A DNA stretch of 64,000 bases, taken from the NCBI GenBank assembly GCA_963804645.1, contig CAWDRG010000009.1, positions 224,001-288,000 of the forward strand, in the 5' to 3' direction. The DNA comes from an uncultured Bacillota bacterium. GTDB lineage: Bacteria > Sysuimicrobiota > Sysuimicrobiia > Sysuimicrobiales > Segetimicrobiaceae. The notes beneath the pieces are model-generated. The model did not search any database. It was not told the DNA's origin and saw only the letters and a list, made by a program, of their open reading frames with translations. The position numbers and the translations under genes were made by a program. This document shows positions 1 to 64,000 of this stretch, piece after piece. Position 1 is the stretch's first letter, and every line of letters begins with the position of its first letter.

Positions 1-621
1 CAGGCAGACGCTGCGCCATCGCCGGTCGCAGGTGTGTGTCCGAACACGTTTAATCTCGCCAATAGCGGACAGTGCAACGTTGAGCTCATTCTCGATGCGG
101 GCGGCACGCTGAACACGGTCGTCGTGGACTCGACGCACCCGTACGATGGGTCCGAAGACCAGTTGGTCGGCGTCATCAACGAAGATCCCAATGCCAACAT
201 CTCCAGCATCGGCCTGACCGGGTCGGGTATCTTCGGGCTCGATGGCGACGGTATCTGCACGTACCAGAGTGCTTCTACCCCATCGGGGATCCTGGGCTAC
301 TGCACCTCGAGCCAGGTGGCCGGGACGGATCCTCAAGACTACCAGGGGCCCGACAACACCTTCGCCGTCACTAACGCCAACAGCGGAACAGTGAACTTCA
401 ATTCCGCAATCACGGACGCCTCGGGCACCGGAATTGCCGGCACTCCCAACAACAGCACGTTCTTCTCCCTCGAGGAGGCGCCTTCGCAGACTGGATTCGG
501 GTCGACGTCGGTCGGCACGACCCCCATTAACGCGACCCCTGAGCCTGGCAGCTTGGCGCTCCTCGGCACGGTTGGGCTGGGAATGCTCCCGATGCTTCGG
601 AAGCGCACGTTGCGGAAGTAG
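1..621 (+). CDS. PEP-CTERM sorting-domain exported protein (5'-partial)
   Basis: Frame is open from base 1. The C-terminus TPEPGSLALLGTVGLGMLPMLRKRTLRK has the PEP motif, a TM helix and a basic tail. The body is Ser/Thr/Gly/Asn-rich. Confidence 0.9.
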   Translation, partial: QADAAPSPVAGVCPNTFNLANSGQCNVELILDAGGTLNTVVVDSTHPYDGSEDQLVGVINEDPNANISSIGLTGSGIFGLDGDGICTYQSASTPSGILGYCTSSQVAGTDPQDYQGPDNTFAVTNANSGTVNFNSAITDASGTGIAGTPNNSTFFSLEEAPSQTGFGSTSVGTTPINATPEPGSLALLGTVGLGMLPMLRKRTLRK

Positions 622-673
622 AGCGAAGAACTAACGTCGCAAGGCTGCGAGCGGTTACCCGCAAGGCAGGAAC

Positions 674-712
674 AGAGAAGGCGGCCCCCCCCGGCCGCCT
701 TCTCTCATTTTT
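674..712 (+). terminator. Rho-independent terminator after the PEP-CTERM gene
   Basis: 13-bp perfect stem agagaaggcggcc/ggccgccttctct (674-686/693-705) followed by catttttc. Confidence 0.75.
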
Positions 713-1112
713 CGCGGCGGGAACCGACCGGGTCCCTGCGCACGGCCTGGCGCACGCTTGAGGACTGCGGCTACGTTCTGCCTATCGCAACGCTTCTCCC
801 GAACGCCAGCGGTCGAGAACGACCCGCGGTGGCGTCCGCGCGGACGCCTCATCGGCCCTGTCGTTGGCGACTTCTTCCCCACCAAAGGTGGCACCAAACG
901 CGGCGACGGCGACTTTCCTCATGTCTGCCGGGAGTGTCTCTGTCCACGCAAGCAACCCAGCCTTGAACTCCCCGCCGCCGCTCGCTGTTGCCCCCATCGT
1001 CGCCCAGTAGAAGCCACAGCACAGTCGAGGAGGTGATGGTCGTGTCAACAGGATGCGCAAAGGAAGATGCTCCCTCGGCTGGACCGATTGAATTGCAAGG
1101 GCTACAGAAGGC

Positions 1113-1171
1113 GGTTAGAACATCTGCGTCCCAAGCAGAGGGTCGTGGGTTCGAATCCCATTTCCCGCTCC
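1113..1171 (+). pseudogene. 5'-truncated tRNA-Gly(CCC) remnant, probable att site
   Basis: Contains part of the D-arm, anticodon stem TCTGC/GCAGA with CCC at 1130-1132, T-arm GTGGGTTCGAATCCCAT and 3' acceptor strand TTCCCGC-TCC. The complementary 5' acceptor strand (GCGGGAA) is absent upstream. Confidence 0.8.
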
Positions 1172-1445
1172 GGCTACAACCTACGCACCACTAGGATCTC
1201 CCCGCGCACCGGTAATCGGTAAACGCTCTTGCGCCGGCATTTTGCTACCACCTGCTACCATCGGGATCGTCACCGGTACCCTGGAGATGCTCGGCCGAGC
1301 GGGCTGCTGCGCTAGGCTCGTTGTCCGGGATGACTTGGTCTCGTGCGGTCGTCGAGACAATGCGGTGCTAGGACGACGTGGATCGGGTTGGTGACGACAA
1401 GCGGCCTCGGCGGCGCGGCGGTCAGATGACCGGGCCGCGGGCGCG

Positions 1446-2444
1446 TTGGAGGATTGCCGGTGCCCGCGCGGAAGTTCTGCAGCCATGGGGCCGTGTGTCC
1501 TTCATACGGAGCGGGCAGCGGGCGAGAAGCGGCGACCTTCCTCGATGCCCCGCCATACGCGTCCGAGCGCTGAACGGCCGTTTGCGCGTCCCGCGGATGG
1601 ATGCCAGGCGGCTCACAGGGGCCAAGACAGGCAGGCATCTGTTGCGAATCAAGGCGTCGAGAACGTCCCGTGCGCCGGGTTCGCGCGGCCGAACAGTTTA
1701 GACGTTCCGCACTTACGCGGTCCGGACACCCCTGCACCCGTTCTTCAGCGCGGCGGTCATGACTTCAGCCGCGTTCGGGTGCAGGCGATCGGACCTGCCG
1801 CGCGGTCCGGATCTCTGCCGCTCGGAGCCGGGGGCGCCGCCAGTCCCTCCGCCGGCACGCCGACCTCCGCCAAAAGCGAAGGGACGGAAGCGGGCACGGC
1901 CCCCGCACTCTCATTTGACATTCCCGCCCTCTGCCCCGTGACGGCGAAATTCCTTCAGGTTCCCCACACACGGCTGCAGGCGCACGCCGCACACGGAATG
2001 TTTGGCGCGCCGGTCTCCATCGTCGCGCAGTTCTCGGTGCCGTTGCCGATTCTCTGCGATTGCCGATGCGGTGAGTACCGTCAATTCGTGAGGGGCATCT
2101 TCCGGGTGGACGGAAGGGACGCGTTAGAGACGTGCACCGGGCCGCTGGATCGCACTACTTTTCAGGAAGACTGCGCCCTGGGTGTCCCCATGTCGGGCGG
2201 CAAGAGCGTGATGGGCCACCGGGATACGCCGTTGCCGGGACTCAGCGTGTACAGCGACCCTGATCAAGAGACCGGCTGCCGGTTTGAGGGAAGTGATTTT
2301 CCCGGTGCTGTGGACGTCGAGAAACCGGTGTTCGTCGAAATGCACGTCGAGTTCAAGAGCCAGCTCGTGGACACGTGCAACGGCAACGCCGTCCTCGCGC
2401 AGTCCTTGTGGGGCGTCGATGGGGAGGATACCGTGCAGCCCTGA
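1446..2444 (+). CDS. Hypothetical protein with a DUF4157-like GHDFSRVRV motif and a Cys-containing C-terminal domain (start uncertain)
   Basis: Motif LQRGGHDFSRVRV, then a low-complexity linker, then a globular-looking domain (CDCRCGEYRQFVRG...FQED...LVDTCNG). The first ~90 codons look non-coding. Confidence 0.55.
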   Translation: MEDCRCPRGSSAAMGPCVLHTERAAGEKRRPSSMPRHTRPSAERPFARPADGCQAAHRGQDRQASVANQGVENVPCAGFARPNSLDVPHLRGPDTPAPVLQRGGHDFSRVRVQAIGPAARSGSLPLGAGGAASPSAGTPTSAKSEGTEAGTAPALSFDIPALCPVTAKFLQVPHTRLQAHAAHGMFGAPVSIVAQFSVPLPILCDCRCGEYRQFVRGIFRVDGRDALETCTGPLDRTTFQEDCALGVPMSGGKSVMGHRDTPLPGLSVYSDPDQETGCRFEGSDFPGAVDVEKPVFVEMHVEFKSQLVDTCNGNAVLAQSLWGVDGEDTVQP

Positions 2445-2535
2445 GGGGCGGCGGCATGGGTACCGGCAGCTCCGTCGACAGTCTCCTTCCCACGAGGCAG
2501 CCGCAACCCCGGTAGACAGTCAGAGGGAGGCGTCC

Positions 2536-2991
2536 GTGAGCACTCCGGAGGAAAAGTTACGGCAGTTGGCCGCTCAACTCGAAGCCGAGCGGGAAGCCAA
2601 GGCGCAGCGCGATCAAGAGCAGGCGTCCCAAACGCGCGACAGTCTCACACAGCGCGTGAACATTGCCAGGCAAGAGGCGCTGGCGTGGCGCGATCGCGCG
2701 GCAGCCTTGGTGGCCGCAACCGGGAAGCGCATTCCGTTCTCGATGAAGGTGTCCCGCGCGGACCCGGGCTTTGAAATCACGGTGGGCGCGGCAGCCATTC
2801 AGTTCGACCTCCGTCTTGATGGATGGCACGTCGTGAAGTCTGCCCCACCGGACCTGCATCCGACGGGCACCCTGCCCGCAGATGCGCCGCAGCTTCGAGA
2901 TGAGCTGTTGCATCGTATGGTTGAGCAGGGCCTGCGGGATCTGTATGCCGGAAAGATCACAGCCGACCCCGATCCCTACGGCCGCGAATAG
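2536..2991 (+). CDS. Hypothetical protein with N-terminal coiled coil (151 aa)
   Basis: GTG at 2536 preceded by GGGAGG. Helical N-terminus STPEEKLRQLAAQLEAERE. Confidence 0.7.
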   Translation: MSTPEEKLRQLAAQLEAEREAKAQRDQEQASQTRDSLTQRVNIARQEALAWRDRAAALVAATGKRIPFSMKVSRADPGFEITVGAAAIQFDLRLDGWHVVKSAPPDLHPTGTLPADAPQLRDELLHRMVEQGLRDLYAGKITADPDPYGRE

Positions 2992-3046
2992 GGAACCAGC
3001 CTCCCCGCTCCGCGCTCGCCGAACCGGCCCCACGCCATCGAACCGC

Positions 3047-4642
3047 CTATCGAAGCCCGAACGCCTCGACACGATCGCCGGCGCCGACGTACACGCGTCC
3101 GCCGACGACGGCGGGCGTGACAGACGGCTGCGCCCGTCCGACCGCATCCGCACCGCCCGACCGGTACAGCATCGCCCCCGTGCGCGCGTCAAGCGCGTAG
3201 AGCGTGGGGTCGTCTCCACTGTCCAACACCCACGCTACCCCGCCGTCAGGGGCCTCGCCCGAGACCGATGGGGCGCCGGGGTCGGGCATCGACGCGCTGC
3301 ACCACGCGACGTCCAACTTTGGGGAGTGCGCCACCGGCGTCGCAAGCCGGAGGGCGACCACGCCGCCGGTTCCCTGGCACGGAGCCGGCTGGCGCCCGAG
3401 GCCCGCGACGAGCACGACTCGCCCGACGCTGCCCCCATCCCAGTAGGCTGCGGCCGGCGGTGCCTGCGGCACGTCGCGATCGCATGCGCCGAAGACGCAG
3501 CGGCTCGATCCCTCTTCCCCGACGCTGCCGTTTCCACGGCTCACGCCGCCCATGTCGTCGCGGTTGACGACATGCGCCACACCGCGCCCGTCCTCGAAAA
3601 ACACAAGGCGCGGCGACGCCAGATCAGGCCGGTCGGGCACAACGAGTGGAGTCGATGAACCCGGACCGTCACCGGTCCCATTCAAGCCACCGGCGCCGCC
3701 GGGCGTGAAGAAGTCGCGGGGCGTGCCGGAAACCTGGAGTGTCGGCGACGTGGTGAGACGGATCAGCGCGTCACGCGGGCCCGCCGCGTCACCGCCGCGT
3801 ATGACGGCGTACAGATCCGAACGGGAATCGGCCGCGATCCCGCCGGCGGTCCAGATGCCCCGCGATGGACCCCCGGGCGCGGCGAACGCCTGCTGCGGTC
3901 CTTGCGGCGCCGTCACGCGCACCGCAACCACCCCGCCAGATGCAGCACCGCAGCCGTCCCGATTCCCGCCCAGGGGCACGTACACGACGCCGCTCATCAA
4001 CAGCAGAGCGCCTCGCTGCTGCCCGACGCGACCGTCGACCGTAAAGCCGGAGGACGGCGCGGGTGCGACCGGCACGGGCCAGCCCGGCCTCGCCATGCCG
4101 CTCTTGATGTCGACGGCGGCGATTAGGTATGCCGGCGCGCGCTCCCCGGGGGATGCCGTGAGCCCGACGACGTAGAGCGTACCCGCTCCGCGGTCCAACA
4201 CCGGCGTGCTCGCGATGCCGACCGGAGCGTCGTGGCCGCACGAGCGCGATGTGCGCGGCACGGGAGTTCCGAGGGAAACCGGCCCCCATAGGAGCCCGCC
4301 GTCTGCGGCATCGAAAGCGTAGATGAAGTCGCGCTCGGTCACCACGTACACGACGGTGCGGACGCGTCCCAGCACGGCCACCCCGGACACGACCAGCGGT
4401 TCCGCATCAATCTCGCCGTCGACCTGGGACGCCCACAGCAGTCCGAAGGGACCGGTGCGAAGCGCGGCCGGCGTCAGCGTGTGCTCGTCTCGCGTCCAGC
4501 CGGTTCGCCCCGGGTCGCCGTGAAACGTGAGAATCGCCGGACCCTCTGCGGGAATAGCCGTGGCCGGGAGACCGGGCCCCGCGGACAATATCGCGGCGAG
4601 GAGCAAGAGGGCTCCCGCCGACATGGGAAGACGGTGTATCAC
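3047..4642 (-). CDS. Secreted PQQ-binding-like beta-propeller protein
   Basis: Signal peptide, TFHGDPGRTG, repeated YAFDAADG/YALDARTG blade motifs, TPAVVGGRVYVG. Confidence 0.85.
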   Translation of the reverse strand: MIHRLPMSAGALLLLAAILSAGPGLPATAIPAEGPAILTFHGDPGRTGWTRDEHTLTPAALRTGPFGLLWASQVDGEIDAEPLVVSGVAVLGRVRTVVYVVTERDFIYAFDAADGGLLWGPVSLGTPVPRTSRSCGHDAPVGIASTPVLDRGAGTLYVVGLTASPGERAPAYLIAAVDIKSGMARPGWPVPVAPAPSSGFTVDGRVGQQRGALLLMSGVVYVPLGGNRDGCGAASGGVVAVRVTAPQGPQQAFAAPGGPSRGIWTAGGIAADSRSDLYAVIRGGDAAGPRDALIRLTTSPTLQVSGTPRDFFTPGGAGGLNGTGDGPGSSTPLVVPDRPDLASPRLVFFEDGRGVAHVVNRDDMGGVSRGNGSVGEEGSSRCVFGACDRDVPQAPPAAAYWDGGSVGRVVLVAGLGRQPAPCQGTGGVVALRLATPVAHSPKLDVAWCSASMPDPGAPSVSGEAPDGGVAWVLDSGDDPTLYALDARTGAMLYRSGGADAVGRAQPSVTPAVVGGRVYVGAGDRVEAFGLR

Positions 4643-5294
4643 GCTTGTGCGATTCGGGCGGACGAGTCCCGAACCTGCCGTCTACGCGTGACGTGTCAGC
4701 GCGGCACCCCGCCCCGGTCTGGCTGTGTCGGCGGATCCATCAGTGGAACAATTTCTGGTGCGGACGGGCCGGGTTCAGTCGGCGGATGCGTCGGCGGCGA
4801 AATCTCGGGCCCAACAGACGGATACGTGGGCGGCTCGTGCGGCGGCTCGATCTCCGACCGTCGCGGCCGGCGACCGACCTCCGGAGGAACGGGCCCCTTC
4901 GCTCGCAAGGCAGCGCGTATGGGATCTGGACTCCTCAAAACGGCACCTCCCGATCCTCGGGCGGGCGGTGCCCCGGCGGCCGGAGCATCTACGCGTGCGG
5001 CCGCAGGAGCCCACTGCCACGGCGCCGGGCCGAGGACTCCCACGGCCCCTATGGTTGGGAAGTTGATGGACGAGGCAGCAATCATACATCCGGCGACAGA
5101 CGGGCGCGGCACCGCGGTGCGTCTCGTCAAGAACCTTCGTGCATCGGCCTCTCCTGAGGACGACAAGGCAGACAAGCCCTCCGACGCCAACTGACAGGCC
5201 CAGATTCGGCTCCGCCCGGAGTTTGCGCAGGTAGTTGTGGAGCCGAGGAGGCCACCCGGCCGCCCCGGCTCTCGCTCACATGCGGCGAGTTCAG

Positions 5295-5387
5295 CTACCG
5301 ACGGCCGCCTTGACTGCCGCCGTGCCCCTGCCCGCCACCGTGGCTGCCCGATTGACCCTGCTTGTCGTCCTTCCGTTCCGGCTCCAT
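5295..5387 (-). CDS. 30-aa Gly/Gln-rich microprotein (not in ORF track)
   Basis: SD GGAGGTGA just upstream of ATG. Translates as MEPERKDDKQGQSGSHGGGQGHGGSQGGRR*. GC hairpin downstream at ~5240-5272. Confidence 0.55.
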   Translation of the reverse strand: MEPERKDDKQGQSGSHGGGQGHGGSQGGRR

Positions 5388-5543
5388 CGCTTCACCTCCA
5401 TGTCATTGCCGATCCCACTATGTGTTCCTCGCAGCGCGGGGATCAAACCGACCCGCGAACCCAGAATTTGTTACGAACCCGCACGTTTGGAAAAAGTATC
5501 TGTGAGGGTGAGCCGAGGGAACGTCAGCGAGGAGGAGAGGAGA

Positions 5544-5750
5544 ATGGCGAGGTACGGAAAGACGGCGCAGGCGAAAGTCGAACGCGCGCTGCACGAAGAA
5601 AAGCGTGGCGAACTCCGTAGCGGCCGAACCGGCCGAAAAGTCACGAGCCGCAAGCAGGCGATCGCCATCGGACTGTCTGAGGCCCGCAAGGCGGGGGGTA
5701 AGGTCCCGGCCGCCCCGAAGCCGCGCCGGCCCCGTGGAAAATCCCGCTAA
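5544..5750 (+). CDS. DUF6496-family small basic protein
   Basis: MARYGKTAQAKVERALHEEKRGELRSGRTGRKVTSRKQAIAIGLSEAR matches the family pattern. Purine-rich SD upstream. Confidence 0.85.
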   Translation: MARYGKTAQAKVERALHEEKRGELRSGRTGRKVTSRKQAIAIGLSEARKAGGKVPAAPKPRRPRGKSR

Positions 5751-6030
5751 TCTCGCAGCGGCGAATCCGCCAGACATCCAAACGAATCCAAGATGGCCCG
5801 ATAGCGGCCGTTCAGCAGGGACTCTCCGCCCCGCAGCGTAAGTGGGTGCCCGGGCGTTCCGGCAGCGGCACCGTAACGCGCGCCCAACGTCTCGACGGCA
5901 CTGCCGGCCCGAAGCCGAGCCATCGGCCCTCGTGCGCGACGGCTCATCGCTGCGTTGATGGAGCGTGCGTGATGTCCTCGCACACGGTCCTTGGGTTGAT
6001 GCGTCACAGATCGTGGCGCCCGTAGCCGCG

Positions 6031-7311
6031 ATGTTTGTGCGCGCGCGCAGGTCCCAACTGCCGAGCTGGGGGATCCCCCTGGCCTACGCGGTCGCCGCGG
6101 TCGTGGTCGGGCTGACCCTGCCGCGATTCGAGGCCACCCTGTTCCCGGGACTGTCGGCCAAGCTGAGCATCCAGTCGGCCATCGCGATCTATTCCACCGT
6201 CGGATCCGGGATGCTCGCATTCACGGGCATCGTGTTTTCATTGACGTTCGTCATGGTCCAGTTCAGCGCCACCGCGTATTCACCCCGCCTGGTCCTGTGG
6301 GTCGCCCGTGACCCCGTCATCTCGCACGCGATTGGCGTCTTCACCGCGACGTTTCTGTATTCGATCACCGCGCTCTCGTGGGTGGACCGGGCCGGATCGG
6401 GTACGGTGCTGTTCTACAGCGCGGGCGTGGCCGGGGCACTGCTCCTGGCGAGCATCGGCATGTTCGTCGCGCTCATTCAGCGGGTCGCCAGCCTGCAGGT
6501 CAATTACATGCTGGCGTTCACCGGCGACCAAGGACGCCGCGTCATTGAGAAAATGTACCTCCCGCTGGACGCGCCGATCGAGCGCGTCGACCCGGCGCAC
6601 GAGCACGGCGCCGCGGTCACGCAGACGGTGCGGTACGCAGGACGGCCGCAGGTGCTGCAGGCGATCCGCGTGCCGCGCCTGCTGGCGCTCGCCGAACGCT
6701 GCGGCGGCACGGCGGAGATCATGTCGTGCGTCGGAGACACGCTGGTCGAAGGCAGAACGGTCGTGCGCGTCTTCGGCGGGACGCAGCCGGTCCCGGAGCA
6801 AGACTGGAGCACGGCGTTCGAGGTTGGGGACGAGCGGACCTTCGAGCAAGATCCGAAATACGCCATTCGCCTGCTAGTGGACATCGCGATCAAAGCCCTG
6901 TCTCCGGCGATCAACGACCCGACGACGGCGGTGCAGACGCTGGATCAGATCGAAGACCTGCTGCGGCGGCTCGGCTGGAAGCGGCTGGAGATCGGCGCGT
7001 ACCGGGATGACGCACAGCGGCTCCGGCTGGTCATCCAGTTTCCGGCCTGGGCAGATTTCTTGACCCTGGGGCTTGAGGAGATCCGGTTCTGCGGGGCCAC
7101 GAGCATCCAGGTCATGCGGCGCATGGAAGCGATGATCGCCGACCTGATGGCCACCCTGCCCCCCGAGCGCCAGGCCGCGCTGCGGTATTGTCAGCAGCGG
7201 CTCGATGCGACAATCGCGCGGTCGTTTGCCGACGACGCGGACAGGCGGGAAGCCTCGATCGAAGACCGGCAGGGACTGGGGGCGCCGCGCGAGCGCCGGG
7301 ACAGCACGTAG
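6031..7311 (+). CDS. DUF2254-family membrane protein
   Basis: N-terminal TM helices, YSPRL motif, ERTFEQD and LVDIAIKALSPAINDPTTA signature. Confidence 0.9.
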   Translation: MFVRARRSQLPSWGIPLAYAVAAVVVGLTLPRFEATLFPGLSAKLSIQSAIAIYSTVGSGMLAFTGIVFSLTFVMVQFSATAYSPRLVLWVARDPVISHAIGVFTATFLYSITALSWVDRAGSGTVLFYSAGVAGALLLASIGMFVALIQRVASLQVNYMLAFTGDQGRRVIEKMYLPLDAPIERVDPAHEHGAAVTQTVRYAGRPQVLQAIRVPRLLALAERCGGTAEIMSCVGDTLVEGRTVVRVFGGTQPVPEQDWSTAFEVGDERTFEQDPKYAIRLLVDIAIKALSPAINDPTTAVQTLDQIEDLLRRLGWKRLEIGAYRDDAQRLRLVIQFPAWADFLTLGLEEIRFCGATSIQVMRRMEAMIADLMATLPPERQAALRYCQQRLDATIARSFADDADRREASIEDRQGLGAPRERRDST

Positions 7312-7335
7312 CCGGCGGCGCGACGCGACGGTCGA

Positions 7336-8949
7336 TCATCTCATCGCCTGGACATTCCATGGAATGATCGCATACGACGGCTGAAACCCGAGCAGCCCGC
7401 TCCGCGCGATCATCAGGTTGTTGAACCCCCCGGGTCGGATCATGGGCACTTCCTCGTACATCATCGTCTGGAGCCGGGCCCACATCCGCACGCGCGTCCC
7501 CGGATCCGACGCAGCGTTGAACTGCGCGAACAACGCGTTCTTCTCGGGCGTGTCCCACCATCCCGGATAGGCCGCGCTGAACAGCGTGAGCAGCGCGGGG
7601 TCCGGGACGAAGGTGCCCGAGGTGACGAAGATGTCCCACTCGGCCGGCCGGGTGCGGCGGTCGAGCAGCGTCGCCCACTCCATCACCTGCATGTCGACCT
7701 CGAACCCGGCCTGCTGCAGCTGCGAGACGGCGACGACGGTGCTCTTGAACATGTAGTCGTACTCCTGCGTCGTCAGCCACCGGATCGGCTGGCCGGAGTA
7801 GCCCGCGGCCTTGGCGAGCGACTTCGCCTGGACCGCATTGTGGACGTCGTACCAGGTCGCGCCTGCCGTCGTGTACCAGGGGGTCCCTTTCGGGTACATG
7901 CTCGCGTCGAGGAGATACAGTTTGGGATCGCCGAACGTCGCCTGCATGATCGGCTGCATGTCGAGCGCCACCTCGACGGCCTGGCGCATCGCCTGGCTGG
8001 TCATGATCCCCTGCTTCTTGTTCATGAAGAAGGCCAGATAGTAGCCCGGGAGCAGGCCGACGGCGACGCGCGGGTCCGCCCGGAGCGTCGCGTAGGCGTC
8101 CTGGTTGATCCCATCCGCGATGTCGTAGTCCCCGCTCTGGACCCCGGCGATCCGGGCGGCGACCTGCGACACGGGATAGTAGAAGACGTCATCCGCAAGC
8201 GCGACCTTCTGCCCGGCGTACCGGCTCGCCGGCTCGCTGCGCGCCGCGTACTGGTCGAACCGGGTCAGATGCACGTACCGGTCGGGCGCCCACTCCACGA
8301 ACCGATAGGGCCCCGTCCCGACGTACTCCTTCAGGGTCCCGGCCCCAATCCCGTCCACGATCTCCTTCGGCATCATCGCGCCGGAAGACGGCAGCGCAAG
8401 AAACGCGATGAGCGGCGCGAACGGGGTCTTCAGCTTGATGATGACTGTGCTGCTCCCGGCCGCCGTCACCGAGTCGATCGCTCGATACGGCACCGCCCCG
8501 TAGGGGCTCAGCCGGCCCCAGCGGTTCAGCGACGCGATCACATCGTCCGCGGTCAGGGTCTTGCCGTTGTGAAAGGAGACGCCGGTGCGCAGCGTGATCG
8601 TGTACGTTAGCGCGTCCTTACTGACGGTGTACCCCGTGGCCAGATCCGGCTGTATGCGCCATCCGGCGTCGAACGCGAACAACCCCTCGAAGATCGGCAG
8701 CGTGATGGTGCTGGTCAGAGTCGCGGTCGTGGCTTGGGTATCGAGGGTCAGCGGCTCGCCGATCTCGGCGATCTTCAGCGTCCCGCCGCGGCGGAGCGGC
8801 GTCGCCGCACGCGCCGCGGGATCCGCGCCCGATCGGGCCGCCGGCAGCCACCCGGACGCGGCGGCGCCCAGGCCGGCTGCCGCCGTCCGGAGGAACGACC
8901 GTCGCGTCGCCTGGCCCGGCGTCGCGCATCCGTGCTTCGCCACGCGCAT
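7336..8949 (-). CDS. ABC transporter substrate-binding protein, family 5, with Tat signal
   Basis: TRRSFLR twin-arginine signal, GGTLKI, FHNGKTLTADDV and GTGPY motifs. SD GGGAGG before ATG 8949. Confidence 0.92.
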   Translation of the reverse strand: MRVAKHGCATPGQATRRSFLRTAAAGLGAAASGWLPAARSGADPAARAATPLRRGGTLKIAEIGEPLTLDTQATTATLTSTITLPIFEGLFAFDAGWRIQPDLATGYTVSKDALTYTITLRTGVSFHNGKTLTADDVIASLNRWGRLSPYGAVPYRAIDSVTAAGSSTVIIKLKTPFAPLIAFLALPSSGAMMPKEIVDGIGAGTLKEYVGTGPYRFVEWAPDRYVHLTRFDQYAARSEPASRYAGQKVALADDVFYYPVSQVAARIAGVQSGDYDIADGINQDAYATLRADPRVAVGLLPGYYLAFFMNKKQGIMTSQAMRQAVEVALDMQPIMQATFGDPKLYLLDASMYPKGTPWYTTAGATWYDVHNAVQAKSLAKAAGYSGQPIRWLTTQEYDYMFKSTVVAVSQLQQAGFEVDMQVMEWATLLDRRTRPAEWDIFVTSGTFVPDPALLTLFSAAYPGWWDTPEKNALFAQFNAASDPGTRVRMWARLQTMMYEEVPMIRPGGFNNLMIARSGLLGFQPSYAIIPWNVQAMR

Positions 8950-9147
8950 CCCTCCCGCGACGACTTCGCACCGCACACATGCCCATTCCGCGTTCGCCCG
9001 CGGCACCCCTGTGCCGCCGGGGCGGCATCCCGCCCCCCGGACCCCATTCTCCGCGCCGGTCGGGGGGCGGACCGGACACGATGTCGAAGGACGTGCGAGC
9101 CGGCCCGGATGCGCGCGCTGAAGACACGGACGACGAGGAGGCACGAC

Positions 9148-11142
9148 GTGACCACTGACGAGCACGCGTATCCGGTCGAGGTCGCGCGCGACGTCTTAAT
9201 CCCCATGCCGGACGGGGCGCATCTCGCCGCCACGCTCCATCGGCCGGCAGCCGATGGGCGCTGGCCCGCCATCATCACGCTGATGCCGTACCACAAGGAC
9301 GGTCGCGGGGGGCGGGGCTCCACCGAGGCGGTCCATCACCATTTCGCGCACCGCGGCTATGCGGCGCTGACGGTGGACCTGCGAGGCCTCGGAGGCTCCG
9401 AGGGGCTCAACGCGTATCCGTTCGACCCACAGGAACGCCGTGACGGGCACGCGGCGGTCGAGTGGGCCGCCGGACAGCCGTGGTGCACCGGGAACGTCGG
9501 CATGTGGGGCACCTCCTACGGCGGCATCACTGCGCTCAGCGTCGCCTCCACCCGGCCCCCGCACCTCCGTACGATTATCCCGGTGCATGCGTGCTCGGAT
9601 ATCTATGAGGACTTCCTCCGGCCGGGCGGCTGCCGCGGCGGATCATGGTCGGAGGGGGACTGGGGCGCCCGCATGATCGCCTATAATCTGACCCCGCCGC
9701 TGCGTCAGGATCCCGACGGCCGCTGGGCGCGCCAGTGGCTCGAGCGCCTGGAGCACGCGCGGCCCTGGATCCTCAGCTGGCACGAGCACCCGTCGCACGA
9801 CGATTTCTGGCGCACGAGGGCGATCCCGTACGATCAGATCGAGGTGCCAGTGTTCGCCGTCTGCGGCTGGCGCGATCTGTATCCCGACGCCACCGTGACG
9901 TACTATGAGGGGATCAACGCGCCGAAGCGCCTGCTCATGGGACCGTGGAAACACGTGTTCCCCGATCTCTCGCCGGAGGAGCCGGTCGGGTTCCTGCGCG
10001 AGATGGACCGCTGGTGGGATCGGTGGCTCAAGGGCGCGGTCAACGGGATCGGGGACGCGCCGCCGGTCACGTTGTACGTCCAGGGCGCGCGGCGCTGGCG
10101 CGAGACCTCGGCGTGGCCTCCGCCCGGCACGGCGCTGTACACCCTGTACTGCACTCCGGCGCGCACGCTCGAGACCCGACCGCCCGCCGGGGACGCCGAC
10201 CCTCTGGTGTGGCACCACGATCCGACCGTGGGCCTCGCCTCCATCCCGTGGGATCCGTGGGCGGCGCACGTCACCCGGCCGGCGGATCACTCGCCGGACG
10301 ACCACCGGTCGCTCACGTACGACACGAGCCCGCTGGCACGCCCGCTCGAGGTGATCGGCACCCCCACGGCCGCGCTCCATCTCGCCGCAGGGGGCACGGA
10401 CCCTCGCGTCGTGGTTAGGCTCTGCGACGTGGCGCCTGACGGGAGCTCCACGCTCGTGACGACCGGCTGGGCGAGCGGGATCCAGACACGGGATACCCTC
10501 CCCACCAAGATCAGCCTGCGCCCCACCGCGTACGTCTTTCAGGCCGGCCACCGCCTCCGGTTGAGCATCTCCGGGGCCGATTTTCCCCGGCTGTGGCCCG
10601 ATCCCCGCGCGCAGGATCTCGGCGTCTACAGTTCTTCACGATGCCCGTCGCGCGTGGACCTCCCAGTCGCGCCCCACGACCCCGGTGCGGCGCACGTCTT
10701 CGGGCCGCCCGCGTCGGACCTCCACGCCCCGGCGGTGATCGACGGCAGCGAGGAGTGGACGACCCAGCGGACCCTGCAGTCCGCGGTGGCGGCGCTGGAC
10801 GGGGTCAAGGACGAGGCGTTTCGGATCGACGAAGGGGCGCGTCTGCACATCCGCCATCGGTATCGCGCCGCCGTGGAGCAGGACCATCCGCAGACCGCCT
10901 GCGTGACGGCGTCGACCACGGTCCGCGTCGAGCGCCCGGTGGGTGCGGCCACGGTCTCCGTCGAGCTGATCGAGACCACCACCGCGCTGCGCATCGCCGT
11001 AGAGATCACGCTCGAGGGTCAGCCATATTTCGCCCGGCAGTGGGACGTGTCCATCGGTGCCTCCGCATCGGACGACCGCCCGGCCGATGCGGCGAGAGCG
11101 CGCGGCGACCATCCACGCGCGGACGTTCGGCGACCCCGTTAA
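9148..11142 (+). CDS. CocE/NonD-family serine hydrolase
   Basis: DLRGLGGSEG, nucleophile elbow GMWGTSYGG, GPWKH and a PepX_C-like C-terminal domain. GTG 9148 with SD GAGGAGG. Confidence 0.9.
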   Translation: MTTDEHAYPVEVARDVLIPMPDGAHLAATLHRPAADGRWPAIITLMPYHKDGRGGRGSTEAVHHHFAHRGYAALTVDLRGLGGSEGLNAYPFDPQERRDGHAAVEWAAGQPWCTGNVGMWGTSYGGITALSVASTRPPHLRTIIPVHACSDIYEDFLRPGGCRGGSWSEGDWGARMIAYNLTPPLRQDPDGRWARQWLERLEHARPWILSWHEHPSHDDFWRTRAIPYDQIEVPVFAVCGWRDLYPDATVTYYEGINAPKRLLMGPWKHVFPDLSPEEPVGFLREMDRWWDRWLKGAVNGIGDAPPVTLYVQGARRWRETSAWPPPGTALYTLYCTPARTLETRPPAGDADPLVWHHDPTVGLASIPWDPWAAHVTRPADHSPDDHRSLTYDTSPLARPLEVIGTPTAALHLAAGGTDPRVVVRLCDVAPDGSSTLVTTGWASGIQTRDTLPTKISLRPTAYVFQAGHRLRLSISGADFPRLWPDPRAQDLGVYSSSRCPSRVDLPVAPHDPGAAHVFGPPASDLHAPAVIDGSEEWTTQRTLQSAVAALDGVKDEAFRIDEGARLHIRHRYRAAVEQDHPQTACVTASTTVRVERPVGAATVSVELIETTTALRIAVEITLEGQPYFARQWDVSIGASASDDRPADAARARGDHPRADVRRPR

Positions 11143-11164
11143 GCCAATGCGAAGGTTGGGCAAA
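11138..11164. promoter_or_regulatory. Possible Pho-box array upstream of ppx-ppk1 (inverted relative to the other arrays)
   Basis: GTTAA (11138), GCGAA (11149) and GCAAA (11160) are 11 bp apart. No -10 hexamer at the 10-nt spacing seen in the other sites. Confidence 0.4.
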
Positions 11165-11227
11165 AACTCGGTCGGACGCCGTGGGCCGGTGGAGGAGCCT
11201 GGGCGAAAATGCCGCACTTCTATAAGT

Positions 11228-12268
11228 ATGGCATTCTCGATTCCGAGTTCGGCGAGCCCCCCCATACGGCGGCAGTCGGCCTATCGGGGAGACGACGCGA
11301 ATCAGCGCGCCGCGGTCATCGACATCGGCAGCAACACCATCCATCTCCTCGTCGCGGACTGCCGCCCCAACGCGATCTGGCCGATCCGCGATCTCCGCGT
11401 GCGCGCCAGGCTCGGGATCGCGGTGGCGGACACGGGCGTGCTCGGCACGATGCGGATTCGGGCGGCGGCGTCGGTGGTCCGCACGTTCGCCGCCGAAGCG
11501 CGCGCGTGGCGGGCCGGCGAGATTATGGTCCTGGGGACCCACGCGGTCCGCGCCGCCGCCGACCGCGGTGCGCTCGCCGACGCGGTTGAGACCGCGACCG
11601 GCCTCCGGGTGCACGTGCTGACGCCCGAGCAGGAGGCCACGCTGTGTCTGGCCGGCGCCTCGCTCGGGCCCCTGCCGGCGGCGCCGTTTCTGAGTGTCGA
11701 TATCGGCGGAGGCAGCTGCGACGTGGCCGCGGTCGGCGCGTCCGGCGTCCGGGGCATTACGTCGGTACCCGTCGGATCCGGGGTCCTGGCGGCTCGGGAT
11801 TTCGACGGCGATCCACCGTCCGCGGCCAAAGTGGACCGTGCCTCCGAGCGGCTCGCCGCCCTGTTCGAGGCGGCGCTGCCCGGCCACGCGGAGTTCCCCG
11901 AAGCGGTGGCGACGGGGGGCGCCGCGAGGCGCGTGGGGCGTCAGTTGACCGATCAGCAGGGCACGGCCGCAGGAGAGGCGTCCCAGTTGCTGAATGTGGT
12001 CGCACGGCTGCTGCACTCTCCTTCGACGCGCTGGCCGCACCCCGTGAAGCCCGCACGGGCCGCGACCGCGCGCGCGGGCGGCGCGATTTTGCGGACGATC
12101 ATGATCCGGTGGCGCATCCCGCAGTGGCGCATCAGCCCGTACGGACTGCGCGAAGGAGCGCTGGCGCTCCGGGCGCGCGGGCAGAGCCTGGACGCGGCGT
12201 CGGCGCCCCCCACGCGCGCGCGGCATCCCCACGTCCTGGAGGGATCGAGTGGGCATCATCGAGCCTGA
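11228..12268 (+). CDS. ppx: Ppx/GppA-family exopolyphosphatase (short form, start uncertain)
   Basis: AVIDIGSNT, EQEA, DIGGGS and GLREG motifs of the ASKHA fold. Overlaps the ppk1 start. Confidence 0.85.
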   Translation: MAFSIPSSASPPIRRQSAYRGDDANQRAAVIDIGSNTIHLLVADCRPNAIWPIRDLRVRARLGIAVADTGVLGTMRIRAAASVVRTFAAEARAWRAGEIMVLGTHAVRAAADRGALADAVETATGLRVHVLTPEQEATLCLAGASLGPLPAAPFLSVDIGGGSCDVAAVGASGVRGITSVPVGSGVLAARDFDGDPPSAAKVDRASERLAALFEAALPGHAEFPEAVATGGAARRVGRQLTDQQGTAAGEASQLLNVVARLLHSPSTRWPHPVKPARAATARAGGAILRTIMIRWRIPQWRISPYGLREGALALRARGQSLDAASAPPTRARHPHVLEGSSGHHRA

Positions 12269-14324
12269 GCACCAGGTAGCGACGACCGAGGCACACCGGT
12301 TCTTCAACCGGGAGTTGTCGCAGCTCCAATTCAACGAGCGCGTCCTCGATCAGGCGCGGCCGGGCGCGCACCCGCTGTTGGAGCGGCTCAAGTTCCTGGC
12401 GATCTCCGATTCGAATCTCGACGAATTCCTCTCGATCAACTTCTCGCTCCTGCTGGATCGCGTGGACGTGGGCGATACCACGCTGGCGGAGGACGGGTAC
12501 ACCGCGACCGAAGAGGCGCGCCGCGTCCGGGACGCGCTGCGGCGGTTCATGCACGAGCAGCGGCGGATCTTCCACCAAGAACTCACCCCCGAACTGGATG
12601 CCGCGGGCATTCACGCGCGTGCGTACCGCGCGCTCACGCCCACCCAGCAGGCCACGCTGCGGCAGTGGTTTCTCGATGAGGTGTTTCCGGTCTGCACGCC
12701 GCTCGCGGTGGATCCGGCGCATCCGTTTCCCTTTATCTCCAACTTCAGCCTCAACCTCGGCCTCATGCTGCGGGGTGACGACGGCGACGCATGGTTCGCG
12801 CGGATCAAGGTGCCGACCGTGCTCCCCCGCCTAGTGAAGGTGCCCGAGACCCCCGAGGGGCGGGACGCGTCGTTCGTCTGGCTGGAAGACATCATGGCCA
12901 ACAACCTGGACGCCTTCTATCCCGGCGTGGAGATCCGCGACGCCTTTCTCTTCCGGCTGATCCGCGACGCCGAGATGGACCTGACCGAGATCGAATCGGC
13001 GACCCTGCGCGAGACGGTGCAGGCCGGCATTCGCCGCCGCCGATTCGGCGAAGCGGTGTGCATCCAGCTCGAGCGCGAGATTCCCGACAGCGCGGCCCGA
13101 GAGCTGGCGGCGCGGCTGGACCTGTACCCCGAGGACCTGTACGTCGTCGGCCACCCCCTGGGGCTCACGGATCTCATGCAGCTGATGGAGCTGGACCGGC
13201 CCGATCTGAAGGACCCCGTGCTGGTCCCGCGGCTGCCGGCCGCGGTGACCGCCCCCGCCGATCTCTTTACCGCCATCCGCCGAGAGGACATCTTGCTCTA
13301 TCACCCGTACGAGTCGTTTGCGCCGGTGCTGGACTTCATCGCGCGGGCCTCCGTGGATCCCGACGTCCTGACCATCAAACAGACCCTGTATCGGGTCGGA
13401 CGCGCGTCGCCGCTGGTGCAGTCCCTGCTGCAGGCGGTGGACCACGGCAAGCAAGTCGCGGTGGTCCTCGAGCTGCAGGCGCGCGGGGATGAGGAGAACA
13501 ACATCGATTGGGCTCAGACGTTGGAACGGGCCGGCGCGCACGTCAGCTACGGGGTGATCGGCCTCAAGACCCACGCGAAGATCTCGCTCGTGGTCCGGCG
13601 CGAGGGGCGGCGGCTCCGCCGGTACGTGCACATCGGCACCGGCAACTACAGCGCGAACCCCTACGCGGATCTCAGCCTCTTCACGTGCCATCCGGGCATC
13701 GGCGCCGACGCGACGGCCCTCTTCAACGTGCTCACCGGCCGCGGCCGGAAGGACCGGTACGAACATCTCCTGGTGGCGCCCGCCTCGCTGCGGCGGGGCA
13801 TCCTGAGCCGGATCGGCCGGGAGATCGAGCGGCACCGCGTGCACCACGACGGGCACCTGATCCTCAAGACCAACGCCCTGGTGGATCCCGAGATGATCGA
13901 CGCCCTCTACGAAGCCTCGCGGGCGGGCGTGCGCGTGGACCTGCTCGTGCGGGGCATGTGCAGCCTCCGACCCGGCGTGCCGGGCCTGAGCGAGACGATC
14001 CGCGTCATCAGCCTCGTCGGCCGCTTCTTGGAGCACAGCCGCATCTACTACTTCCACAACGGCGGCGAAGAAGAAGTCTTGGTGGGGAGCGCCGACCTGA
14101 TGGAGCGCAATCTCGACCGGCGCGTGGAGATCCTGACGCCCGTCCTCCACCCAGGACTGAGACACGCGCTGAAGACCCGCATCCTGGATCTGCAGCTGCG
14201 CGACAACATCTCCGTCACCGAGTTGGACGCGGAGGGCGTGTACCGGCCGGTCCGGCGCGGCGACGCGCCCGTCGTCGACGCCCAGCTCGAGTGGGCCACC
14301 AAAGATCTCTCGCTGATGGGGTGA
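12249..14324 (+). CDS. ppk1: Polyphosphate kinase 1
   Basis: FFNRELS, DPAHPFPFIS, HPYESF, IKQTLYR, KTHAK (phospho-His), GTGNY, RFLEHSR and SADLMERNLDRRVE motifs. Confidence 0.97.
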   Translation: MGIIEPEHQVATTEAHRFFNRELSQLQFNERVLDQARPGAHPLLERLKFLAISDSNLDEFLSINFSLLLDRVDVGDTTLAEDGYTATEEARRVRDALRRFMHEQRRIFHQELTPELDAAGIHARAYRALTPTQQATLRQWFLDEVFPVCTPLAVDPAHPFPFISNFSLNLGLMLRGDDGDAWFARIKVPTVLPRLVKVPETPEGRDASFVWLEDIMANNLDAFYPGVEIRDAFLFRLIRDAEMDLTEIESATLRETVQAGIRRRRFGEAVCIQLEREIPDSAARELAARLDLYPEDLYVVGHPLGLTDLMQLMELDRPDLKDPVLVPRLPAAVTAPADLFTAIRREDILLYHPYESFAPVLDFIARASVDPDVLTIKQTLYRVGRASPLVQSLLQAVDHGKQVAVVLELQARGDEENNIDWAQTLERAGAHVSYGVIGLKTHAKISLVVRREGRRLRRYVHIGTGNYSANPYADLSLFTCHPGIGADATALFNVLTGRGRKDRYEHLLVAPASLRRGILSRIGREIERHRVHHDGHLILKTNALVDPEMIDALYEASRAGVRVDLLVRGMCSLRPGVPGLSETIRVISLVGRFLEHSRIYYFHNGGEEEVLVGSADLMERNLDRRVEILTPVLHPGLRHALKTRILDLQLRDNISVTELDAEGVYRPVRRGDAPVVDAQLEWATKDLSLMG

Positions 14325-14343
14325 TCCCGGCGGCGCCGGCCGC

Positions 14344-15426
14344 TCAGACGCGCGGCCAGAGGACCAGCGCGTTCGGCACCTGCCGTCCCGGGCCGATCAG
14401 GTAGCGTCCTCCGCACACCAGGCCGGTCGATCCGTTGTCGTCGAGGTTCATCGCGTCCGCCGCGCCGAGCACCTGCATGACCGACGCCGCCTGCGTGATC
14501 GTAGCGCCGCCGATCACGGCCAGCATCACATCGCCGGCGGCCGTCGTCCCCACCACCGATCGCGTGCCGCTCCACGACACGATCTTCGGATCGCGAAACC
14601 CCTCGGCGGCGGCGTGGACGCTGACCTGTCCGTCGCGGACCAGCGTGGGACCGGCGCCGAGGCTGAAGCGGGTGTTGAGCACGCGCCCGTCCTCGATGGC
14701 GGCGTACGCGATGCGCTGCCCCGGACGAAACTTCCACCCCAACACGGCGACCTCCCGGCCCTGCAGCGCGAGGACGAACCCATCGGAGGGAATCGCCACG
14801 TCCGCGTCTGCGACGACATCACTGACGATCCCCCGGCGCGCCACGATCGCGAGGTCGGCCCGAAACCCCAGCGTCGGCCCGCGTTCCGGCGTGAAGACGT
14901 ACGCGCTGCTGCCGCCGGGCGTCGGCGTCTGGTTGAGGTTGTAGGCGTACCAGTCGGACGGATACGCGTCGCTGCCGTCGAGCTCCCCCTGAATCTGCAG
15001 GTGGTCGGGTACGATCCGCACCGTTCCGTCGTCGAGCACGTCGAGGCGCGATCCCAGGCCGCCGAGATGCAGCAGCTTCTTGTCGATCACGAGCGTGCCG
15101 TAGGGTTCGTGCGTCTCCCCCGCATACGCGGCGAAGAACGTGCCGTTGATCGCGCACTGCGCGCCGGCCCCGCGGGCGATCTCCACGAGCGGCGCGTTGT
15201 CGCCGACGCGGCGGCCGGCGAGCGCGACCCCCAGCTGATAGCGGGACAGCGGGACGCGGACGAGCGTCACGGGAAACCGGTCTCCGCCCACCGCGACCAC
15301 GAGCCGCTCCGGCGCCGCGCCGGCGCTGCTCGACGCGATGAGACACGCGGCCAGCACGAACGCGACCAGCCCGCATCCGAGAGTCCACCGCACCCCGGCG
15401 GTGCGCCACCGCGGCTGTCTTCGCAT
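14344..15426 (-). CDS. Secreted phosphodiester glycosidase (NAGPA/DUF2233) family protein
   Basis: Signal peptide, AINGTFF, IPSDGFVL, GAGPTLVRDG and AMNLDDNGST (variant of NLDGGGS). Confidence 0.85.
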   Translation of the reverse strand: MRRQPRWRTAGVRWTLGCGLVAFVLAACLIASSSAGAAPERLVVAVGGDRFPVTLVRVPLSRYQLGVALAGRRVGDNAPLVEIARGAGAQCAINGTFFAAYAGETHEPYGTLVIDKKLLHLGGLGSRLDVLDDGTVRIVPDHLQIQGELDGSDAYPSDWYAYNLNQTPTPGGSSAYVFTPERGPTLGFRADLAIVARRGIVSDVVADADVAIPSDGFVLALQGREVAVLGWKFRPGQRIAYAAIEDGRVLNTRFSLGAGPTLVRDGQVSVHAAAEGFRDPKIVSWSGTRSVVGTTAAGDVMLAVIGGATITQAASVMQVLGAADAMNLDDNGSTGLVCGGRYLIGPGRQVPNALVLWPRV

Positions 15427-15716
15427 CTCTCCCCCTTCCGCGCGCGCGGGCACGCCGCGTGCGGGACCGGTGCCCGACACCCTCTAAGCGACGTCGCGCA
15501 ACCGGCAGTTCCCGGCGCCGCCGGGGCGAGACGAACCGGTCCGACCCGAGCCCCGTGTCGCGGGGGCGCGAGGCGGCATGAAGGACCCGCACCGTCCTCG
15601 CCGAAGGTCGCCTCTGAACACGCCCCATTCCGCCGCGGCGCGGTGCGACGCGGACCAGACGAGGCCTGACGACAACGCCGACACCGCAGCAGATCGCCGA
15701 GGCCGCCCGGGACGCG

Positions 15717-16139
15717 ATGTGGGCGGAGGACAAGGCCAGCCGTGCACTCGGCATGGCCGTCGTCGCCATCGGACCGGGCCGCGCCACGCTCCGGATGACG
15801 GTGCGGGCAGACATGTGCAACGGGCACCACGTCTGCCACGGGGGCATGATCTTCAGCCTCGCCGATTCAGCCTTCGCGTTCGCATGCAACTCCCACAACA
15901 AGATCACGGTCGCGGGCAACTGCGCGGTCACGTTCATCGCGCCGGCCCGCGAGGGCGACCTCCTGATCGCCGAAGCGGAGGAGCGACATCGGGGCGGGCG
16001 GTCCGGCGTCTGCGACGTGACGGTCTCCGACGCGCACGGCAAGCTCATCGCGATCTTCCGCGGCCACTCGATCCAGATCCAGGGAGAGTTGGTGCCGGGT
16101 CTCACCGCCGGCAGCTCCAACCCCGAACCGGGCCGCTAG
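15717..16139 (+). CDS. paaI: PaaI-type acyl-CoA thioesterase (start may be ~50 nt upstream)
   Basis: Hotdog-fold signature NGHHVCHGGMIFSLADSAFAFACNS and IAIFRG. Confidence 0.9.
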   Translation: MWAEDKASRALGMAVVAIGPGRATLRMTVRADMCNGHHVCHGGMIFSLADSAFAFACNSHNKITVAGNCAVTFIAPAREGDLLIAEAEERHRGGRSGVCDVTVSDAHGKLIAIFRGHSIQIQGELVPGLTAGSSNPEPGR

Positions 16140-16190
16140 GGCCCCGGCATATCCGCGCAGCGCATCCTGGAGAGGATGCACGAAGGACAG

Positions 16191-17261
16191 TCAAGAATCG
16201 CCGGCGTCCCGCGGCGGAGCGATGCGCTCGAGGATGAACGCCACGAGCCGGTCGACGTCGGTCCGTCCGCTCACCACGTACACCGAGATCGCCTCAGCGG
16301 CCTTGAGCAGCGCCGCCTGCCTGGCAGCCTGATCCGGCGCCGTGATGTCGTAGACGCCGACGGCCTTCACCACCTGCCCCAACGCCGCGGCGCTTTCGTC
16401 GGGCGACGCCGGCTGCACGCTCCACCCCCGGCCGCTCGGGCTCCATCGAAGCAGGAACAATACGCGCAGGGGGCCGCGCAGACGGACCGTGCCGGCTCCG
16501 TAGATCGCGTCGACGTCGACGTCGTGCTTCCGCTCGAGCGTCCAGAGCTGGTCCGCCGTGAGGGGCGAATAATTCCGCCGCTCGTCCGGAGTCAGCAGGG
16601 CCGTCAGACGGGGGATGTGCAGGAGCGTCCCGGGGTTGACGCGCGGACGCTTCGGCACCCCGACCATCTCCGTGCCGCCGGGGGCCGCCCGGATGAACAA
16701 CCGATCGTTGGTCACCAGGTGCTGGTGGCGGTCCACCAGCATGAGCGCCAGCGTGGACTTCCCGGACCCGGACGACGACGCGAAGGCGATCCCCCCGGTC
16801 TCACCGAGGATGGCGGAGGCGTGCAGCATCACAAAACCGCGCCGCACCATCGCCTTCGCGAATACCATCGCGACCGCGTTGACCGCCTGGTTGAAGTTCG
16901 CGTCCAGGTCGCCCACCACGTAGTGCTCGGGCTCCGCAACGTAGATCACGACGCCGGTCCGCCGCTTCAGGATCACGCGCGCATCGGCCGCATCGTAGAA
17001 CGCCTCCTTGATCCCGGCAGCGCTCGCGCGGCGGGGGATGTCGACGAGGCGCGCCGCATCGTACACCGGCGTGCCCATGAAGAGGGACACGCGGCCCGCC
17101 GGGTCCGGCGGCTCCGCGACGACGTAGGGGGCAAAGTAACTCCGCAGCCGGGTATCGAGGAGGGCCGCATTCGTCTGAACCCGAAGCGCGACGCCCGCGA
17201 TCTCGAGCCCGAACGTGGTCTCAGGTCGAGAGGCTTGGAGAACCGATTCCAGTTCGGTCAT
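16191..17261 (-). CDS. HprK-related kinase B (GAK system)
   Basis: LHASAI, P-loop SSSGSGKST, LVTNDR, GVPKRPRVNPGT and LWTLERKHDV motifs. Confidence 0.85.
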   Translation of the reverse strand: MTELESVLQASRPETTFGLEIAGVALRVQTNAALLDTRLRSYFAPYVVAEPPDPAGRVSLFMGTPVYDAARLVDIPRRASAAGIKEAFYDAADARVILKRRTGVVIYVAEPEHYVVGDLDANFNQAVNAVAMVFAKAMVRRGFVMLHASAILGETGGIAFASSSGSGKSTLALMLVDRHQHLVTNDRLFIRAAPGGTEMVGVPKRPRVNPGTLLHIPRLTALLTPDERRNYSPLTADQLWTLERKHDVDVDAIYGAGTVRLRGPLRVLFLLRWSPSGRGWSVQPASPDESAAALGQVVKAVGVYDITAPDQAARQAALLKAAEAISVYVVSGRTDVDRLVAFILERIAPPRDAGDS

Positions 17262-18151
17262 GAGGGGGCCGTCCCGTCACCACACCGACGACGTGCTCCG
17301 CGTAGAGGCGCGCGGCATCGATGCCTTGAGTGTGCCAGAGTCCGCCGAAGCCGCCAAACGCGCTCACCTCATAGGCCAGGTACCCGTCCGGCCCCTCGAC
17401 AAGGTCGACGCCGGTGAAGGTGAGCCCAAACACGTCCGCGGCCCGCAGGGCCAGCTGCTCGATCTCCGGCGTGACGCGGACACGTCTCATAGTGGCCGCC
17501 CGCCGCGGTCGTGGTCAGCCACGTATCCGGCCGCGCGACGCGGTAGTACGCGCCTAGCACGCGCCCCGCCAGCACCGCCACGCCGATGTCCCACCCGGCG
17601 TGCGGCACGTACTCCTGGACGTAAAACGGCATCTGCCACGCGCGCTGCCACTCGCGGAGCGCCGTCGGGAGCGACGCGTCGGCGGTCAGCACCACCATGC
17701 CTTTCCCCTTCGACGTGAACAGGGGCTTAAGAACCGCGCGGCCCCAGCGCCGCACCGCCCCCGCCGCATCCTCCGCGGTCTCGGCCACGACCGTGCGCGG
17801 GATCGGAATATTCCCCGCGCTCAGCCGCTGCGTCATGCGGTACCGGTCCTGGGCGTCGGCGATCGCCCGGGCGGGGCTGAACACGGACACGCCGCGGATC
17901 TCGAGCTGGCCGAGCAGATGCACCCGGCTCGGCGCCAGCGGATCTGTCGTCGATCCCAGCTTCTTAACGATCACCGCGTCGAGCTGCCCAAGATCGACGC
18001 CGCGGCACCACACGCCGCCGGACGGCAAGTCGATCACGCAGTCGGCGGCGGCGAACACGACGGTCTCGCATCCGCACGTCTCCAGCGCGCCGCGGAGTTG
18101 GTCCGTGGACCGTGCACCCGGGATCCCGCAGACCCCGACGCGCAGGGTCAC
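17221..18151 (-). CDS. GAK-system ATP-grasp (RimK-like) ligase with a single-base frameshift near 17480
   Basis: GTG 18151 is coupled to the upstream stop (GTGA). VLKPLFTSKGKGM, YVQEY and WLTTTAAGGHY are in one frame; FTGVDLVE and YEVSAFGGF continue in the adjacent frame. Confidence 0.85.
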
Positions 18152-19776
18152 GGCTGCGCCGCCTGCCGCAGCAGCCGCACGCCGCGCCGGAGCAGCGCGG
18201 CGGCGTGCACCGCTTCGATGACCACCCGCACCGAGGTGATGCACGACCGAGCGAGGCTGAGGGCGAGCCGCGGCTCAAACGCCGCGTCGGCGCGCTCCGT
18301 GGCGAACTCCCGCGCAAACTCCTCGACCATTTGGTTGACGCGGGCGATGTCGTCGCGAAGCGTCGCCGACAGGTCCGGGCGACGGACCATCGACAGCAGA
18401 AACACGCTGACGTCCTGCAGGTAGTCGCCCAGGCGCGAGCGGTGCACGTCGATGAACTTCACCTGTCCGGTGCGGTCGTTGTACAGCACGTTGTTGGCGT
18501 TAAAGTCGCCGTGCAGCCAGACCGAGCACGGCGGCGCGAGCGACGGCTCCAACGTTTCCGCGTGCGCGAGCAGGTCGTCGAGCCGCACCACGGCGCCGTC
18601 CACGGAGGTGCCGGCTTCCGCCTCGGCCCGCAGCTCCGGGTGCAGCGCGAACACCTCCGGAAGGCGGCGCCGGATCTGCGCCACGTAGTCGACGGCGGGC
18701 GGCGTGGGCACGAGCGTGATCTGCCATACCTGCCGGACCGCGTCCAGCACCCGCTGCGTCGCCGCGAGCTTCGCGTCTCGCGAGGCATCCGAGAGGTACA
18801 GCTCGGAAAGCAGCGTGCTGTCAACGAACTCGCGCAGCAGCGCCTGCCGGTCCTTGACCGTGACCGAGCCGAGGACGCGCGGTGTGAGATCCCCGGGGAT
18901 GCGCTCCCACACCTTGAGCTTCTCGGTCTCCTCTTGAATCTTGCGCCGCGACCCCTCTTTGTACAGCACGGTGCCGTGCCGACCGGCGACGCGCGCCACG
19001 ACGGCGCCGCTGATCCCGTCCCAATACGGGCGAAACTCCAGCCCGCCCCCGGCGGCCTCCGGCATGAGCAGCCCGAGCTGCTGGTACTGCGAAAACTTGA
19101 GCCGCCGGCCGGTCATCAGGAAGATCGCCTGCTCTCCTACGTTGAGCACATAGTCCGCGACTTTCTCGAGGTATTTCATCACCGCGAGGGTGTGGAGGAG
19201 GTACGGCACCTCGGCCGGCGATGCCTGCATCTGCCGGCGCGCCTCGGTGAGGCACGCGACGTAGTGCGTGTCGAACTCCGACTCCCGCAGGCAGGCCCGC
19301 CGGGCCTGCTCCAGATCCCGCCGGACGACCGCGTCGATCACCTCCGAGACCGCCGTCAGCGCACAGGTCTCGAGCGGCTCGAACGTGAAGTTCCCCGGGG
19401 CGATCCCCTCGCGCACGAGCAGCCGCACGCGCTTCGCGATGTGGGTGCCGGCGTCGCCGATCCGCTCGAGATTCAGCGCGATCTTCACGGTGGCCCGCAC
19501 GGTGCGGAGCCCGTCCTCGGACAGGCCCCCGGTCGCGGCAAGCGCGAAGCACCGCTCCTCGAGCTCGAGGTTGAGGTTGTCGACGGCGTCGTCCCGTTCG
19601 ATGATCTCTTCGGCGAGGGTCAGGTCGCGGGTGTGGTAGCAGCGCAGCGCTCGCTCGAGCTGGTCGACGACAAGCCGACCGAGCTTCGTCACTTCACTTT
19701 GCAGCCCGCTGAGCAGCGTGTCGCTGGCCAAGGATGGCGTTCCCGATTCGACGTCCGCCGGGATCGCGCGGCGCAT
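18148..19776 (-). CDS. PhoU-domain / APH-like phosphotransferase fusion (GAK system)
   Basis: Two N-terminal PhoU repeats (DDAVDNLNLELEE, LERIGD, LEKVADYVLN). C-terminal kinase-fold motifs HGDFNANN and FID. Confidence 0.88.
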   Translation of the reverse strand: MRRAIPADVESGTPSLASDTLLSGLQSEVTKLGRLVVDQLERALRCYHTRDLTLAEEIIERDDAVDNLNLELEERCFALAATGGLSEDGLRTVRATVKIALNLERIGDAGTHIAKRVRLLVREGIAPGNFTFEPLETCALTAVSEVIDAVVRRDLEQARRACLRESEFDTHYVACLTEARRQMQASPAEVPYLLHTLAVMKYLEKVADYVLNVGEQAIFLMTGRRLKFSQYQQLGLLMPEAAGGGLEFRPYWDGISGAVVARVAGRHGTVLYKEGSRRKIQEETEKLKVWERIPGDLTPRVLGSVTVKDRQALLREFVDSTLLSELYLSDASRDAKLAATQRVLDAVRQVWQITLVPTPPAVDYVAQIRRRLPEVFALHPELRAEAEAGTSVDGAVVRLDDLLAHAETLEPSLAPPCSVWLHGDFNANNVLYNDRTGQVKFIDVHRSRLGDYLQDVSVFLLSMVRRPDLSATLRDDIARVNQMVEEFAREFATERADAAFEPRLALSLARSCITSVRVVIEAVHAAALLRRGVRLLRQAAQP

Positions 19777-19818
19777 TCCGCGACCCCGGCGGCGGTAGGA
19801 GGATTGGAAAAAGTAGGC

Positions 19819-20139
19819 TTAGTCTCGCGTGCCCGCCCGCACGTGACGATCTTCCATTTCGCGCGGATCGACGGTGATCTCCAACGTCTCCGCCGCCGCC
19901 GCGTACTCGGGTGTCCATGACAGCTCCACCGCGAGGTGTCCCGCCGCCTTGTCCCTCTTCCCCTCGGCCTGGATCTCCACCGCCAACATCGCGGTCGGCG
20001 TCAGCTGGAGCGTCTCGCCGCCGGCCGACAGCCTGACGACGCCGCGGCGCAGCCCGTCCGCGATACGCACAAGACACTCGGCCGCCTGCGTCGCTTCGAG
20101 CGTGGCCGAGAACGCGAACTTGCGGGTGCGCTTACCCAT
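19819..20139 (-). CDS. Amphi-Trp domain protein
   Basis: AAECLVRIADGLRRGVVRL...LAVEIQAE...LAVELSW pattern. SD AAGGAGG. Confidence 0.8.
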   Translation of the reverse strand: MGKRTRKFAFSATLEATQAAECLVRIADGLRRGVVRLSAGGETLQLTPTAMLAVEIQAEGKRDKAAGHLAVELSWTPEYAAAAETLEITVDPREMEDRHVRAGTRD

Positions 20140-20178
20140 CGTCAAGCCTCCTTGGCTGTGCGAGCGGCGCGGCCGCCG

Positions 20179-20445
20179 TCAGGGCACGGTCGTCACGCTC
20201 AGCGGCAGACGCCAGCGCAGGTCGATCTGCATCGACCCTTCTTCGCTGCCTTCCTTCGCGCGGATCTCCAGTTGGATCACCTGACCGATGTGGTAGGCGT
20301 ACCGCCGGCCGCTCGACCGGATGACCAGCGTCCCGTGCATCAGGCCGAGCGAGAGCTGGTTCATCAACTCGGCCGCGTCGGTGTTCGGCAGCGACGTGGC
20401 CACCTTCAGCGGTTCTTGTACGCGCTCGCGAATCTTCGAGCTCAC
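20179..20445 (-). CDS. Second, divergent amphi-Trp domain protein
   Basis: GTG coupled to the PHP stop (GTGA). AAELMNQLSLGLMHGTLVI...LEIRAKE...MQIDLRW. Confidence 0.7.
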   Translation of the reverse strand: MSSKIRERVQEPLKVATSLPNTDAAELMNQLSLGLMHGTLVIRSSGRRYAYHIGQVIQLEIRAKEGSEEGSMQIDLRWRLPLSVTTVP

Positions 20446-21254
20446 TGCGCACGCCCCGCCATTTCGGACACCGGTACCTCCGTGACCGGGAGATCGCGAT
20501 AGGCGGCGCGGGCCGCTCTCGCCTTGGCGATGCGCTTGTACGCCCCGCTGATCTGCACCGCGATCGGTCCGTAACTCTGGCTCTCGACCGCGGCGCGGCC
20601 CGTACGGATCTCCGAAGCCACTGAAGTCTGCGTGAGCTCGTCGACCGCCAGCACCGTCGCCTTGATGCCGACCTGCGCCCAGAAATGGGCGTCGCTTCCA
20701 CCCACGACGGGCACGCGCAGCTTCGCGGCCACCGTCCGCACCCGATCGTCCGACACAAAATCCTTGCCGTTCAGTTCCAGCGCGTCGAGCGCGCCGAGCT
20801 TGTCTTTGCCCACCTTCGCCAGCTCCTTGCCGGGCCGGACCATGTGCGCGCCGATCACGAACGCCCCGACCGCGTGGGCCACCGCGACCGCCTCGGCAAA
20901 CGGAGGCCGGTACCCGTGCGTGGCAGGCTTCGTCAGCGCCCCGTCCAGTTCCCGTAACTGGCCGACGGTCGCCAACACGATCAGGTCGCATCCCTGTGCG
21001 ATGCTCAGCTCCGCGCCCGACAGAAGCCGGAATCCATCCAGCCCCTCGTACGCCCCCGCCGCCTCACTGTATCGAAACTCGCGCCCCAAGCAGTCGTGGA
21101 TTTCCCAATACTGCACCGCGTGCATATGCTCGACGAGTGCCAACCCGTCCAGCCCGAGGCGCCGCGCTTGGGCAACGAACTGGTGTACCGTTCTGATTGC
21201 GAAGGGGAACGTCTTCGAGAGCTTAGCGTGGGTGTGCAGGTCGATGCGCTTCAC
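20442..21254 (-). CDS. PHP-family metallophosphoesterase
   Basis: IDLHTH, VEH, GAELS, GAH, ELNGK and GGSDAH metal-binding motifs. GTG 21254 with SD GAGGAG. Confidence 0.88.
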   Translation of the reverse strand: MKRIDLHTHAKLSKTFPFAIRTVHQFVAQARRLGLDGLALVEHMHAVQYWEIHDCLGREFRYSEAAGAYEGLDGFRLLSGAELSIAQGCDLIVLATVGQLRELDGALTKPATHGYRPPFAEAVAVAHAVGAFVIGAHMVRPGKELAKVGKDKLGALDALELNGKDFVSDDRVRTVAAKLRVPVVGGSDAHFWAQVGIKATVLAVDELTQTSVASEIRTGRAAVESQSYGPIAVQISGAYKRIAKARAARAAYRDLPVTEVPVSEMAGRAQ

Positions 21255-21383
21255 GGCCTCGTCTCCTCGATGTCGGCTGCGAATATGCGGCAACTGTTGG
21301 CAGACCCGGACGGGTTTCCAACCCGCCAGGGCCGTTCAAGTGTTCGCCACGAACGTACCAGCCCACCTTCATCTCTCAATAAC

Positions 21384-21459
21384 ACTCTAGGCGCTGGTAC
21401 TTAAACAAAAGTGAAGACTTTCGTAATGGGAGGCAAAGATAACGTTAATACACGGTTAA
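21384..21459 (-). promoter_or_regulatory. Pho-box-type promoter of the GAK operon
   Basis: Minus strand: TTAAC, TTAAC, TTTGC, TTACG, TTCAC, TTAAG, each 11 bp apart (21459 to 21400), then 10 nt, then -10 TAGAGT (21389-21384). Confidence 0.8.
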
Positions 21460-21647
21460 GGGCATTCCGAAGAAGAACCTTCCGCGGCGGGTCTCGGGGA
21501 CCCCGGGCGTCCACAAGTCATCCGGGGATGCCGATCGCGGCGACCCCGGATGACTCGTGCCGGGAAGCGGGGCTCCGAGCGGAGGCGCGTCCTTACAGCG
21601 ACGCCGATCTTGCCGCCGACCGCTGGGATTCCGCTGGCGATCTCCCC

Positions 21648-22884
21648 CTATTTCTTCGCGAGCAGCGTATCGATCTGCTGTGCCATCGCATCCGCCGCCT
21701 GCTGGGGCGACAGCTCACCGACCAGAATCTTCTGCCCGTTCGTGATGATCACGGTCTGGATGCCGGCCCAGTCTCCGACGGTCGGCAGTGCTCTTCGCGT
21801 CCTTCAGCGCCTGACCGAAGATGGCGTACTCCGGGTTGTTCCACGGCGGCGCCTTGTACACGGACAACCGGGCCGGGGTGCGGTTCATGATCTTCCCCAT
21901 GTTCTCCGGCCTGGCGAGCCACTGGAGAAACACGCGAGCCGCGGCCACGTTCTGCGCGCCGACCGGCACGCCCATCGCCCAGCCTCCGGAGACGTTGACC
22001 TTGTCGGGGGAGAGCACCATCCCCCACCTGAGGTCCTTGTGCTGCGAGAACTCGTCGAACGCGGTCGACGTGCTCGTGAGCATCCCGACCTTGTTCGCCT
22101 CAAACAGGGGGATGACGTCCCGGGTCGTCGTGAAGTTCGGGGTGCCGTCCGGCACGACGTGGTACTTCGTGTAGAGGTCTGACCAGAACGTCAGGCCCGC
22201 GACGCTCTTTGGGGAGTTGATCGTCGCTTTGGTGCCGTCCGCACTGAGGAAATCCCCGCCGTTCGCCCAGATCATCGCGGCGAGGAGGCCCATGACGTTG
22301 GACGGGTCGCTCAGGTCCGCGGCGATCCCGATCCCGAACTGCCCCGGAATCGTCAGCTTGCGCGCGATCTGCAGCATCTCGGGGTACGTCCAGTTGTCGG
22401 TGGGATACGGCACCCCCGCCTTGTCGAAGACGGTCTTGTTGTAGTAGAAGACGTAGGACGCCGCCCGGTTCGGGATCGCGTACTGGTGACCGTTGTAGCG
22501 GCTGGAGGCCCACACCCCCGGGGAGTAGTCCTTGACGTCCAGCGTCTTCGCGACGTCGTCGAGCGGCTGCAGGAGGCCCTTGGCGGAGACCGTCGACGCC
22601 CACGAGACGTCGAGGTCGATCACGTCCGGCGGGGTGCCGCCGAGCGCGGACGCGCTGAACTTGTCGAGGTATCCGTTGATCGGCAGCGGTTCGATCTTGA
22701 GCGTGATCCCCGGATAATCTTTCGCCCACAGCTGCATGGCGATCGGGACCTGCGTGTCCCACCAGCTCCCGACCCACACGGTCACCGTCCCGCCCGCCGT
22801 GGCGGCGAACGTCGACACGTTCATGGTGAGCACTCCCACCAGCGCGAGCAGCAGGGCAATACGACGCAGCGGTGCGGTGCGCAT
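21648..22884 (-). CDS. Carbohydrate-type ABC substrate-binding protein, frameshift near 21790
   Basis: Signal peptide, GTPPDV, YAIP and YYNKTVFDKAGV motifs. The expected C-terminus (LPTVGDWAGIQ...LSPQQAADAMAQQIDTLLAKK*) is in another frame ending at 21648. Confidence 0.85.
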
Positions 22885-23170
22885 ACGCGGTCTCCTCTCG
22901 AATCAGCGCCGGACGGTCGCCGCGCGGACGGCGTGCCTCCGCGTCGCGGCGTGCGGCAGCGGTCCAGTGTTGTTCGAGTTCCGGGGTCCCGTGTCCTATC
23001 GACGCGCGCAGACGCCCCGCGCACCCCGTCGGCGTCCCGCATCGCCGAAGGGCCCGGCCCCGCCACACGCGAAATGGCCTACGGCCAGCGCGCCGCCGCC
23101 GCGCGGGCCCTGGGCACCCGGGTTCGTGCGCAGGCCGGACTCAGCGGACGACTCTTGCGCCACGGAGGGA

Positions 23171-24112
23171 ATGGATGACAGTAGTGCAGACGCCGCGCGA
23201 CCCCGGGAGGTCCCCGTGACTCCCAGCCCCGTGTCGGGATGCGACACCGCCGTAAACATGAGCTTCGTGCAGCTCGGGGCGTTCAAGATCGTGGTGCTCG
23301 GGATCGTGCAGGGCATCACGGAGCTGCTGCCGATCAGCAGCACCGCCCATCTCCGCATCATCCCGGCGCTGCTCCACTGGCCCGATCCGGGCGCCGCGTT
23401 TTCCGCCGCGATGCAGCTCGCGAGCCTCGCGGCGGTCGTCGCGTTCTTCGAGCGGGACATCGTCATGATCACGCGGCAGTCGCTGACGGCCCTGCGCACC
23501 GGCGACACCCGCGACCACTCGTTCCGGATGGCCGTGGGGTTCGTGCTCGCGACGATCCCGATCGGCATCGCAGGGCTGGCGCTGCGCCGCGTGCTCAACG
23601 CGTGCGACTCGCCGCTGCGCAGCATCGCCGTGATCGGGTGGGCCTGCATCGTGATGGGCGCGCTGCTCGCCCTCGCCGAGATCTACGGGCAGCACGGACG
23701 CGGGGGCAAGCGCCGCTGGGACGAGCTCACGATTCGGGACTGCCTGTACGTGGGCGTCGCGCAGGCGTTTTCGCTGGTGCCCGGCGTGTCCCGGTCCGGG
23801 TCGACGCTGACTGCCGCGCTGGGGCTCGACATCGAGCGCGCCACGGCCGCCCGGTTCTCATTCCTGCTCGGCGTGCCGGCGATCGTGCTGGCCGGGCTGT
23901 TCGAGCTGTGGATCCTCCATAAGGCCGGTCTGACCGCCCACGGATGGGAGCTGCTCGCGATCGGCCTCATCGCCGGGAGCGCCGCGTCGTACCTGGCGAT
24001 CCGGTGGCTGCTGCGCTACCTCGAGCACCACACCGCGTGGGTCTTCGCATGGTACCGGGTCGCGCTCGGGGTGGTGCTCCTGCTGGGCGCCGGCGCCGGG
24101 TGGTTGCGGTAG
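23171..24112 (+). CDS. uppP: Undecaprenyl-diphosphatase BacA/UppP (alternative start 23258)
   Basis: LGIVQGITELLPISSTAH, PGVSRSGST and AARFSFLL signatures. Confidence 0.93.
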   Translation: MDDSSADAARPREVPVTPSPVSGCDTAVNMSFVQLGAFKIVVLGIVQGITELLPISSTAHLRIIPALLHWPDPGAAFSAAMQLASLAAVVAFFERDIVMITRQSLTALRTGDTRDHSFRMAVGFVLATIPIGIAGLALRRVLNACDSPLRSIAVIGWACIVMGALLALAEIYGQHGRGGKRRWDELTIRDCLYVGVAQAFSLVPGVSRSGSTLTAALGLDIERATAARFSFLLGVPAIVLAGLFELWILHKAGLTAHGWELLAIGLIAGSAASYLAIRWLLRYLEHHTAWVFAWYRVALGVVLLLGAGAGWLR

Positions 24113-24279
24113 CCTCGGGAGATCCCGCTGAGTCGTGAGCGCGCGCTGCTCCGCGCGCATCATCCGAACAGCCGCGCGAGGCACACGCGCAGAAGCATGC
24201 GAGTCCGGGGAACGCCGCGGGGCCGGACGGGACAGTATCCGTGCGGGCGAGGTGCGCGGCCCGACGTGCCGGACCGTGC

Positions 24280-24939
24280 CTAGACGTTCAGTTCCTTGAG
24301 CGTGCCGGTCACCATGTAGATGACGCGCTCGGCGATGTTGGTCGCGTGGTCGCCCATGCGCTCCACCGCCTGCGCCGCCATCAACAGATGAGTCGCGCGC
24401 TCAATGCTCCTGGGATCCTCGATCATGTAGGTCAGCAACTCGCGGAACACCTGGCTGTAGAGGTGATCGACGTCGTCGTCCCGGGCCGCCATCCGCGCGG
24501 CCAGCCCAACGTCGTGGCGCACAAACGCATCGAGGCCGTCCCGCAGCATCTCGCGGACGATCTCTGACATCCGCGGGATGTCAATCAGCGGCTTGAGCAG
24601 CGGCTCAGAGGCGATGCGCAGCACCATGCGGGCGATGTCCTCGGAGTGGTCCGCGATGCGCTCCAGGTCGATCGTCATCGCCCAGATCGAGGCGATCGTC
24701 CGGAGGTCCTTCGCCATCGGCTGCTGGGTCGCCATCAGGCGCACGCACCGTTCCTCGAGCTCGAGGTGCAGGGCGTCGATGACGTTGTCGGAGGCGACGA
24801 TCTCTTGGGCGAGCACCGTGCTGCGCGCCCGCAGCGCGTCGATCGACCGGCGCACCGAGTCCTCGACCAGGGTGCCCATGCGCAGGAGGTCGTCGCTGAG
24901 CTGCCGCAGATCCTGATCAAACGACTCACGCGTCGGCAT
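24280..24939 (-). CDS. phoU: Phosphate signalling complex protein PhoU
   Basis: QQPMAKDLR, DLERIADH, KPLIDIPRM and ERMGDHATNIAE motifs. Lies downstream of pstB. Confidence 0.97.
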   Translation of the reverse strand: MPTRESFDQDLRQLSDDLLRMGTLVEDSVRRSIDALRARSTVLAQEIVASDNVIDALHLELEERCVRLMATQQPMAKDLRTIASIWAMTIDLERIADHSEDIARMVLRIASEPLLKPLIDIPRMSEIVREMLRDGLDAFVRHDVGLAARMAARDDDVDHLYSQVFRELLTYMIEDPRSIERATHLLMAAQAVERMGDHATNIAERVIYMVTGTLKELNV

Positions 24940-25025
24940 ATTAGCCCTCTGTTTTTCGCGCACGGCGCAACAGATCCTGCCCTTGGGCCGCGGAGGACCC
25001 AGACCGCGGGGGCCAGTCGGACCGA

Positions 25026-25856
25026 TCAGCCAAACCGGCCGGTGATGTAGTCCTCGGTGCGCTTGTCCTGCGGACGCGTGAACATCTCGGACGTCGGGCC
25101 CGATTCGACCAACTCGCCCGAGAGCATGAACGCGGTGGTGTCGGAGACACGGGCCGCCTGCTGCATGTTGTGCGTGACGATCACGACCGTCAGGGTTTCC
25201 CGCAGCGTCTTCGCCAGTTCCTCGATCTTCAGCGTCGAGATCGGGTCGAGGGCGGACGCCGGTTCGTCCATCAGCAGAACCTCCGGCTCCACCGCGAGCG
25301 CCCGTGCGATGCACAGCCGCTGCTGCTGCCCGCCGGACAGGCTGGTGCCCGCCTTCCCGAGCGAGTCCTTGACCTCGTTCCACAACGCGGCGCCGATCAG
25401 GCTGCGCTCGACGACCTCGTCGAGCCGCCGGCGGTCGCGAACGCCGGACAGCCGCAGGCCCGACACCACGTTGCCGTAGATCGACATCGTCGGGAACGGG
25501 TTGGGGCGCTGGAACACCATGCCGATCCGGCGCCGCACCGCCACGGGGTCGACGTTCGGCGCGTAAATGTCCTCGCTGTCCAGCATCACCTTGCCGTCGA
25601 CCCGAGCGCCCGGCACGACCTCGTGCATCCGGTTGAGACAGCGAAGAAAGGTGGACTTGCCGCACCCCGACGGGCCGATGATCGCCGTGATCCGGTTCGT
25701 CAGGATGCCGATCGACAGCGCCTTCACGGCGTGGTTCTTGCCGAAGTGGGCGTTTAGGCTCTCGATCTTGAGGCGTATCGTGGAGGTCCCGCCGGCTTCC
25801 GCCGAGGGCGCATACGCCGGAAGGACGCGACTCATGCTTGCTGATTCTACACCCAT
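25026..25856 (-). CDS. pstB: Phosphate ABC transporter ATPase
   Basis: [34 protein letters not shown] and [10 protein letters not shown] motifs. Confidence 0.97.
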
Positions 25857-25862
25857 CGACCC

Positions 25863-26732
25863 TTACCTCCCCTTAGAGAATCGCTTGTGCGTGGCGACGC
25901 GTGCCGAGACGTTGAGCACGAGTGTCAGCGTCATCAAAAGTAGCGCGGCTCCCCACGCCTGGCGGTGCCAATCGCTATATGGCGCGATCGCATAGTTATA
26001 CAGCTGCACGGTCAGTGAGGCCATCGGCTGATCCAAACGCAGAGACCAGAACTGGTTGTTGAACGCTGTGAACAGGAGCGGCGCCGTCTCGCCTCCGATG
26101 CGGGCAACGGCGAGCATGACGCCTGTGATGACGCCGGCCATCGCACTGGGCAGGGTCACGCGCAGCGTGGTGACCCACCACGGGATGCCGAGCGCGAGCG
26201 AAGCTTCACGCAGTGACTGGGGAACGAGCCGCACCATCTCCTCCGTCGTTCGCATCACGATTGGAATCATCATCAGCCCGAGCGCGATCCCGCCGGCGTA
26301 GCCTGAGAAATGGTGCGTCGGTATGACGATCAGCGTGTACACGAACACGCCGATCACGATGCTCGGGACGCCGTTCAGGACATCCGCGGTAAACCGGATC
26401 CACCACCCGAGCTTGCCGTGGCCCGCGAGCTCGGAGAGAAACAGACCCCCCAGGATCCCAACCGGGATCCCGACACAGGAGCCGAGCACCATCAGGATCA
26501 GGGTGCCGACAAGCGCGTTCGCCATGCCCCCACCGAGCTCACCGGTCGGAGCGGGCGTCTGCGTGAAGAACGCCCAGTTGAGGGAGGTCGCACCCTGCAG
26601 GATGACGTATCCGAGGACGCTCGCCAGGGGTGCGATCGCGATGAGCACCGCGACAAAGCAGAGCGACGTCATCACGACGTCGACGATCCGACGTCGCCGA
26701 ATTTCCGCTGTCGGGAGCGCGATGGTGCTCAT
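25863..26732 (-). CDS. pstA: Phosphate ABC transporter permease
   Basis: GGMANALVGT, GVPSIVIG, LREASLALG and ARIGGETAPLL motifs. Confidence 0.96.
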   Translation of the reverse strand: MSTIALPTAEIRRRRIVDVVMTSLCFVAVLIAIAPLASVLGYVILQGATSLNWAFFTQTPAPTGELGGGMANALVGTLILMVLGSCVGIPVGILGGLFLSELAGHGKLGWWIRFTADVLNGVPSIVIGVFVYTLIVIPTHHFSGYAGGIALGLMMIPIVMRTTEEMVRLVPQSLREASLALGIPWWVTTLRVTLPSAMAGVITGVMLAVARIGGETAPLLFTAFNNQFWSLRLDQPMASLTVQLYNYAIAPYSDWHRQAWGAALLLMTLTLVLNVSARVATHKRFSKGR

Positions 26733-27721
26733 ATCAACCCCACCGGCCGTGCGACATGGGACACGAGCCAGCGCGCGGCCGCGTTCACGATGAGCGACAC
26801 GATGAACAACACCAGGGCCATCTCGATGAGCGAGGACAGGTAGAGATCGGTCGTCGCCTCGGAGAATTCGTTTGCGAGGGCGGCGGCGATTGTGTAGGCG
26901 GGCTGGAACAGGGACGCCGAGATCTGCGGCCGGTTGCCGATCACCATCGTCACGGCCATCGTCTCACCGAACGCGCGCCCGAGGCCGAGGATGATCGCCC
27001 CGATGATCCCGGTCCGTCCGAACGGCAGCACGGCGCGCCGGATCACTTCCCACCGTGTCGCACCGAGCGCGTACATCGCTTCGCGCTGGTCTTGCGGCAC
27101 GGCCCGCAACACGTCGCGCGACACCGACGAAATGATCGGGATCACCATGATCGCCAAGATGATGCCTGCGGCGAGCATGCCGATCCCATATGGCGGCCCG
27201 CTGAACAGCGGCGACCACCCGAACGCGGTTGAGAGCGCCGGCTCGACCGCAAACCGCACCCACGGTGCGAGCACGAAAATGCCCCACAGCCCTAGGATCA
27301 CGCTCGGGACCGCAGCCAAGAGTTCAACCACGAACGACAAGATCACCGACGTACCGGAGATCGAGAGTTCTGCCAGGTAGATGGCCACGCCGAGGCTGAT
27401 CGGGACGCCAATGATCAGCGCGATCGTCGACGAAACGATCGTGCCGTACACGAACGGTAGCGCCCCGAAGATACCATGGACCGGATCCCAGCGCGATGTC
27501 CACAAGAACGCGGGCCCGAACTTCTGAATCGCGATTTGAGAGGCAAGAACGAGATTCAGCGCGATCGCCGCCACGAACACAATGACGACGAGGCCGAACG
27601 CTGTGAGGACCCCCCGAAATAGGCCATCCGCCCAGCGGGCCCTGCCCCGGCGGTCGGCGCTCGCCCGGGGCGGCCCGCCGGTCTGACCCGCCTCCTGCTG
27701 GCGCACCGCTTGATCACCCAC
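26729..27721 (-). CDS. pstC: Phosphate ABC transporter permease
   Basis: WDPV..FGALP, ELLAAVPSVILGLWG and LGRAFGETMAV motifs. Confidence 0.96.
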   Translation of the reverse strand: MGDQAVRQQEAGQTGGPPRASADRRGRARWADGLFRGVLTAFGLVVIVFVAAIALNLVLASQIAIQKFGPAFLWTSRWDPVHGIFGALPFVYGTIVSSTIALIIGVPISLGVAIYLAELSISGTSVILSFVVELLAAVPSVILGLWGIFVLAPWVRFAVEPALSTAFGWSPLFSGPPYGIGMLAAGIILAIMVIPIISSVSRDVLRAVPQDQREAMYALGATRWEVIRRAVLPFGRTGIIGAIILGLGRAFGETMAVTMVIGNRPQISASLFQPAYTIAAALANEFSEATTDLYLSSLIEMALVLFIVSLIVNAAARWLVSHVARPVGLI

Positions 27722-27781
27722 TATCTGACCACTCCCTCGAACGGGGCGCAGCTACCGGGTGGCGCCCTCCCCGCTCATACC

Positions 27782-27846
27782 ACGATACCGGTCGGCGGCG
27801 AATCGCAGGTGACTGAAGTGTTATGCGATTATTAACGCCCCGTTAA
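27782..27846 (-). promoter_or_regulatory. Pho-box-type promoter of pstCAB-phoU
   Basis: Minus strand: TTAAC, TTAAT, ATAAC, GTCAC, TTCGC at 11-bp period (27846 to 27798), then 10 nt, then -10 TATCGT (27787-27782). Confidence 0.8.
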
Positions 27847-27890
27847 AGCAACTCCGAACGGCTCATTTCACCGCTCGTGGAGTATCGTGC

Positions 27891-28034
27891 TCAGATGCCG
27901 ACAAGCCGCACGAAAAGAAACGCCGCCACGACGACGCAGCCCAGCCACAGCGCCACGATCGCCGCAATCCGAAGGTCAACCGGCCAATCTTCCGGCTGTA
28001 AAAACGTCGGATCGTGATCGTCGTCGTCCTGCAT
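27891..28034 (-). CDS. 47-aa single-pass membrane microprotein (not in ORF track)
   Basis: SD GGGAGG before ATG 28034. Translates as MQDDDDHDPTFLQPEDWPVDLRIAAIVALWLGCVVVAAFLFVRLVGI*. Has its own upstream promoter. Confidence 0.7.
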   Translation of the reverse strand: MQDDDDHDPTFLQPEDWPVDLRIAAIVALWLGCVVVAAFLFVRLVGI

Positions 28035-28085
28035 CGGCGCCCTCCCAGCAGCGGCACCCGCGTACCCCGATCCGGCGGTGGGACG

Positions 28086-28151
28086 AGTCTATGCATCCGC
28101 AGTTAATCTTGATCGTCGCGCACCGGCAAGAATATGTTAAGAGACGCGCAA
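28086..28151 (-). promoter_or_regulatory. Pho-box-type promoter of the 47-aa microprotein
   Basis: Minus strand: TTGCG, TTAAC, TTGCC at 11-bp period (28151-28125), then TTAAC (28106-28102), then 10 nt, then -10 TAGACT (28091-28086). Confidence 0.65.
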
Positions 28152-28166
28152 GAATTGCGCATGCCG

Positions 28167-29561
28167 TCATACCGAGGACCGAACCGGGGTTCGCGGGATC
28201 AGCAGGGTAAACTGGCTCCCGCGCCCCTCGGTGCTCTGCACCTCGACCCGTCCTCCGTGCGACGTCACGATGTGTTTCACGATGCTCAGACCGAGCCCGG
28301 TGCCCCCGAGCAACCGGGACCGGGACGGGTCGACCCGATAGAACCGTTCGAAGATTCGGGGCAGATGCTCAGGCGCGATGCCCAAACCGGTGTCGGCCAC
28401 GGTCACCGCCACGAGATCGCCCTCGACGCGGGCGGAGAGGCGCACCACGCCACCCGCCGGCGTGTACTTGAGCGCGTTGTCGACCAGGTTGACGAACGCC
28501 TGCACGAGCCGCGCCTCGTCGCCCCAGACGTCCGGGAGATCGTCGAGCGCGTCGATGCGCAGCTCGACCTGGCGCTGCTCGGCCACGGGCCGGAATTTCG
28601 TGGTCACGTCGCGCGCGACGACCCCGAGCGCGACCGGCGTCATCTCCATCTTGGCGCTCCCGGACTCGATCGCCGACAGATCGAGAAGATCGTTCACCAG
28701 CAGCGTCAGCCGGTCGATCTCGGAGACGATGCGGCCCAGAAAGCGCGGCCCGGCGTCCCGATCGCGCAGCGCGCCGTCGAGCAGGGTCTCCGCGAGGGCC
28801 CGGAGCGAGGCGAGCGGCGTGCGGAGCTCATGGGACACGTTCGCGATGAACTCCTGGCGGATCAGGTCGGTGCGGCGCAGATCCGTGATGTCCTGGACGG
28901 CAACCACCGTGCCCGCAAACTCTCCATGCCCGCCCCAGACCGGGTTCGCCTGGACCCTGAGCGCCCTCCGCTGCGGCTGATGCACCTCGAGCTCCCGGGC
29001 CAGCGGGACGCGCTCGCGATCGGCCTGGCGAACCAGCGTGTCCAGCTCGAAATGATGCACGACCTCGATCAGTCGGCGCCCCATCGCGAACTGTGCTTCG
29101 ACACCGAAGATGCGCTCGGCGGCGGGATTGACCAGCACCAGCGTCCCGGCGGCATCGAGGATCAGCAGCCCGTCGCTCATGTGTGCCATCACCGCTTCAA
29201 GCGTGCCCTTCCCGCGATCGAGGTCCCCGATCGTCCGGCCGGACTGCGCGACCATCGCGTTGAACGCGGCGATCGTCTCACGCACCTCGACGAACGACTC
29301 CTCGCGGACGGGCCGCAGCCTCCCGTCTGCACTGGCGGCGGCGGCGGCCGCGATCTCGCGAAGCGGGCGGCGGAGCCCCGAGGCAGCGCGCGCGCTGAGC
29401 ACGTACGCGAAGGCGGCCGCGATTACGATCGTCCCGGCCGCCCACAGGGCCATGTTCCGCCCCACCGGCCAGCCGAGCACGATCAGCAAGGTCCCGGCGG
29501 CGACCACGGTAATCCCGATCTCAAGCGCAAGCAGGCGCGCGAGGCCGGGCCGGAGCCGCAT
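28167..29561 (-). CDS. phoR: Phosphate regulon sensor histidine kinase (TM-HAMP-PAS-HisKA-HATPase)
   Basis: FIANVSHELRTPL, NLVDNALKY, DTGLGI, FERFYRVD and GGTGLGLSIVKH motifs. Located next to pst genes. Confidence 0.92.
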   Translation of the reverse strand: MRLRPGLARLLALEIGITVVAAGTLLIVLGWPVGRNMALWAAGTIVIAAAFAYVLSARAASGLRRPLREIAAAAAASADGRLRPVREESFVEVRETIAAFNAMVAQSGRTIGDLDRGKGTLEAVMAHMSDGLLILDAAGTLVLVNPAAERIFGVEAQFAMGRRLIEVVHHFELDTLVRQADRERVPLARELEVHQPQRRALRVQANPVWGGHGEFAGTVVAVQDITDLRRTDLIRQEFIANVSHELRTPLASLRALAETLLDGALRDRDAGPRFLGRIVSEIDRLTLLVNDLLDLSAIESGSAKMEMTPVALGVVARDVTTKFRPVAEQRQVELRIDALDDLPDVWGDEARLVQAFVNLVDNALKYTPAGGVVRLSARVEGDLVAVTVADTGLGIAPEHLPRIFERFYRVDPSRSRLLGGTGLGLSIVKHIVTSHGGRVEVQSTEGRGSQFTLLIPRTPVRSSV

Positions 29562-29563
29562 GC

Positions 29564-30244
29564 TCAGCCCTCGAGCTTGTAACCGACGCCGCGGATGGTC
29601 TCGATGGACGTCCGGCCGCCCGCCTCCTGCAGCTTGTGGCGGAGCCAGCGCACGTGGACGTCGACCGTACGGTCGTCACCGTCGTACTCGTAGCCCCACA
29701 CCTGCTGCAGGAGCAGCGCCCGCGTCAATACGCGGCCGGGGTTGGACAGAAACGCCCGGAGGAGATCGAACTGCCTCGGGGGCAGCACGACCATCTGGTC
29801 CCCGACCCGGACGATATGCCTCGCGACGTCCAGCGTGATCTCCGCGACCTGCAGCACCTCGTCCCGCGACGGTGAGGCGGCCTGCGCCCGGCGAAGGGCG
29901 GCACGCACCCGGGCGAGCACCTCGCGCACGCTGAACGGCTTGACGATGTAGTCGTCGGCCCCGAGGTCGAGGCCAACCACGCGGTCCGGCTCGTCCGCGC
30001 GTGCGGTGATCATCAGAATCGGCACCGTCGACTCATTCCGCAGCACACGGCAGACCTCGAAGCCGCTCATACCCGGCAGCATCACGTCGAGCAGCACGAC
30101 GTCAGGCTTCTTCGTCTTGGCGAGATCCAGAGCTTCCCCGCCGTCGGAGGCCTCCAGGACCTCGTAGCCCTCCTTTTCAAGCGCGTAGCGCAGGGATTCG
30201 ACGATCGCATGCTCGTCGTCCACGAGCAGGATCCGAGGTTTCAC
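29564..30244 (-). CDS. phoB: OmpR/PhoB-family response regulator (PhoB/PhoP)
   Basis: ILLVDD, LLDVMLP, GADDYIVKPF, RTVDVHVRWLR and TIRGVGY motifs. GTG 30244 with SD GGAGG. Confidence 0.92.
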   Translation of the reverse strand: MKPRILLVDDEHAIVESLRYALEKEGYEVLEASDGGEALDLAKTKKPDVVLLDVMLPGMSGFEVCRVLRNESTVPILMITARADEPDRVVGLDLGADDYIVKPFSVREVLARVRAALRRAQAASPSRDEVLQVAEITLDVARHIVRVGDQMVVLPPRQFDLLRAFLSNPGRVLTRALLLQQVWGYEYDGDDRTVDVHVRWLRHKLQEAGGRTSIETIRGVGYKLEG

Positions 30245-30320
30245 ACTCACCTCCGGGCCCCCCGGCGCGCTTGGCGCGTCTGAGAGGTTTTTCCGATCTT
30301 TCGGCCCTTGCACGGTCGCG

Positions 30321-30353
30321 GTTAATGCCGGGTTAATCCGCATCGGTTATGCT
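30321..30353 (+). promoter_or_regulatory. Pho-box-type promoter divergent from phoB
   Basis: TTAAT (30322) and TTAAT (30333) are 11 bp apart, then 10 nt, then -10 TATGCT (30348-30353). The same units read TTAAC on the minus strand toward phoB. Confidence 0.65.
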
Positions 30354-30406
30354 CCTCCTTGGATGGCGGTCCGCCGGGGTACGACCGGCGGCGTCACGGA
30401 GGGTGC

Positions 30407-30853
30407 GTGGACACCACGCTCCGCCTCAGACGGACGAACAGGCGATGGCCGGCGGGACCTCCCAAGGACCCGAAGCGATCCGCCGGTACAAGATTCGCCG
30501 GACTCGTTCCCAAGGACGGAGCGCCACGCGCCACCTCGTTCGCCTGGATCGCCGCCATCCCCCAATATGTGCACTCGGAGCCGCGCGGAGCAGGAAGCGC
30601 GCCTGCGGCTCCGACGTTTCTGCCCGCTGCCCATCACACGTGGCCCCCGCGCGCCGGTGCGCGGGCGATGCGCCGGCGGCCGCCGGCGGGACGCGGCGCC
30701 ACTCGATCCGCGACGCCTGCCGGGTCTCCCGCGCGAGCGATCCGGGCCGTTCTGGAGCGAATCGACGACGATCGCGAGCTCACGGCGCTCAAAATCGGCC
30801 TCCTCGGCCTGTTGGTCCTCGCGGCCGCAGCGCTGGAATATCTGTGGACATGA
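30407..30853 (+). CDS. Hypothetical protein with a C-terminal TM helix (start uncertain, alternative ATG ~30668)
   Basis: GTG 30407 after GGAGGG. Ends ...LERIDDDRELTALKIGLLGLLVLAAAALEYLWT*, with an ATGA overlap to the next gene. Confidence 0.55.
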   Translation: MDTTLRLRRTNRRWPAGPPKDPKRSAGTRFAGLVPKDGAPRATSFAWIAAIPQYVHSEPRGAGSAPAAPTFLPAAHHTWPPRAGARAMRRRPPAGRGATRSATPAGSPARAIRAVLERIDDDRELTALKIGLLGLLVLAAAALEYLWT

Positions 30854-31302
30854 CCCTCCGGCGGCGGACCGTCCTGTACGCCTACGTCGCCGAAGACGCC
30901 GACGGCACGCTCTCCCTGGTCTTCGTGGACGGAAACGGACGCACCCACCAGCTGATCACGCTCACGCCGGTCGGCGCGCGCACGGCCTGCGAACGGGCCC
31001 TGCGGGGCATCGTGTACGCGCTGTGGAACGCCCGCACGCTGGGGTATCGCCGGGTAGTCGTCCACAGCGACCATCCGGGAGCCGTAGCCCAGATCAACGG
31101 CGACTGTCGAGTGGACCCCGTGTTGATCGGACCGTACCTCGAGGCTCGCGCGCTCATGCACGCGTATCGCTGGGCTCGGATCAAGGTCGGAGAGATTCGG
31201 TGGCAACAACTCGGGGCACGACCCGCACAGCAGCAGCAACTCTCCGTACTCGGGCAGCGTACCGAATCGGGTCCTGAACCCGTGGCGGCCGGCTCGCGCT
31301 AG
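30850..31302 (+). CDS. Divergent RNase H-like (RNase HI/RVT_3-type) protein
   Basis: CERALRGIVYAL..A..LGYRRVVVHSD....AQING..RV resembles the RNase HI core. The N-terminal DG(A/S) catalytic motif is not canonical. Confidence 0.65.
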   Translation: MTLRRRTVLYAYVAEDADGTLSLVFVDGNGRTHQLITLTPVGARTACERALRGIVYALWNARTLGYRRVVVHSDHPGAVAQINGDCRVDPVLIGPYLEARALMHAYRWARIKVGEIRWQQLGARPAQQQQLSVLGQRTESGPEPVAAGSR

Positions 31303-31492
31303 GCCGGACCGCGCGCACGCCCCGCCCAATTCTGGGATGGGGCTAGGTCTTTCGGCGTCATTTCGCTCGATGATCATCCCCCCGCGCACCGCGTCACATG
31401 ATCGCCGGACCCGGGGTCAGACGCGCCTCCGCCGGGCGAAGGAACTGTACACCTCGCCCGGCGGGACGCATCTGCATCGTAACACTAACCAA

Positions 31493-32575
31493 TTACGGCA
31501 TCAGCGACTTGCCCTGATAGGTCACCTGCTTGATGATCCCCGCGTCGATCGAGAGAACCGGCGCGGGAAGCGGCGCGTAGAGCAGGAGCGGCGCGTCGTT
31601 CTGCCCATCGTGAGTCGCCCACGACAAAAACTGCACGAGCGCCTGACCCTTCGCCTGATCGGTCTGCTCTTGCGGGATCAACAGGTAGGTGAATCCGCAG
31701 ATCGGGTACGCTGTGGCGGCCGGCGAGTTCGAGATCGCCACCCGCACGTCCTTCGTCTGCACCATCTGGGTGGCGCCTCCTGCCGCGGCCGAGACCGTTG
31801 CGCTCAGCGACGGCGCGACCCAATGGCCGGCCGGGTTCTGCACCAGCGCGTACGAGAGGTGGTTCTGCATGACATACGCCAGCTCGACGTAGCCGATTGC
31901 ACCCGGCGTCTGCTGCACTGCTCCCGCGACGCCTTCGTTCCCCTTCCCGCCGATCCCGACCGGCCACTCGACGGAGGTGCCGGCACCGACCTTGGACTTC
32001 CAATCGGCGCTCACGTTGGAAAGGAACGTCACAAAGTGAAAGGTCGTGCCGCTGCCGTCGGACCGATACACCACGGTGATCGGCAGGTTGGGCAGCTTCA
32101 TCGTCGGGTTGTCGGCCGCGAGCCGGGAATCGTTCCATTTCGTGATCGTGCCGAGGTAGATCAGCGCGATGTTCTGCCGAGTGAGCTTCAGCCCGGTCGC
32201 CACGCCCGGGACGTTGTAGCTAATCGCGATCGCACCGGCCACCGTGGGCATCAACAGAATGGACCGCCCCATCTGCTTCAGCTGGTCGTCCGAGAGGGGC
32301 GCGTCCGAGGCGCCGAAGTCCACGGTGCGCTGCCGGACCTGCTCGATGCCGCCGCCGCTCCCAATCGACTGGTAATTGATGCGGACCTCTGGGTGCATGC
32401 GGTTATACTCGATAAACCACCGCGAATAGATCGGGTACGGGAACGTCGCTCCCGCCCCGTTCAGCGTAATGACCTCGGCGCCTCGGGCGGCTTGATTTCC
32501 CGCGAAGGTCGCCAAGACGAGCCCGCAGACGATCACGAACCCACCCAGGGCACGTCTCCAGACACGATGCGTCAA
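31493..32575 (-). CDS. pstS: Phosphate ABC transporter substrate-binding protein
   Basis: GAGATFPYP, YQSIGSGGG, DFGASDAPL, RSDGSGTT and GKGNEGV motifs. Confidence 0.97.
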   Translation of the reverse strand: MTHRVWRRALGGFVIVCGLVLATFAGNQAARGAEVITLNGAGATFPYPIYSRWFIEYNRMHPEVRINYQSIGSGGGIEQVRQRTVDFGASDAPLSDDQLKQMGRSILLMPTVAGAIAISYNVPGVATGLKLTRQNIALIYLGTITKWNDSRLAADNPTMKLPNLPITVVYRSDGSGTTFHFVTFLSNVSADWKSKVGAGTSVEWPVGIGGKGNEGVAGAVQQTPGAIGYVELAYVMQNHLSYALVQNPAGHWVAPSLSATVSAAAGGATQMVQTKDVRVAISNSPAATAYPICGFTYLLIPQEQTDQAKGQALVQFLSWATHDGQNDAPLLLYAPLPAPVLSIDAGIIKQVTYQGKSLMP

Positions 32576-32653
32576 GCGTCTCCCTCCTTTTGCGCGATAA
32601 CAGCGTCGTTCAACCCACTCCCGGCGTTACCGAGGAGCCCGGGAGTCACCCCT

Positions 32654-32706
32654 ACCGTAACGCCCAAGCATTAACCCCCGGTGATTGGACAGTTAGCCGG
32701 TCTTAA
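32654..32706 (-). promoter_or_regulatory. Pho-box-type promoter of pstS
   Basis: Minus strand: CTAAC, ATCAC, TTAAT at 11-bp period (32696-32670), then 10 nt, then -10 TACGGT (32659-32654). A further TTAAG lies at 32706-32702. Confidence 0.7.
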
Positions 32707-32709
32707 GAG

Positions 32710-32860
32710 CAGCGCCACTAAGATAATTTGACATGGACGTCGAATAGGCCCCTCGCACGGGTTCGATCGCAGCCATCGTCGCAGCAACAATCGCAGCAGC
32801 GAGGTGAGCTTCCATGGCCGCAGCGTCCGCCACGCCGCCCGCCGTGCCCGGTCAATCTGG
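32710..32860. repeat. ~150-bp inverted repeat, left arm (partner 33447-33599)
   Basis: Reverse complement of 33447-33599 except 2 substitutions near the tip and a 2-bp indel. Confidence 0.95.
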
Positions 32861-33599
32861 ATCCGCAATGAGCAGCGTCTCTTGGGGAATGGGGGGAGCT
32901 GCTCGAGCGCGTGTTGCAGTTCGCTCCGGCCGGCATCGGCGCAGAACGAGAGGCGCGGGGGAAGCCGCGGAACAGGTCGTAGCACACCAGCAGGCACCCC
33001 GGCAACAACGGCGAGCGGACATCCCAGGTGAGCTTGAGCCGATGGGCCACCGCATCCAGGCGCGTGCGTCCAGGATCCAGACCTCGGAGAAGCGCTCGCG
33101 CACCCCCGCCACGGCGGCGGCGTAGGTCGTGCGGGCCTCCGGCACCAGGTGCGCGACATACTCGTCGTAAAGGACGCGGAAGAAGGTCGGGCCGCAGCCG
33201 CTCGGCGCGTTGGAAAAAGGCCTCCGGAGAGGTGCGCGCCGCCGGCCCCAGGTGGGGGAACATGATGCCCGTTTCTCGCAACGCCTGGGGTCAGCGAACG
33301 GGGGCCCGTGAGGAGCACGGTGAGCCAAAACTGAGCCAGGGCGGCCAAAGACCAGCGGCGTTGGCGTTCCCGATTCCGGACCCGCTGGAACACCGTGTTA
33401 CATAAGGCTGCCGTGAGATGCGTGTGCAGGAGCTTGATGATTTGAGCCAGATTGACCGAGGGCACGGCGGGCGGCGTGGCGGACGCTGCGGCCATGGAAG
33501 CTCACCTCGCTGCTGCGATTGTTGCTGCGACGATGGCTGCGATCGAACCCGTGCGAGGGGCCTATTCGACGTCCATGTCAAATTATGTTAGTGGCGATG
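32710..33599 (-). mobile_element. IS4-family-like remnant (890 bp) with a truncated, frameshifted transposase
   Basis: Ends CAGCGCCACTAAGATAATTTGACA and (rc) CATCGCCACTAACATAATTTGACA. 11-bp direct repeat ggtcttaagag at 32699-32709 and 33600-33610. Transposase-like N-terminus from 33495 (RERQRRWSLAALAQFW) is broken by frameshifts. Confidence 0.85.
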
Positions 33600-33758
33600 G
33601 GTCTTAAGAGGCAGTTATTCCGACACCCGGAGGTCTCGCCGCGCGTCGGGGACCCTCAAAGTTGCTTCTGCCGCCCTTCGGGACCCCGCCGACGGGAATC
33701 CGCCGCGCCCTGCCGAATCCGTACCTGTTGCTCGAAATCGCCAGGAAGGGAGCTCCGA

Positions 33759-34364
33759 ATGGATCCGATGATCGAACGTTTGTCCAAGCTCGCCACGTCC
33801 ACCCTCGGTCATTTCGTGGAAGAGGGGTTTCTCGATATCGCCATCTCCCCCGTGTTCCGCCCCATCAAGTGCGCGGGCCGGGCCCTGACGGTTGGGGAGC
33901 ACTCCAGCACGCGGGATGCGATTCGCGCGGCGCAGCCCGGGGAGGTGATGATGGTCGCGCGGGGCGGGGAAGCCCGCTACGCTGGGTTTGGAGGCATGGT
34001 CGCGCTGGCCTGCAAGAACGCCGGGTTTGCCGGCGTGGTGCTCGATTGTCCGACGTGCGACTATGCCGAGATCGTCGAGTTCCAGCTTCCGGTGTTCTCA
34101 CGCGGGATCTCGGCGCTGCTGCCGAAGGGCCGCGACTACCGCGATCCGATCCGGCAGCCGATCGTCTGCGGCGGCATCCGCGTCGCGAATGGAGATTACG
34201 TGCTGGGCGACGACGACGGGATCCTCGTGATTCCCCCGTCGCAGGTTGAGGCGATCGTGGTGCGGGGCGAGGCGGCGGAGAAGCGCGGGATCGAAACCCG
34301 CGCGCTCCTCGAGGCGGGCAAGACGCTGGACGAGGTCAACGAGATCAGGAGGGGACACGCATGA
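33759..34364 (+). CDS. RraA/HMG-aldolase family protein
   Basis: AGRALTV, FGGMVALA..AGFAGVVLD and GDYVLGDDDGILVIP motifs. Confidence 0.88.
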   Translation: MDPMIERLSKLATSTLGHFVEEGFLDIAISPVFRPIKCAGRALTVGEHSSTRDAIRAAQPGEVMMVARGGEARYAGFGGMVALACKNAGFAGVVLDCPTCDYAEIVEFQLPVFSRGISALLPKGRDYRDPIRQPIVCGGIRVANGDYVLGDDDGILVIPPSQVEAIVVRGEAAEKRGIETRALLEAGKTLDEVNEIRRGHA

Positions 34365-35914
34365 CGCGATGGCTGCTTGCGGCGATCATCACGGGCGCGC
34401 TGGTCGTCGCCGGCGCGGCGTCCTGGGGCGCCACGACCGGCGGAACCCAGCCCAAGCGCGGCGGGACGTTCATCTGGGGGCTGTCCACCGAGCCGCCGGA
34501 CCTGGACCCCCAGGTCGACTCGGGGGTGGCGGCCGGGTACATCAAGGAAGCCGTGTACGAAGGGCTCGTCCGCTACGGGCACAACGGCGCGATCGTGCCG
34601 GATCTGGCCGTGCGCTGGGGCATGGTCGGCAACACGCAGATCGTGTTTCACCTGCGGCCGAACGTGAAGTTCCACAACGGCGACCCGTTCACCGCGGCGG
34701 ACGTCAAGTTCTCGTTTGACCGCCTGCTGAATCCGAAGACCGGGGCGTCCCTCACCGGGAATCTGAAGACGATCCAGAGCGTCGAGATCATGGACCCGAT
34801 GACCGTCAAGATCGTCCTCAGCCAGCCGTTCGCGCCGCTGCTCGCGTACCTCGCGCAGCCCTACGGCGCGATGGTGGACAGCAAGTTCGTGCAGGGCGGG
34901 GCGAACCTCCGCTCGACGATGATGGGCACCGGCCCGTTCAAGTTCGTCTCCTGGCAGCCCGGGCAGAGCGTGCGCGTCGTCCGGAACGACGCGTACTGGA
35001 ACACGGGCCACCCGTACCTCGACGCGATCAACTACCAGATCATCGCCGACGACCAGACGCGCCTCACCGCGCTGCGGGCCGGCGACGTCATGCTCGCGGA
35101 CTTCATCCCGCAGGAGCAGATGAACGCGATCCAGCGCGACCCGCAGCTCCAGCTGTACGCCGACGTCGGCATCTTCACGTGCATCATCTTCAACGTGTCC
35201 CGGAAGCCCTACGACGACGTCCGCGTGCGCCAGGCGATCGCGTACGCGATCGACCGCGACGCGATGGTCAAGACGATCTTCGACGGCCGCGGCACCTCGA
35301 TCACGGGCGACGTGATCCCGAAGAGTTGGTGGGCGTACGACAGCAAGGCGGACGGCACGTACACGTACAACCCCGACAAGGCCAAGGAGCTGCTGAAGGA
35401 GGCCGGGTATCCGAACGGCCTCAAGATTACGATCCTGGCGCCGATCACCTTCACGCTGCACACGCGCACCGCGCAGGTGCTGCAGGCGCAGCTGGCCAAG
35501 GTCGGCATCGACGCCACGCTCGACCTCCCGGAGTGGGCCGTCGTGCTGAACCGCCACCTCCAGGGCGACTACGGGGTCGAGGTCCGGGGGCTCACGGCCT
35601 CGGTCAACGATCCGGACTTTCTGACGCTGTACTACGAGTCGGACCAGCCGTACTACGCGAAGCAGGTCGGCTTCAAGGACGCGCAGATCGACGGTTGGCT
35701 CGATCAGGCGCGGGTCCTCGACAATCAGACGCTGCGCAAGGCGCTGTACGCGAAGGTGACCGAACGGGCGCTCACGCTGTCCCCCTGGGTCTACATCGCG
35801 TGGGGCGACTCGGGCGAGGCGGGCCGCAACTACGTGCGCGGGTACGAGCACTTCCCGGGACCGATCGGACGGTACTCCGGCTTCTCGCTGCAGGACACCT
35901 GGCTGGCGAAGTAG
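34361..35914 (+). CDS. ABC substrate-binding protein, family 5 (Dpp/Opp-type)
   Basis: Signal peptide, KRGGT, FHNGDPFTAADVKFS, GTGPFK and VRQAIAYAIDR motifs. Confidence 0.93.
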   Translation: MTRWLLAAIITGALVVAGAASWGATTGGTQPKRGGTFIWGLSTEPPDLDPQVDSGVAAGYIKEAVYEGLVRYGHNGAIVPDLAVRWGMVGNTQIVFHLRPNVKFHNGDPFTAADVKFSFDRLLNPKTGASLTGNLKTIQSVEIMDPMTVKIVLSQPFAPLLAYLAQPYGAMVDSKFVQGGANLRSTMMGTGPFKFVSWQPGQSVRVVRNDAYWNTGHPYLDAINYQIIADDQTRLTALRAGDVMLADFIPQEQMNAIQRDPQLQLYADVGIFTCIIFNVSRKPYDDVRVRQAIAYAIDRDAMVKTIFDGRGTSITGDVIPKSWWAYDSKADGTYTYNPDKAKELLKEAGYPNGLKITILAPITFTLHTRTAQVLQAQLAKVGIDATLDLPEWAVVLNRHLQGDYGVEVRGLTASVNDPDFLTLYYESDQPYYAKQVGFKDAQIDGWLDQARVLDNQTLRKALYAKVTERALTLSPWVYIAWGDSGEAGRNYVRGYEHFPGPIGRYSGFSLQDTWLAK

Positions 35915-35932
35915 CCTGACCACCGCGCGGCC

Positions 35933-36880
35933 GTGGGCGCGTATATTCTCCGCCGCGTGATCGCCGCCGTCCTCATGACGGTGGCGATCACGACGGCGGT
36001 GTTCTTGATGCTCCGCGCCGTGCCCGGAGACGTCGTCGTCGTCATGCTCGGGGAGGGCGCGGCGACGCCGGAAAACGTCGCGGCGATGCGCCACGCGCTC
36101 GGCCTGGACCGCCCGCTGCTGGTGCAGTACGGCTCGTGGCTCACGCACGTCGCGCGCGGCGACTTCGGCAGCTCGATCATCTCGGGCGTCTCGATCGGGG
36201 CGCAGCTCGGCGAGCGCATCCCCCGGTCGCTCGAACTCGGGGCCGTCGCGCTCTCGCTCGGCGTCGTAGTAGGGATCCCGCTCGGCGTGTTCGCGGCGCA
36301 CCGGCCCGGCGGCGCGCTCGATCTCGCGATCACGGGCATCGGGGCCCTCGGCCTGATGTTTCCGGCGTTCGTCGTCGGCACGCTGTTCGTGCTGCTCTTC
36401 GGGCTCGTCCTCCACTGGTTCCCCGCGACCGGCTACATCGAGTTCTCGGACGACCCGATCGGCCACATCCGGCACCTGGTCCTGCCCGCCGTGACGCTCG
36501 CCCTGACGTTCGCCCCCGTCATCATGCGGATGACGCGCGCGGGCATGCTCGAGGCGCAGTCCCAGGACTTCGTGCGCACGGCCCGCTCCAAGGGCCTGGC
36601 CGAGCGCACGGTCCTGGTGAAGCACGTGCTCCGCAACTCGCTCATCCCCGTCATCACCGTGCTCGGCCTGCAGGCAGGGGAGTTGATCGGGCGGATCGTG
36701 CTGATCGAGTACATCTTCAACTGGCCCGGCCTGGCGGGCCTGCTCCTCACCGGGGTGTTCGGCCGCGACTACCCCACGGTCCAAGCGGTCGTCGTGGTCA
36801 TCGCGTTCTCGTTCGTGTTCATCAACCTCCTCGTCGACCTGACGTACATGCTGGTCGACCCGCGGATCCGGCTGGCGTGA
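35933..36880 (+). CDS. DppB/OppB-type ABC permease
   Basis: VPGD, GLDRPL, GDFG, FVRTARSKGL and VDPRIR motifs. Confidence 0.93.
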   Translation: MGAYILRRVIAAVLMTVAITTAVFLMLRAVPGDVVVVMLGEGAATPENVAAMRHALGLDRPLLVQYGSWLTHVARGDFGSSIISGVSIGAQLGERIPRSLELGAVALSLGVVVGIPLGVFAAHRPGGALDLAITGIGALGLMFPAFVVGTLFVLLFGLVLHWFPATGYIEFSDDPIGHIRHLVLPAVTLALTFAPVIMRMTRAGMLEAQSQDFVRTARSKGLAERTVLVKHVLRNSLIPVITVLGLQAGELIGRIVLIEYIFNWPGLAGLLLTGVFGRDYPTVQAVVVVIAFSFVFINLLVDLTYMLVDPRIRLA

Positions 36881-37692
36881 AGCGGCCCAACGTGCGTCTG
36901 GTCGTCGCGGGGTCGCTGCTGCTGCTGCTGTGCGGCGGGGCCGTCCTCGCGCCGTGGCTCGCGCCGGCCCCGCCGCTCGAGATGGGGTCGGCGCTGCTCG
37001 CCGGCCCGTCCCCGGCGCACCCGCTCGGGACCGACTCGTTCGGACGGGACACCTTGTCGCGCCTGCTCTACGGCGCCCGCGTCTCGCTCGCGATCTCGCT
37101 CTCGTCGGTCCTGATCGCGTCGGCGGCCGGCACCCTGCTCGGGCTCGCCAGCGCGACGTACCGAGGGGCCGTCGAGTGGTCGGCGATGCGGTTCGTCGAT
37201 CTGATCCTCGCGTTTCCTCCGATCCTGCTCGCGATCGCCGCGGTGACGTTTCTCGGGTCGGGGCTCGCCAAGCTCGTGATCGTCATCGCGATCCTGTACA
37301 TCCCGAGCTTCGCCCGGCTGTCGTACGGCAGCGCGCTCGGGGTCGTCCAGCGTGAATATCTCGAGGCCGCGCGCGCGCTCGGCGCCTCCGTCTGGCATCA
37401 GATGCGGCTGCACATCCTGCCGAACATCGCCGGCCCGCTGATCGTGCAGGCCTCGCTGTCCGCCGGGTTCGCGATCGTCGTCGAGTCGGGGCTGAGCTTT
37501 CTCGGGCTCGGCGTGCTGCCGCCGGCGCCGACGTGGGGGCGCATGGTCAGCGAGAGCCGCAACTACATGCAGCTGGCACCGCTCTTGCTCCTGTGGCCCT
37601 CGCTCGCGATCGCCTTCGCCGTGGGATCGTTCAACATGCTGGGCGACGGGCTGCGCGACGCGCTGGACCCCAGGACGATCACCCGCACGTAG
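36877..37692 (+). CDS. DppC/OppC-type ABC permease
   Basis: HPLGTDSFGRD, EYLEAARALGA and GDGLRDALDP motifs. GTGA coupling with the upstream gene. Confidence 0.93.
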   Translation: MKRPNVRLVVAGSLLLLLCGGAVLAPWLAPAPPLEMGSALLAGPSPAHPLGTDSFGRDTLSRLLYGARVSLAISLSSVLIASAAGTLLGLASATYRGAVEWSAMRFVDLILAFPPILLAIAAVTFLGSGLAKLVIVIAILYIPSFARLSYGSALGVVQREYLEAARALGASVWHQMRLHILPNIAGPLIVQASLSAGFAIVVESGLSFLGLGVLPPAPTWGRMVSESRNYMQLAPLLLLWPSLAIAFAVGSFNMLGDGLRDALDPRTITRT

Positions 37693-37876
37693 GGCCGCAG
37701 CACCCCGGATCGCGCCGCGGTCGCGGCGTGCCGCGACCCGTCCCACCGCGACGGTATGTTCCCATTGGCCGCCGGCCTCGGATCCTCAGCGTAGTACTTT
37801 CGGGGCAGGGGACGGCTCCCGGGTGGGTCGGAAGTCCGATGGACGGTGAGGCCGGTGGGTTCTATGCTTGAGACCC

Positions 37877-38671
37877 ATGACGTCGCACGACTGCACGGTG
37901 GGGGGCACGAGCGCACCGAGCAACCGGGTGACGGAGGACGAATGCGTGCAACTGCTCGATGAAGTGGTCGCGAGCACTCGCGCCGGACAGATGGCGGTGC
38001 GAGATTTGACCGAGGATGAGGTCGCGCTGGTTCGGGGGCTCGCGGAGCCCTCTCCGTCGGCGGCCGTGGTACCTGCGCCTCCCCGCGGGCCACGGCCGTC
38101 GGCGTGGGAATTCGTGCGCACGAACGACGTCACGCTTGAGGGCTGGTCGCGCGCATTGGAGTTCCGGGACCGGGAAACCGACGGGCACGCGCGGCGGGTC
38201 ACGGAGCTCACGCTGCATCTCGCCAAGCTCCTCGACATCCCCGAGGACGAGCGCATCCACATCCGCCGCGGCGCGCTGCTGCACGATATCGGCAAGATGG
38301 CGATCCCCGACAGCATCCTGCTCAAACCCGGCGCGCTGACCCAGCGGGAATGGGATACGATGCGCCTGCACCCGGTCTACGCCTACGAGCTGCTCTCGCC
38401 GATCGCCCATCTGCGGCCGGCGCTCGACATCCCCTACTGCCACCACGAACGCTGGGACGGCTCAGGGTATCCCCGCGGCCTGCAGGGCGAGGAAGTCCCG
38501 CTCTCGGCCCGCGTCTTCATGCTGGCGGACGTCTGGGACGCGCTCCGGTCGAACCGCCCGTACCGGCTGGCGTGGCCCGGCCCCCGGACCGCGGAGTTCA
38601 TCCAGGGAAACGCCGGGAGGCTGTTCGACCCGGAGATCGTGAAGATCTTCCTGCCGCTCGTTCCCTACTGA
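37877..38671 (+). CDS. HD-GYP cyclic-dinucleotide phosphodiesterase domain protein
   Basis: TDGHARRV, LHDIGK, HHERWDGSGYP and DVWDAL..RPY motifs. Confidence 0.92.
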   Translation: MTSHDCTVGGTSAPSNRVTEDECVQLLDEVVASTRAGQMAVRDLTEDEVALVRGLAEPSPSAAVVPAPPRGPRPSAWEFVRTNDVTLEGWSRALEFRDRETDGHARRVTELTLHLAKLLDIPEDERIHIRRGALLHDIGKMAIPDSILLKPGALTQREWDTMRLHPVYAYELLSPIAHLRPALDIPYCHHERWDGSGYPRGLQGEEVPLSARVFMLADVWDALRSNRPYRLAWPGPRTAEFIQGNAGRLFDPEIVKIFLPLVPY

Positions 38672-38721
38672 GCCCGGCACCCACGCAGCGCTTGCACGCC
38701 TGTGCTACAATCTATCGTGCT

Positions 38722-39465
38722 GTGACGACGCGGTACTGCGCGCAGTGCGAAATTGCCATGGAGCCGTTCTTCGACTCCACGTGCGAAGCCCCGGTGGCCT
38801 GGCTGTGCCAGGGCTGCCGCAGCGTGCAGATGGACGTCGAGCGCGTCAGCCTCTCCCCAGAGGCGCAGTTGGAGTTGTCGGGGCTGGAGGCGTTTCTCCG
38901 GACCTCGGGCTCGGGCACGTCGCCAGAGGTCAGCCGCGCGCGCGCACGCGCGCGTGTGACCGCCGCGGGCATCCGCGAGATCCCGGTCGACGTGGAGCGC
39001 ATCGCCGAACACTGCGGCTATCCGGTCCAGGACCGCTCGCTCGCCGCCGGCCAGCGCGGCACGATCGCCCGCGACGGAGACCACACCATCATCGTCATCA
39101 ATCGCGACCGGCCGGGCCAAACGCCGGCCGAACGCCGGTGGATCGTGGCCGAGGAACTCGGCCACGCCTTGCTCGAGCACACGACCCTGGTCGCCAGCAG
39201 CGCGCCCGGCGGGGCGCCGACGATGCTCGAGCCGCGGCGCCGCACCGAAGAGCGTGAAGCCAAGGAGTTCGCCGCCGAGATCCTGATGCCCGAGGAGAAG
39301 GTCCGGGGACGGTTCGCTGAAATGGCGCCCCGCATCTACCGCACGCTGGGCCTGCGCCAGCGCGAGACCGAGACCGGCGAGGTCGTGGTGACGCTGGCGC
39401 GCATGTTCGGGGTCACGCCCACGGCGATGCGGGTGCGTCTCGAGGAGCTCGAGCTCGTCCGCTGA
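38722..39465 (+). CDS. Zn-ribbon plus ImmA/IrrE-like metallopeptidase-fold protein (HEXXH altered)
   Basis: CAQC..CQGC N-terminus, IPVDVERIA, RRWIVAEELGH, EREAKEFAAEILMP and LARMFGVT HTH-like tail. Confidence 0.82.
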   Translation: MTTRYCAQCEIAMEPFFDSTCEAPVAWLCQGCRSVQMDVERVSLSPEAQLELSGLEAFLRTSGSGTSPEVSRARARARVTAAGIREIPVDVERIAEHCGYPVQDRSLAAGQRGTIARDGDHTIIVINRDRPGQTPAERRWIVAEELGHALLEHTTLVASSAPGGAPTMLEPRRRTEEREAKEFAAEILMPEEKVRGRFAEMAPRIYRTLGLRQRETETGEVVVTLARMFGVTPTAMRVRLEELELVR

Positions 39466-39492
39466 CGGCCGCCCGTTGGCCGCACAGATATG

Positions 39493-39528
39493 ACACCGCC
39501 CGTCCGGCCGGTGCCGGACGGGCGGTGT
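39493..39528. terminator. Hairpin between convergent genes
   Basis: Perfect 16-bp stem acaccgcccgtccggc/gccggacgggcggtgt with a 4-nt loop. Confidence 0.7.
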
Positions 39529-39552
39529 GCTAGTCCATCGAAACGCTCGCGG

Positions 39553-40908
39553 CTAGGCGGCCCTCCAGGCGCGGGCGAACCACAGCCAGGCCGTGCCGAC
39601 CGCGTGCAGCGCCGCTTCCAGCTGCGGATCCTGTCCGTGCTCCATGTCCTCGGCCGTGAACTTGACCGGGACGTTCGGGGTGATGCCGACCGCTTCCACC
39701 TGCAGGTTCTTCGGGGTCAGGATCCGCTCGACGGTCACCGACATGCCGCCGTCGGGCAGACGCGCCGTGATGGATCCCCCAAGCGCGCCCGCCGTCTTGT
39801 CGCCCACGATCGTCGCCCGCTGATAGTCCTTGAACGCGCCGGTAAGGATCTCGGACGCCGACGCGCTGGACGCGTCCACGACCACCGCCATCGGCACGTC
39901 GAGCAGCATGGCGAGCCCCGAGGTCATCAGCGTGCTCGCCGCCTGGCCCCGCTCGTGGATGCGCGCGAGGATCGTGTTCGGCGGCATGAAGATCCCACCC
40001 ACGCTCGCCGCCTCCGTGATCAAGCCGCCCGGATTGCCGCGCAGGTCCAGGATCACCGAGTGAATCGGGCCCTGCGACTGGAGGCCCTGAATCGCCTCGC
40101 GGAGCTGCTGCCCGGTCCCCTCCGTGAACTCGAAGATCTTCAGGTACGCGACGCCCGGAGCGGCGAAGTTCGCCTCCACCTTGATTTCCTTGATCGGGGC
40201 GCGCGTCACCGCGATCTGCAGCGTCTGCGTCCCGCGTTGCACCGTGATGTTCGCGACCGTCCCCGCCGGGCCGCGGATCAATGTGCTCGCGTCTTCCGCG
40301 GTCTTATTCACCAGGGACTGTCCGTTGACGGTGACGATGCGGTCGAACCGCTTGATGCCCGCCTGGGCCGCCGGAGAATCGGGGAACACGTTTTCGACGA
40401 ACACGTAGGCGGTCCCGCTCGTGTCCTTTTGGGCCGTGATAACGACGCCGATCCCGGTGAACGTCGGGTTGCCGAACAACTGCACTCGGCTCTCCTCATA
40501 CGTCTTCGGGTCCATGAAGTAGGTATGGCTGTCACGCAGCGAGAGCAGCATCCCCTGCGTCGCGACGTACGCGAGCTGGGTCTCCGGCATGGCCTGCGTC
40601 TCCGCCGCCCGCGAGAACTCCGACACGAACTGCGCGTCGGCCACCGCCTCCGGCGTGCCCTGCGTGACGTCCGGCAGCATGTCGGGGCTCTCGTTCGTCG
40701 CCTTTCTGAGCGTCGCCACGGCCGCGTTCAGGAGCGGGATCGGCTGGACCGGATCCACGTAGTCCTGCTCCAGCACCCGCAGCGCGGCGACGACGAGCGA
40801 TCCGTCGGCCGCAGACGCGCGCGGCACTTCGGTGAACGGTATCAACAAGAGCAGAACGGCGAGCAGGCCCGCCAGGTACGTGCGCAGTGCTGCGCGTTGC
40901 TGCGTCAT
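39553..40908 (-). CDS. S41A C-terminal processing peptidase (CtpA-like, PDZ)
   Basis: FTGIGV, PDZ (DSPAAQAGI), ILDLRGNPGG and SASASEI motifs. Confidence 0.92.
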   Translation of the reverse strand: MTQQRAALRTYLAGLLAVLLLLIPFTEVPRASAADGSLVVAALRVLEQDYVDPVQPIPLLNAAVATLRKATNESPDMLPDVTQGTPEAVADAQFVSEFSRAAETQAMPETQLAYVATQGMLLSLRDSHTYFMDPKTYEESRVQLFGNPTFTGIGVVITAQKDTSGTAYVFVENVFPDSPAAQAGIKRFDRIVTVNGQSLVNKTAEDASTLIRGPAGTVANITVQRGTQTLQIAVTRAPIKEIKVEANFAAPGVAYLKIFEFTEGTGQQLREAIQGLQSQGPIHSVILDLRGNPGGLITEAASVGGIFMPPNTILARIHERGQAASTLMTSGLAMLLDVPMAVVVDASSASASEILTGAFKDYQRATIVGDKTAGALGGSITARLPDGGMSVTVERILTPKNLQVEAVGITPNVPVKFTAEDMEHGQDPQLEAALHAVGTAWLWFARAWRAA

Positions 40909-41242
40909 CTCTCACACACTCCTCGATCGCCGTCCTCACTCGACGCTTTCCCACAATTTCGACCATCATACCACAGCGATAACCGGCGCGAAAAGTTCCG
41001 GACGCCGACCGGGACGGACCACCCGAGGTGGTCCGCACGAGTGTATGAACGACACGATCGGGCCAAATGTTCCCGCGCGCGGTGGCGCGCGCCGCCCGTC
41101 CGTCATCGAACTCTTCTGTACCCATTTTCTGTCCGGCACAGGCGCGCGGCGCTGGACCGCCGGGGGCGCCGACGGCCGGCGGGTCTCGAACACCCGCCGG
41201 CCGCAGGAACTGCGCCGACCGTTTATCCCATCAGGGTCGATG

Positions 41243-42771
41243 TCAGGGAGTCGGCTCCCCGGTCATCGGGTCCAGGACGTACGTCCCGGGGCGCTGCGCG
41301 CTCGCGAACGCGAACATGTTGATGAGCGAGCCCGCCACCGCATCCATGGACTGATCGCCGATCTCGCCGAGATTCCAATTGTCCTCGACGAACTTCAGAA
41401 TCGACGACTGATCCGTCAGCGAGTGGTCGACGAAGTTCGACTTGGCCCACATCGAGATCACGAACAGGGGCAGGCGCGGGCCGTAGCCGCACCGGGTGTT
41501 GTAGGCGCCCGGCGCAAGCTTGCCGCAGTTCCCGGGCCCGGCGAGAAAGTCGTTCACGGGGTCGTGCGAGGCGCTGACGACCGGCGCGATGACGTGATCG
41601 TACCAGCCGTCGGAGTCGTCCCAGTTGATGATCACCGCGGTGCTGGACCACGTGGGCAGCCGCATCAGATGGTTGATCGTCTCCACGAGGAAGTGCTGCT
41701 CGTCGAGCGGATCGGAGTAGCCCGCGTGGCCGTCCTGATACGCGCCCGCCTTCAGGTAGCTGACCGCGGGCAGGTTGCCCGAGTCGGCCGCGGCCCAGAA
41801 GTCGAGGAGATCGTACTGGTGGTTCGCCTGGTCGGTCCGGCCGATCATCGCGACCGAGGTCGGCGGCAGGTGATGCGGGTTGGCCGTGGACGTGTAGTAC
41901 TGGAAGGGTTCGTGGTGCTGGATGTAATCCACCACGTTGGCGCCGCCGATGTTCTTGTGCGCGGCGCCGCAGACGGCCTTCACGGTCGTGCTCGGCTGGT
42001 TCGTCGGGCGAAACCCGCCCTCGAAGAATCCCCAGGTGATGTTCTTCGCGTTCAGGAGGTCGCCGACGTTTTTCCCGCTCATCGCGACCGTGGTGCCGAC
42101 CGAACAGTCATCGTACGTGGGGTCGGCGTCCGAGAAGATCGTGCCGCCGGCCACTTTGTTCGGCACGCTCGCCGGCGTGGCCCCGTGCGTCAGCCCCGAG
42201 ATGAGGTTGAGCGCGCCCGGCGTGGACGGGCCGTAGGTGGTGTTGAAGGAATAGTCGCTCATCGCGAAGTGCTGCGCGTAATTCCACAACGCCGTGACGG
42301 TGTTGCCGTCGTAGTAGGCCATCACCGAGCCGCGATCGCAGCCCGGCGCCATGGCGCCGGTCTCCTCCACGAACCGATCCATCAGCCCGCCGTCGGCCGC
42401 CCGCTGCTCCGCCGCGTAGTCGTGATCCATGTCGCAGGTGAGCGCCTGCGCCCGTCCGAGGCGGTACGGCTGGCGCGAATTGAGATTCTGGGTCAGGAGC
42501 GCCGGCGTCAGCCCGTTGACCGTCGGCGTCCCCTGTGCCGCGTGGAACGCGGGTTCGCCGGACGGGTTCATGGCGTTCGGGTAGGTGGCGAAGTAGTGGT
42601 CGAACGAGACGTTCTCCTGGAAAATCACCACGACATGCTTGATCGGCGTGCTGGTGATCAGGTTCGGATCCGTCTCGGCGCACCGACGGGGTTCACGGTT
42701 CCCCCGGCGATCATCACCACGAGCGCCGCGACGCCGGACAGCGCGGCGGCCGCGCGAGCGAATCGCTTCAT
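41243..42771 (-). CDS. Secreted phospholipase C / phosphoesterase family protein, frameshift near 42680
   Basis: PIKHVVVIFQENVSFDHYF, GPSTPG, WDDSDGWYDH and GPRLPLFVIS motifs. ATG 42771 (SD AAGGAG) gives the signal peptide MKRFARAAAALSGVAALVVMIAGGTVNPVGA, which is out of frame with the mature domain. Confidence 0.9.
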
Positions 42772-42810
42772 ACACGCTCCTTTCAACTGCGATCGATTTC
42801 GTCCGAGCGC

Positions 42811-42853
42811 ACTATACCGAAGCCGCGTTAACGAAACGGGAGAATGCCGTTAA
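42811..42853 (-). promoter_or_regulatory. Pho-box-type promoter of the phospholipase C gene
   Basis: Minus strand: TTAAC (42853-42849) and TTAAC (42831-42827), 22 bp apart, then 10 nt, then -10 TATAGT (42816-42811). Confidence 0.75.
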
Positions 42854-42882
42854 GGTTGCCCGACGCGGCCTCCGGAGGCGCG

Positions 42883-43707
42883 TCACGGACTCCGGTCGAG
42901 GATCACGAGGGCCAGCACCGCCCGCCCGCCGCCCGACTGCGCCGACGGATCGGCGCCGGCGCGCACGATGCCGAAGCGCGTGAACCACCACGCGGGGCCG
43001 ACCCCGGTCCGCACCTCTTCCACGCCGTGGTGGGGCCGCCCGGTGCGCAGCGTCAGGTAGAAGCGCGACTCGGGCAAAAACAGCCGGTCCGCCGGCACGC
43101 CGATCGCCGCACTCTTCGGAAACCGCTCGGCCGCGGAGGCGGCCCGCCACCGCAGCACCGGCCCGCCGGCCTCCTCCTGCCACAGCAGCGCGTAGCCGCG
43201 CCACGTACCGGTGAGCAGCCACTGCCGCAGGGTGAGCCGGATCGGGGCCGAGAACCTGACCGCGAGGTCGCGCAGCCCGTCCATCGTGAGATCCGTCCGC
43301 GCCGCCGCGCTCCGGAACGGCCGCATCGGCAGCAGAATCTCCGCGGCGCCGACCTCCGCGAGGTCGGCGGCGGCGGACGCGCCGGACGGCACGAGCGCGC
43401 GCCCCAAGGCCAGCGCGACGGCCCCGTTCCACTGCGGGGTATGGGGTGGCATCGCGGCATCCACGGTCAGCGTCCATCGGGCATGCCCGGCCTCGGACGG
43501 CACGGCCTCCAGCCGCGCTCCCGATCCCGCCGCACCCGCCCGACGAATCGCGACCACGCCGCACCGTTCGGCACACCGCTCCGGTGGAAACGGCGGACGA
43601 GCCGTCAGTTGCACGCGCGCCAGCGTGCGCGCGCGGCGCTGGACCTGCGCGACGAGCGAGGCGACCACGGATGCCGCTTCGGCCCGCGCGCGGCACCGCC
43701 CTCTCAC
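42883..43707 (-). CDS. Degenerate ImmA/IrrE-like protein (no HEXXH; start uncertain)
   Basis: PPFPPERCAERCGV, VALALGRAL at the AHELGH position, AEVGAAEILLP, LRDLAVRF HTH-like segment and a C-terminal extra domain. Confidence 0.6.
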   Translation of the reverse strand: MRGRCRARAEAASVVASLVAQVQRRARTLARVQLTARPPFPPERCAERCGVVAIRRAGAAGSGARLEAVPSEAGHARWTLTVDAAMPPHTPQWNGAVALALGRALVPSGASAAADLAEVGAAEILLPMRPFRSAAARTDLTMDGLRDLAVRFSAPIRLTLRQWLLTGTWRGYALLWQEEAGGPVLRWRAASAAERFPKSAAIGVPADRLFLPESRFYLTLRTGRPHHGVEEVRTGVGPAWWFTRFGIVRAGADPSAQSGGGRAVLALVILDRSP

Positions 43708-43785
43708 CCGGCCCGGGAATGACTGGGAAGCGCGGTGAACCCTTCGTGAGGGCCGGCGGGACCGGCACCGCGCGGAGGCGGAACG

Positions 43786-44265
43786 ATGTCACGGTCGCTG
43801 CTCGTGTTCTGGCTGGGAGTCGCGGTGGCGTTCGGCATCGTGGCGCTCAGCGCGTCGGCCACCACCTTCGAAGCGGGGCTCAGCCCCTCGGACAACGGCA
43901 TCACGCTGATCCAGCGCGCCGACGGCAGCGTGCTGAGCGAGCTCATTCCGACCGGGCTCACCATCGGGTCCGTGCGCTTCACCAAGCACAGCTGGGGCAT
44001 CCTGACGTCGTACCGCGACGAAGTCTCACTGATCGCCGCGGGGCTCGCGCGGGCGTCCGGCCAGCCCTTCAACCTTCGCATCACGCTGACGATGCCCGGG
44101 TCGGTGACCGGCACGAACGCGACCGGGCGCCAGGGCGGGGCGCTCCTGTGGGTCGTCTCGCCCACCGACACCTCGTTGTGGGCGGAATCGCGCGCCGTCA
44201 ACTGGCCGGTCCTGAGCCTGTTCGCGGCCGCCGCCGTGGTGTCGTGGTGGCTGGCGCGGAGATAA
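43786..44265 (+). CDS. Hypothetical exported protein with C-terminal membrane anchor
   Basis: SD GGAGG, signal-like N-terminus, ITLTMPGSVTGTNAT...LLW, C-terminal TM followed by RR. Confidence 0.7.
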   Translation: MSRSLLVFWLGVAVAFGIVALSASATTFEAGLSPSDNGITLIQRADGSVLSELIPTGLTIGSVRFTKHSWGILTSYRDEVSLIAAGLARASGQPFNLRITLTMPGSVTGTNATGRQGGALLWVVSPTDTSLWAESRAVNWPVLSLFAAAAVVSWWLARR

Positions 44266-44311
44266 GCGTCGGTTCCAGGGACGCGGCGCGCGCGCCGCGA
44301 ACTCCTACGCG

Positions 44312-45985
44312 GTGATGCTGCTCTTCGTCTGGCTCGGCGATCTCCTGTCCAACGCGTGGTTCGTCCTGCGCAATCTCGCGGCCGCGGTGGGCAGGCCGCG
44401 TGGGATGTACGTCCTGCTGGAGCTGCGCGGTCCCTACCCCGAACACAGCGTCCCCCGGCCGTGGTGGATCCGGCGCCGCCCCGAGACCGTGGACGAGGTG
44501 CGGCGCCGGCTCGAGTTGATCGGCGCGGACCGCGCGGCGGCCGGCGTCGTCGTGATGCTGGGTGACGTCGAGGCCGGACTGGCATCGGTCCAGAGCCTGC
44601 GGGCGGCGCTCGCCGCGTGCCGCGCGGCGGGCAAGCGCGTGATCGTCTACCTCACGCACGCCTCGACCCGCCTGTACTATCTCGCGAGCGCGGCCGACGC
44701 GGTGGTGATGCCGGAGAGCGGCACCCTCGACCTCGTCGGGGTCACACTGGAAGCCACGTTTCTCGGCGACACGCTCGAGCGGCTCGGGATCGCGGGCGAG
44801 TTCGAGCGGATCGCCGAGTACAAGAGCGCGATCGAGCCGTTCACGCGCAACGCCATGTCCGAGGCGATGCGGGAGGCGCTGAACGCCGTGCTCGACTCGG
44901 TCTTCGACGACCTCGTCGGTGAGATCGCCCGTGCGCGCGGCCTCGATCCCGACGCGGTGCGCCGCCTGATCAACGAAGCGCCCCTGTCCGCGCGCGCGGC
45001 GGCGGACGCCGCGCTCGTCGATGCGGTCCTGTTCGAGGACGAACTGGCGGCCTATCTCGCCGGCGGCACCAGCCGGCACCCGGCGATCGTGCCGTGGCCC
45101 GCGGCGCGGCGGCGGCTGCGCCGGCCGCTGCGGTGGCGGGCCGGCGCACGCGCCATCGCCGTGATCTCCCTGCGCGGTCCGATCGTGATGGGGGAGAGCC
45201 GGAACCGGCTGCCGCTGTTCGGCGGCGCGACCACGGGCCACGCCACCGTGGCCAGGGCCGTGCGGGCCGTCGAGCGCAACCCGCTGTTCGGCGCGCTCGT
45301 CCTGTCGGTCGACTCCCCCGGCGGCTCCGCGCTCGCATCCGACCTCATCTGGCGCGAGATCGAGCGGATCGGACATCGCAAACCGGTCGTCGCGTTCTTC
45401 GGCAACGTCGCGGCCTCCGGCGGATACTACGTCGCCGCCTCCGCGCGGCGGATCGTCTGCCTCCCCGGCACCCTCACCGGGTCGATCGGGATCATCGCGG
45501 GCAAGTTCAACGTGCGCGGCCTCCTCGAGCGCCTCGGCGCGCACCGGGACATCCTCGCCCGGGGGGACGCGGCGACGATCACTTCGCCGTTCGTGCCGTT
45601 CTCGGCGGACGAGCGGCGCCGGCTCCGGACGCAGATGGACGAGACATACGCGCGGTTCGTCGACCGCGTCGCCCGGGGACGGCGCATGGCGCCCGACGCG
45701 GTGCGCGCCGTGGCCCGGGGCCGGGTGTGGACGGGCCGTCAGGCGAAGGAACGGGGGTTGGTGGACGCGCTCGGCGACTTTCCCGCGGCGGTCGACGCGG
45801 CGAAGGACCTGATGGGCGTCGCGCCCGCGCGCACGGTTCCGGTCGTGCACGTCCGGGCGCCGCGGGGCGCGGCGCGCCCGCCCGAGCACCCGATCGAGGC
45901 GCTGCGCGAGATGGCGGCGGGAGCCGGCGCGTTTCTCGAGGAACGCGTGCTCGCGCTCTTCCCGTGGGAGGTCTCGCTGCGGTGA
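44312..45985 (+). CDS. sppA: Signal peptide peptidase SppA (S49, long form)
   Basis: YYLASAAD, YKSAIEPF, VDSPGGS, AASGGYY, LTGSIG and GRVWTG motifs. Confidence 0.93.
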   Translation: MMLLFVWLGDLLSNAWFVLRNLAAAVGRPRGMYVLLELRGPYPEHSVPRPWWIRRRPETVDEVRRRLELIGADRAAAGVVVMLGDVEAGLASVQSLRAALAACRAAGKRVIVYLTHASTRLYYLASAADAVVMPESGTLDLVGVTLEATFLGDTLERLGIAGEFERIAEYKSAIEPFTRNAMSEAMREALNAVLDSVFDDLVGEIARARGLDPDAVRRLINEAPLSARAAADAALVDAVLFEDELAAYLAGGTSRHPAIVPWPAARRRLRRPLRWRAGARAIAVISLRGPIVMGESRNRLPLFGGATTGHATVARAVRAVERNPLFGALVLSVDSPGGSALASDLIWREIERIGHRKPVVAFFGNVAASGGYYVAASARRIVCLPGTLTGSIGIIAGKFNVRGLLERLGAHRDILARGDAATITSPFVPFSADERRRLRTQMDETYARFVDRVARGRRMAPDAVRAVARGRVWTGRQAKERGLVDALGDFPAAVDAAKDLMGVAPARTVPVVHVRAPRGAARPPEHPIEALREMAAGAGAFLEERVLALFPWEVSLR

Positions 45986-46770
45986 GTCAGCCGTGCGCGG
46001 CGCGCGCCACCATCCTCGCGAGCGGCAGCGCGGGAAACGCCATGCTCCTGGAGTCGGGTCCCCACCGTCTCCTCGTCGACGCGGGGCTGTCGGCGGAGGC
46101 GCTCGAACGCGCCCTCGCCCGTGTCGGGGTGGAGGCGGCCGCGCTCGAGGCGATCGTGCTCACCCATGAGCACGACGACCACGCGAGGGGCGCGGGCCCG
46201 CTCGCACGGGCGGCCGGCCTCCGGGTGTACGCGAACGCCGGCACGGCGGCCGGGGCGGCGGGAGCGCTCAGCGGCGTCGAGGTGACGACGTTCGAGCTGG
46301 AACAGCCATTCGCGATCGGCCCGTTCACCGCGACCGCGTTCCCCGTGCCGCACGACGCCGCGCAGCCGGTCGGCTTCAGGGTCGAGGTCGCGGGCCGGCG
46401 GATCGCGATCGCGACCGACCTCGGCAGCGCGGGGCGCCAGATGGATCCGTACCTCGCCGACGCCGACTTGGTGGTGCTGGAGAGCAACTACGACCTCGGG
46501 CTGCTGCACGTCAGCGCGTACCCGTGGTTCCTGAAGAACCGCATCCTGAGCGGCCGCGGCCACCTGAGCAACGACGACGCCGCGCGCGCGCTCGCGCGGA
46601 CCGCGGGACGGTCCCGGACAATCTGCCTGGTGCACCTCAGCGAGGCGAACAACCTCGCGGCGCTCGCCCGCGACACCGTACGGGCCGCGCTCGCCGCGGT
46701 GGGCCGCGGCGCGGACGCGATCCGGGCCGTGCCGCCGAACGGCTGGACCGATCCGATCGAGGTCGGATGA
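45982..46770 (+). CDS. MBL-fold metallohydrolase (YycJ/WalJ-like)
   Basis: LASGSAGNA, THEHDDH, PHDA, TDLG, LESNYD, GHLSN and HLS..N motifs. Confidence 0.92.
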   Translation: MSQPCAARATILASGSAGNAMLLESGPHRLLVDAGLSAEALERALARVGVEAAALEAIVLTHEHDDHARGAGPLARAAGLRVYANAGTAAGAAGALSGVEVTTFELEQPFAIGPFTATAFPVPHDAAQPVGFRVEVAGRRIAIATDLGSAGRQMDPYLADADLVVLESNYDLGLLHVSAYPWFLKNRILSGRGHLSNDDAARALARTAGRSRTICLVHLSEANNLAALARDTVRAALAAVGRGADAIRAVPPNGWTDPIEVG

Positions 46771-48275
46771 TGCGGGCCGCCAAGGGGGCTGCGCTGCGCC
46801 GGGCGACGATCGCCGCGCCGATCCGGTTCGACCGCTCGCTCTTCCGCGTCCAGGGCACCGCGCGGCTGCGCGCCGCGGCCGCCCGCATCTTGGGGCGGGC
46901 GCTCGAGGCGGCCGACCCCTACGCCGCGACACGGCGGCATCTCCGGCTCGCGGGCGACCGACTGTTGGTCGCGGGACGACCGTTCTCGATTCCGCGCGGC
47001 GCCCGCGTGGTCGTCGTGGGAGTGGGCAAGGCCGGTGCGCCGATGGCGCGGGCCGTCGAGGACGTGCTCGGCAGCCGCATCACGTCGGGCGTGGTCACGG
47101 TCAAGCGGGGCTACACGCTGCCGCTTCGCCGCATTGTGCTGCGGGAAGCCGGGCATCCGGTGCCGGACGCCGCCGGCGAAGCCGCCGCGCGGGAGATGAT
47201 GGACGCGGTGCGCGATCTGCGGCCGCGCGATCTCGTGCTCTGCCTGATCTCGGGGGGAGGATCGGCGCTGCTGCCGCTGGCCCGGCCCGGCGTCGCGCTG
47301 GACGAGGTGGTGCGCACGACGGAGCTGCTCCTCCGGTCCGGCGCCACGATCCGCGAGATGAACACCGTCCGCAAGCACCTGTCGGCGATCGCGGGCGGCC
47401 AGCTGGCCCGCGCCGTCTCGCCGGCGCGCCTGGTCACGCTCATCGTGTCGGACGTCGTCGGGACCCCGCTCGACGTCGTCGCCTCCGGGCCCACCGTGCC
47501 CGATCCCACGACCTATGCCGATGCGCTGCGCGTCCTGGACGCATACGATCTCGCGTCCCGCGTCCCGGCCGCGGTGCGCCGCACGCTGCGCCGCGGCGTC
47601 CGGAGCGCGCTGCCGGAGACGCCCAAGCCCGGCGATGCCGCGTTTCGCTCCGCGCACGTGGTGGTCGTCGCGGACAATGCCGCCGCGGCGCGCGCGGCGG
47701 TCTCCGAGGCGCGGCGCCTGGGCTTCCGCGCGCGGCTCCTGTCCACTTATATAGAAGGCGAGGCGCGCGCGATCGGTCGGACCCTCGGCGGCATCGCCCG
47801 GCAGATGGCAGAAACGGGCGATCCGATCGGCCGACCGGCCTGCCTCGTGGCCGGGGGCGAGACGACGGTCACGATGCGGGGATCCGGAAAGGGCGGCCGC
47901 AATCAGGAGCTGGCGCTCGCCGGGGCGCTGTCGCTCGAGGACGTGCCGCACGCGCTGCTGGTCAGCTTTGCGACCGACGGCGGCGACGGGCCGACCGACG
48001 CGGCCGGGGGCGTCGCCGATGGGACGACCCTCAGGCGCGCACGCGCACAGGGACTTGACCCGATGCGGCACCTCAACGACAACAACGCGTATCCGCTGCT
48101 CGCGGCCGTCGGCGATCTGATCCGTACCGGCCCGACCAATACGAACGTCGCGGACCTGATGCTCGTCCTGTGCGGAGGGCCCGGGAGCGCCGCGCCGCGT
48201 CACGCCTCCGCGGCGCGCGGCCGTGGGGCTCGGGGAGGACCGCTTCGAGCACCCGGCGAACAACGTCGCCCGTGA
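46767..48275 (+). CDS. Glycerate 2-kinase (MOFRL/TtuD family)
   Basis: GKAG, GHPVPD, LISGGGSAL, SDVVG, SGPT, GGETTV, GGRNQE and TGPTNTNVAD motifs. Confidence 0.93.
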   Translation: MMRAAKGAALRRATIAAPIRFDRSLFRVQGTARLRAAAARILGRALEAADPYAATRRHLRLAGDRLLVAGRPFSIPRGARVVVVGVGKAGAPMARAVEDVLGSRITSGVVTVKRGYTLPLRRIVLREAGHPVPDAAGEAAAREMMDAVRDLRPRDLVLCLISGGGSALLPLARPGVALDEVVRTTELLLRSGATIREMNTVRKHLSAIAGGQLARAVSPARLVTLIVSDVVGTPLDVVASGPTVPDPTTYADALRVLDAYDLASRVPAAVRRTLRRGVRSALPETPKPGDAAFRSAHVVVVADNAAAARAAVSEARRLGFRARLLSTYIEGEARAIGRTLGGIARQMAETGDPIGRPACLVAGGETTVTMRGSGKGGRNQELALAGALSLEDVPHALLVSFATDGGDGPTDAAGGVADGTTLRRARAQGLDPMRHLNDNNAYPLLAAVGDLIRTGPTNTNVADLMLVLCGGPGSAAPRHASAARGRGARGGPLRAPGEQRRP

Positions 48276-48724
48276 CCCCCGACGCCACGGACAGCGCGCG
48301 CGACGGTTCGGACAGCCCCTCCCAAGTCGTACGCAGGACGGTACGCAGCGCCGGCGCGGCCGCGGTGGGACTGCTCTTCACCGTCGCCGTCGCCGCGAGC
48401 GGTCACACGTCGCAGTTTTGGAGCTCGCCGCCACCCGTCCAACCCCTTCGCGTGATCCAGACCCACCTCGTCGACGACGCGCTCGATCCGTCCGTCGTCG
48501 TGCTCGACCCGGGCCCGATCCGGTTCGAGATCACCAACGACTCCCAGGATGCGCAGTGCTTCGTGATCCACGGGCCCGGCACGTTCGCCCGCACGGCCGC
48601 CCTGCCCGCCGGCGGAAGGGCCACGCTGGACATCACCCTGGGGCACGCGGGCGCGTATGAGCTCGAATCGATGTCGCCCTCCGGCGGCGTGACGTCGCGC
48701 GGGGACCTCGAGGTACGCCGGTGA
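48272..48724 (+). CDS. Membrane-anchored cupredoxin-like fold protein
   Basis: GTGA coupling at both ends. TM segment, then LDPSVVV..PG.IRFEITN..., LPAGGRATL..TL..AGAY pattern. Type-1 copper ligands are not evident. Confidence 0.55.
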   Translation: MTPDATDSARDGSDSPSQVVRRTVRSAGAAAVGLLFTVAVAASGHTSQFWSSPPPVQPLRVIQTHLVDDALDPSVVVLDPGPIRFEITNDSQDAQCFVIHGPGTFARTAALPAGGRATLDITLGHAGAYELESMSPSGGVTSRGDLEVRR

Positions 48725-50205
48725 CGGCGCCGTGCCGCGTGTGCGTGTGCACGCCGGAGGCGGTCCCGTACGTCAAGACCGGCGGGCTCGCCGACGTCTC
48801 GGGGGCGCTGCCACGCGCGCTCGCCGACCTGGGGTGCGATGTCCGAATCGTGCTCCCCGGGTACCGGGCGATCGACCGCGCCGCGTTTCACTTCCGCCCG
48901 ATCGGTGGGGGAGAGATCCCGCTCGGAGCGTCCCACACCGAGGTGCGGTGGCTGGAGAGCCGGCTTCCCGGGACGGCGATCCCGGTCTACCTCGTCGAGG
49001 AGGACGCGGCGTTCGACCGGCCGGGCCTCTACGGCGACGGGGACGTCGACTACCCGGACAACCTCAGGAGGTTTACCGCGTTCGGCCGGGGCGCGCTGGC
49101 GCTCCTCCGGCACCTCGGCTGGGGCCCCGACGTCCTGCACTGCCAGGACTGGCAGACCGCGCTGCTGCCGGTCTGGCTCCGCGTCGAGCCGCGCGACCGG
49201 GTGCTCGCGGGCACCGCCACGCTGCTCACCATCCACAATCTCGCCTATCAGGGAGTGTTCCCGCGCGACGCACTTCCGGTGACGGGACTCCCGTGGGAGT
49301 TCTTCACGCCCGGGGGCATCGAATTTTTCGGACTCGTCAATCTCCTCAAGGGCGGCTTGATCTGCGCCGATCTCCTCAGCACCGTCAGCGAGCAGTACGC
49401 CCGGGAGATCCAGACCGAAGAGTTCGGCTGCGGCCTCGACGGGGTCGTCCGGAACCGCGCCAGGGATCTCGTCGGCATCCTGAACGGCGTGGACTACTCG
49501 GTGTGGGATCCGTCGCACGACGCGTTCATCCCGGCGCGCTACACGCGCGAGGATCTGGCCGGCAAGACGGTGTGCAAGACGCACCTGCAGCGCACGCGGG
49601 GGCTGCGGGTGGATCCGGATGCCCCCCTGCTCGGCGTGATCTCGCGGCTGGTCGACCAGAAGGGTCTGGACCTCGTGGCCGCGGTCGCGGACGCGCTCCT
49701 CGGCCTCGGCGCGCAACTCTCGGTCCTCGGCCTCGGCGATCCCAGGTATCATGCGCTCTTCGAGGAACTCCACCAACGCCACCCGGACCGGGCGGCGTTC
49801 CAGCTCGGGTACGACGATGCGCTCGCCCACCAGATCGAGGCCGGCGCCGACATATACCTGATGCCGTCCCGGTTCGAGCCGTCCGGCCTGAGCCAGCTGT
49901 ACAGCCTGCGGTACGGGACGGTCCCGGTGGTCCGCCGGACCGGGGGGCTCGCGGACACGATTGTGGACGCGACCCCCGACGCCGTGGCCCGAGACGCGGC
50001 CAACGGCTTCGTGTTCGACGCCTACACGCCGGACGCGTTCCTGGACGCGGCGAAGCGGGCGATCTTCGCCTGGCGCGAGCCTCCCCTGTGGCGGCGGCTG
50101 CAGTCCGTCGGGATGGGCCAGGATTTCTCATGGGGACGCGCCGCCGCCCGGTACCTCGACGCCTACCAGCGCGCGATCGCGGCGCGGCGCGCGGCCGTGC
50201 ACTAG
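48721..50205 (+). CDS. glgA: Glycogen/starch synthase
   Basis: KTGGLADV, HCQDWQT, TIHNLAYQG, GILNGVD and MPSRFEP motifs. Confidence 0.96.
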   Translation: MTAPCRVCVCTPEAVPYVKTGGLADVSGALPRALADLGCDVRIVLPGYRAIDRAAFHFRPIGGGEIPLGASHTEVRWLESRLPGTAIPVYLVEEDAAFDRPGLYGDGDVDYPDNLRRFTAFGRGALALLRHLGWGPDVLHCQDWQTALLPVWLRVEPRDRVLAGTATLLTIHNLAYQGVFPRDALPVTGLPWEFFTPGGIEFFGLVNLLKGGLICADLLSTVSEQYAREIQTEEFGCGLDGVVRNRARDLVGILNGVDYSVWDPSHDAFIPARYTREDLAGKTVCKTHLQRTRGLRVDPDAPLLGVISRLVDQKGLDLVAAVADALLGLGAQLSVLGLGDPRYHALFEELHQRHPDRAAFQLGYDDALAHQIEAGADIYLMPSRFEPSGLSQLYSLRYGTVPVVRRTGGLADTIVDATPDAVARDAANGFVFDAYTPDAFLDAAKRAIFAWREPPLWRRLQSVGMGQDFSWGRAAARYLDAYQRAIAARRAAVH

Positions 50206-50255
50206 ACGCGGTCGAGACGCGCGCCGCGCACAACCGGCTCAACGGAGGGGGCACC

Positions 50256-51287
50256 ATGCCAGAGCTTCGCAAGGACGCGATCGAGCGCCGGTGGGTGATC
50301 ATCGCCACCGAGCGCGCCATGCGTCCGACGGACTTCGCTCCGGCCCCGCCGGAGCCGGACACGTCGGCGATGTGCCCGTTCTGCGAGGGGCGGGAATCCG
50401 CGACGCCGCCGGAAATCTCGGCGGTGCGCCGGCCCGACACGCAGCGCAACGGGCCGGGCTGGCAGGTCCGCGTCGTCCCGAACAAGTTTCCGGCGCTGCG
50501 CATCGAAGGATCGACGGACGTCGTCACCTCCGGGATGTTCGAGTCCATGGGCGGCGTCGGCGCGCATGAGGTCATCATCGAGACGCCGCAGCACCGCACG
50601 CATGCCGGGGTGATGTCGCCGGGCCAGCTCGCCTCGGTGTTCTGGATGTACCGCGAGCGCTACCAGGACCTCCAGCGCGACCCGCGGTTCAAGTACCTGC
50701 TGCTGTTTCGCAACCACGGCCGGCCCGCCGGTGCCTCGCTGACGCACCCGCACTCGCAGCTGATCGCGCTCCCGATCGTGCCCAAGCGCGCCACCGAGGA
50801 GCTGGAAGGCGCGCAGCAGCATTTTGCCCGCGAGGGCCGCTGCGTGTACTGCGACGTCCTGCAGCAGGAGCAGGCGGAGCGCACGCGCGTGGTCTGGGAG
50901 AACGATGAGTTTGTCGCGTTCGTGCCCTACGCGGCGTGGACCCCCTTCGAGATGTGCATCCTGCCGAAGCGCCATGAGGCGAGCTTCGGCGCGCTCGCGG
51001 ACAGCCAGCTGCTCCCGCTCGGCGAGGTGATGCAGCAGGCGCTCGGACGGCTCTACACCTGCCTCCAGAACCCCCCCTACAACTACATCGTGCACAGCGC
51101 GCCGTACGAGGGCAGGGTCGGACACTACTACCACTGGCACATCGAAATCATGCCGCGGCTCTCCCAAGTCGCCGGCTTTGAATGGGGGTCCGGGTTTTAC
51201 ATCAATACCGTCCCCCCCGAGGACGCCGCGCGGTATCTCCGGGACGTAACGGCTGCGTTTGCCCCGCAGGAAGCGCCCACCAGATAG
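50256..51287 (+). CDS. galT: GalT-family nucleotidylyltransferase
   Basis: MPELRKD, CPFCEG, VPNKFPAL, GAHEVIIETP, GASLTHPHSQ and GFEWGSG motifs. Confidence 0.88.
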   Translation: MPELRKDAIERRWVIIATERAMRPTDFAPAPPEPDTSAMCPFCEGRESATPPEISAVRRPDTQRNGPGWQVRVVPNKFPALRIEGSTDVVTSGMFESMGGVGAHEVIIETPQHRTHAGVMSPGQLASVFWMYRERYQDLQRDPRFKYLLLFRNHGRPAGASLTHPHSQLIALPIVPKRATEELEGAQQHFAREGRCVYCDVLQQEQAERTRVVWENDEFVAFVPYAAWTPFEMCILPKRHEASFGALADSQLLPLGEVMQQALGRLYTCLQNPPYNYIVHSAPYEGRVGHYYHWHIEIMPRLSQVAGFEWGSGFYINTVPPEDAARYLRDVTAAFAPQEAPTR

Positions 51288-51401
51288 CGAACCCCTCCTC
51301 CTACCCACGGCGTCGCTCGACGCCGGCGGCGCGGGCTGCGGCGCGTCCGCAGCATCGGCCCGACGTGGGCCGCGCGTGTCGAACACTCGAACAGAGGAGG
51401 G

Positions 51402-53006
51402 ATGCCGATGCGAATTGCACGGGGCGTCTGGTGGGGCGCCTGCACCCTGCTCTTGGTCGCGGTACTCGCCGGCGCGGGGATGGTCACCGCGGCGACCATG
51501 GGCGGGACCTTGACGATCGGGCTCGACCAGGAACCCCCGACGCTCGATCCCGAGGCGTCGCCGTCGGCGTCGACGTTCCAGATCATCCCGGACGTCACGG
51601 AAAGCCTGCTGTACCAGGGCGTGGACGGCAAGATCGTGCCGTGGCTCGCCACAGGGTACACGGTCTCTCCCGACGGGAAGTCGTTCACGTTCACGCTGCG
51701 CAACGACGTCAAGTTCACCGACGGGACGCCGTTCAACGCGGATGCGGTCAAGTGGAACTTCGACCGCATCGTGAACCCCAACTATAAGGCGGGCGGCTCC
51801 CTCGGCACGGTCGTGGGATACGTCGGCACGACGGTCGTCAACGACACCACGGTGCGCATCGACTTCAAGGATGCCAACGCGCCGTTCCTCGCGTACGTGG
51901 CCGGCGGCAACGACGCGATGGTGTCGCCGAAGGCGACCCAGGCTCAGCCGAACGACGTCAACCTGAAGCCGGTCGGGACCGGTCAGTTCATCATCTCCGA
52001 GTACGTCGCCAAAGACCATGTGACGCTCGTCAAGAACGCGGCGTACAACCGCCGCGCCCCGTGGAGCGATCACCAGGGCGCGCCGTACGTCGACCGGGTC
52101 ATCTGGAAGTTCATCCCCGAGGCGAGCACGCGCGTGACCACGGTCCAGTCGGGCGAGACGCAGATGATCAGCACGCTGCAGGTGCCGGCGGCCACGCTCG
52201 CCAGCCTGCGGGCCGACAAGACCATGCGCGTCGACAGCGTCCCGTACCCCGGCGCGCCCGAGATCTGGATGCTGAACGTGAAGCTCGCGCCGACCAACGA
52301 CCTCAAAGTCCGGCAGGCGATCAACTACGGCGTCAGCCGGGAAGCGTTCGTCGAATCCCTGTTCAAGGGGCTCGGCACGGCGGCGTGCGCGCCCCTGACC
52401 CTGCACACCCTGAACGATCCGGCGCTGTGCCAGGCGTATCCGTACGACCCGAAGAAAGCGGCCCAGATCCTCGACGAAGACGGCTGGACGATGGGGCCGA
52501 ACAACATCCGCATGAAGGGCGGCAAGCCGCTCACGCTCATCATCAACTCGATCAACTACGGCAACGGGAACGCCCCCGAGGCGGAGCTGCTGCAGGGGCA
52601 GCTGCTGTCGCTCGGGATCGACGCGCAGCTGAAGAACCAGGCGCGGCCGCCGTGGTACGAGGACAACTACCACTGTGCGACCAACGGGCCGATTCTGTTC
52701 CTGCGCAGCGTGGATCCCGACGGGCTGTATTTCCTGTTCCACTCGTCGAACATCGGCGGGAACTTCAACTGGGCGTGCTACTCGAACTCCGACATCGACA
52801 AGATGCTCGTCGACGGCCGGACGACCTCCGATCCGGCGAAGCGGCGGGCGATCTACGACAAGATCGAGCACATGCTCGTGGACCAGGCGGTGTCGGTCCC
52901 GCTCGTGGACCAGCTGTCGGTCTGGGTCGTCCGGGCCAACGTCACCGGCACCAAGTACAACTACTCGGCGTACCCCATCATGACCGACGTTCAGATCGGG
53001 AAATAG
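51402..53006 (+). CDS. ABC substrate-binding protein, family 5
   Basis: Signal peptide, GGTLTIG, FTDGTPFNADAVK, PVGTG and VRQAINY motifs. Confidence 0.93.
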   Translation: MPMRIARGVWWGACTLLLVAVLAGAGMVTAATMGGTLTIGLDQEPPTLDPEASPSASTFQIIPDVTESLLYQGVDGKIVPWLATGYTVSPDGKSFTFTLRNDVKFTDGTPFNADAVKWNFDRIVNPNYKAGGSLGTVVGYVGTTVVNDTTVRIDFKDANAPFLAYVAGGNDAMVSPKATQAQPNDVNLKPVGTGQFIISEYVAKDHVTLVKNAAYNRRAPWSDHQGAPYVDRVIWKFIPEASTRVTTVQSGETQMISTLQVPAATLASLRADKTMRVDSVPYPGAPEIWMLNVKLAPTNDLKVRQAINYGVSREAFVESLFKGLGTAACAPLTLHTLNDPALCQAYPYDPKKAAQILDEDGWTMGPNNIRMKGGKPLTLIINSINYGNGNAPEAELLQGQLLSLGIDAQLKNQARPPWYEDNYHCATNGPILFLRSVDPDGLYFLFHSSNIGGNFNWACYSNSDIDKMLVDGRTTSDPAKRRAIYDKIEHMLVDQAVSVPLVDQLSVWVVRANVTGTKYNYSAYPIMTDVQIGK

Positions 53007-53014
53007 ACGCGTAG

Positions 53015-53042
53015 GCGGGGCCGGCCCGCGGGCCGGCCCCGC
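53015..53042 (+). terminator. GC hairpin after the SBP gene (attenuator or mRNA stabiliser)
   Basis: Inverted repeat gcggggccggcccgcgggccggccccgc between the SBP and permease genes. No U-tract. Confidence 0.5.
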
Positions 53043-53057
53043 CCTCCTCCGCCCTCC

Positions 53058-54002
53058 GTGCTCCGCTTCCTCTCGGCCCGGCTGCTCGCGACGATCCCGG
53101 TGGTGTTTGGCGTGACGGTGGCCGTGTTTTCGATGCTGTACCTGATCCCGGGCGATCCGGTCAAGATGATGTTGAGCGAGTTTCAGTCGACGCCCGAACA
53201 GATCGCCCACATGCGGGCGCAGCTCCACCTGGACGACCCGCCCTGGGTCCAGTACGGCCGCTTCGTGTGGAACGGCCTCCACGGGGACCTCGGAATGTCC
53301 ATCCGCGACGACCGCCCGGTCACCCAGGAGATCGAAGAGGTCTTTCCCTCGACGGTCGTGCTCGCGGTGGCCGCCCTCGCGATCTCGGCGACGTTGGGCG
53401 TGACGCTCGGCATCATCGCCGCGCTCCGCCAGAACACGTGGGCGGACGTCACCACGATGATGCTGGCGACCCTCGGCATCTCGATGCCCTCGTTCTGGCT
53501 CGCGCTGATGCTGATCTTCATCTTTTCGCTCTACTTCGGCCTCCTGCCGGCGGCCGGCGGCGGCGAGCCCGGCCAGATCGGCGACATCCTCGCCCATCTC
53601 ATCATGCCCGCGGTGGCCCTCGGGGTCGGCGCGGCGGCGATCATCGCCCGGCTGACGCGCTCGAGCATGCTGGACGTGCTGCGCCTCGAGTACATGAACA
53701 CCGCGCGGGCGAAGGGCCTCAACGGCGCGACGGTCGTGCTGCGCCACGGACTGCAGAACGCGCTCATCCCGATCATCACGATCTTCGGGCTGCAGTTCGG
53801 CGCGCTGCTCGCCGGCACGGTGTTCATCGAGACGGTGTTCGGGCGGCCGGGACTCGGCCGGCTCGTCGTCAACGCGATCTTGAACAAGGACTTCCCGCTG
53901 GTGCAGGGCGGCGTGCTGGTCTTTGCCATCGGGTACGTCTTCGTCAACCTGCTGGTGGATCTCGTCTACGCCGTCGTCGATCCGAGAATCCGCTATGGCT
54001 GA
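53058..54002 (+). CDS. DppB/OppB-type ABC permease
   Basis: IPGDP, GDLG, ISMPSFW, TARAKGL and VDPRIRY motifs. Confidence 0.93.
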   Translation: MLRFLSARLLATIPVVFGVTVAVFSMLYLIPGDPVKMMLSEFQSTPEQIAHMRAQLHLDDPPWVQYGRFVWNGLHGDLGMSIRDDRPVTQEIEEVFPSTVVLAVAALAISATLGVTLGIIAALRQNTWADVTTMMLATLGISMPSFWLALMLIFIFSLYFGLLPAAGGGEPGQIGDILAHLIMPAVALGVGAAAIIARLTRSSMLDVLRLEYMNTARAKGLNGATVVLRHGLQNALIPIITIFGLQFGALLAGTVFIETVFGRPGLGRLVVNAILNKDFPLVQGGVLVFAIGYVFVNLLVDLVYAVVDPRIRYG

Positions 54003-54882
54003 CGCGCTCGCCGCCGCGGCGCCCGCCGCCCGCACCCGCACGCGGACGCGCTGGCAGATGCTCGCCCCGCGCATCCGCCGGCACAGAGGCCTGCTGCTCG
54101 GCGCGGGCATCCTCGTGTGCCTGTCCGCCATCGCGCTGGCGCAGAACACGGTCGCCCCGCAGAACCCGATCAAGATCGACATCACCCAGGCGCTGCAGCC
54201 GCCGAACCGGGCGCACGTCATGGGGACCGACGCGTTCGGCCGGGACGTCTTCAGCCGCGTGGTGCACGGCGCGCGCATCTCGCTCACGGTCGGCGCGATC
54301 TCGGTCGTGATCGCCGCGACCGTGGGCACCACCGTCGGGCTCGTGGCCGGCTACGCGGGAGGGAGCGTCGACGCCGTCGCCATGCGGATCATCGACGTCC
54401 TGCTGGCGTTCCCCGGCGTGCTGCTCGCGCTCGGCATCGTGAGCGTGCTCGGTCCAAACCTCCAAAACCTGATGATCGCGGTCGGCGTCTCGGGGATCCC
54501 GGTGTACGCGCGGCTCGTGCGCAGCACGGTGCTCGTCGCGAAAGAGCAGCTGTACGTGGAGGCGGCGCGGGTGATCGGCGTGCCGATCCCGGTGATCCTG
54601 GCCCGCCACATCCTCCCGAACGTGGGCGCGCCGATCATCGTCGCCGCCTCGCTCGGCATGGGGACGTCCATCCTCGCCGCGGCCGGATTATCGTTCATCG
54701 GGCTCGGCAGCACGCCGCCGACGCCCGAATGGGGCCGCATGCTGACGGAGGGGCGCGACTATCTTCGGGACGCGTGGTGGATCTCGACGTTTCCGGGCAT
54801 CGCCATCATGATCACCGTGCTCGGGGTCAATCTGCTCGGCGACGGGCTGCGGGACGTGCTGGACCCGCGCCTGCGGGTGTAA
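53995..54882 (+). CDS. DppC/OppC-type ABC permease
   Basis: GTDAFGRD, YVEAARVIG, PEWGRML and GDGLRDVLDP motifs. Confidence 0.93.
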   Translation: MADALAAAAPAARTRTRTRWQMLAPRIRRHRGLLLGAGILVCLSAIALAQNTVAPQNPIKIDITQALQPPNRAHVMGTDAFGRDVFSRVVHGARISLTVGAISVVIAATVGTTVGLVAGYAGGSVDAVAMRIIDVLLAFPGVLLALGIVSVLGPNLQNLMIAVGVSGIPVYARLVRSTVLVAKEQLYVEAARVIGVPIPVILARHILPNVGAPIIVAASLGMGTSILAAAGLSFIGLGSTPPTPEWGRMLTEGRDYLRDAWWISTFPGIAIMITVLGVNLLGDGLRDVLDPRLRV

Positions 54883-54928
54883 GCCGCGCCGGGCCGCACA
54901 GGCCGGCGGGATTCGAAGGAGGCGGGAG

Positions 54929-55690
54929 ATGCGGGACACGGTCTTGATCGAAGAGATGACCTGGCCGGAGGTCCGGGACGCGATCGCGGGCGGCAAGCGG
55001 CGCGTGATCGTGATGCTCGGCGCGATGGAGCAGCACGGCCCCCACATGCCGATCGGCGTCGACACCTACCTCGGCTACGCCACCGGGACGCGCCTCGCGC
55101 GCCGGCTCAAGGACGCGCTGGTCGCCCCGGTCGTGTCCCTCGGGTACTCCGCGGGGCATCTGCCGATGGCCGGAACCGTCAGCATCGAGGAGCCCGTCCT
55201 GGAAGCGACGATTCTGGACGTCTGCCGATCGCTCGCCCACCACGGGTTTCGCGAGATCATTCTGCTGTGCAGCCACGGCGGCAACTACCGCGCGCTCAGG
55301 AACGTCCTGCCGAAGCTGCGCGCCGAGCACGCCGCGATCCGGATCTCCGCGATCACCGACTTCGACGAGTGGCTCGAGAACACGAAGCAGTTCGCCGCGC
55401 GCGAGGGGCTGGAGATGGCGCGCCTCGGCGTGCACGCCGCGCAGGGCGAGACGTCGCTGATGCTGGCGCACCGCCCCGATCTCGTGCAGATGGACAAGGC
55501 ATGCGAGGGGTTCATCGGCGACGCGTCGATCCGCTGGAAGTCGAAGGTCCCGCCGCCGATGGACACGATGAGCCCGACGGGGATCCTGGGCGACGCCCGC
55601 CACTCCAGCGCCGAGCTCGGGGAGAAGATGTTCGCGGACCGGATCGAGCGGATCGCGAAGATGATCGAAGCGGGCGAGTTGGCGGGCTGA
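54929..55690 (+). CDS. Creatininase/creatinine amidohydrolase family protein
   Basis: EQHGPHMPIGVD, SHGGN, HAAQGETS and TGILGD motifs. Confidence 0.92.
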   Translation: MRDTVLIEEMTWPEVRDAIAGGKRRVIVMLGAMEQHGPHMPIGVDTYLGYATGTRLARRLKDALVAPVVSLGYSAGHLPMAGTVSIEEPVLEATILDVCRSLAHHGFREIILLCSHGGNYRALRNVLPKLRAEHAAIRISAITDFDEWLENTKQFAAREGLEMARLGVHAAQGETSLMLAHRPDLVQMDKACEGFIGDASIRWKSKVPPPMDTMSPTGILGDARHSSAELGEKMFADRIERIAKMIEAGELAG

Positions 55691-55694
55691 GCGC

Positions 55695-56951
55695 ATGACG
55701 GCCGCCGGATCCCCGTCCCCGTGGCACGTCGTCCGCGCCTCCCGGCTGCTCGACGGCAGCGGGGCGCCCGCGGTCGCCGATCCGGTCGTGGTGATCCACG
55801 CCGGGAAGATTCACGGCGTCTACCAGGGGACCGCGCCGGCGTCGGTGCCGACCGACGCCGCGGTGGTGAATCTCCCCGGCCACACCCTGCTGCCGGGGCT
55901 GATCGACGCGCACGTCCATCTGGTCCTGCCGGGCGACGGCACGCCGTTCGAGACGACGGTGGAGGAGACCGACGGGGTGCTCGTCGCGATCGCGTACGCC
56001 AACGCCCAGCGGTCGCTCCACGCGGGCATCACGACGCTGCGCGACTGCGGCGGACGGCGGGACACGACGCTCGATCTCCGGAGGGCCCAGCGGCTCGGGT
56101 ACGCGCACCTGCCCCGCCTCCACCTGTGCGGCCGTCCGATCACCATCACGGGCGGCCACTGCTGGTACTTTGGCGGTGAGGCGGACGGTCCGGACGAGCT
56201 GCGCCACATGGTCCGCTCACTGCTGAAGGACGGCGTCGACTACATCAAGATCATGGCGACCGGCGGCGGCACCGTCGGCACGATCTCCTACCTGCCATCG
56301 TACTCGGAGGACGAGCTGCGCGCCGCGGTCCACGAGGCCCACCGGTTCGGGCGGCGGGTGGGCATCCACTCCCTGTGCGCGGACGCGACCAGGTACGTCC
56401 TCGCGGCCGGCGCGGACCAGATCGAACACTGCAACTTTCTGGCCGACGGAGCCGGCCGGCAAGCGTTCGATCCCGCGACCGCCGAGGCGGTGGCGCGGGC
56501 CGGCACGCCGGTGACGACCACGCTGTCGGTCGGCCACTACATCATCGCGGCGATGGAGCACGAGGGCCGGCGCACGGGGACGGAGCGGGCGTACGTCGAC
56601 CGCTGGCGGCGCACGTTCGAGAACAATCTGGAAAACTTCCGGAAGATGCACGCGGCCGGCGTGCGCCTCGTCGCGGGCACGGACGCGGGATGGCGGTACA
56701 CGCCGTTCGACGGCCTGGCGACCGAGGTCGCGCTGCTGCGCGAGGTCGGCCTCACGACCCCGCAGGCCATCGCCGCCGCGTCGTCGGTCGGCGCGGCCGC
56801 GATGGGCATCGGCGACGACACGGGCACCATCCGGGAGGGCCTCGCGGCCGACCTCATCGCGGTCGCCGGCGATCCCGCGTCCGACATCGAAGTGCTCCGC
56901 CGACCGGCGTTCGTCATGCGCGGGGGAGAGATCGTCCGCGCCTCCGCGTAA
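55695..56951 (+). CDS. Metal-dependent amidohydrolase
   Basis: LLPGLIDAHVH, GITTLRD, IKIMATGG, IEH, GTDAG and ADLIAVAGDP motifs. Confidence 0.92.
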   Translation: MTAAGSPSPWHVVRASRLLDGSGAPAVADPVVVIHAGKIHGVYQGTAPASVPTDAAVVNLPGHTLLPGLIDAHVHLVLPGDGTPFETTVEETDGVLVAIAYANAQRSLHAGITTLRDCGGRRDTTLDLRRAQRLGYAHLPRLHLCGRPITITGGHCWYFGGEADGPDELRHMVRSLLKDGVDYIKIMATGGGTVGTISYLPSYSEDELRAAVHEAHRFGRRVGIHSLCADATRYVLAAGADQIEHCNFLADGAGRQAFDPATAEAVARAGTPVTTTLSVGHYIIAAMEHEGRRTGTERAYVDRWRRTFENNLENFRKMHAAGVRLVAGTDAGWRYTPFDGLATEVALLREVGLTTPQAIAAASSVGAAAMGIGDDTGTIREGLAADLIAVAGDPASDIEVLRRPAFVMRGGEIVRASA

Positions 56952-57100
56952 ACCCTCGGGGAGATCCACACCCGCGCTCGCCGCTCCACGACGCCCGAAG
57001 ACAGAAACGTGACTGTCGGGCGCGCCAGGAACGCGGTACACTAGTGGGGAGAGCATACTCGGCAGGCGGCGCCGGAGTCCGGCCTGCGTGGAGCGATTCG

Positions 57101-57532
57101 ATGCGTACGTTCACGAGGACGTTGATGCTGGTGATCCTGCTCGCGGCGGCGGCCGCGCTGCCCGCTGCCGCGGTGGCCGACAGCGCGCCCTCCCACACGC
57201 TGGTCTGCATGACCGCGCCGACGGGCCCGCTCGCCGGACCGGCCGCGCCGGCCGCGCAGCCGCCCCTGTCGCTGGGCACGCCCAAGGGCACCGCGGCCGG
57301 CCCCACCACGACCGTGCCGCCCGTCATCCTGCTGACCCCGCAGCCTCAGACCGGCGCGTACGTGGTCCCGACGCTGACGACGATGCCGTCGCTGCCCGGC
57401 GTGACGGTGTACGCGCCGCAGGTCGTGATCCCGCCGCTGCCGGCGCCCGGGCAGAATCGGGCGGTCGCCGCGACGGGCCAGCTCCAGGGCGTGGTCGGGC
57501 CGTCCGCCGCCGCGACGCCGATCTGCTACTGA
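57101..57532 (+). CDS. Secreted Pro/Thr-rich hypothetical protein
   Basis: Clear signal peptide MRTFTRTLMLVILLAAAAALPAAA. Single Cys near each end of the mature part. Confidence 0.65.
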   Translation: MRTFTRTLMLVILLAAAAALPAAAVADSAPSHTLVCMTAPTGPLAGPAAPAAQPPLSLGTPKGTAAGPTTTVPPVILLTPQPQTGAYVVPTLTTMPSLPGVTVYAPQVVIPPLPAPGQNRAVAATGQLQGVVGPSAAATPICY

Positions 57533-59049
57533 TCGAGCCCGTAGAGCTCCCCGAACTTCTCCCGTAGATACGCGAGGTACGGCTCCGGGGTGAGCGGGCC
57601 GCCGGTCGCGCGAATCATGAGATCGCGCGGCGTGAGCTTCCGGCCGTACGCGTGCACGTGCGCGCGCATCCACGCGAGCAGGGTCTCGAACTCGCCGTGC
57701 CGGATTCGGTCGACCAGGTCCGGGTGCGCCCGCCGCGCGGCCTCGAACAACTGCACCGACGCGACGTTCCCGATCGTGTACGACGGAAAGTAGCCGATCA
57801 GGCCGGCGGCCCAGTGCGTGTCCTGCATCACCCCGTCGGCGTCCGTGGGTGGCGTCAGTCCGAGGTACGCGGCCATCTTCGCGTTCCACGCCTCCGGCAA
57901 GTCGGCGACGCGCAGCGCCCCGCTGATCACCGCCTGCTCGAGCTCGAAGCGCAGGATGATGTGAAGGTTGTACGTGACCTCGTCCGCGTGGATCCGGATG
58001 AGCGTCGGCCGCACGCGGTTGATCGCGCGGTAGAACGTGTCCGCATCGAGGACCCCGAGCTGCGCGGGGAACGCCCTGCGGAGGGCGGGGAACGCGTGCT
58101 CCCAGAATCCGCGGCTGCGCCCAACCAGGTTCTCCCACATCCGCGACTGGGACTCGTGGATGCCCATGCCCGCCCCGTCGGCGAGCGGCGTGCGCGACAG
58201 CGATGCCGGGATGCCCTGCCCGTACATCGCGTGGCCGGACTCGTGGAAGATTCCAAAGATCGCCCCGAGCCCGCTGGGCCGGAACCGCGTCGTGATCCGC
58301 ACGTCGTCCCGGCTGAAATCCGTGCAGAAGGGGTGCGCGGAGACGTCGAGGCGGCCGCGGGTCGTATCGTAGCCAAACGCCTCCGCCATCGCGAGCCCGA
58401 ACGCGCGCTGCGGCGCCTCCGCGTATGCGGCATCGAGGACGTCGCCTCGGGCGGCCGTCCCGCGCTCTGTGATCGCGCGCACCAGCGGCACCGTCACTTC
58501 GAGCAGGCGGTCGAACAGCGCCCGCACCTCGCGGGAGGTCAGATCCGGCTCGCAGTCGTCCAGCAGCGCGTCGTAGGGGTGCTCGCGATAGCCAAGATAA
58601 TCGGCCTCCCGCCTCGCGAACTCGAACAGCCGCTCGAGGTGGGGGCGGAACGCCGCGAAGTCGTTGCGCGCGCGCGCCTCCTGCCAGACGGAGGTGCCGA
58701 GCGACGCCGCCTGCTGCTGCTCCGCCACGAACTCGGGCGGCAACTTGATCGCCTTCGTCAGATTGCGCCGGGTGACCCGAAGCAGCGCCGCGTCGTCGGA
58801 GTCCGCGTCGAGCCCGGCCCCGAGCGTCTCGGCCGCATCGAGCAGCGACTGCGTGCGCGTGGACGTGAACTGCTCGTGCGCGAGCTTGGCCAGCGTCGCG
58901 AGCTGCACCGCCCGCGCCTCCGCGCCGCCGGGCGGCATGTAGGTGTGCTGATCCCAGTCAAGGACGGCCGCCGCCGATTGGAGATCGGAGACCGTGGCGA
59001 GGTGCTCCTTCAGCTCGTCGAACGCCTTGCGGGCGGTATCCTGGGACAT
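57526..59049 (-). CDS. M32 carboxypeptidase (carboxypeptidase Taq family)
   Basis: WDQHTYMP, HPF, DVRITTR, HESGH, HESQS, IRIHADE and GYFPSY motifs. Confidence 0.95.
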   Translation of the reverse strand: MSQDTARKAFDELKEHLATVSDLQSAAAVLDWDQHTYMPPGGAEARAVQLATLAKLAHEQFTSTRTQSLLDAAETLGAGLDADSDDAALLRVTRRNLTKAIKLPPEFVAEQQQAASLGTSVWQEARARNDFAAFRPHLERLFEFARREADYLGYREHPYDALLDDCEPDLTSREVRALFDRLLEVTVPLVRAITERGTAARGDVLDAAYAEAPQRAFGLAMAEAFGYDTTRGRLDVSAHPFCTDFSRDDVRITTRFRPSGLGAIFGIFHESGHAMYGQGIPASLSRTPLADGAGMGIHESQSRMWENLVGRSRGFWEHAFPALRRAFPAQLGVLDADTFYRAINRVRPTLIRIHADEVTYNLHIILRFELEQAVISGALRVADLPEAWNAKMAAYLGLTPPTDADGVMQDTHWAAGLIGYFPSYTIGNVASVQLFEAARRAHPDLVDRIRHGEFETLLAWMRAHVHAYGRKLTPRDLMIRATGGPLTPEPYLAYLREKFGELYGLDQ

Positions 59050-59084
59050 GCTCCCACGCTCCTTTGTCGGGCCGCGGCCCGTCG

Positions 59085-59651
59085 TCAGCCGAGCGGTGTC
59101 TGCGCCGCGCGCACCCGCCGGCCCGGCGCCGGCGGCGGACCCGGGTAGGTTACCGCGGTCCCGGTGACCACCGCCCACGGCGTGAGCGCGTGCGCACGGC
59201 TGCTCCCGGGACCCATGAGATCCACGACCGTGTCCCCATGCGCGACGAGCGCGTCCGCGACGAGCGAGCGGTGACAGCGCCACGGCACGGCCTCGGCGCA
59301 CATGATCGCGACCGGACCCTCGGCGTCGGCGATGCGCCGCAGCGACCGCAGGGCCGCGTCGAACTCCGGCGTCTGCATGTAGTCGGCGAACCCGCGGAAG
59401 CTCGCGTTGCGCCACGCCGTGTTGGTCGAGTCCGCGCGCGGCTTCCGGAGACCGCCGAGCGCGCCGAGGTGATGGTAGCGGATGCCGAACGACGGCAGGC
59501 TCACGGCCAGCGCATCCTGGTTGAACTGCGGCACGCGCCGCGACCGCGGCACGGTGCGGATATCGACCAGCGTCCGCACCCCGGCGCTCCGCAGCAGGTC
59601 GACAAACTCCTCCAGGGTGCGGGTCGAATGTCCGATCGTGAAGACGCGCAT
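59085..59651 (-). CDS. DUF488-family protein
   Basis: FTIGHSTR, LVDIR..PRS, WRNASF..FADYM and MCAEAVPWRCHR motifs. Confidence 0.92.
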   Translation of the reverse strand: MRVFTIGHSTRTLEEFVDLLRSAGVRTLVDIRTVPRSRRVPQFNQDALAVSLPSFGIRYHHLGALGGLRKPRADSTNTAWRNASFRGFADYMQTPEFDAALRSLRRIADAEGPVAIMCAEAVPWRCHRSLVADALVAHGDTVVDLMGPGSSRAHALTPWAVVTGTAVTYPGPPPAPGRRVRAAQTPLG

Positions 59652-59768
59652 CGGGACTCCGCCGCCCGACCCTCCCTGGCTCCCCGCGGGCCGGACACGA
59701 CCGCAGACGAGTTCGCCGCGGGCCGCCGCGGGGTCCTCTCGTCACGGGATGCTATACTAAAGAACGCC

Positions 59769-61241
59769 GTGGAACTTGCCGATGTGCGCCGCCGCATCGA
59801 AGATCGGGACGCGTTCGCGCGCGCCCTGCGCGGTGCGCTGGCCCCGGACCGGGTGTTCAACCACCCCGCGGACCTCATCGCGTACGAGTACGACGGGTCC
59901 GTGCTGACGTCGCTGCCGGACCTCGTCGTGCTCCCGACATCGACCGAAGAGGTCGTGGCGGTCCTGGGGATCGCCGCGCGCTTCGACGTGCCGGTGATCG
60001 CGCGCGGCAGCGGGACGGGCCTCTCCGGCGGCTCGATCACGCCGATCGGCGGCGTCGTCGTCTCGATGAGCAAGATGAACCGGATCCTGTCCGTGGATCT
60101 CGACAACCGCTGTGCGGTCGTCGAGCCGGGGGTGATCAACCTCGACATCACCCGCGCCGTGGAGCGCGACGGGTACTTCTACGCCCCGGACCCGAGCAGC
60201 CAGTCGGCGTGCAGCATCGGCGGCAACGTGGCGAACAACAGCGGGGGCGTCCACACGCTCGCGTTCGGCGTGACGACCAATCACGTCCTCGGCCTCGAGA
60301 TGGCGCTGCCCGACGGGACGATCGTCCAAGTGGGCGGCCGCGGCGCCGACGAGCCCGGCCTCGACCTCGTGGGGTTGATCGTCGGCTCCGAGGGCACGAT
60401 CGGCATCGTCACCAAGGTCACCGTCCGCCTGATGCGGCGGCGCGAGGCGGTTCGGACGATGCTCGGGATCTTCGCGACGATCGAAGCGGCGAGCCAGGCG
60501 GTCGCCGACATCATCGCGTCGGGCATCGGTCCGACGTCGCTCGAGATGCTCGATCATCTCACGGTCGAGGCGGTGGAACCCGCGGTCCACGCCGGGCTGC
60601 CGTACGATGCGGGCGCCGTGCTCCTGATCGAGGTCGAGGACGTGCGCGAGAGCCTCGCGCGTTCCGCCGAGATCGTCGAACGCCTGTGCCGCGAGAGCGG
60701 CGCGCGCGAGGTGCGGGTCGCCAAGTCCGAGGAGGAGCGCGCGCTCTACTGGGCCGCGCGGAAGGGCGCGTTCGGCGCGATGGGGCGGCTGGCCCCGAAC
60801 TACTACCTGCACGACGCGGTGGTCCCGCGCAGCCAGCTCCCCGCGATCATGCACCGGATCGTCGACATCGCCGGCCGGTACCAGATCCGGGTCGCCAACG
60901 TGTTTCACGCGGGGGACGGCAACCTCCACCCGCTGATCCCGTACGACGCCGCGGTTCCGGGCGAGAGCGAGCGCGTGCTGGCGGCGAGCGAAGAGATGCT
61001 GGCCGCGTGCGTCGCCGCCGGCGGCAGCATCAGCGGGGAACATGGGATCGGGTTCGAGAAGAACAACTACATGCCGTGGATCTTCTCGGACGCCGACCTC
61101 GCGGCCCAGCGCCGGCTCAAGACGGCGTTCGATCCAGACGACCGCATGAACCCCTACAAAGTGTTCCCGACGCCGGTCTCGTGCGGAGAGCTGCTGACGA
61201 ACCGGCCGCGCCGCCTCGCGGCGTCCGGATTGTGGATCTAG
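59769..61241 (+). CDS. glcD: Glycolate oxidase FAD subunit GlcD-like
   Basis: ARGSGTGLSGG, PDPSSQ..CSIGGNVA, GSEGT, FHAGDGNLHP and GEHGIG motifs. Confidence 0.9.
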   Translation: MELADVRRRIEDRDAFARALRGALAPDRVFNHPADLIAYEYDGSVLTSLPDLVVLPTSTEEVVAVLGIAARFDVPVIARGSGTGLSGGSITPIGGVVVSMSKMNRILSVDLDNRCAVVEPGVINLDITRAVERDGYFYAPDPSSQSACSIGGNVANNSGGVHTLAFGVTTNHVLGLEMALPDGTIVQVGGRGADEPGLDLVGLIVGSEGTIGIVTKVTVRLMRRREAVRTMLGIFATIEAASQAVADIIASGIGPTSLEMLDHLTVEAVEPAVHAGLPYDAGAVLLIEVEDVRESLARSAEIVERLCRESGAREVRVAKSEEERALYWAARKGAFGAMGRLAPNYYLHDAVVPRSQLPAIMHRIVDIAGRYQIRVANVFHAGDGNLHPLIPYDAAVPGESERVLAASEEMLAACVAAGGSISGEHGIGFEKNNYMPWIFSDADLAAQRRLKTAFDPDDRMNPYKVFPTPVSCGELLTNRPRRLAASGLWI

Positions 61242-61267
61242 CGAACCCGAGCAGAGGAGCCGTTCCG

Positions 61268-62617
61268 ATGGCCACGCAGGTCACGACCGCAGCCCAGCCC
61301 TCCGCCTCCCGGGAGATCCCGGCGGCGCAGCCGATTCCGCGCCTGCTGATTCCCGAGCTGGACAAGTGCATCCAGTGCGGGTTTTGCCTGCCAGCGTGTC
61401 CCACCTACCGCCTGCTGGGCGTCGAGCCCGAGTCGCCCCGCGGCCGCATTCACCTCGTCGAAGCGGCGGCGCAGGGGCGGATCCCGATCGACGCGCGGTT
61501 CGAGGAGCACATGTACGTGTGCCTCGGGTGCCGCGCGTGCGAAACGGCATGTCCCGCGGGTGTCAAGTTCGGCACGATCATCGAGGCCGCGCGCGCCGAG
61601 ATCGGCCCCACCGGATCGCCGCTCGCGCGGCGGATGACGCTCGCCGCGATGCGCCAGCTGATGCCCTACCCCGGCCGCCTCCGCGCGGGCGCCCGCCTCC
61701 TGCGGCTCTACCAGCGCAGCGGCCTCGGCCGGCTCGCACGGGCCCTGCACCTCATGCCGGCGCGGCTCGCCGAGATGGAGTCGCTCCTGCCCCAGGTCCC
61801 CGACGCGTTCTTCGCGCCGCACGACGTCTACCCGGCGATCGGCACGCGGCGCGCCCGCGTCGGCCTCCTCAGCGGCTGCGTCATGCCGCTCTTGTTCGCG
61901 GACATCAACGAGGCGACGATCCGCGTCCTGCAGCGCAACGGGTGCGAGGTCGTGGTCCCGAAGAACCAGGGCTGCTGCGGCGCGCTGAACATTCACAACG
62001 GCGAGCGGGACGCGGCCAAGCGGATGGCCCGCCGGAACATCGAGACGTTTCTCGGCGCGGACGTGGACGCGGTCATCATCAACGCCGCCGGCTGCGGCGC
62101 GACCAGCAAGGAATACGACGTGCTGTTCCGCGACGACCCGGCGTACGCGCCGCGGGCCGAGGAATACAGCCGGCGGTGCCGCGACATCTCGGAGTTTCTC
62201 GGGGCGCTCGGGCTCGTGGGCGAGCTCGGCGAGGTGCGGGCGCGGGTCACGTACCAGGATCCGTGCCACCTCGTGCACGGCCAGGGCATCCGCCGGCAGC
62301 CCCGCGACCTGCTGCGCCGCATTCCCGGCCTGGAGCTCATCGAGCTCCAGGGATCGGACCGCTGCTGCGGCAGCGCCGGCATCTACAACGTCGTGCAGCC
62401 CGCGTACTCGCGCCGCATCCTCGAGGAGAAGATGGACGCGGTCGAACAGACCGGCGCCGAGATGATCGTCGCCCCGAACCCGGGCTGCATGCTGCAGCTC
62501 GGCGCCGGCATCCGCGCGCGCGGCGCGCACGTCGAAGTGCACCATCTCATCGACCTGCTCGACCGCGCGTACGCCGCCGCGGACGCGGCGGCCAAGCCGG
62601 CCGCACCCGCGTCATGA
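61268..62617 (+). CDS. glcF: Glycolate oxidase Fe-S subunit GlcF-like
   Basis: CIQCGFCLPACP, CLGCRACETACP and two CCG domains. Confidence 0.9.
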   Translation: MATQVTTAAQPSASREIPAAQPIPRLLIPELDKCIQCGFCLPACPTYRLLGVEPESPRGRIHLVEAAAQGRIPIDARFEEHMYVCLGCRACETACPAGVKFGTIIEAARAEIGPTGSPLARRMTLAAMRQLMPYPGRLRAGARLLRLYQRSGLGRLARALHLMPARLAEMESLLPQVPDAFFAPHDVYPAIGTRRARVGLLSGCVMPLLFADINEATIRVLQRNGCEVVVPKNQGCCGALNIHNGERDAAKRMARRNIETFLGADVDAVIINAAGCGATSKEYDVLFRDDPAYAPRAEEYSRRCRDISEFLGALGLVGELGEVRARVTYQDPCHLVHGQGIRRQPRDLLRRIPGLELIELQGSDRCCGSAGIYNVVQPAYSRRILEEKMDAVEQTGAEMIVAPNPGCMLQLGAGIRARGAHVEVHHLIDLLDRAYAAADAAAKPAAPAS

Positions 62618-63942
62618 CCGACGCCCTCGTCGACCGCGCCCGGGCGATCGTCGGCGCGGACCACGTCGTCGCGGATCCGGCCTCGCTCGCGGCCTACGCG
62701 GTGGACGGCGTGGTGCCGTCGCTCCTCGCCCGCCCCGCCACCGCGGAGGAGACCGGGGCACTGCTCGCCGCGGCCGGGGAGTGCGGGGCGGGCGTGCTGC
62801 CGCGCGGCGCCGGGGCGCACCAGCATCTTGGGACGGTCCCGTCGCGCGCGGACCTCGTGATCGAGACGACGCGGCAGACCGGGATCACGGATTATACGCC
62901 CGCGGACTATGTCGTCGCCGTGCGCGCCGGCACGCGGCTGCGCGACCTCCAGGCCGAGCTCGCCGTCCACAACCAATGGCTGCCGCTCGATCCGCCCGGG
63001 GCGGCGCGCGCGACCGTGGGCGGCGTCGTCGCCGCCAACCGCAACGGGCCGCGGCGCCTCTTGTGGGGCTCGGTCCGAGATCTCCTGATCGGCATCCGCG
63101 TCGCGCTCCCGACCGGGGAGGTGATCAAAGCCGGCGGCAAGGTCGTGAAGAACGTGGCCGGCTACGACCTCGGGAAGCTGTTCATCGGCAGCCTCGGCGG
63201 CGCGGGCGTGATCACGGAAGCGACGTTCAAGATCTCGCCGCTGCCCGGGGACGGCGTCACGATCGCGGTCGCGGTGCCCGATCTCGAGGCGGCCCGCGCG
63301 CTCGTGACATCGGTGATGCGGTCCCAGCTCCTCCCCGCGGCGCTCGAAGCCGTCAACCCGCCCGCGCTCCGCCGGCTCGCCGCCGCGGCGGGGATGCCAG
63401 GCGCGGACGGGAACGCGTGGGGCGTGCTGATGCTGGCCGAGGGCCTCGAAGAGAGCCGGACGCGGCACATCGACGAGATGCGCTCGCTCGTCCAGGCACC
63501 CGCGCGGATGGACGTGCTCGAGGGCCCGGTCCACCGCGCTCTGTGGGACGCGATCGCGGAGTTTCCGTCCCCGGAGACTCATCCGGGACGCGTCGTGTGG
63601 CGGGCCGGCGCCCCGATCGCGCGCTGGGTCGCCTTGGCCCAGGCACTCGCCTCACCCCGGGCGGACGCCGAGCCGGTCGAGATCGTCGCGCACGCCGGCG
63701 TCGGCCTCGTCTACGCCGCCGCGCCGGCCGCGCAGGCGCGGGACGCCGCGGAGTCGCTCGGACGCGCCGCCGCGGACGCGGGGGGCTACGCGGTGGTCGA
63801 GTCGGCCCCGCCGGCCCTCAAGGCGCAGCTCGCGGTGTGGGGCGCCGAGCCGGGCGGCCTCGAACTGATGCGGAAGCTGCGCGCCGCCTATGATCCGCAG
63901 GGCGTGATGATCCCGGGCCGGCTGGGGTGGGGCCTCTCGTGA
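62614..63942 (+). CDS. glcE: Glycolate oxidase FAD subunit GlcE-like
   Basis: LPLDPP, ATVGG and GGKVVKNVAGYDLGKLFIGSLG motifs. Confidence 0.9.
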   Translation: MTDALVDRARAIVGADHVVADPASLAAYAVDGVVPSLLARPATAEETGALLAAAGECGAGVLPRGAGAHQHLGTVPSRADLVIETTRQTGITDYTPADYVVAVRAGTRLRDLQAELAVHNQWLPLDPPGAARATVGGVVAANRNGPRRLLWGSVRDLLIGIRVALPTGEVIKAGGKVVKNVAGYDLGKLFIGSLGGAGVITEATFKISPLPGDGVTIAVAVPDLEAARALVTSVMRSQLLPAALEAVNPPALRRLAAAAGMPGADGNAWGVLMLAEGLEESRTRHIDEMRSLVQAPARMDVLEGPVHRALWDAIAEFPSPETHPGRVVWRAGAPIARWVALAQALASPRADAEPVEIVAHAGVGLVYAAAPAAQARDAAESLGRAAADAGGYAVVESAPPALKAQLAVWGAEPGGLELMRKLRAAYDPQGVMIPGRLGWGLS

Positions 63943-64000
63943 CGCGCCGCACCGTCGTCACCCTCGCCGCGATGCTCGGGATGTTTCTCAGCGGCGTGGA
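63939..64000 (+). CDS. Start of a probable MFS transporter (3'-partial)
   Basis: GTGA coupling. MTRRTVVTLAAMLGMFLSGV resembles the first TM of DHA2-type MFS proteins. Confidence 0.45.
   Translation, partial: MTRRTVVTLAAMLGMFLSGV

Follow-up and report, generated by a model that had tools for sequence, protein, structure and literature searches.

The six co-oriented genes at 16191..21459 on the minus strand, which lie with their promoter elements in the 64,000-nt stretch of DNA that was analysed (the window), are as a whole probably best explained as an intact Pho-regulon operon that represents a PHP-type form, lacking CofD, of the uncharacterised GAK system and whose products would form one phosphate-gated enzyme set. 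Membership of the predicted Pho regulon is well supported in silico, because Pho boxes of the lineages' own types precede GAK operons, pst genes are adjacent at 13/80 GAK loci and the core kinase of the system is PhoU-like. A phosphate-starvation switch in the promoter would provide a testable clue to the purpose of this widespread system, and a literature search found no paper on its link to phosphate. The genes and their context, with the supporting profile matches, are listed by position in the window.

11057-12268, plus strand: ppx (PF02541, 108 bits).
12249-14324, plus strand: ppk1 (four polyphosphate kinase domains).
16191-17261, minus strand: HprK-related kinase B (TIGR04355, 226 bits, cut-off 200).
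17221-18151, minus strand: GAK-type ATP-grasp ligase, a RimK/MptN/LysX relative, GTG start overlapping the kinase stop (TIGR04356 in two frames, 186.7 bits over profile positions 1-221 and 66.2 bits over 223-284).
18148-19776, minus strand: kinase with a PhoU domain (residues 19-225; TIGR02135, 139.8 bits, cut-off 130.25, profile positions 4-211 of 212; PF01895, 105.7 bits) and an APH/choline-kinase-type domain (residues ~250-480; PF01636, 41.7 bits; HGDxxxxN loop present).
19819-20145 (start 20139 or 20145), minus strand: small protein 2, amphi-Trp domain (TIGR04354, 48.7 bits, cut-off 31; PF20068, 39.8 bits).
20179-20445, minus strand: small protein 1, divergent amphi-Trp-like, GTG start overlapping the PHP stop (TIGR04354, 26.4 bits, below the cut-off of 31).
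20442-21254, minus strand: PHP-superfamily metal-dependent phosphoesterase, CehA/McbA-like, GTG start (PF13263 PHP_C, 37.2 bits, cut-off 21.3; CehA/McbA NF038032, 53.4 bits, below 80).
24280..32575, minus strand: phoU, pstB, pstA, pstC, phoR, phoB and pstS (Pfam and NCBIfam).
24280-24960, minus strand: the canonical, separate phoU beside pstB (224.9 bits).
29564-30244, minus strand: phoB (PhoB is the best family; 251 bits against a curated cut-off of 296).

The genes described in the first-pass annotation are real, each of the six having a family match, and the position claimed for them between ppx-ppk1 and pst/phoBR was borne out by the profile matches of the context genes. GTGA start/stop overlaps, as that annotation had reported, were found at two junctions, PHP/amphi-Trp 1 (20445) and kinase/grasp (18151); at a third, kinase B shares 41 nt with the grasp gene. 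The GTG start of the PHP gene was assigned because in-frame stops lie upstream in relatives. The gene order is the same in all six further genomes of the genus and in two that belong to a second genus, with 57-92% identity for the genes with a tblastn match, and small protein 1 has orthologues at the same place in relatives.

The GAK neighbourhood comprises an amphi-Trp protein (TIGR04354), HprK-related kinase B (TIGR04355), an ATP-grasp protein (TIGR04356), a CofD-like protein (TIGR04357) and an XXXCH protein (TIGR04358), a gene set known so far merely as a database label. GAK membership by HMM stood for kinase B and for the second of the two proposed amphi-Trp proteins, but the first amphi-Trp-like protein is below the cut-off, and the grasp protein has TIGR04356 as its best family while even its intact orthologues, at 270-279 bits, fall just under the cut-off of 300. 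The reported lack of CofD-like and XXXCH members and presence of a PHP gene proved correct: the best CofD-like match in the whole genome reached 99.8 bits against a cut-off of 340, and no XXXCH protein was found. Canonical GAK loci carry a CofD-like transferase. The PHP gene is carried by 19/80 GAK loci, which belong only to Bacillota-like MAGs, Rokubacteria and Chloroflexota, and it leads the operon here and in 18 further loci. Every GAK variant inspected has some phosphoesterase (PHP, calcineurin-like or histidine phosphatase).

The proposed PhoU-kinase fusion was confirmed by full-length PhoU and APH-like kinase matches, and this PhoU-like kinase belongs to the core of the GAK system. A kinase of ~550 aa adjoins the grasp and kinase B genes in 72/80 GAK loci. 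Its N-terminal part is a PhoU domain, including in members for which searches with single sequences fail to show it (hhalign probability 99.9%, E 2.8e-31). The domain is degenerate in Gammaproteobacteria, where it is recognisable only profile to profile; the conserved acidic PhoU columns are retained in the PHP-type and several other lineages. A reduced Solidesulfovibrio variant has a stand-alone PhoU gene directly 5' of kinase B. To our knowledge, this nearly universal fusion is not named in the GAK family descriptions.

In the proposed enzyme set, the activity of the APH-type kinase, with its complete N-terminal PhoU domain, would presumably be tied to phosphate status. Kinase B would act as a P-loop phosphotransferase of the PEP-carboxykinase/HprK fold, the grasp protein as a glutamate-type ligase like MptN, RimK and LysX, and the PHP phosphoesterase would reverse a phosphorylation or cleave a phosphodiester, with the two small amphi-Trp proteins as non-catalytic partners. 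We tentatively favour, at slightly less than an even chance, that the enzymes build and dismantle a small molecule or carrier-bound tail that is both phosphorylated and glutamylated and would be bound or carried by the amphi-Trp proteins. This chemistry is favoured because only a Trp is invariant in the amphi-Trp alignment, because the kinase B model matches PEP carboxykinase ahead of HprK/P, because the characterised family closest to the grasp protein, MptN, has a small-molecule substrate and because canonical loci carry the CofD-like transferase, a shared fold or nearest family being in itself no demonstration of function. The alignment (46 or 91 sequences) holds one invariant Trp and one nearly invariant Pro; no Ser, Thr, Tyr, His or Asp is invariant in it, and the C-termini show no conservation. 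The model of small protein 2 (pLDDT 83) consists of a helix plus four strands, and no relative of the amphi-Trp protein was found among solved structures. After TIGR04356, MptN is the best grasp family, and the intact orthologues gave full-length matches of 180-188 bits to MptN, 134-145 to the RimK family and 125-138 to LysX.

Alternatively, the amphi-Trp proteins would themselves be modified, as classical substrates of kinases whose acceptor residue is fixed, within a writer/eraser system of the kind that the first-pass annotation had in mind. Kinase B and/or the PhoU-kinase would phosphorylate them, the grasp protein would add glutamate, by analogy with RimK on S6 and LysX on LysW, the PHP protein would remove phosphate, and the modified proteins would serve as a starvation output signal or carrier. 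Amphi-Trp genes are indeed present in 79/88 loci searched, usually in 1-3 copies, and acidic tails end the middle rokubacterial copies. Among solved structures, the closest to kinase B by sequence is HprK/P, a protein kinase/phosphorylase. A protein substrate is also favoured because in one locus (L058) kinase B and an amphi-Trp domain form a single fusion protein and because the grasp protein is clearly related to RimK and LysX (87-145 and 76-138 bits, respectively), whose targets are protein C-termini. However, the missing acceptor residue, the unconserved C-termini, the higher MptN scores and the greater nearness of the kinase B model to whole PEP carboxykinase point elsewhere, and the fusion, found in only 1/80 loci, could be an assembly artefact. 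We regard modification of the amphi-Trp proteins as the less likely reading of the two. The suggested link to polyphosphate is weak, with ppk1 within 10 kb in 2/80 other loci.

Upstream of the PHP gene, the following elements were recognised.

21255..21383, minus strand: predicted 5' leader of ~130 nt (upstream-region comparison, with a putative transcript start).
21389-21384, minus strand: -10-like hexamer TAGAGT, 10 nt after the last array unit.
21400..21461, minus strand: Pho-box-like array of six slots with exact 11-bp phasing (sequence, matrix scan, shuffles and conservation).
Array units, minus strand: TTAAC 21459-21455, TTAAC 21448-21444, TTTGC 21437-21433, TTACG 21426-21422, TTCAC 21415-21411, TTAAG 21404-21400.
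21513..21558, minus strand: hairpin whose stem of 11 bp is perfect, separating the array from the upstream solute-binding gene (from sequence).

Upon phosphate limitation, PhoB of the PhoR/PhoB pair encoded 7-9 kb away would be phosphorylated, occupy the phased array standing at the -35 position and recruit RNA polymerase to TAGAGT, giving one transcript of ~5.2 kb from which the six genes, given their overlaps, would be translated in a coupled manner. No -35 consensus was found upstream of TAGAGT, nor any sigma-70-type -35/-10 pair in 15900-21900. The layout had been described as that of the pstC and pstS promoters, and the spacing of 10 nt from the last unit to a TAnnnT hexamer is identical in all three (TTAAT and TACGGT at pstS; a weak fifth unit TTCGC and TATCGT at pstC). 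The six TTAAC-like units claimed for the array stood as six slots in 11-bp phase, but only four score well on the matrix trained on pst and phoB promoters (12.2, 7.5, -4.0, 0.9, 6.5 and 5.4 bits). The statement that it is the longest repeat array in the window was not confirmed: TRF did not report it, and its score of 30.4 is exceeded by that of the pstC array (38.1). The six-unit score was reached by 0/5000 dinucleotide shuffles, regardless of whether shuffling covered the complete 396-nt intergenic region or was confined to the 101-nt AT-rich core. The array is kept in 5/5 congeners with upstream sequence (L027, L028, L029, L030 and L033) and is weaker in L031; five congeners have TAGAGT, TAGAAT or TACAGT at the same place, and the third slot (CTTTGCC), poor by matrix, is yet conserved in all congeners. 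Comparison of the relatives' upstream regions showed a conserved leader motif (CGCCGCAYAWTCGCAGC type) immediately 5' of the ribosome-binding site GGAGGAGAC, and no Rfam family matched the leader. The hairpin may be a terminator or insulator; a miRNA-precursor match on it, the region's only Rfam row, was rejected as a chance match.

Both strands of the 5.3-Mb genome were scanned with the matrix, which was trained on 10 units from the TTAAC-type arrays of the pstC, phoB and pstS promoters only. The array ranked 11th with 3 units, 9th with 4 units and 2nd with 6 units, where just one site, the pstC array used for training, scored higher. Further non-training top matches precede genes for a phosphonate/phosphite binding protein (TIGR01098, 249 bits), an acid phosphatase/phospholipase C family protein (PF04185), PhnA phosphonoacetate hydrolase (TIGR02335, 587 bits) and a UgpB-like binding protein, which are typical Pho-regulon genes. 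Direct repeats upstream of kdpA, presumably the site of another OmpR-type regulator, and upstream of an OmpR-type regulator gene also score.

The checks of pst linkage and Pho boxes at other GAK loci, proposed earlier, both gave positive results. By tblastn, pstS, pstC or pstA lies within 10 kb at the 13 loci mentioned above and was not found in that range at the other 67/80, loci of one genus not being independent in these counts. The linkage with pst/phoB takes differing arrangements in Bacillota-like, rokubacterial and Chloroflexota genomes and one Pseudomonadota MAG; in rokubacterial loci, phoB and pstSCAB-phoU lie directly downstream on the same strand. Box types of their own were found in two other phyla. 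Across eight rokubacterial loci, 11/32 occurrences of the 7-mer G[CT]AACAC fall in the GAK promoter (6/8 loci) and 8 more at pstS promoters. At 26 gammaproteobacterial loci, 12/55 matches to the consensus of an E. coli-type Pho box (up to 3 mismatches) fall in the 200 nt upstream of the first kinase gene, at 11/26 loci with 0.27 expected; at the remaining 15/26, no box with <=3 mismatches was found in this 200-nt window.

These results bear on the possibility that the operon is free of PhoB control, the AT-rich phased repeats being bound by another OmpR-family regulator or acting as an UP-like element and the proximity of pst/pho genes being a historical accident. The scoring repeats at kdpA and the regulator gene, the array's rank of only 9th-11th with 3-4 units and two weak units among the six would be in keeping with it; the locus was found in none of the RNA runs, which favours neither side. 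In contrast, lineage-specific Pho-box types before GAK operons in three phyla, pst/phoB linkage in such varied arrangements, a PhoU domain within the core kinase and the array-to-hexamer spacing shared with pstS and pstC argue against it, and we consider it improbable. PhoB-type control, as read by the first-pass annotation, thus came through every in-silico test proposed for it.

The RimK-like ATP-grasp assignment of that annotation holds for the family but not for a single open gene, the gene being split in the window sequence by a one-base insertion near 17475-17477 that had gone unnoticed. The gene is in one frame in 8/8 relatives, and contigs of three peat-metagenome runs (X1, X2 and X4, from two studies), 97-98% alike, have one letter fewer at 17475. 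The extra base is probably an assembly error, because neither the eight relatives nor the three metagenome runs contain it, and the operon is therefore probably intact in nature; the contigs differ by 2-3% from the window and thus show that close relatives, rather than this very strain, are intact. That the frameshift is real and the operon decaying, leaving the system inactive in this organism whatever its role elsewhere, is very improbable: the extra base is present in the window sequence and the contigs without it come from another strain, but these contigs also lack another one-base insertion, located at a distance of 4.3 kb in the unrelated gene for the neighbouring binding protein (about 21792-21794), a pattern typical of consensus errors, the remaining five genes are open and well conserved, and the relatives keep grasp intact.

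Compared with known systems, the operon has the order kinase, grasp, kinase B of 72/80 GAK loci. The N-terminal 225 residues of its kinase match TIGR02135 over 208/212 positions, above the cut-off; unlike canonical PhoU, they are fused to a kinase domain, and a separate canonical phoU is also present in the genome. The grasp protein is similar over its full length to the alpha-L-glutamate-type ligases RimK, LysX, MptN and CofF, but it stays below the equivalog cut-offs of RimK, LysX and MptN, the general RimK-family model is reached marginally in 2/4 orthologues, and, in contrast to the RimK and LysX systems, there is no S6- or LysW-like acceptor ending in a conserved Glu. The kinase B model (pLDDT 92.9), whose P-loop (GSGKST) is conserved with invariant columns in the alignment, resembles whole PEP carboxykinase more closely than a protein kinase: it matches the whole PEP carboxykinase fold (Foldseek E 4e-8, ~370-400 columns, TM 0.45-0.55 by query), albeit at 10-16% identity and an rmsd of 7-9 A, ahead of the HprK/P catalytic domain (E 1e-5). 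By sequence, HprK/P (1jb1) matches the P-loop region (E 1.8e-7, ~50 residues), whereas HPr kinase TIGR00679 gave only 16.5 bits against a cut-off of 240. PhoB/PhoP-dependent promoters likewise have exact 11-bp direct repeats in place of the -35, followed by a -10-like hexamer, and cyanobacterial SphR-type Pho boxes are PyTTAAPyPy(T/A) repeats with an 11-bp period. Against these, the GAK array, with four good units in its six slots, is a predicted binding site, and its unit type is that of the pstS, pstC and phoB promoters of the same genome.

The six co-oriented genes proposed by the first-pass annotation were recovered with family matches on the minus strand (21254-16191) of the window, whose G+C content is 69%. 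The source organism is represented by a metagenome-assembled genome (MAG) only, 5.3 Mb in size and 96.8% complete. From upstream to downstream, the genes are as follows.

20442-21254, minus: PHP-superfamily phosphoesterase (PHP_C, 37.2 bits; CehA/McbA-like, 53.4 bits)
20179-20445, minus: divergent amphi-Trp-like protein, amphi-Trp 1 (TIGR04354, 26.4 bits, below the cut-off of 31)
19819-20145, minus: amphi-Trp protein, amphi-Trp 2 (TIGR04354, 48.7 bits, cut-off 31)
18148-19776, minus: PhoU+APH-type kinase fusion of 542 residues (TIGR02135, 139.8 bits; PF01636, 41.7 bits)
17221-18151, minus: GAK-type ATP-grasp ligase, grasp (TIGR04356, in two frames)
16191-17261, minus: HprK-related kinase B, kinase B (TIGR04355, 226 bits, cut-off 200, profile positions 10-348 of 351)

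Start/stop GTGA overlaps were found at two junctions of the operon (20445 and 18151), and grasp and kinase B overlap by 41 nt. The PhoU domain of the fusion is complete, covering positions 4-211 of the 212 in the TIGR02135 profile (cut-off 130.25) and containing two PF01895 stretches. The neighbourhood was also as annotated, with ppx (PF02541) and ppk1 on one side and phoU, pstB, pstA, pstC, phoR, phoB, and pstS on the other; genes for a phosphodiester glycosidase, a thioesterase, and a solute-binding protein, together with uppP, lie in between. The overall observation was confirmed, but two points are corrected: the assembly splits the grasp gene, and four rather than six of the array units are strong. 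Because the fusion (18148-19776) scores above the curated PhoU equivalog cut-off, automatic annotation may call it a plain PhoU, and this risk of mis-annotation is flagged here.

In the promoter array (21459-21400, minus), six slots spaced exactly 11 bp apart read TTAAC, TTAAC, TTTGC, TTACG, TTCAC, and TTAAG, and the last unit is followed by 10 nt and then TAGAGT at 21389-21384. The layout had been described as common to the pst promoters; units of the same type indeed occur at pstC, pstS, and phoB, and the succession of last unit, 10 nt, and TAnnnT recurs at pstS and pstC. To avoid circularity, a Pho matrix of 11 columns was built from 10 units of the pstC, pstS, and phoB promoters only, and a phased-array scan was carried out with it on both strands of the 5.3-Mb genome. 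The GAK array ranked 11th genome-wide when scored over three units, 9th over four, and 2nd over six, where only pstC scored higher. Its units scored 12.2, 7.5, −4.0, 0.9, 6.5, and 5.4 bits, four of them good. Dinucleotide shuffling, repeated 5000 times for the intergenic region or for its AT-rich core of 101 nt, never reached the six-unit score. As a predicted Pho box, the site shows at least two direct-repeat units with an 11-bp period, in the place of the −35 element, and resembles the pst and phoB sites found elsewhere in this genome.

Other matches to the matrix outside the training promoters include sites before genes for a phosphonate/phosphite-binding protein, a protein of the acid phosphatase/phospholipase C family, the phosphonoacetate hydrolase PhnA, and a UgpB-like protein. 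Since these matches precede typical Pho-regulon genes, the matrix acts as a Pho-box detector. The four genes are predicted to be further members of the regulon in the source genome (contig C17, 172783-173745 and 314809-316101, for the phosphonate/phosphite-binding and UgpB-like proteins, respectively; contig C9, 610942-612459 and 642039-643307, for the phosphatase-family protein and PhnA). The matrix also scores TTAAT-type direct repeats that lie upstream of the kdpA region (contig C20, 24514-27675), so it is not perfectly specific; another OmpR-family regulator probably binds these repeats.

The pattern scan of 15900-21900 returned no promoter with a sigma-70-type −35/−10 pair and two terminator-like sites, both inside kinase B and at chance level. 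A missing −35 element is expected for an activator-dependent promoter and carries no evidential weight for function. The Rfam search of 21150-21720 gave no family, its sole row being a chance miRNA-precursor match on a hairpin, and the array was not among the repeats reported by TRF at a minimum score of 30. A leader motif of the CGCCGCAYAWTCGCAGC type, at about 21276-21292 (minus), immediately precedes the ribosome-binding site of the PHP gene and is kept in the five congeneric loci L027-L030 and L033. It has no Rfam match and could be the −10 region of a second promoter or an RNA element. TTAAC units were also seen just after phoR (28086-28140, minus), where the last unit is followed by 10 nt and TAGACT; they precede a small open frame (27863-28034) located ahead of pstC. 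Read from an internal ATG, this frame encodes about 47 residues, acidic at the start and hydrophobic at the tail, and its product may be a Pho-regulated small membrane peptide.

Both the operon and its promoter are conserved in close relatives. TIGR04355 scored above its cut-off in nine of 41 related genomes, including the source, and in all six other genomes of the genus; a looser tally gave 17 of 41, including the unpublished genome G034, on which none of the present results depends. The genes keep their order across the genus and in two genomes of a second genus; in four of these genomes, phoU-pstB lies within a few kb. The promoter site is kept in 5/5 congeners with upstream sequence, and a weaker version is present in the second genus. 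With the same spacing, the congeners share two strong TTAAC/ATAAC units, the CTTTGCC slot, the GTTAAAC/GTTTAAG unit, and TAGAGT/TAGAAT/TACAGT; the sequence around these units is mostly different in every congener except the closest, L033. By this pattern, the GAK promoter is a phylogenetic footprint.

To assess the system beyond the lineage, the kinase B profile was searched against species-representative genomes; it found 157 relatives, and 80 loci were retained with flanks of 10 kb. The relatives come from MAGs labelled Bacillota, Rokubacteria, Chloroflexota, Planctomycetota, Desulfobacterota, Gamma- and Zetaproteobacteria, Atribacteria, and Cytophagales; GAK-type clusters are present in many phyla. 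The content of the 80 loci was assessed by tblastn with the window's proteins, which placed an APH-type kinase and grasp directly before kinase B in 72 loci, a detectable PhoU domain in 36, a PHP gene in 19 (all from Bacillota-like MAGs, Rokubacteria, and Chloroflexota), and pstS, pstC, or pstA within 10 kb in 13. In the rokubacterial loci, phoB and pstSCAB-phoU follow the GAK operon on the same strand. The suggested link to polyphosphate did not hold as a general feature, with ppk1 found by tblastn within 10 kb in only two of the 80 loci (L035 and L042).

NCBIfam analysis of 77 ORFs from 11 loci distinguished two GAK flavours, a PHP type without CofD and another type with a GAK CofD-like protein. 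Calcineurin-like phosphoesterases were identified in four of the non-PHP loci (Pfam) and histidine phosphatases in two (NCBIfam), and some phosphoesterase was present in every locus inspected closely. In the gammaproteobacterial kinases, the first 230 residues are not called PhoU by single-sequence searches and have partly lost the acidic motif; profile-profile comparison matched them to PhoU with a probability of 99.9% (E 2.8e-31, 222 columns). A reduced variant in Solidesulfovibrio alcoholivorans DSM 5433 (L063:8484-12080) has a stand-alone PhoU directly before kinase B and a GAK CofD-like protein, with neither APH-type kinase nor grasp, and its amphi-Trp gene lies 7 kb off on the other strand; L062, L070, and L074 are similar. 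Because the gammaproteobacterial kinases carry this PhoU-like N-terminus and the reduced variant retains a stand-alone PhoU, the PhoU module is a core part of the GAK system.

GAK upstream regions elsewhere had been proposed as a check on phosphate control, and Pho-box signals were detected before both rokubacterial and gammaproteobacterial GAK operons. In eight rokubacterial loci, the motif G[CT]AACAC occurs 32 times, of which 11 occurrences lie in the GAK promoter (6/8 loci), typically as two copies 33 bp apart, and eight at pstS promoters. For the gammaproteobacterial loci, we applied the E. coli-type Pho-box consensus over 14 positions with at most three mismatches. It gave 55 matches in 26 loci; 12 of these, against 0.27 expected, are coding-strand matches within 200 nt upstream of the first kinase gene (11 loci), loci within one genus not being independent in these counts. 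The signal recurs, in differing sequences, in at least two genera, Marinomonas and Marinobacterium. Cultivable carriers of a GAK operon with such a box include Marinomonas polaris DSM 16579 (L088) and Marinobacterium alkalitolerans (L077), and Mariprofundus sp. EBB-1 (L110) is a further cultivable GAK carrier. A second conserved box of this type precedes a downstream sub-operon of calcineurin-like phosphoesterase and amphi-Trp genes in gammaproteobacterial clusters, at about 11096 in L088, about 12513-12549 in L057, L072, L077, and L094, and about 11601 in L064. As a separate observation, GTGGA(T/C) is repeated in tandem in the leaders of six rokubacterial loci (L041-L044, L051, and L054), with two to four copies at a spacing of about 10 nt. 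These copies lie about 20-70 nt upstream of the PHP start, just ahead of the ribosome-binding site, and form a second element unrelated to the Pho-box units. On the promoter, conservation, and synteny data, phosphate-starvation (PhoB-type) regulation of the GAK operon is well supported in silico and probable. The 16 sequencing runs listed for the locus include no RNA run.

The split of grasp needs separate consideration. In the window, TIGR04356 positions 1-221 match in 17369-18244 and positions 223-284 in 17221-17490 (186.7 + 66.2 bits), with one extra base near 17475-17477. Programmed frameshifting was dropped, as grasp is a single open frame in all eight relatives examined. Peat-metagenome contigs from three runs of two studies, 97-98% alike, have one letter fewer at 17475, and a fourth run gave no cover. 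The upstream SBP_bac_1 solute-binding gene (21715-22884 and 21648-21800, minus) is likewise split, by a one-base insertion near 21792-21794, so that its C-terminal ~50 residues run on in another frame; the insertion is missing from the closest relative (L033) and from the same metagenome contigs, where the gene is a single frame. With two such insertions within 4.3 kb, errors in the assembly consensus are a likelier source than gene decay, which is not proven because the metagenome contigs derive from a slightly different strain.

The proteins themselves bear on the chemistry. Amphi-Trp domains were found in 79 of 88 loci searched, and their alignments (91 and 46 sequences) contain one invariant Trp and one nearly invariant Pro, with no conserved Ser, Thr, Tyr, His, or Asp and with variable C-termini. 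The amphi-Trp 2 model (pLDDT 83) has one helix packed on four strands; the searches returned no solved relative (best Foldseek PDB E 0.95; best VIA-align Z 2.8 over 48,161 chains). The P-loop of kinase B is kept across relatives. Structural matches of the kinase B model (pLDDT 92.9) were led by whole ATP-dependent PEP carboxykinase (E 4e-8), followed by the catalytic domain of HprK/P (E 1e-5). Grasp ranked TIGR04356 first, then MptN, which has a small-molecule substrate, and then RimK and LysX. Kinase B and amphi-Trp are fused in one 516-residue open frame of a planctomycete (Phycisphaeraceae MAG, L058:9956-11506), the sole such fusion in the 80 loci. Complex prediction for kinase B with amphi-Trp 2 gave a score of 0.00 and a mark of 0.32, which, run without controls, is uninformative either way.

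Taking these observations together, we tentatively favour, at somewhat below even chances, the reading that the enzymes work on a small molecule or a carried tail, phosphorylated and glutamylated, for which amphi-Trp serves as binding or carrier partner. That amphi-Trp is itself modified covalently, at one fixed site, is held to be less likely. C-terminal glutamylation as in S6 or LysW was rejected, since the C-termini are not conserved and acidic tails occur in the middle rokubacterial copies only.

A broader and quite speculative scheme would have the GAK system as a branch of the phosphate-starvation response that spans phyla and has so far gone unrecognised. In this phosphate-gated switch, the PhoU-fused kinase, an HprK/PEPCK-fold phosphotransferase (possibly phosphate- or pyrophosphate-dependent like HprK/P), a glutamate ligase, and interchangeable phosphoesterases would reversibly charge the amphi-Trp proteins, or the ligand that they carry, and the charged form would signal or buffer phosphate status. 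If true, a multi-enzyme module would be added to an otherwise well-mapped bacterial response. The ties of promoter and synteny to the Pho regulon, with a PhoU domain in the core kinase, make GAK function experimentally approachable.

Literature searches found no report on the function of GAK, HprK-related kinase B, or the family accessions, supplementary tables lying outside the search. Papers joining the Pho regulon, ATP-grasp, and PhoU dealt, in the parts of their text available, with other subjects only. In the only paper found to name an amphi-Trp protein (PMC13490349), the protein is listed among abundant proteins in a Dissulfuribacter proteome table. With the intact L033 orthologue in place of grasp, the six proteins matched none of the anti-phage defence families of PADLOC.

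Compared with the curated GAK models, kinase B and amphi-Trp 2 exceed their cut-offs and grasp and amphi-Trp 1 fall below. Grasp has TIGR04356 as its best family over the full length, yet stays under the cut-off of 300, as do four intact orthologues (270-279 bits). The CofD-like member is absent from the operon, as annotated (TIGR04357); the best match in the whole genome reaches 99.8 bits against a cut-off of 340 and lies far off, at contig C9, 1348780-1349706. TIGR04358 (XXXCH) matched nothing in the genome or in 14 control genomes, so that this search is uninformative. Kinase B differs from HPr kinase/phosphorylase, with only 16.5 bits to TIGR00679 (cut-off 240), and in sequence only its P-loop region aligns to solved HprK/P. 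The PhoU domain passes its curated cut-off but belongs to a fusion, unlike stand-alone PhoU. The cluster in the window is a variant of the database-defined, uncharacterised GAK system.
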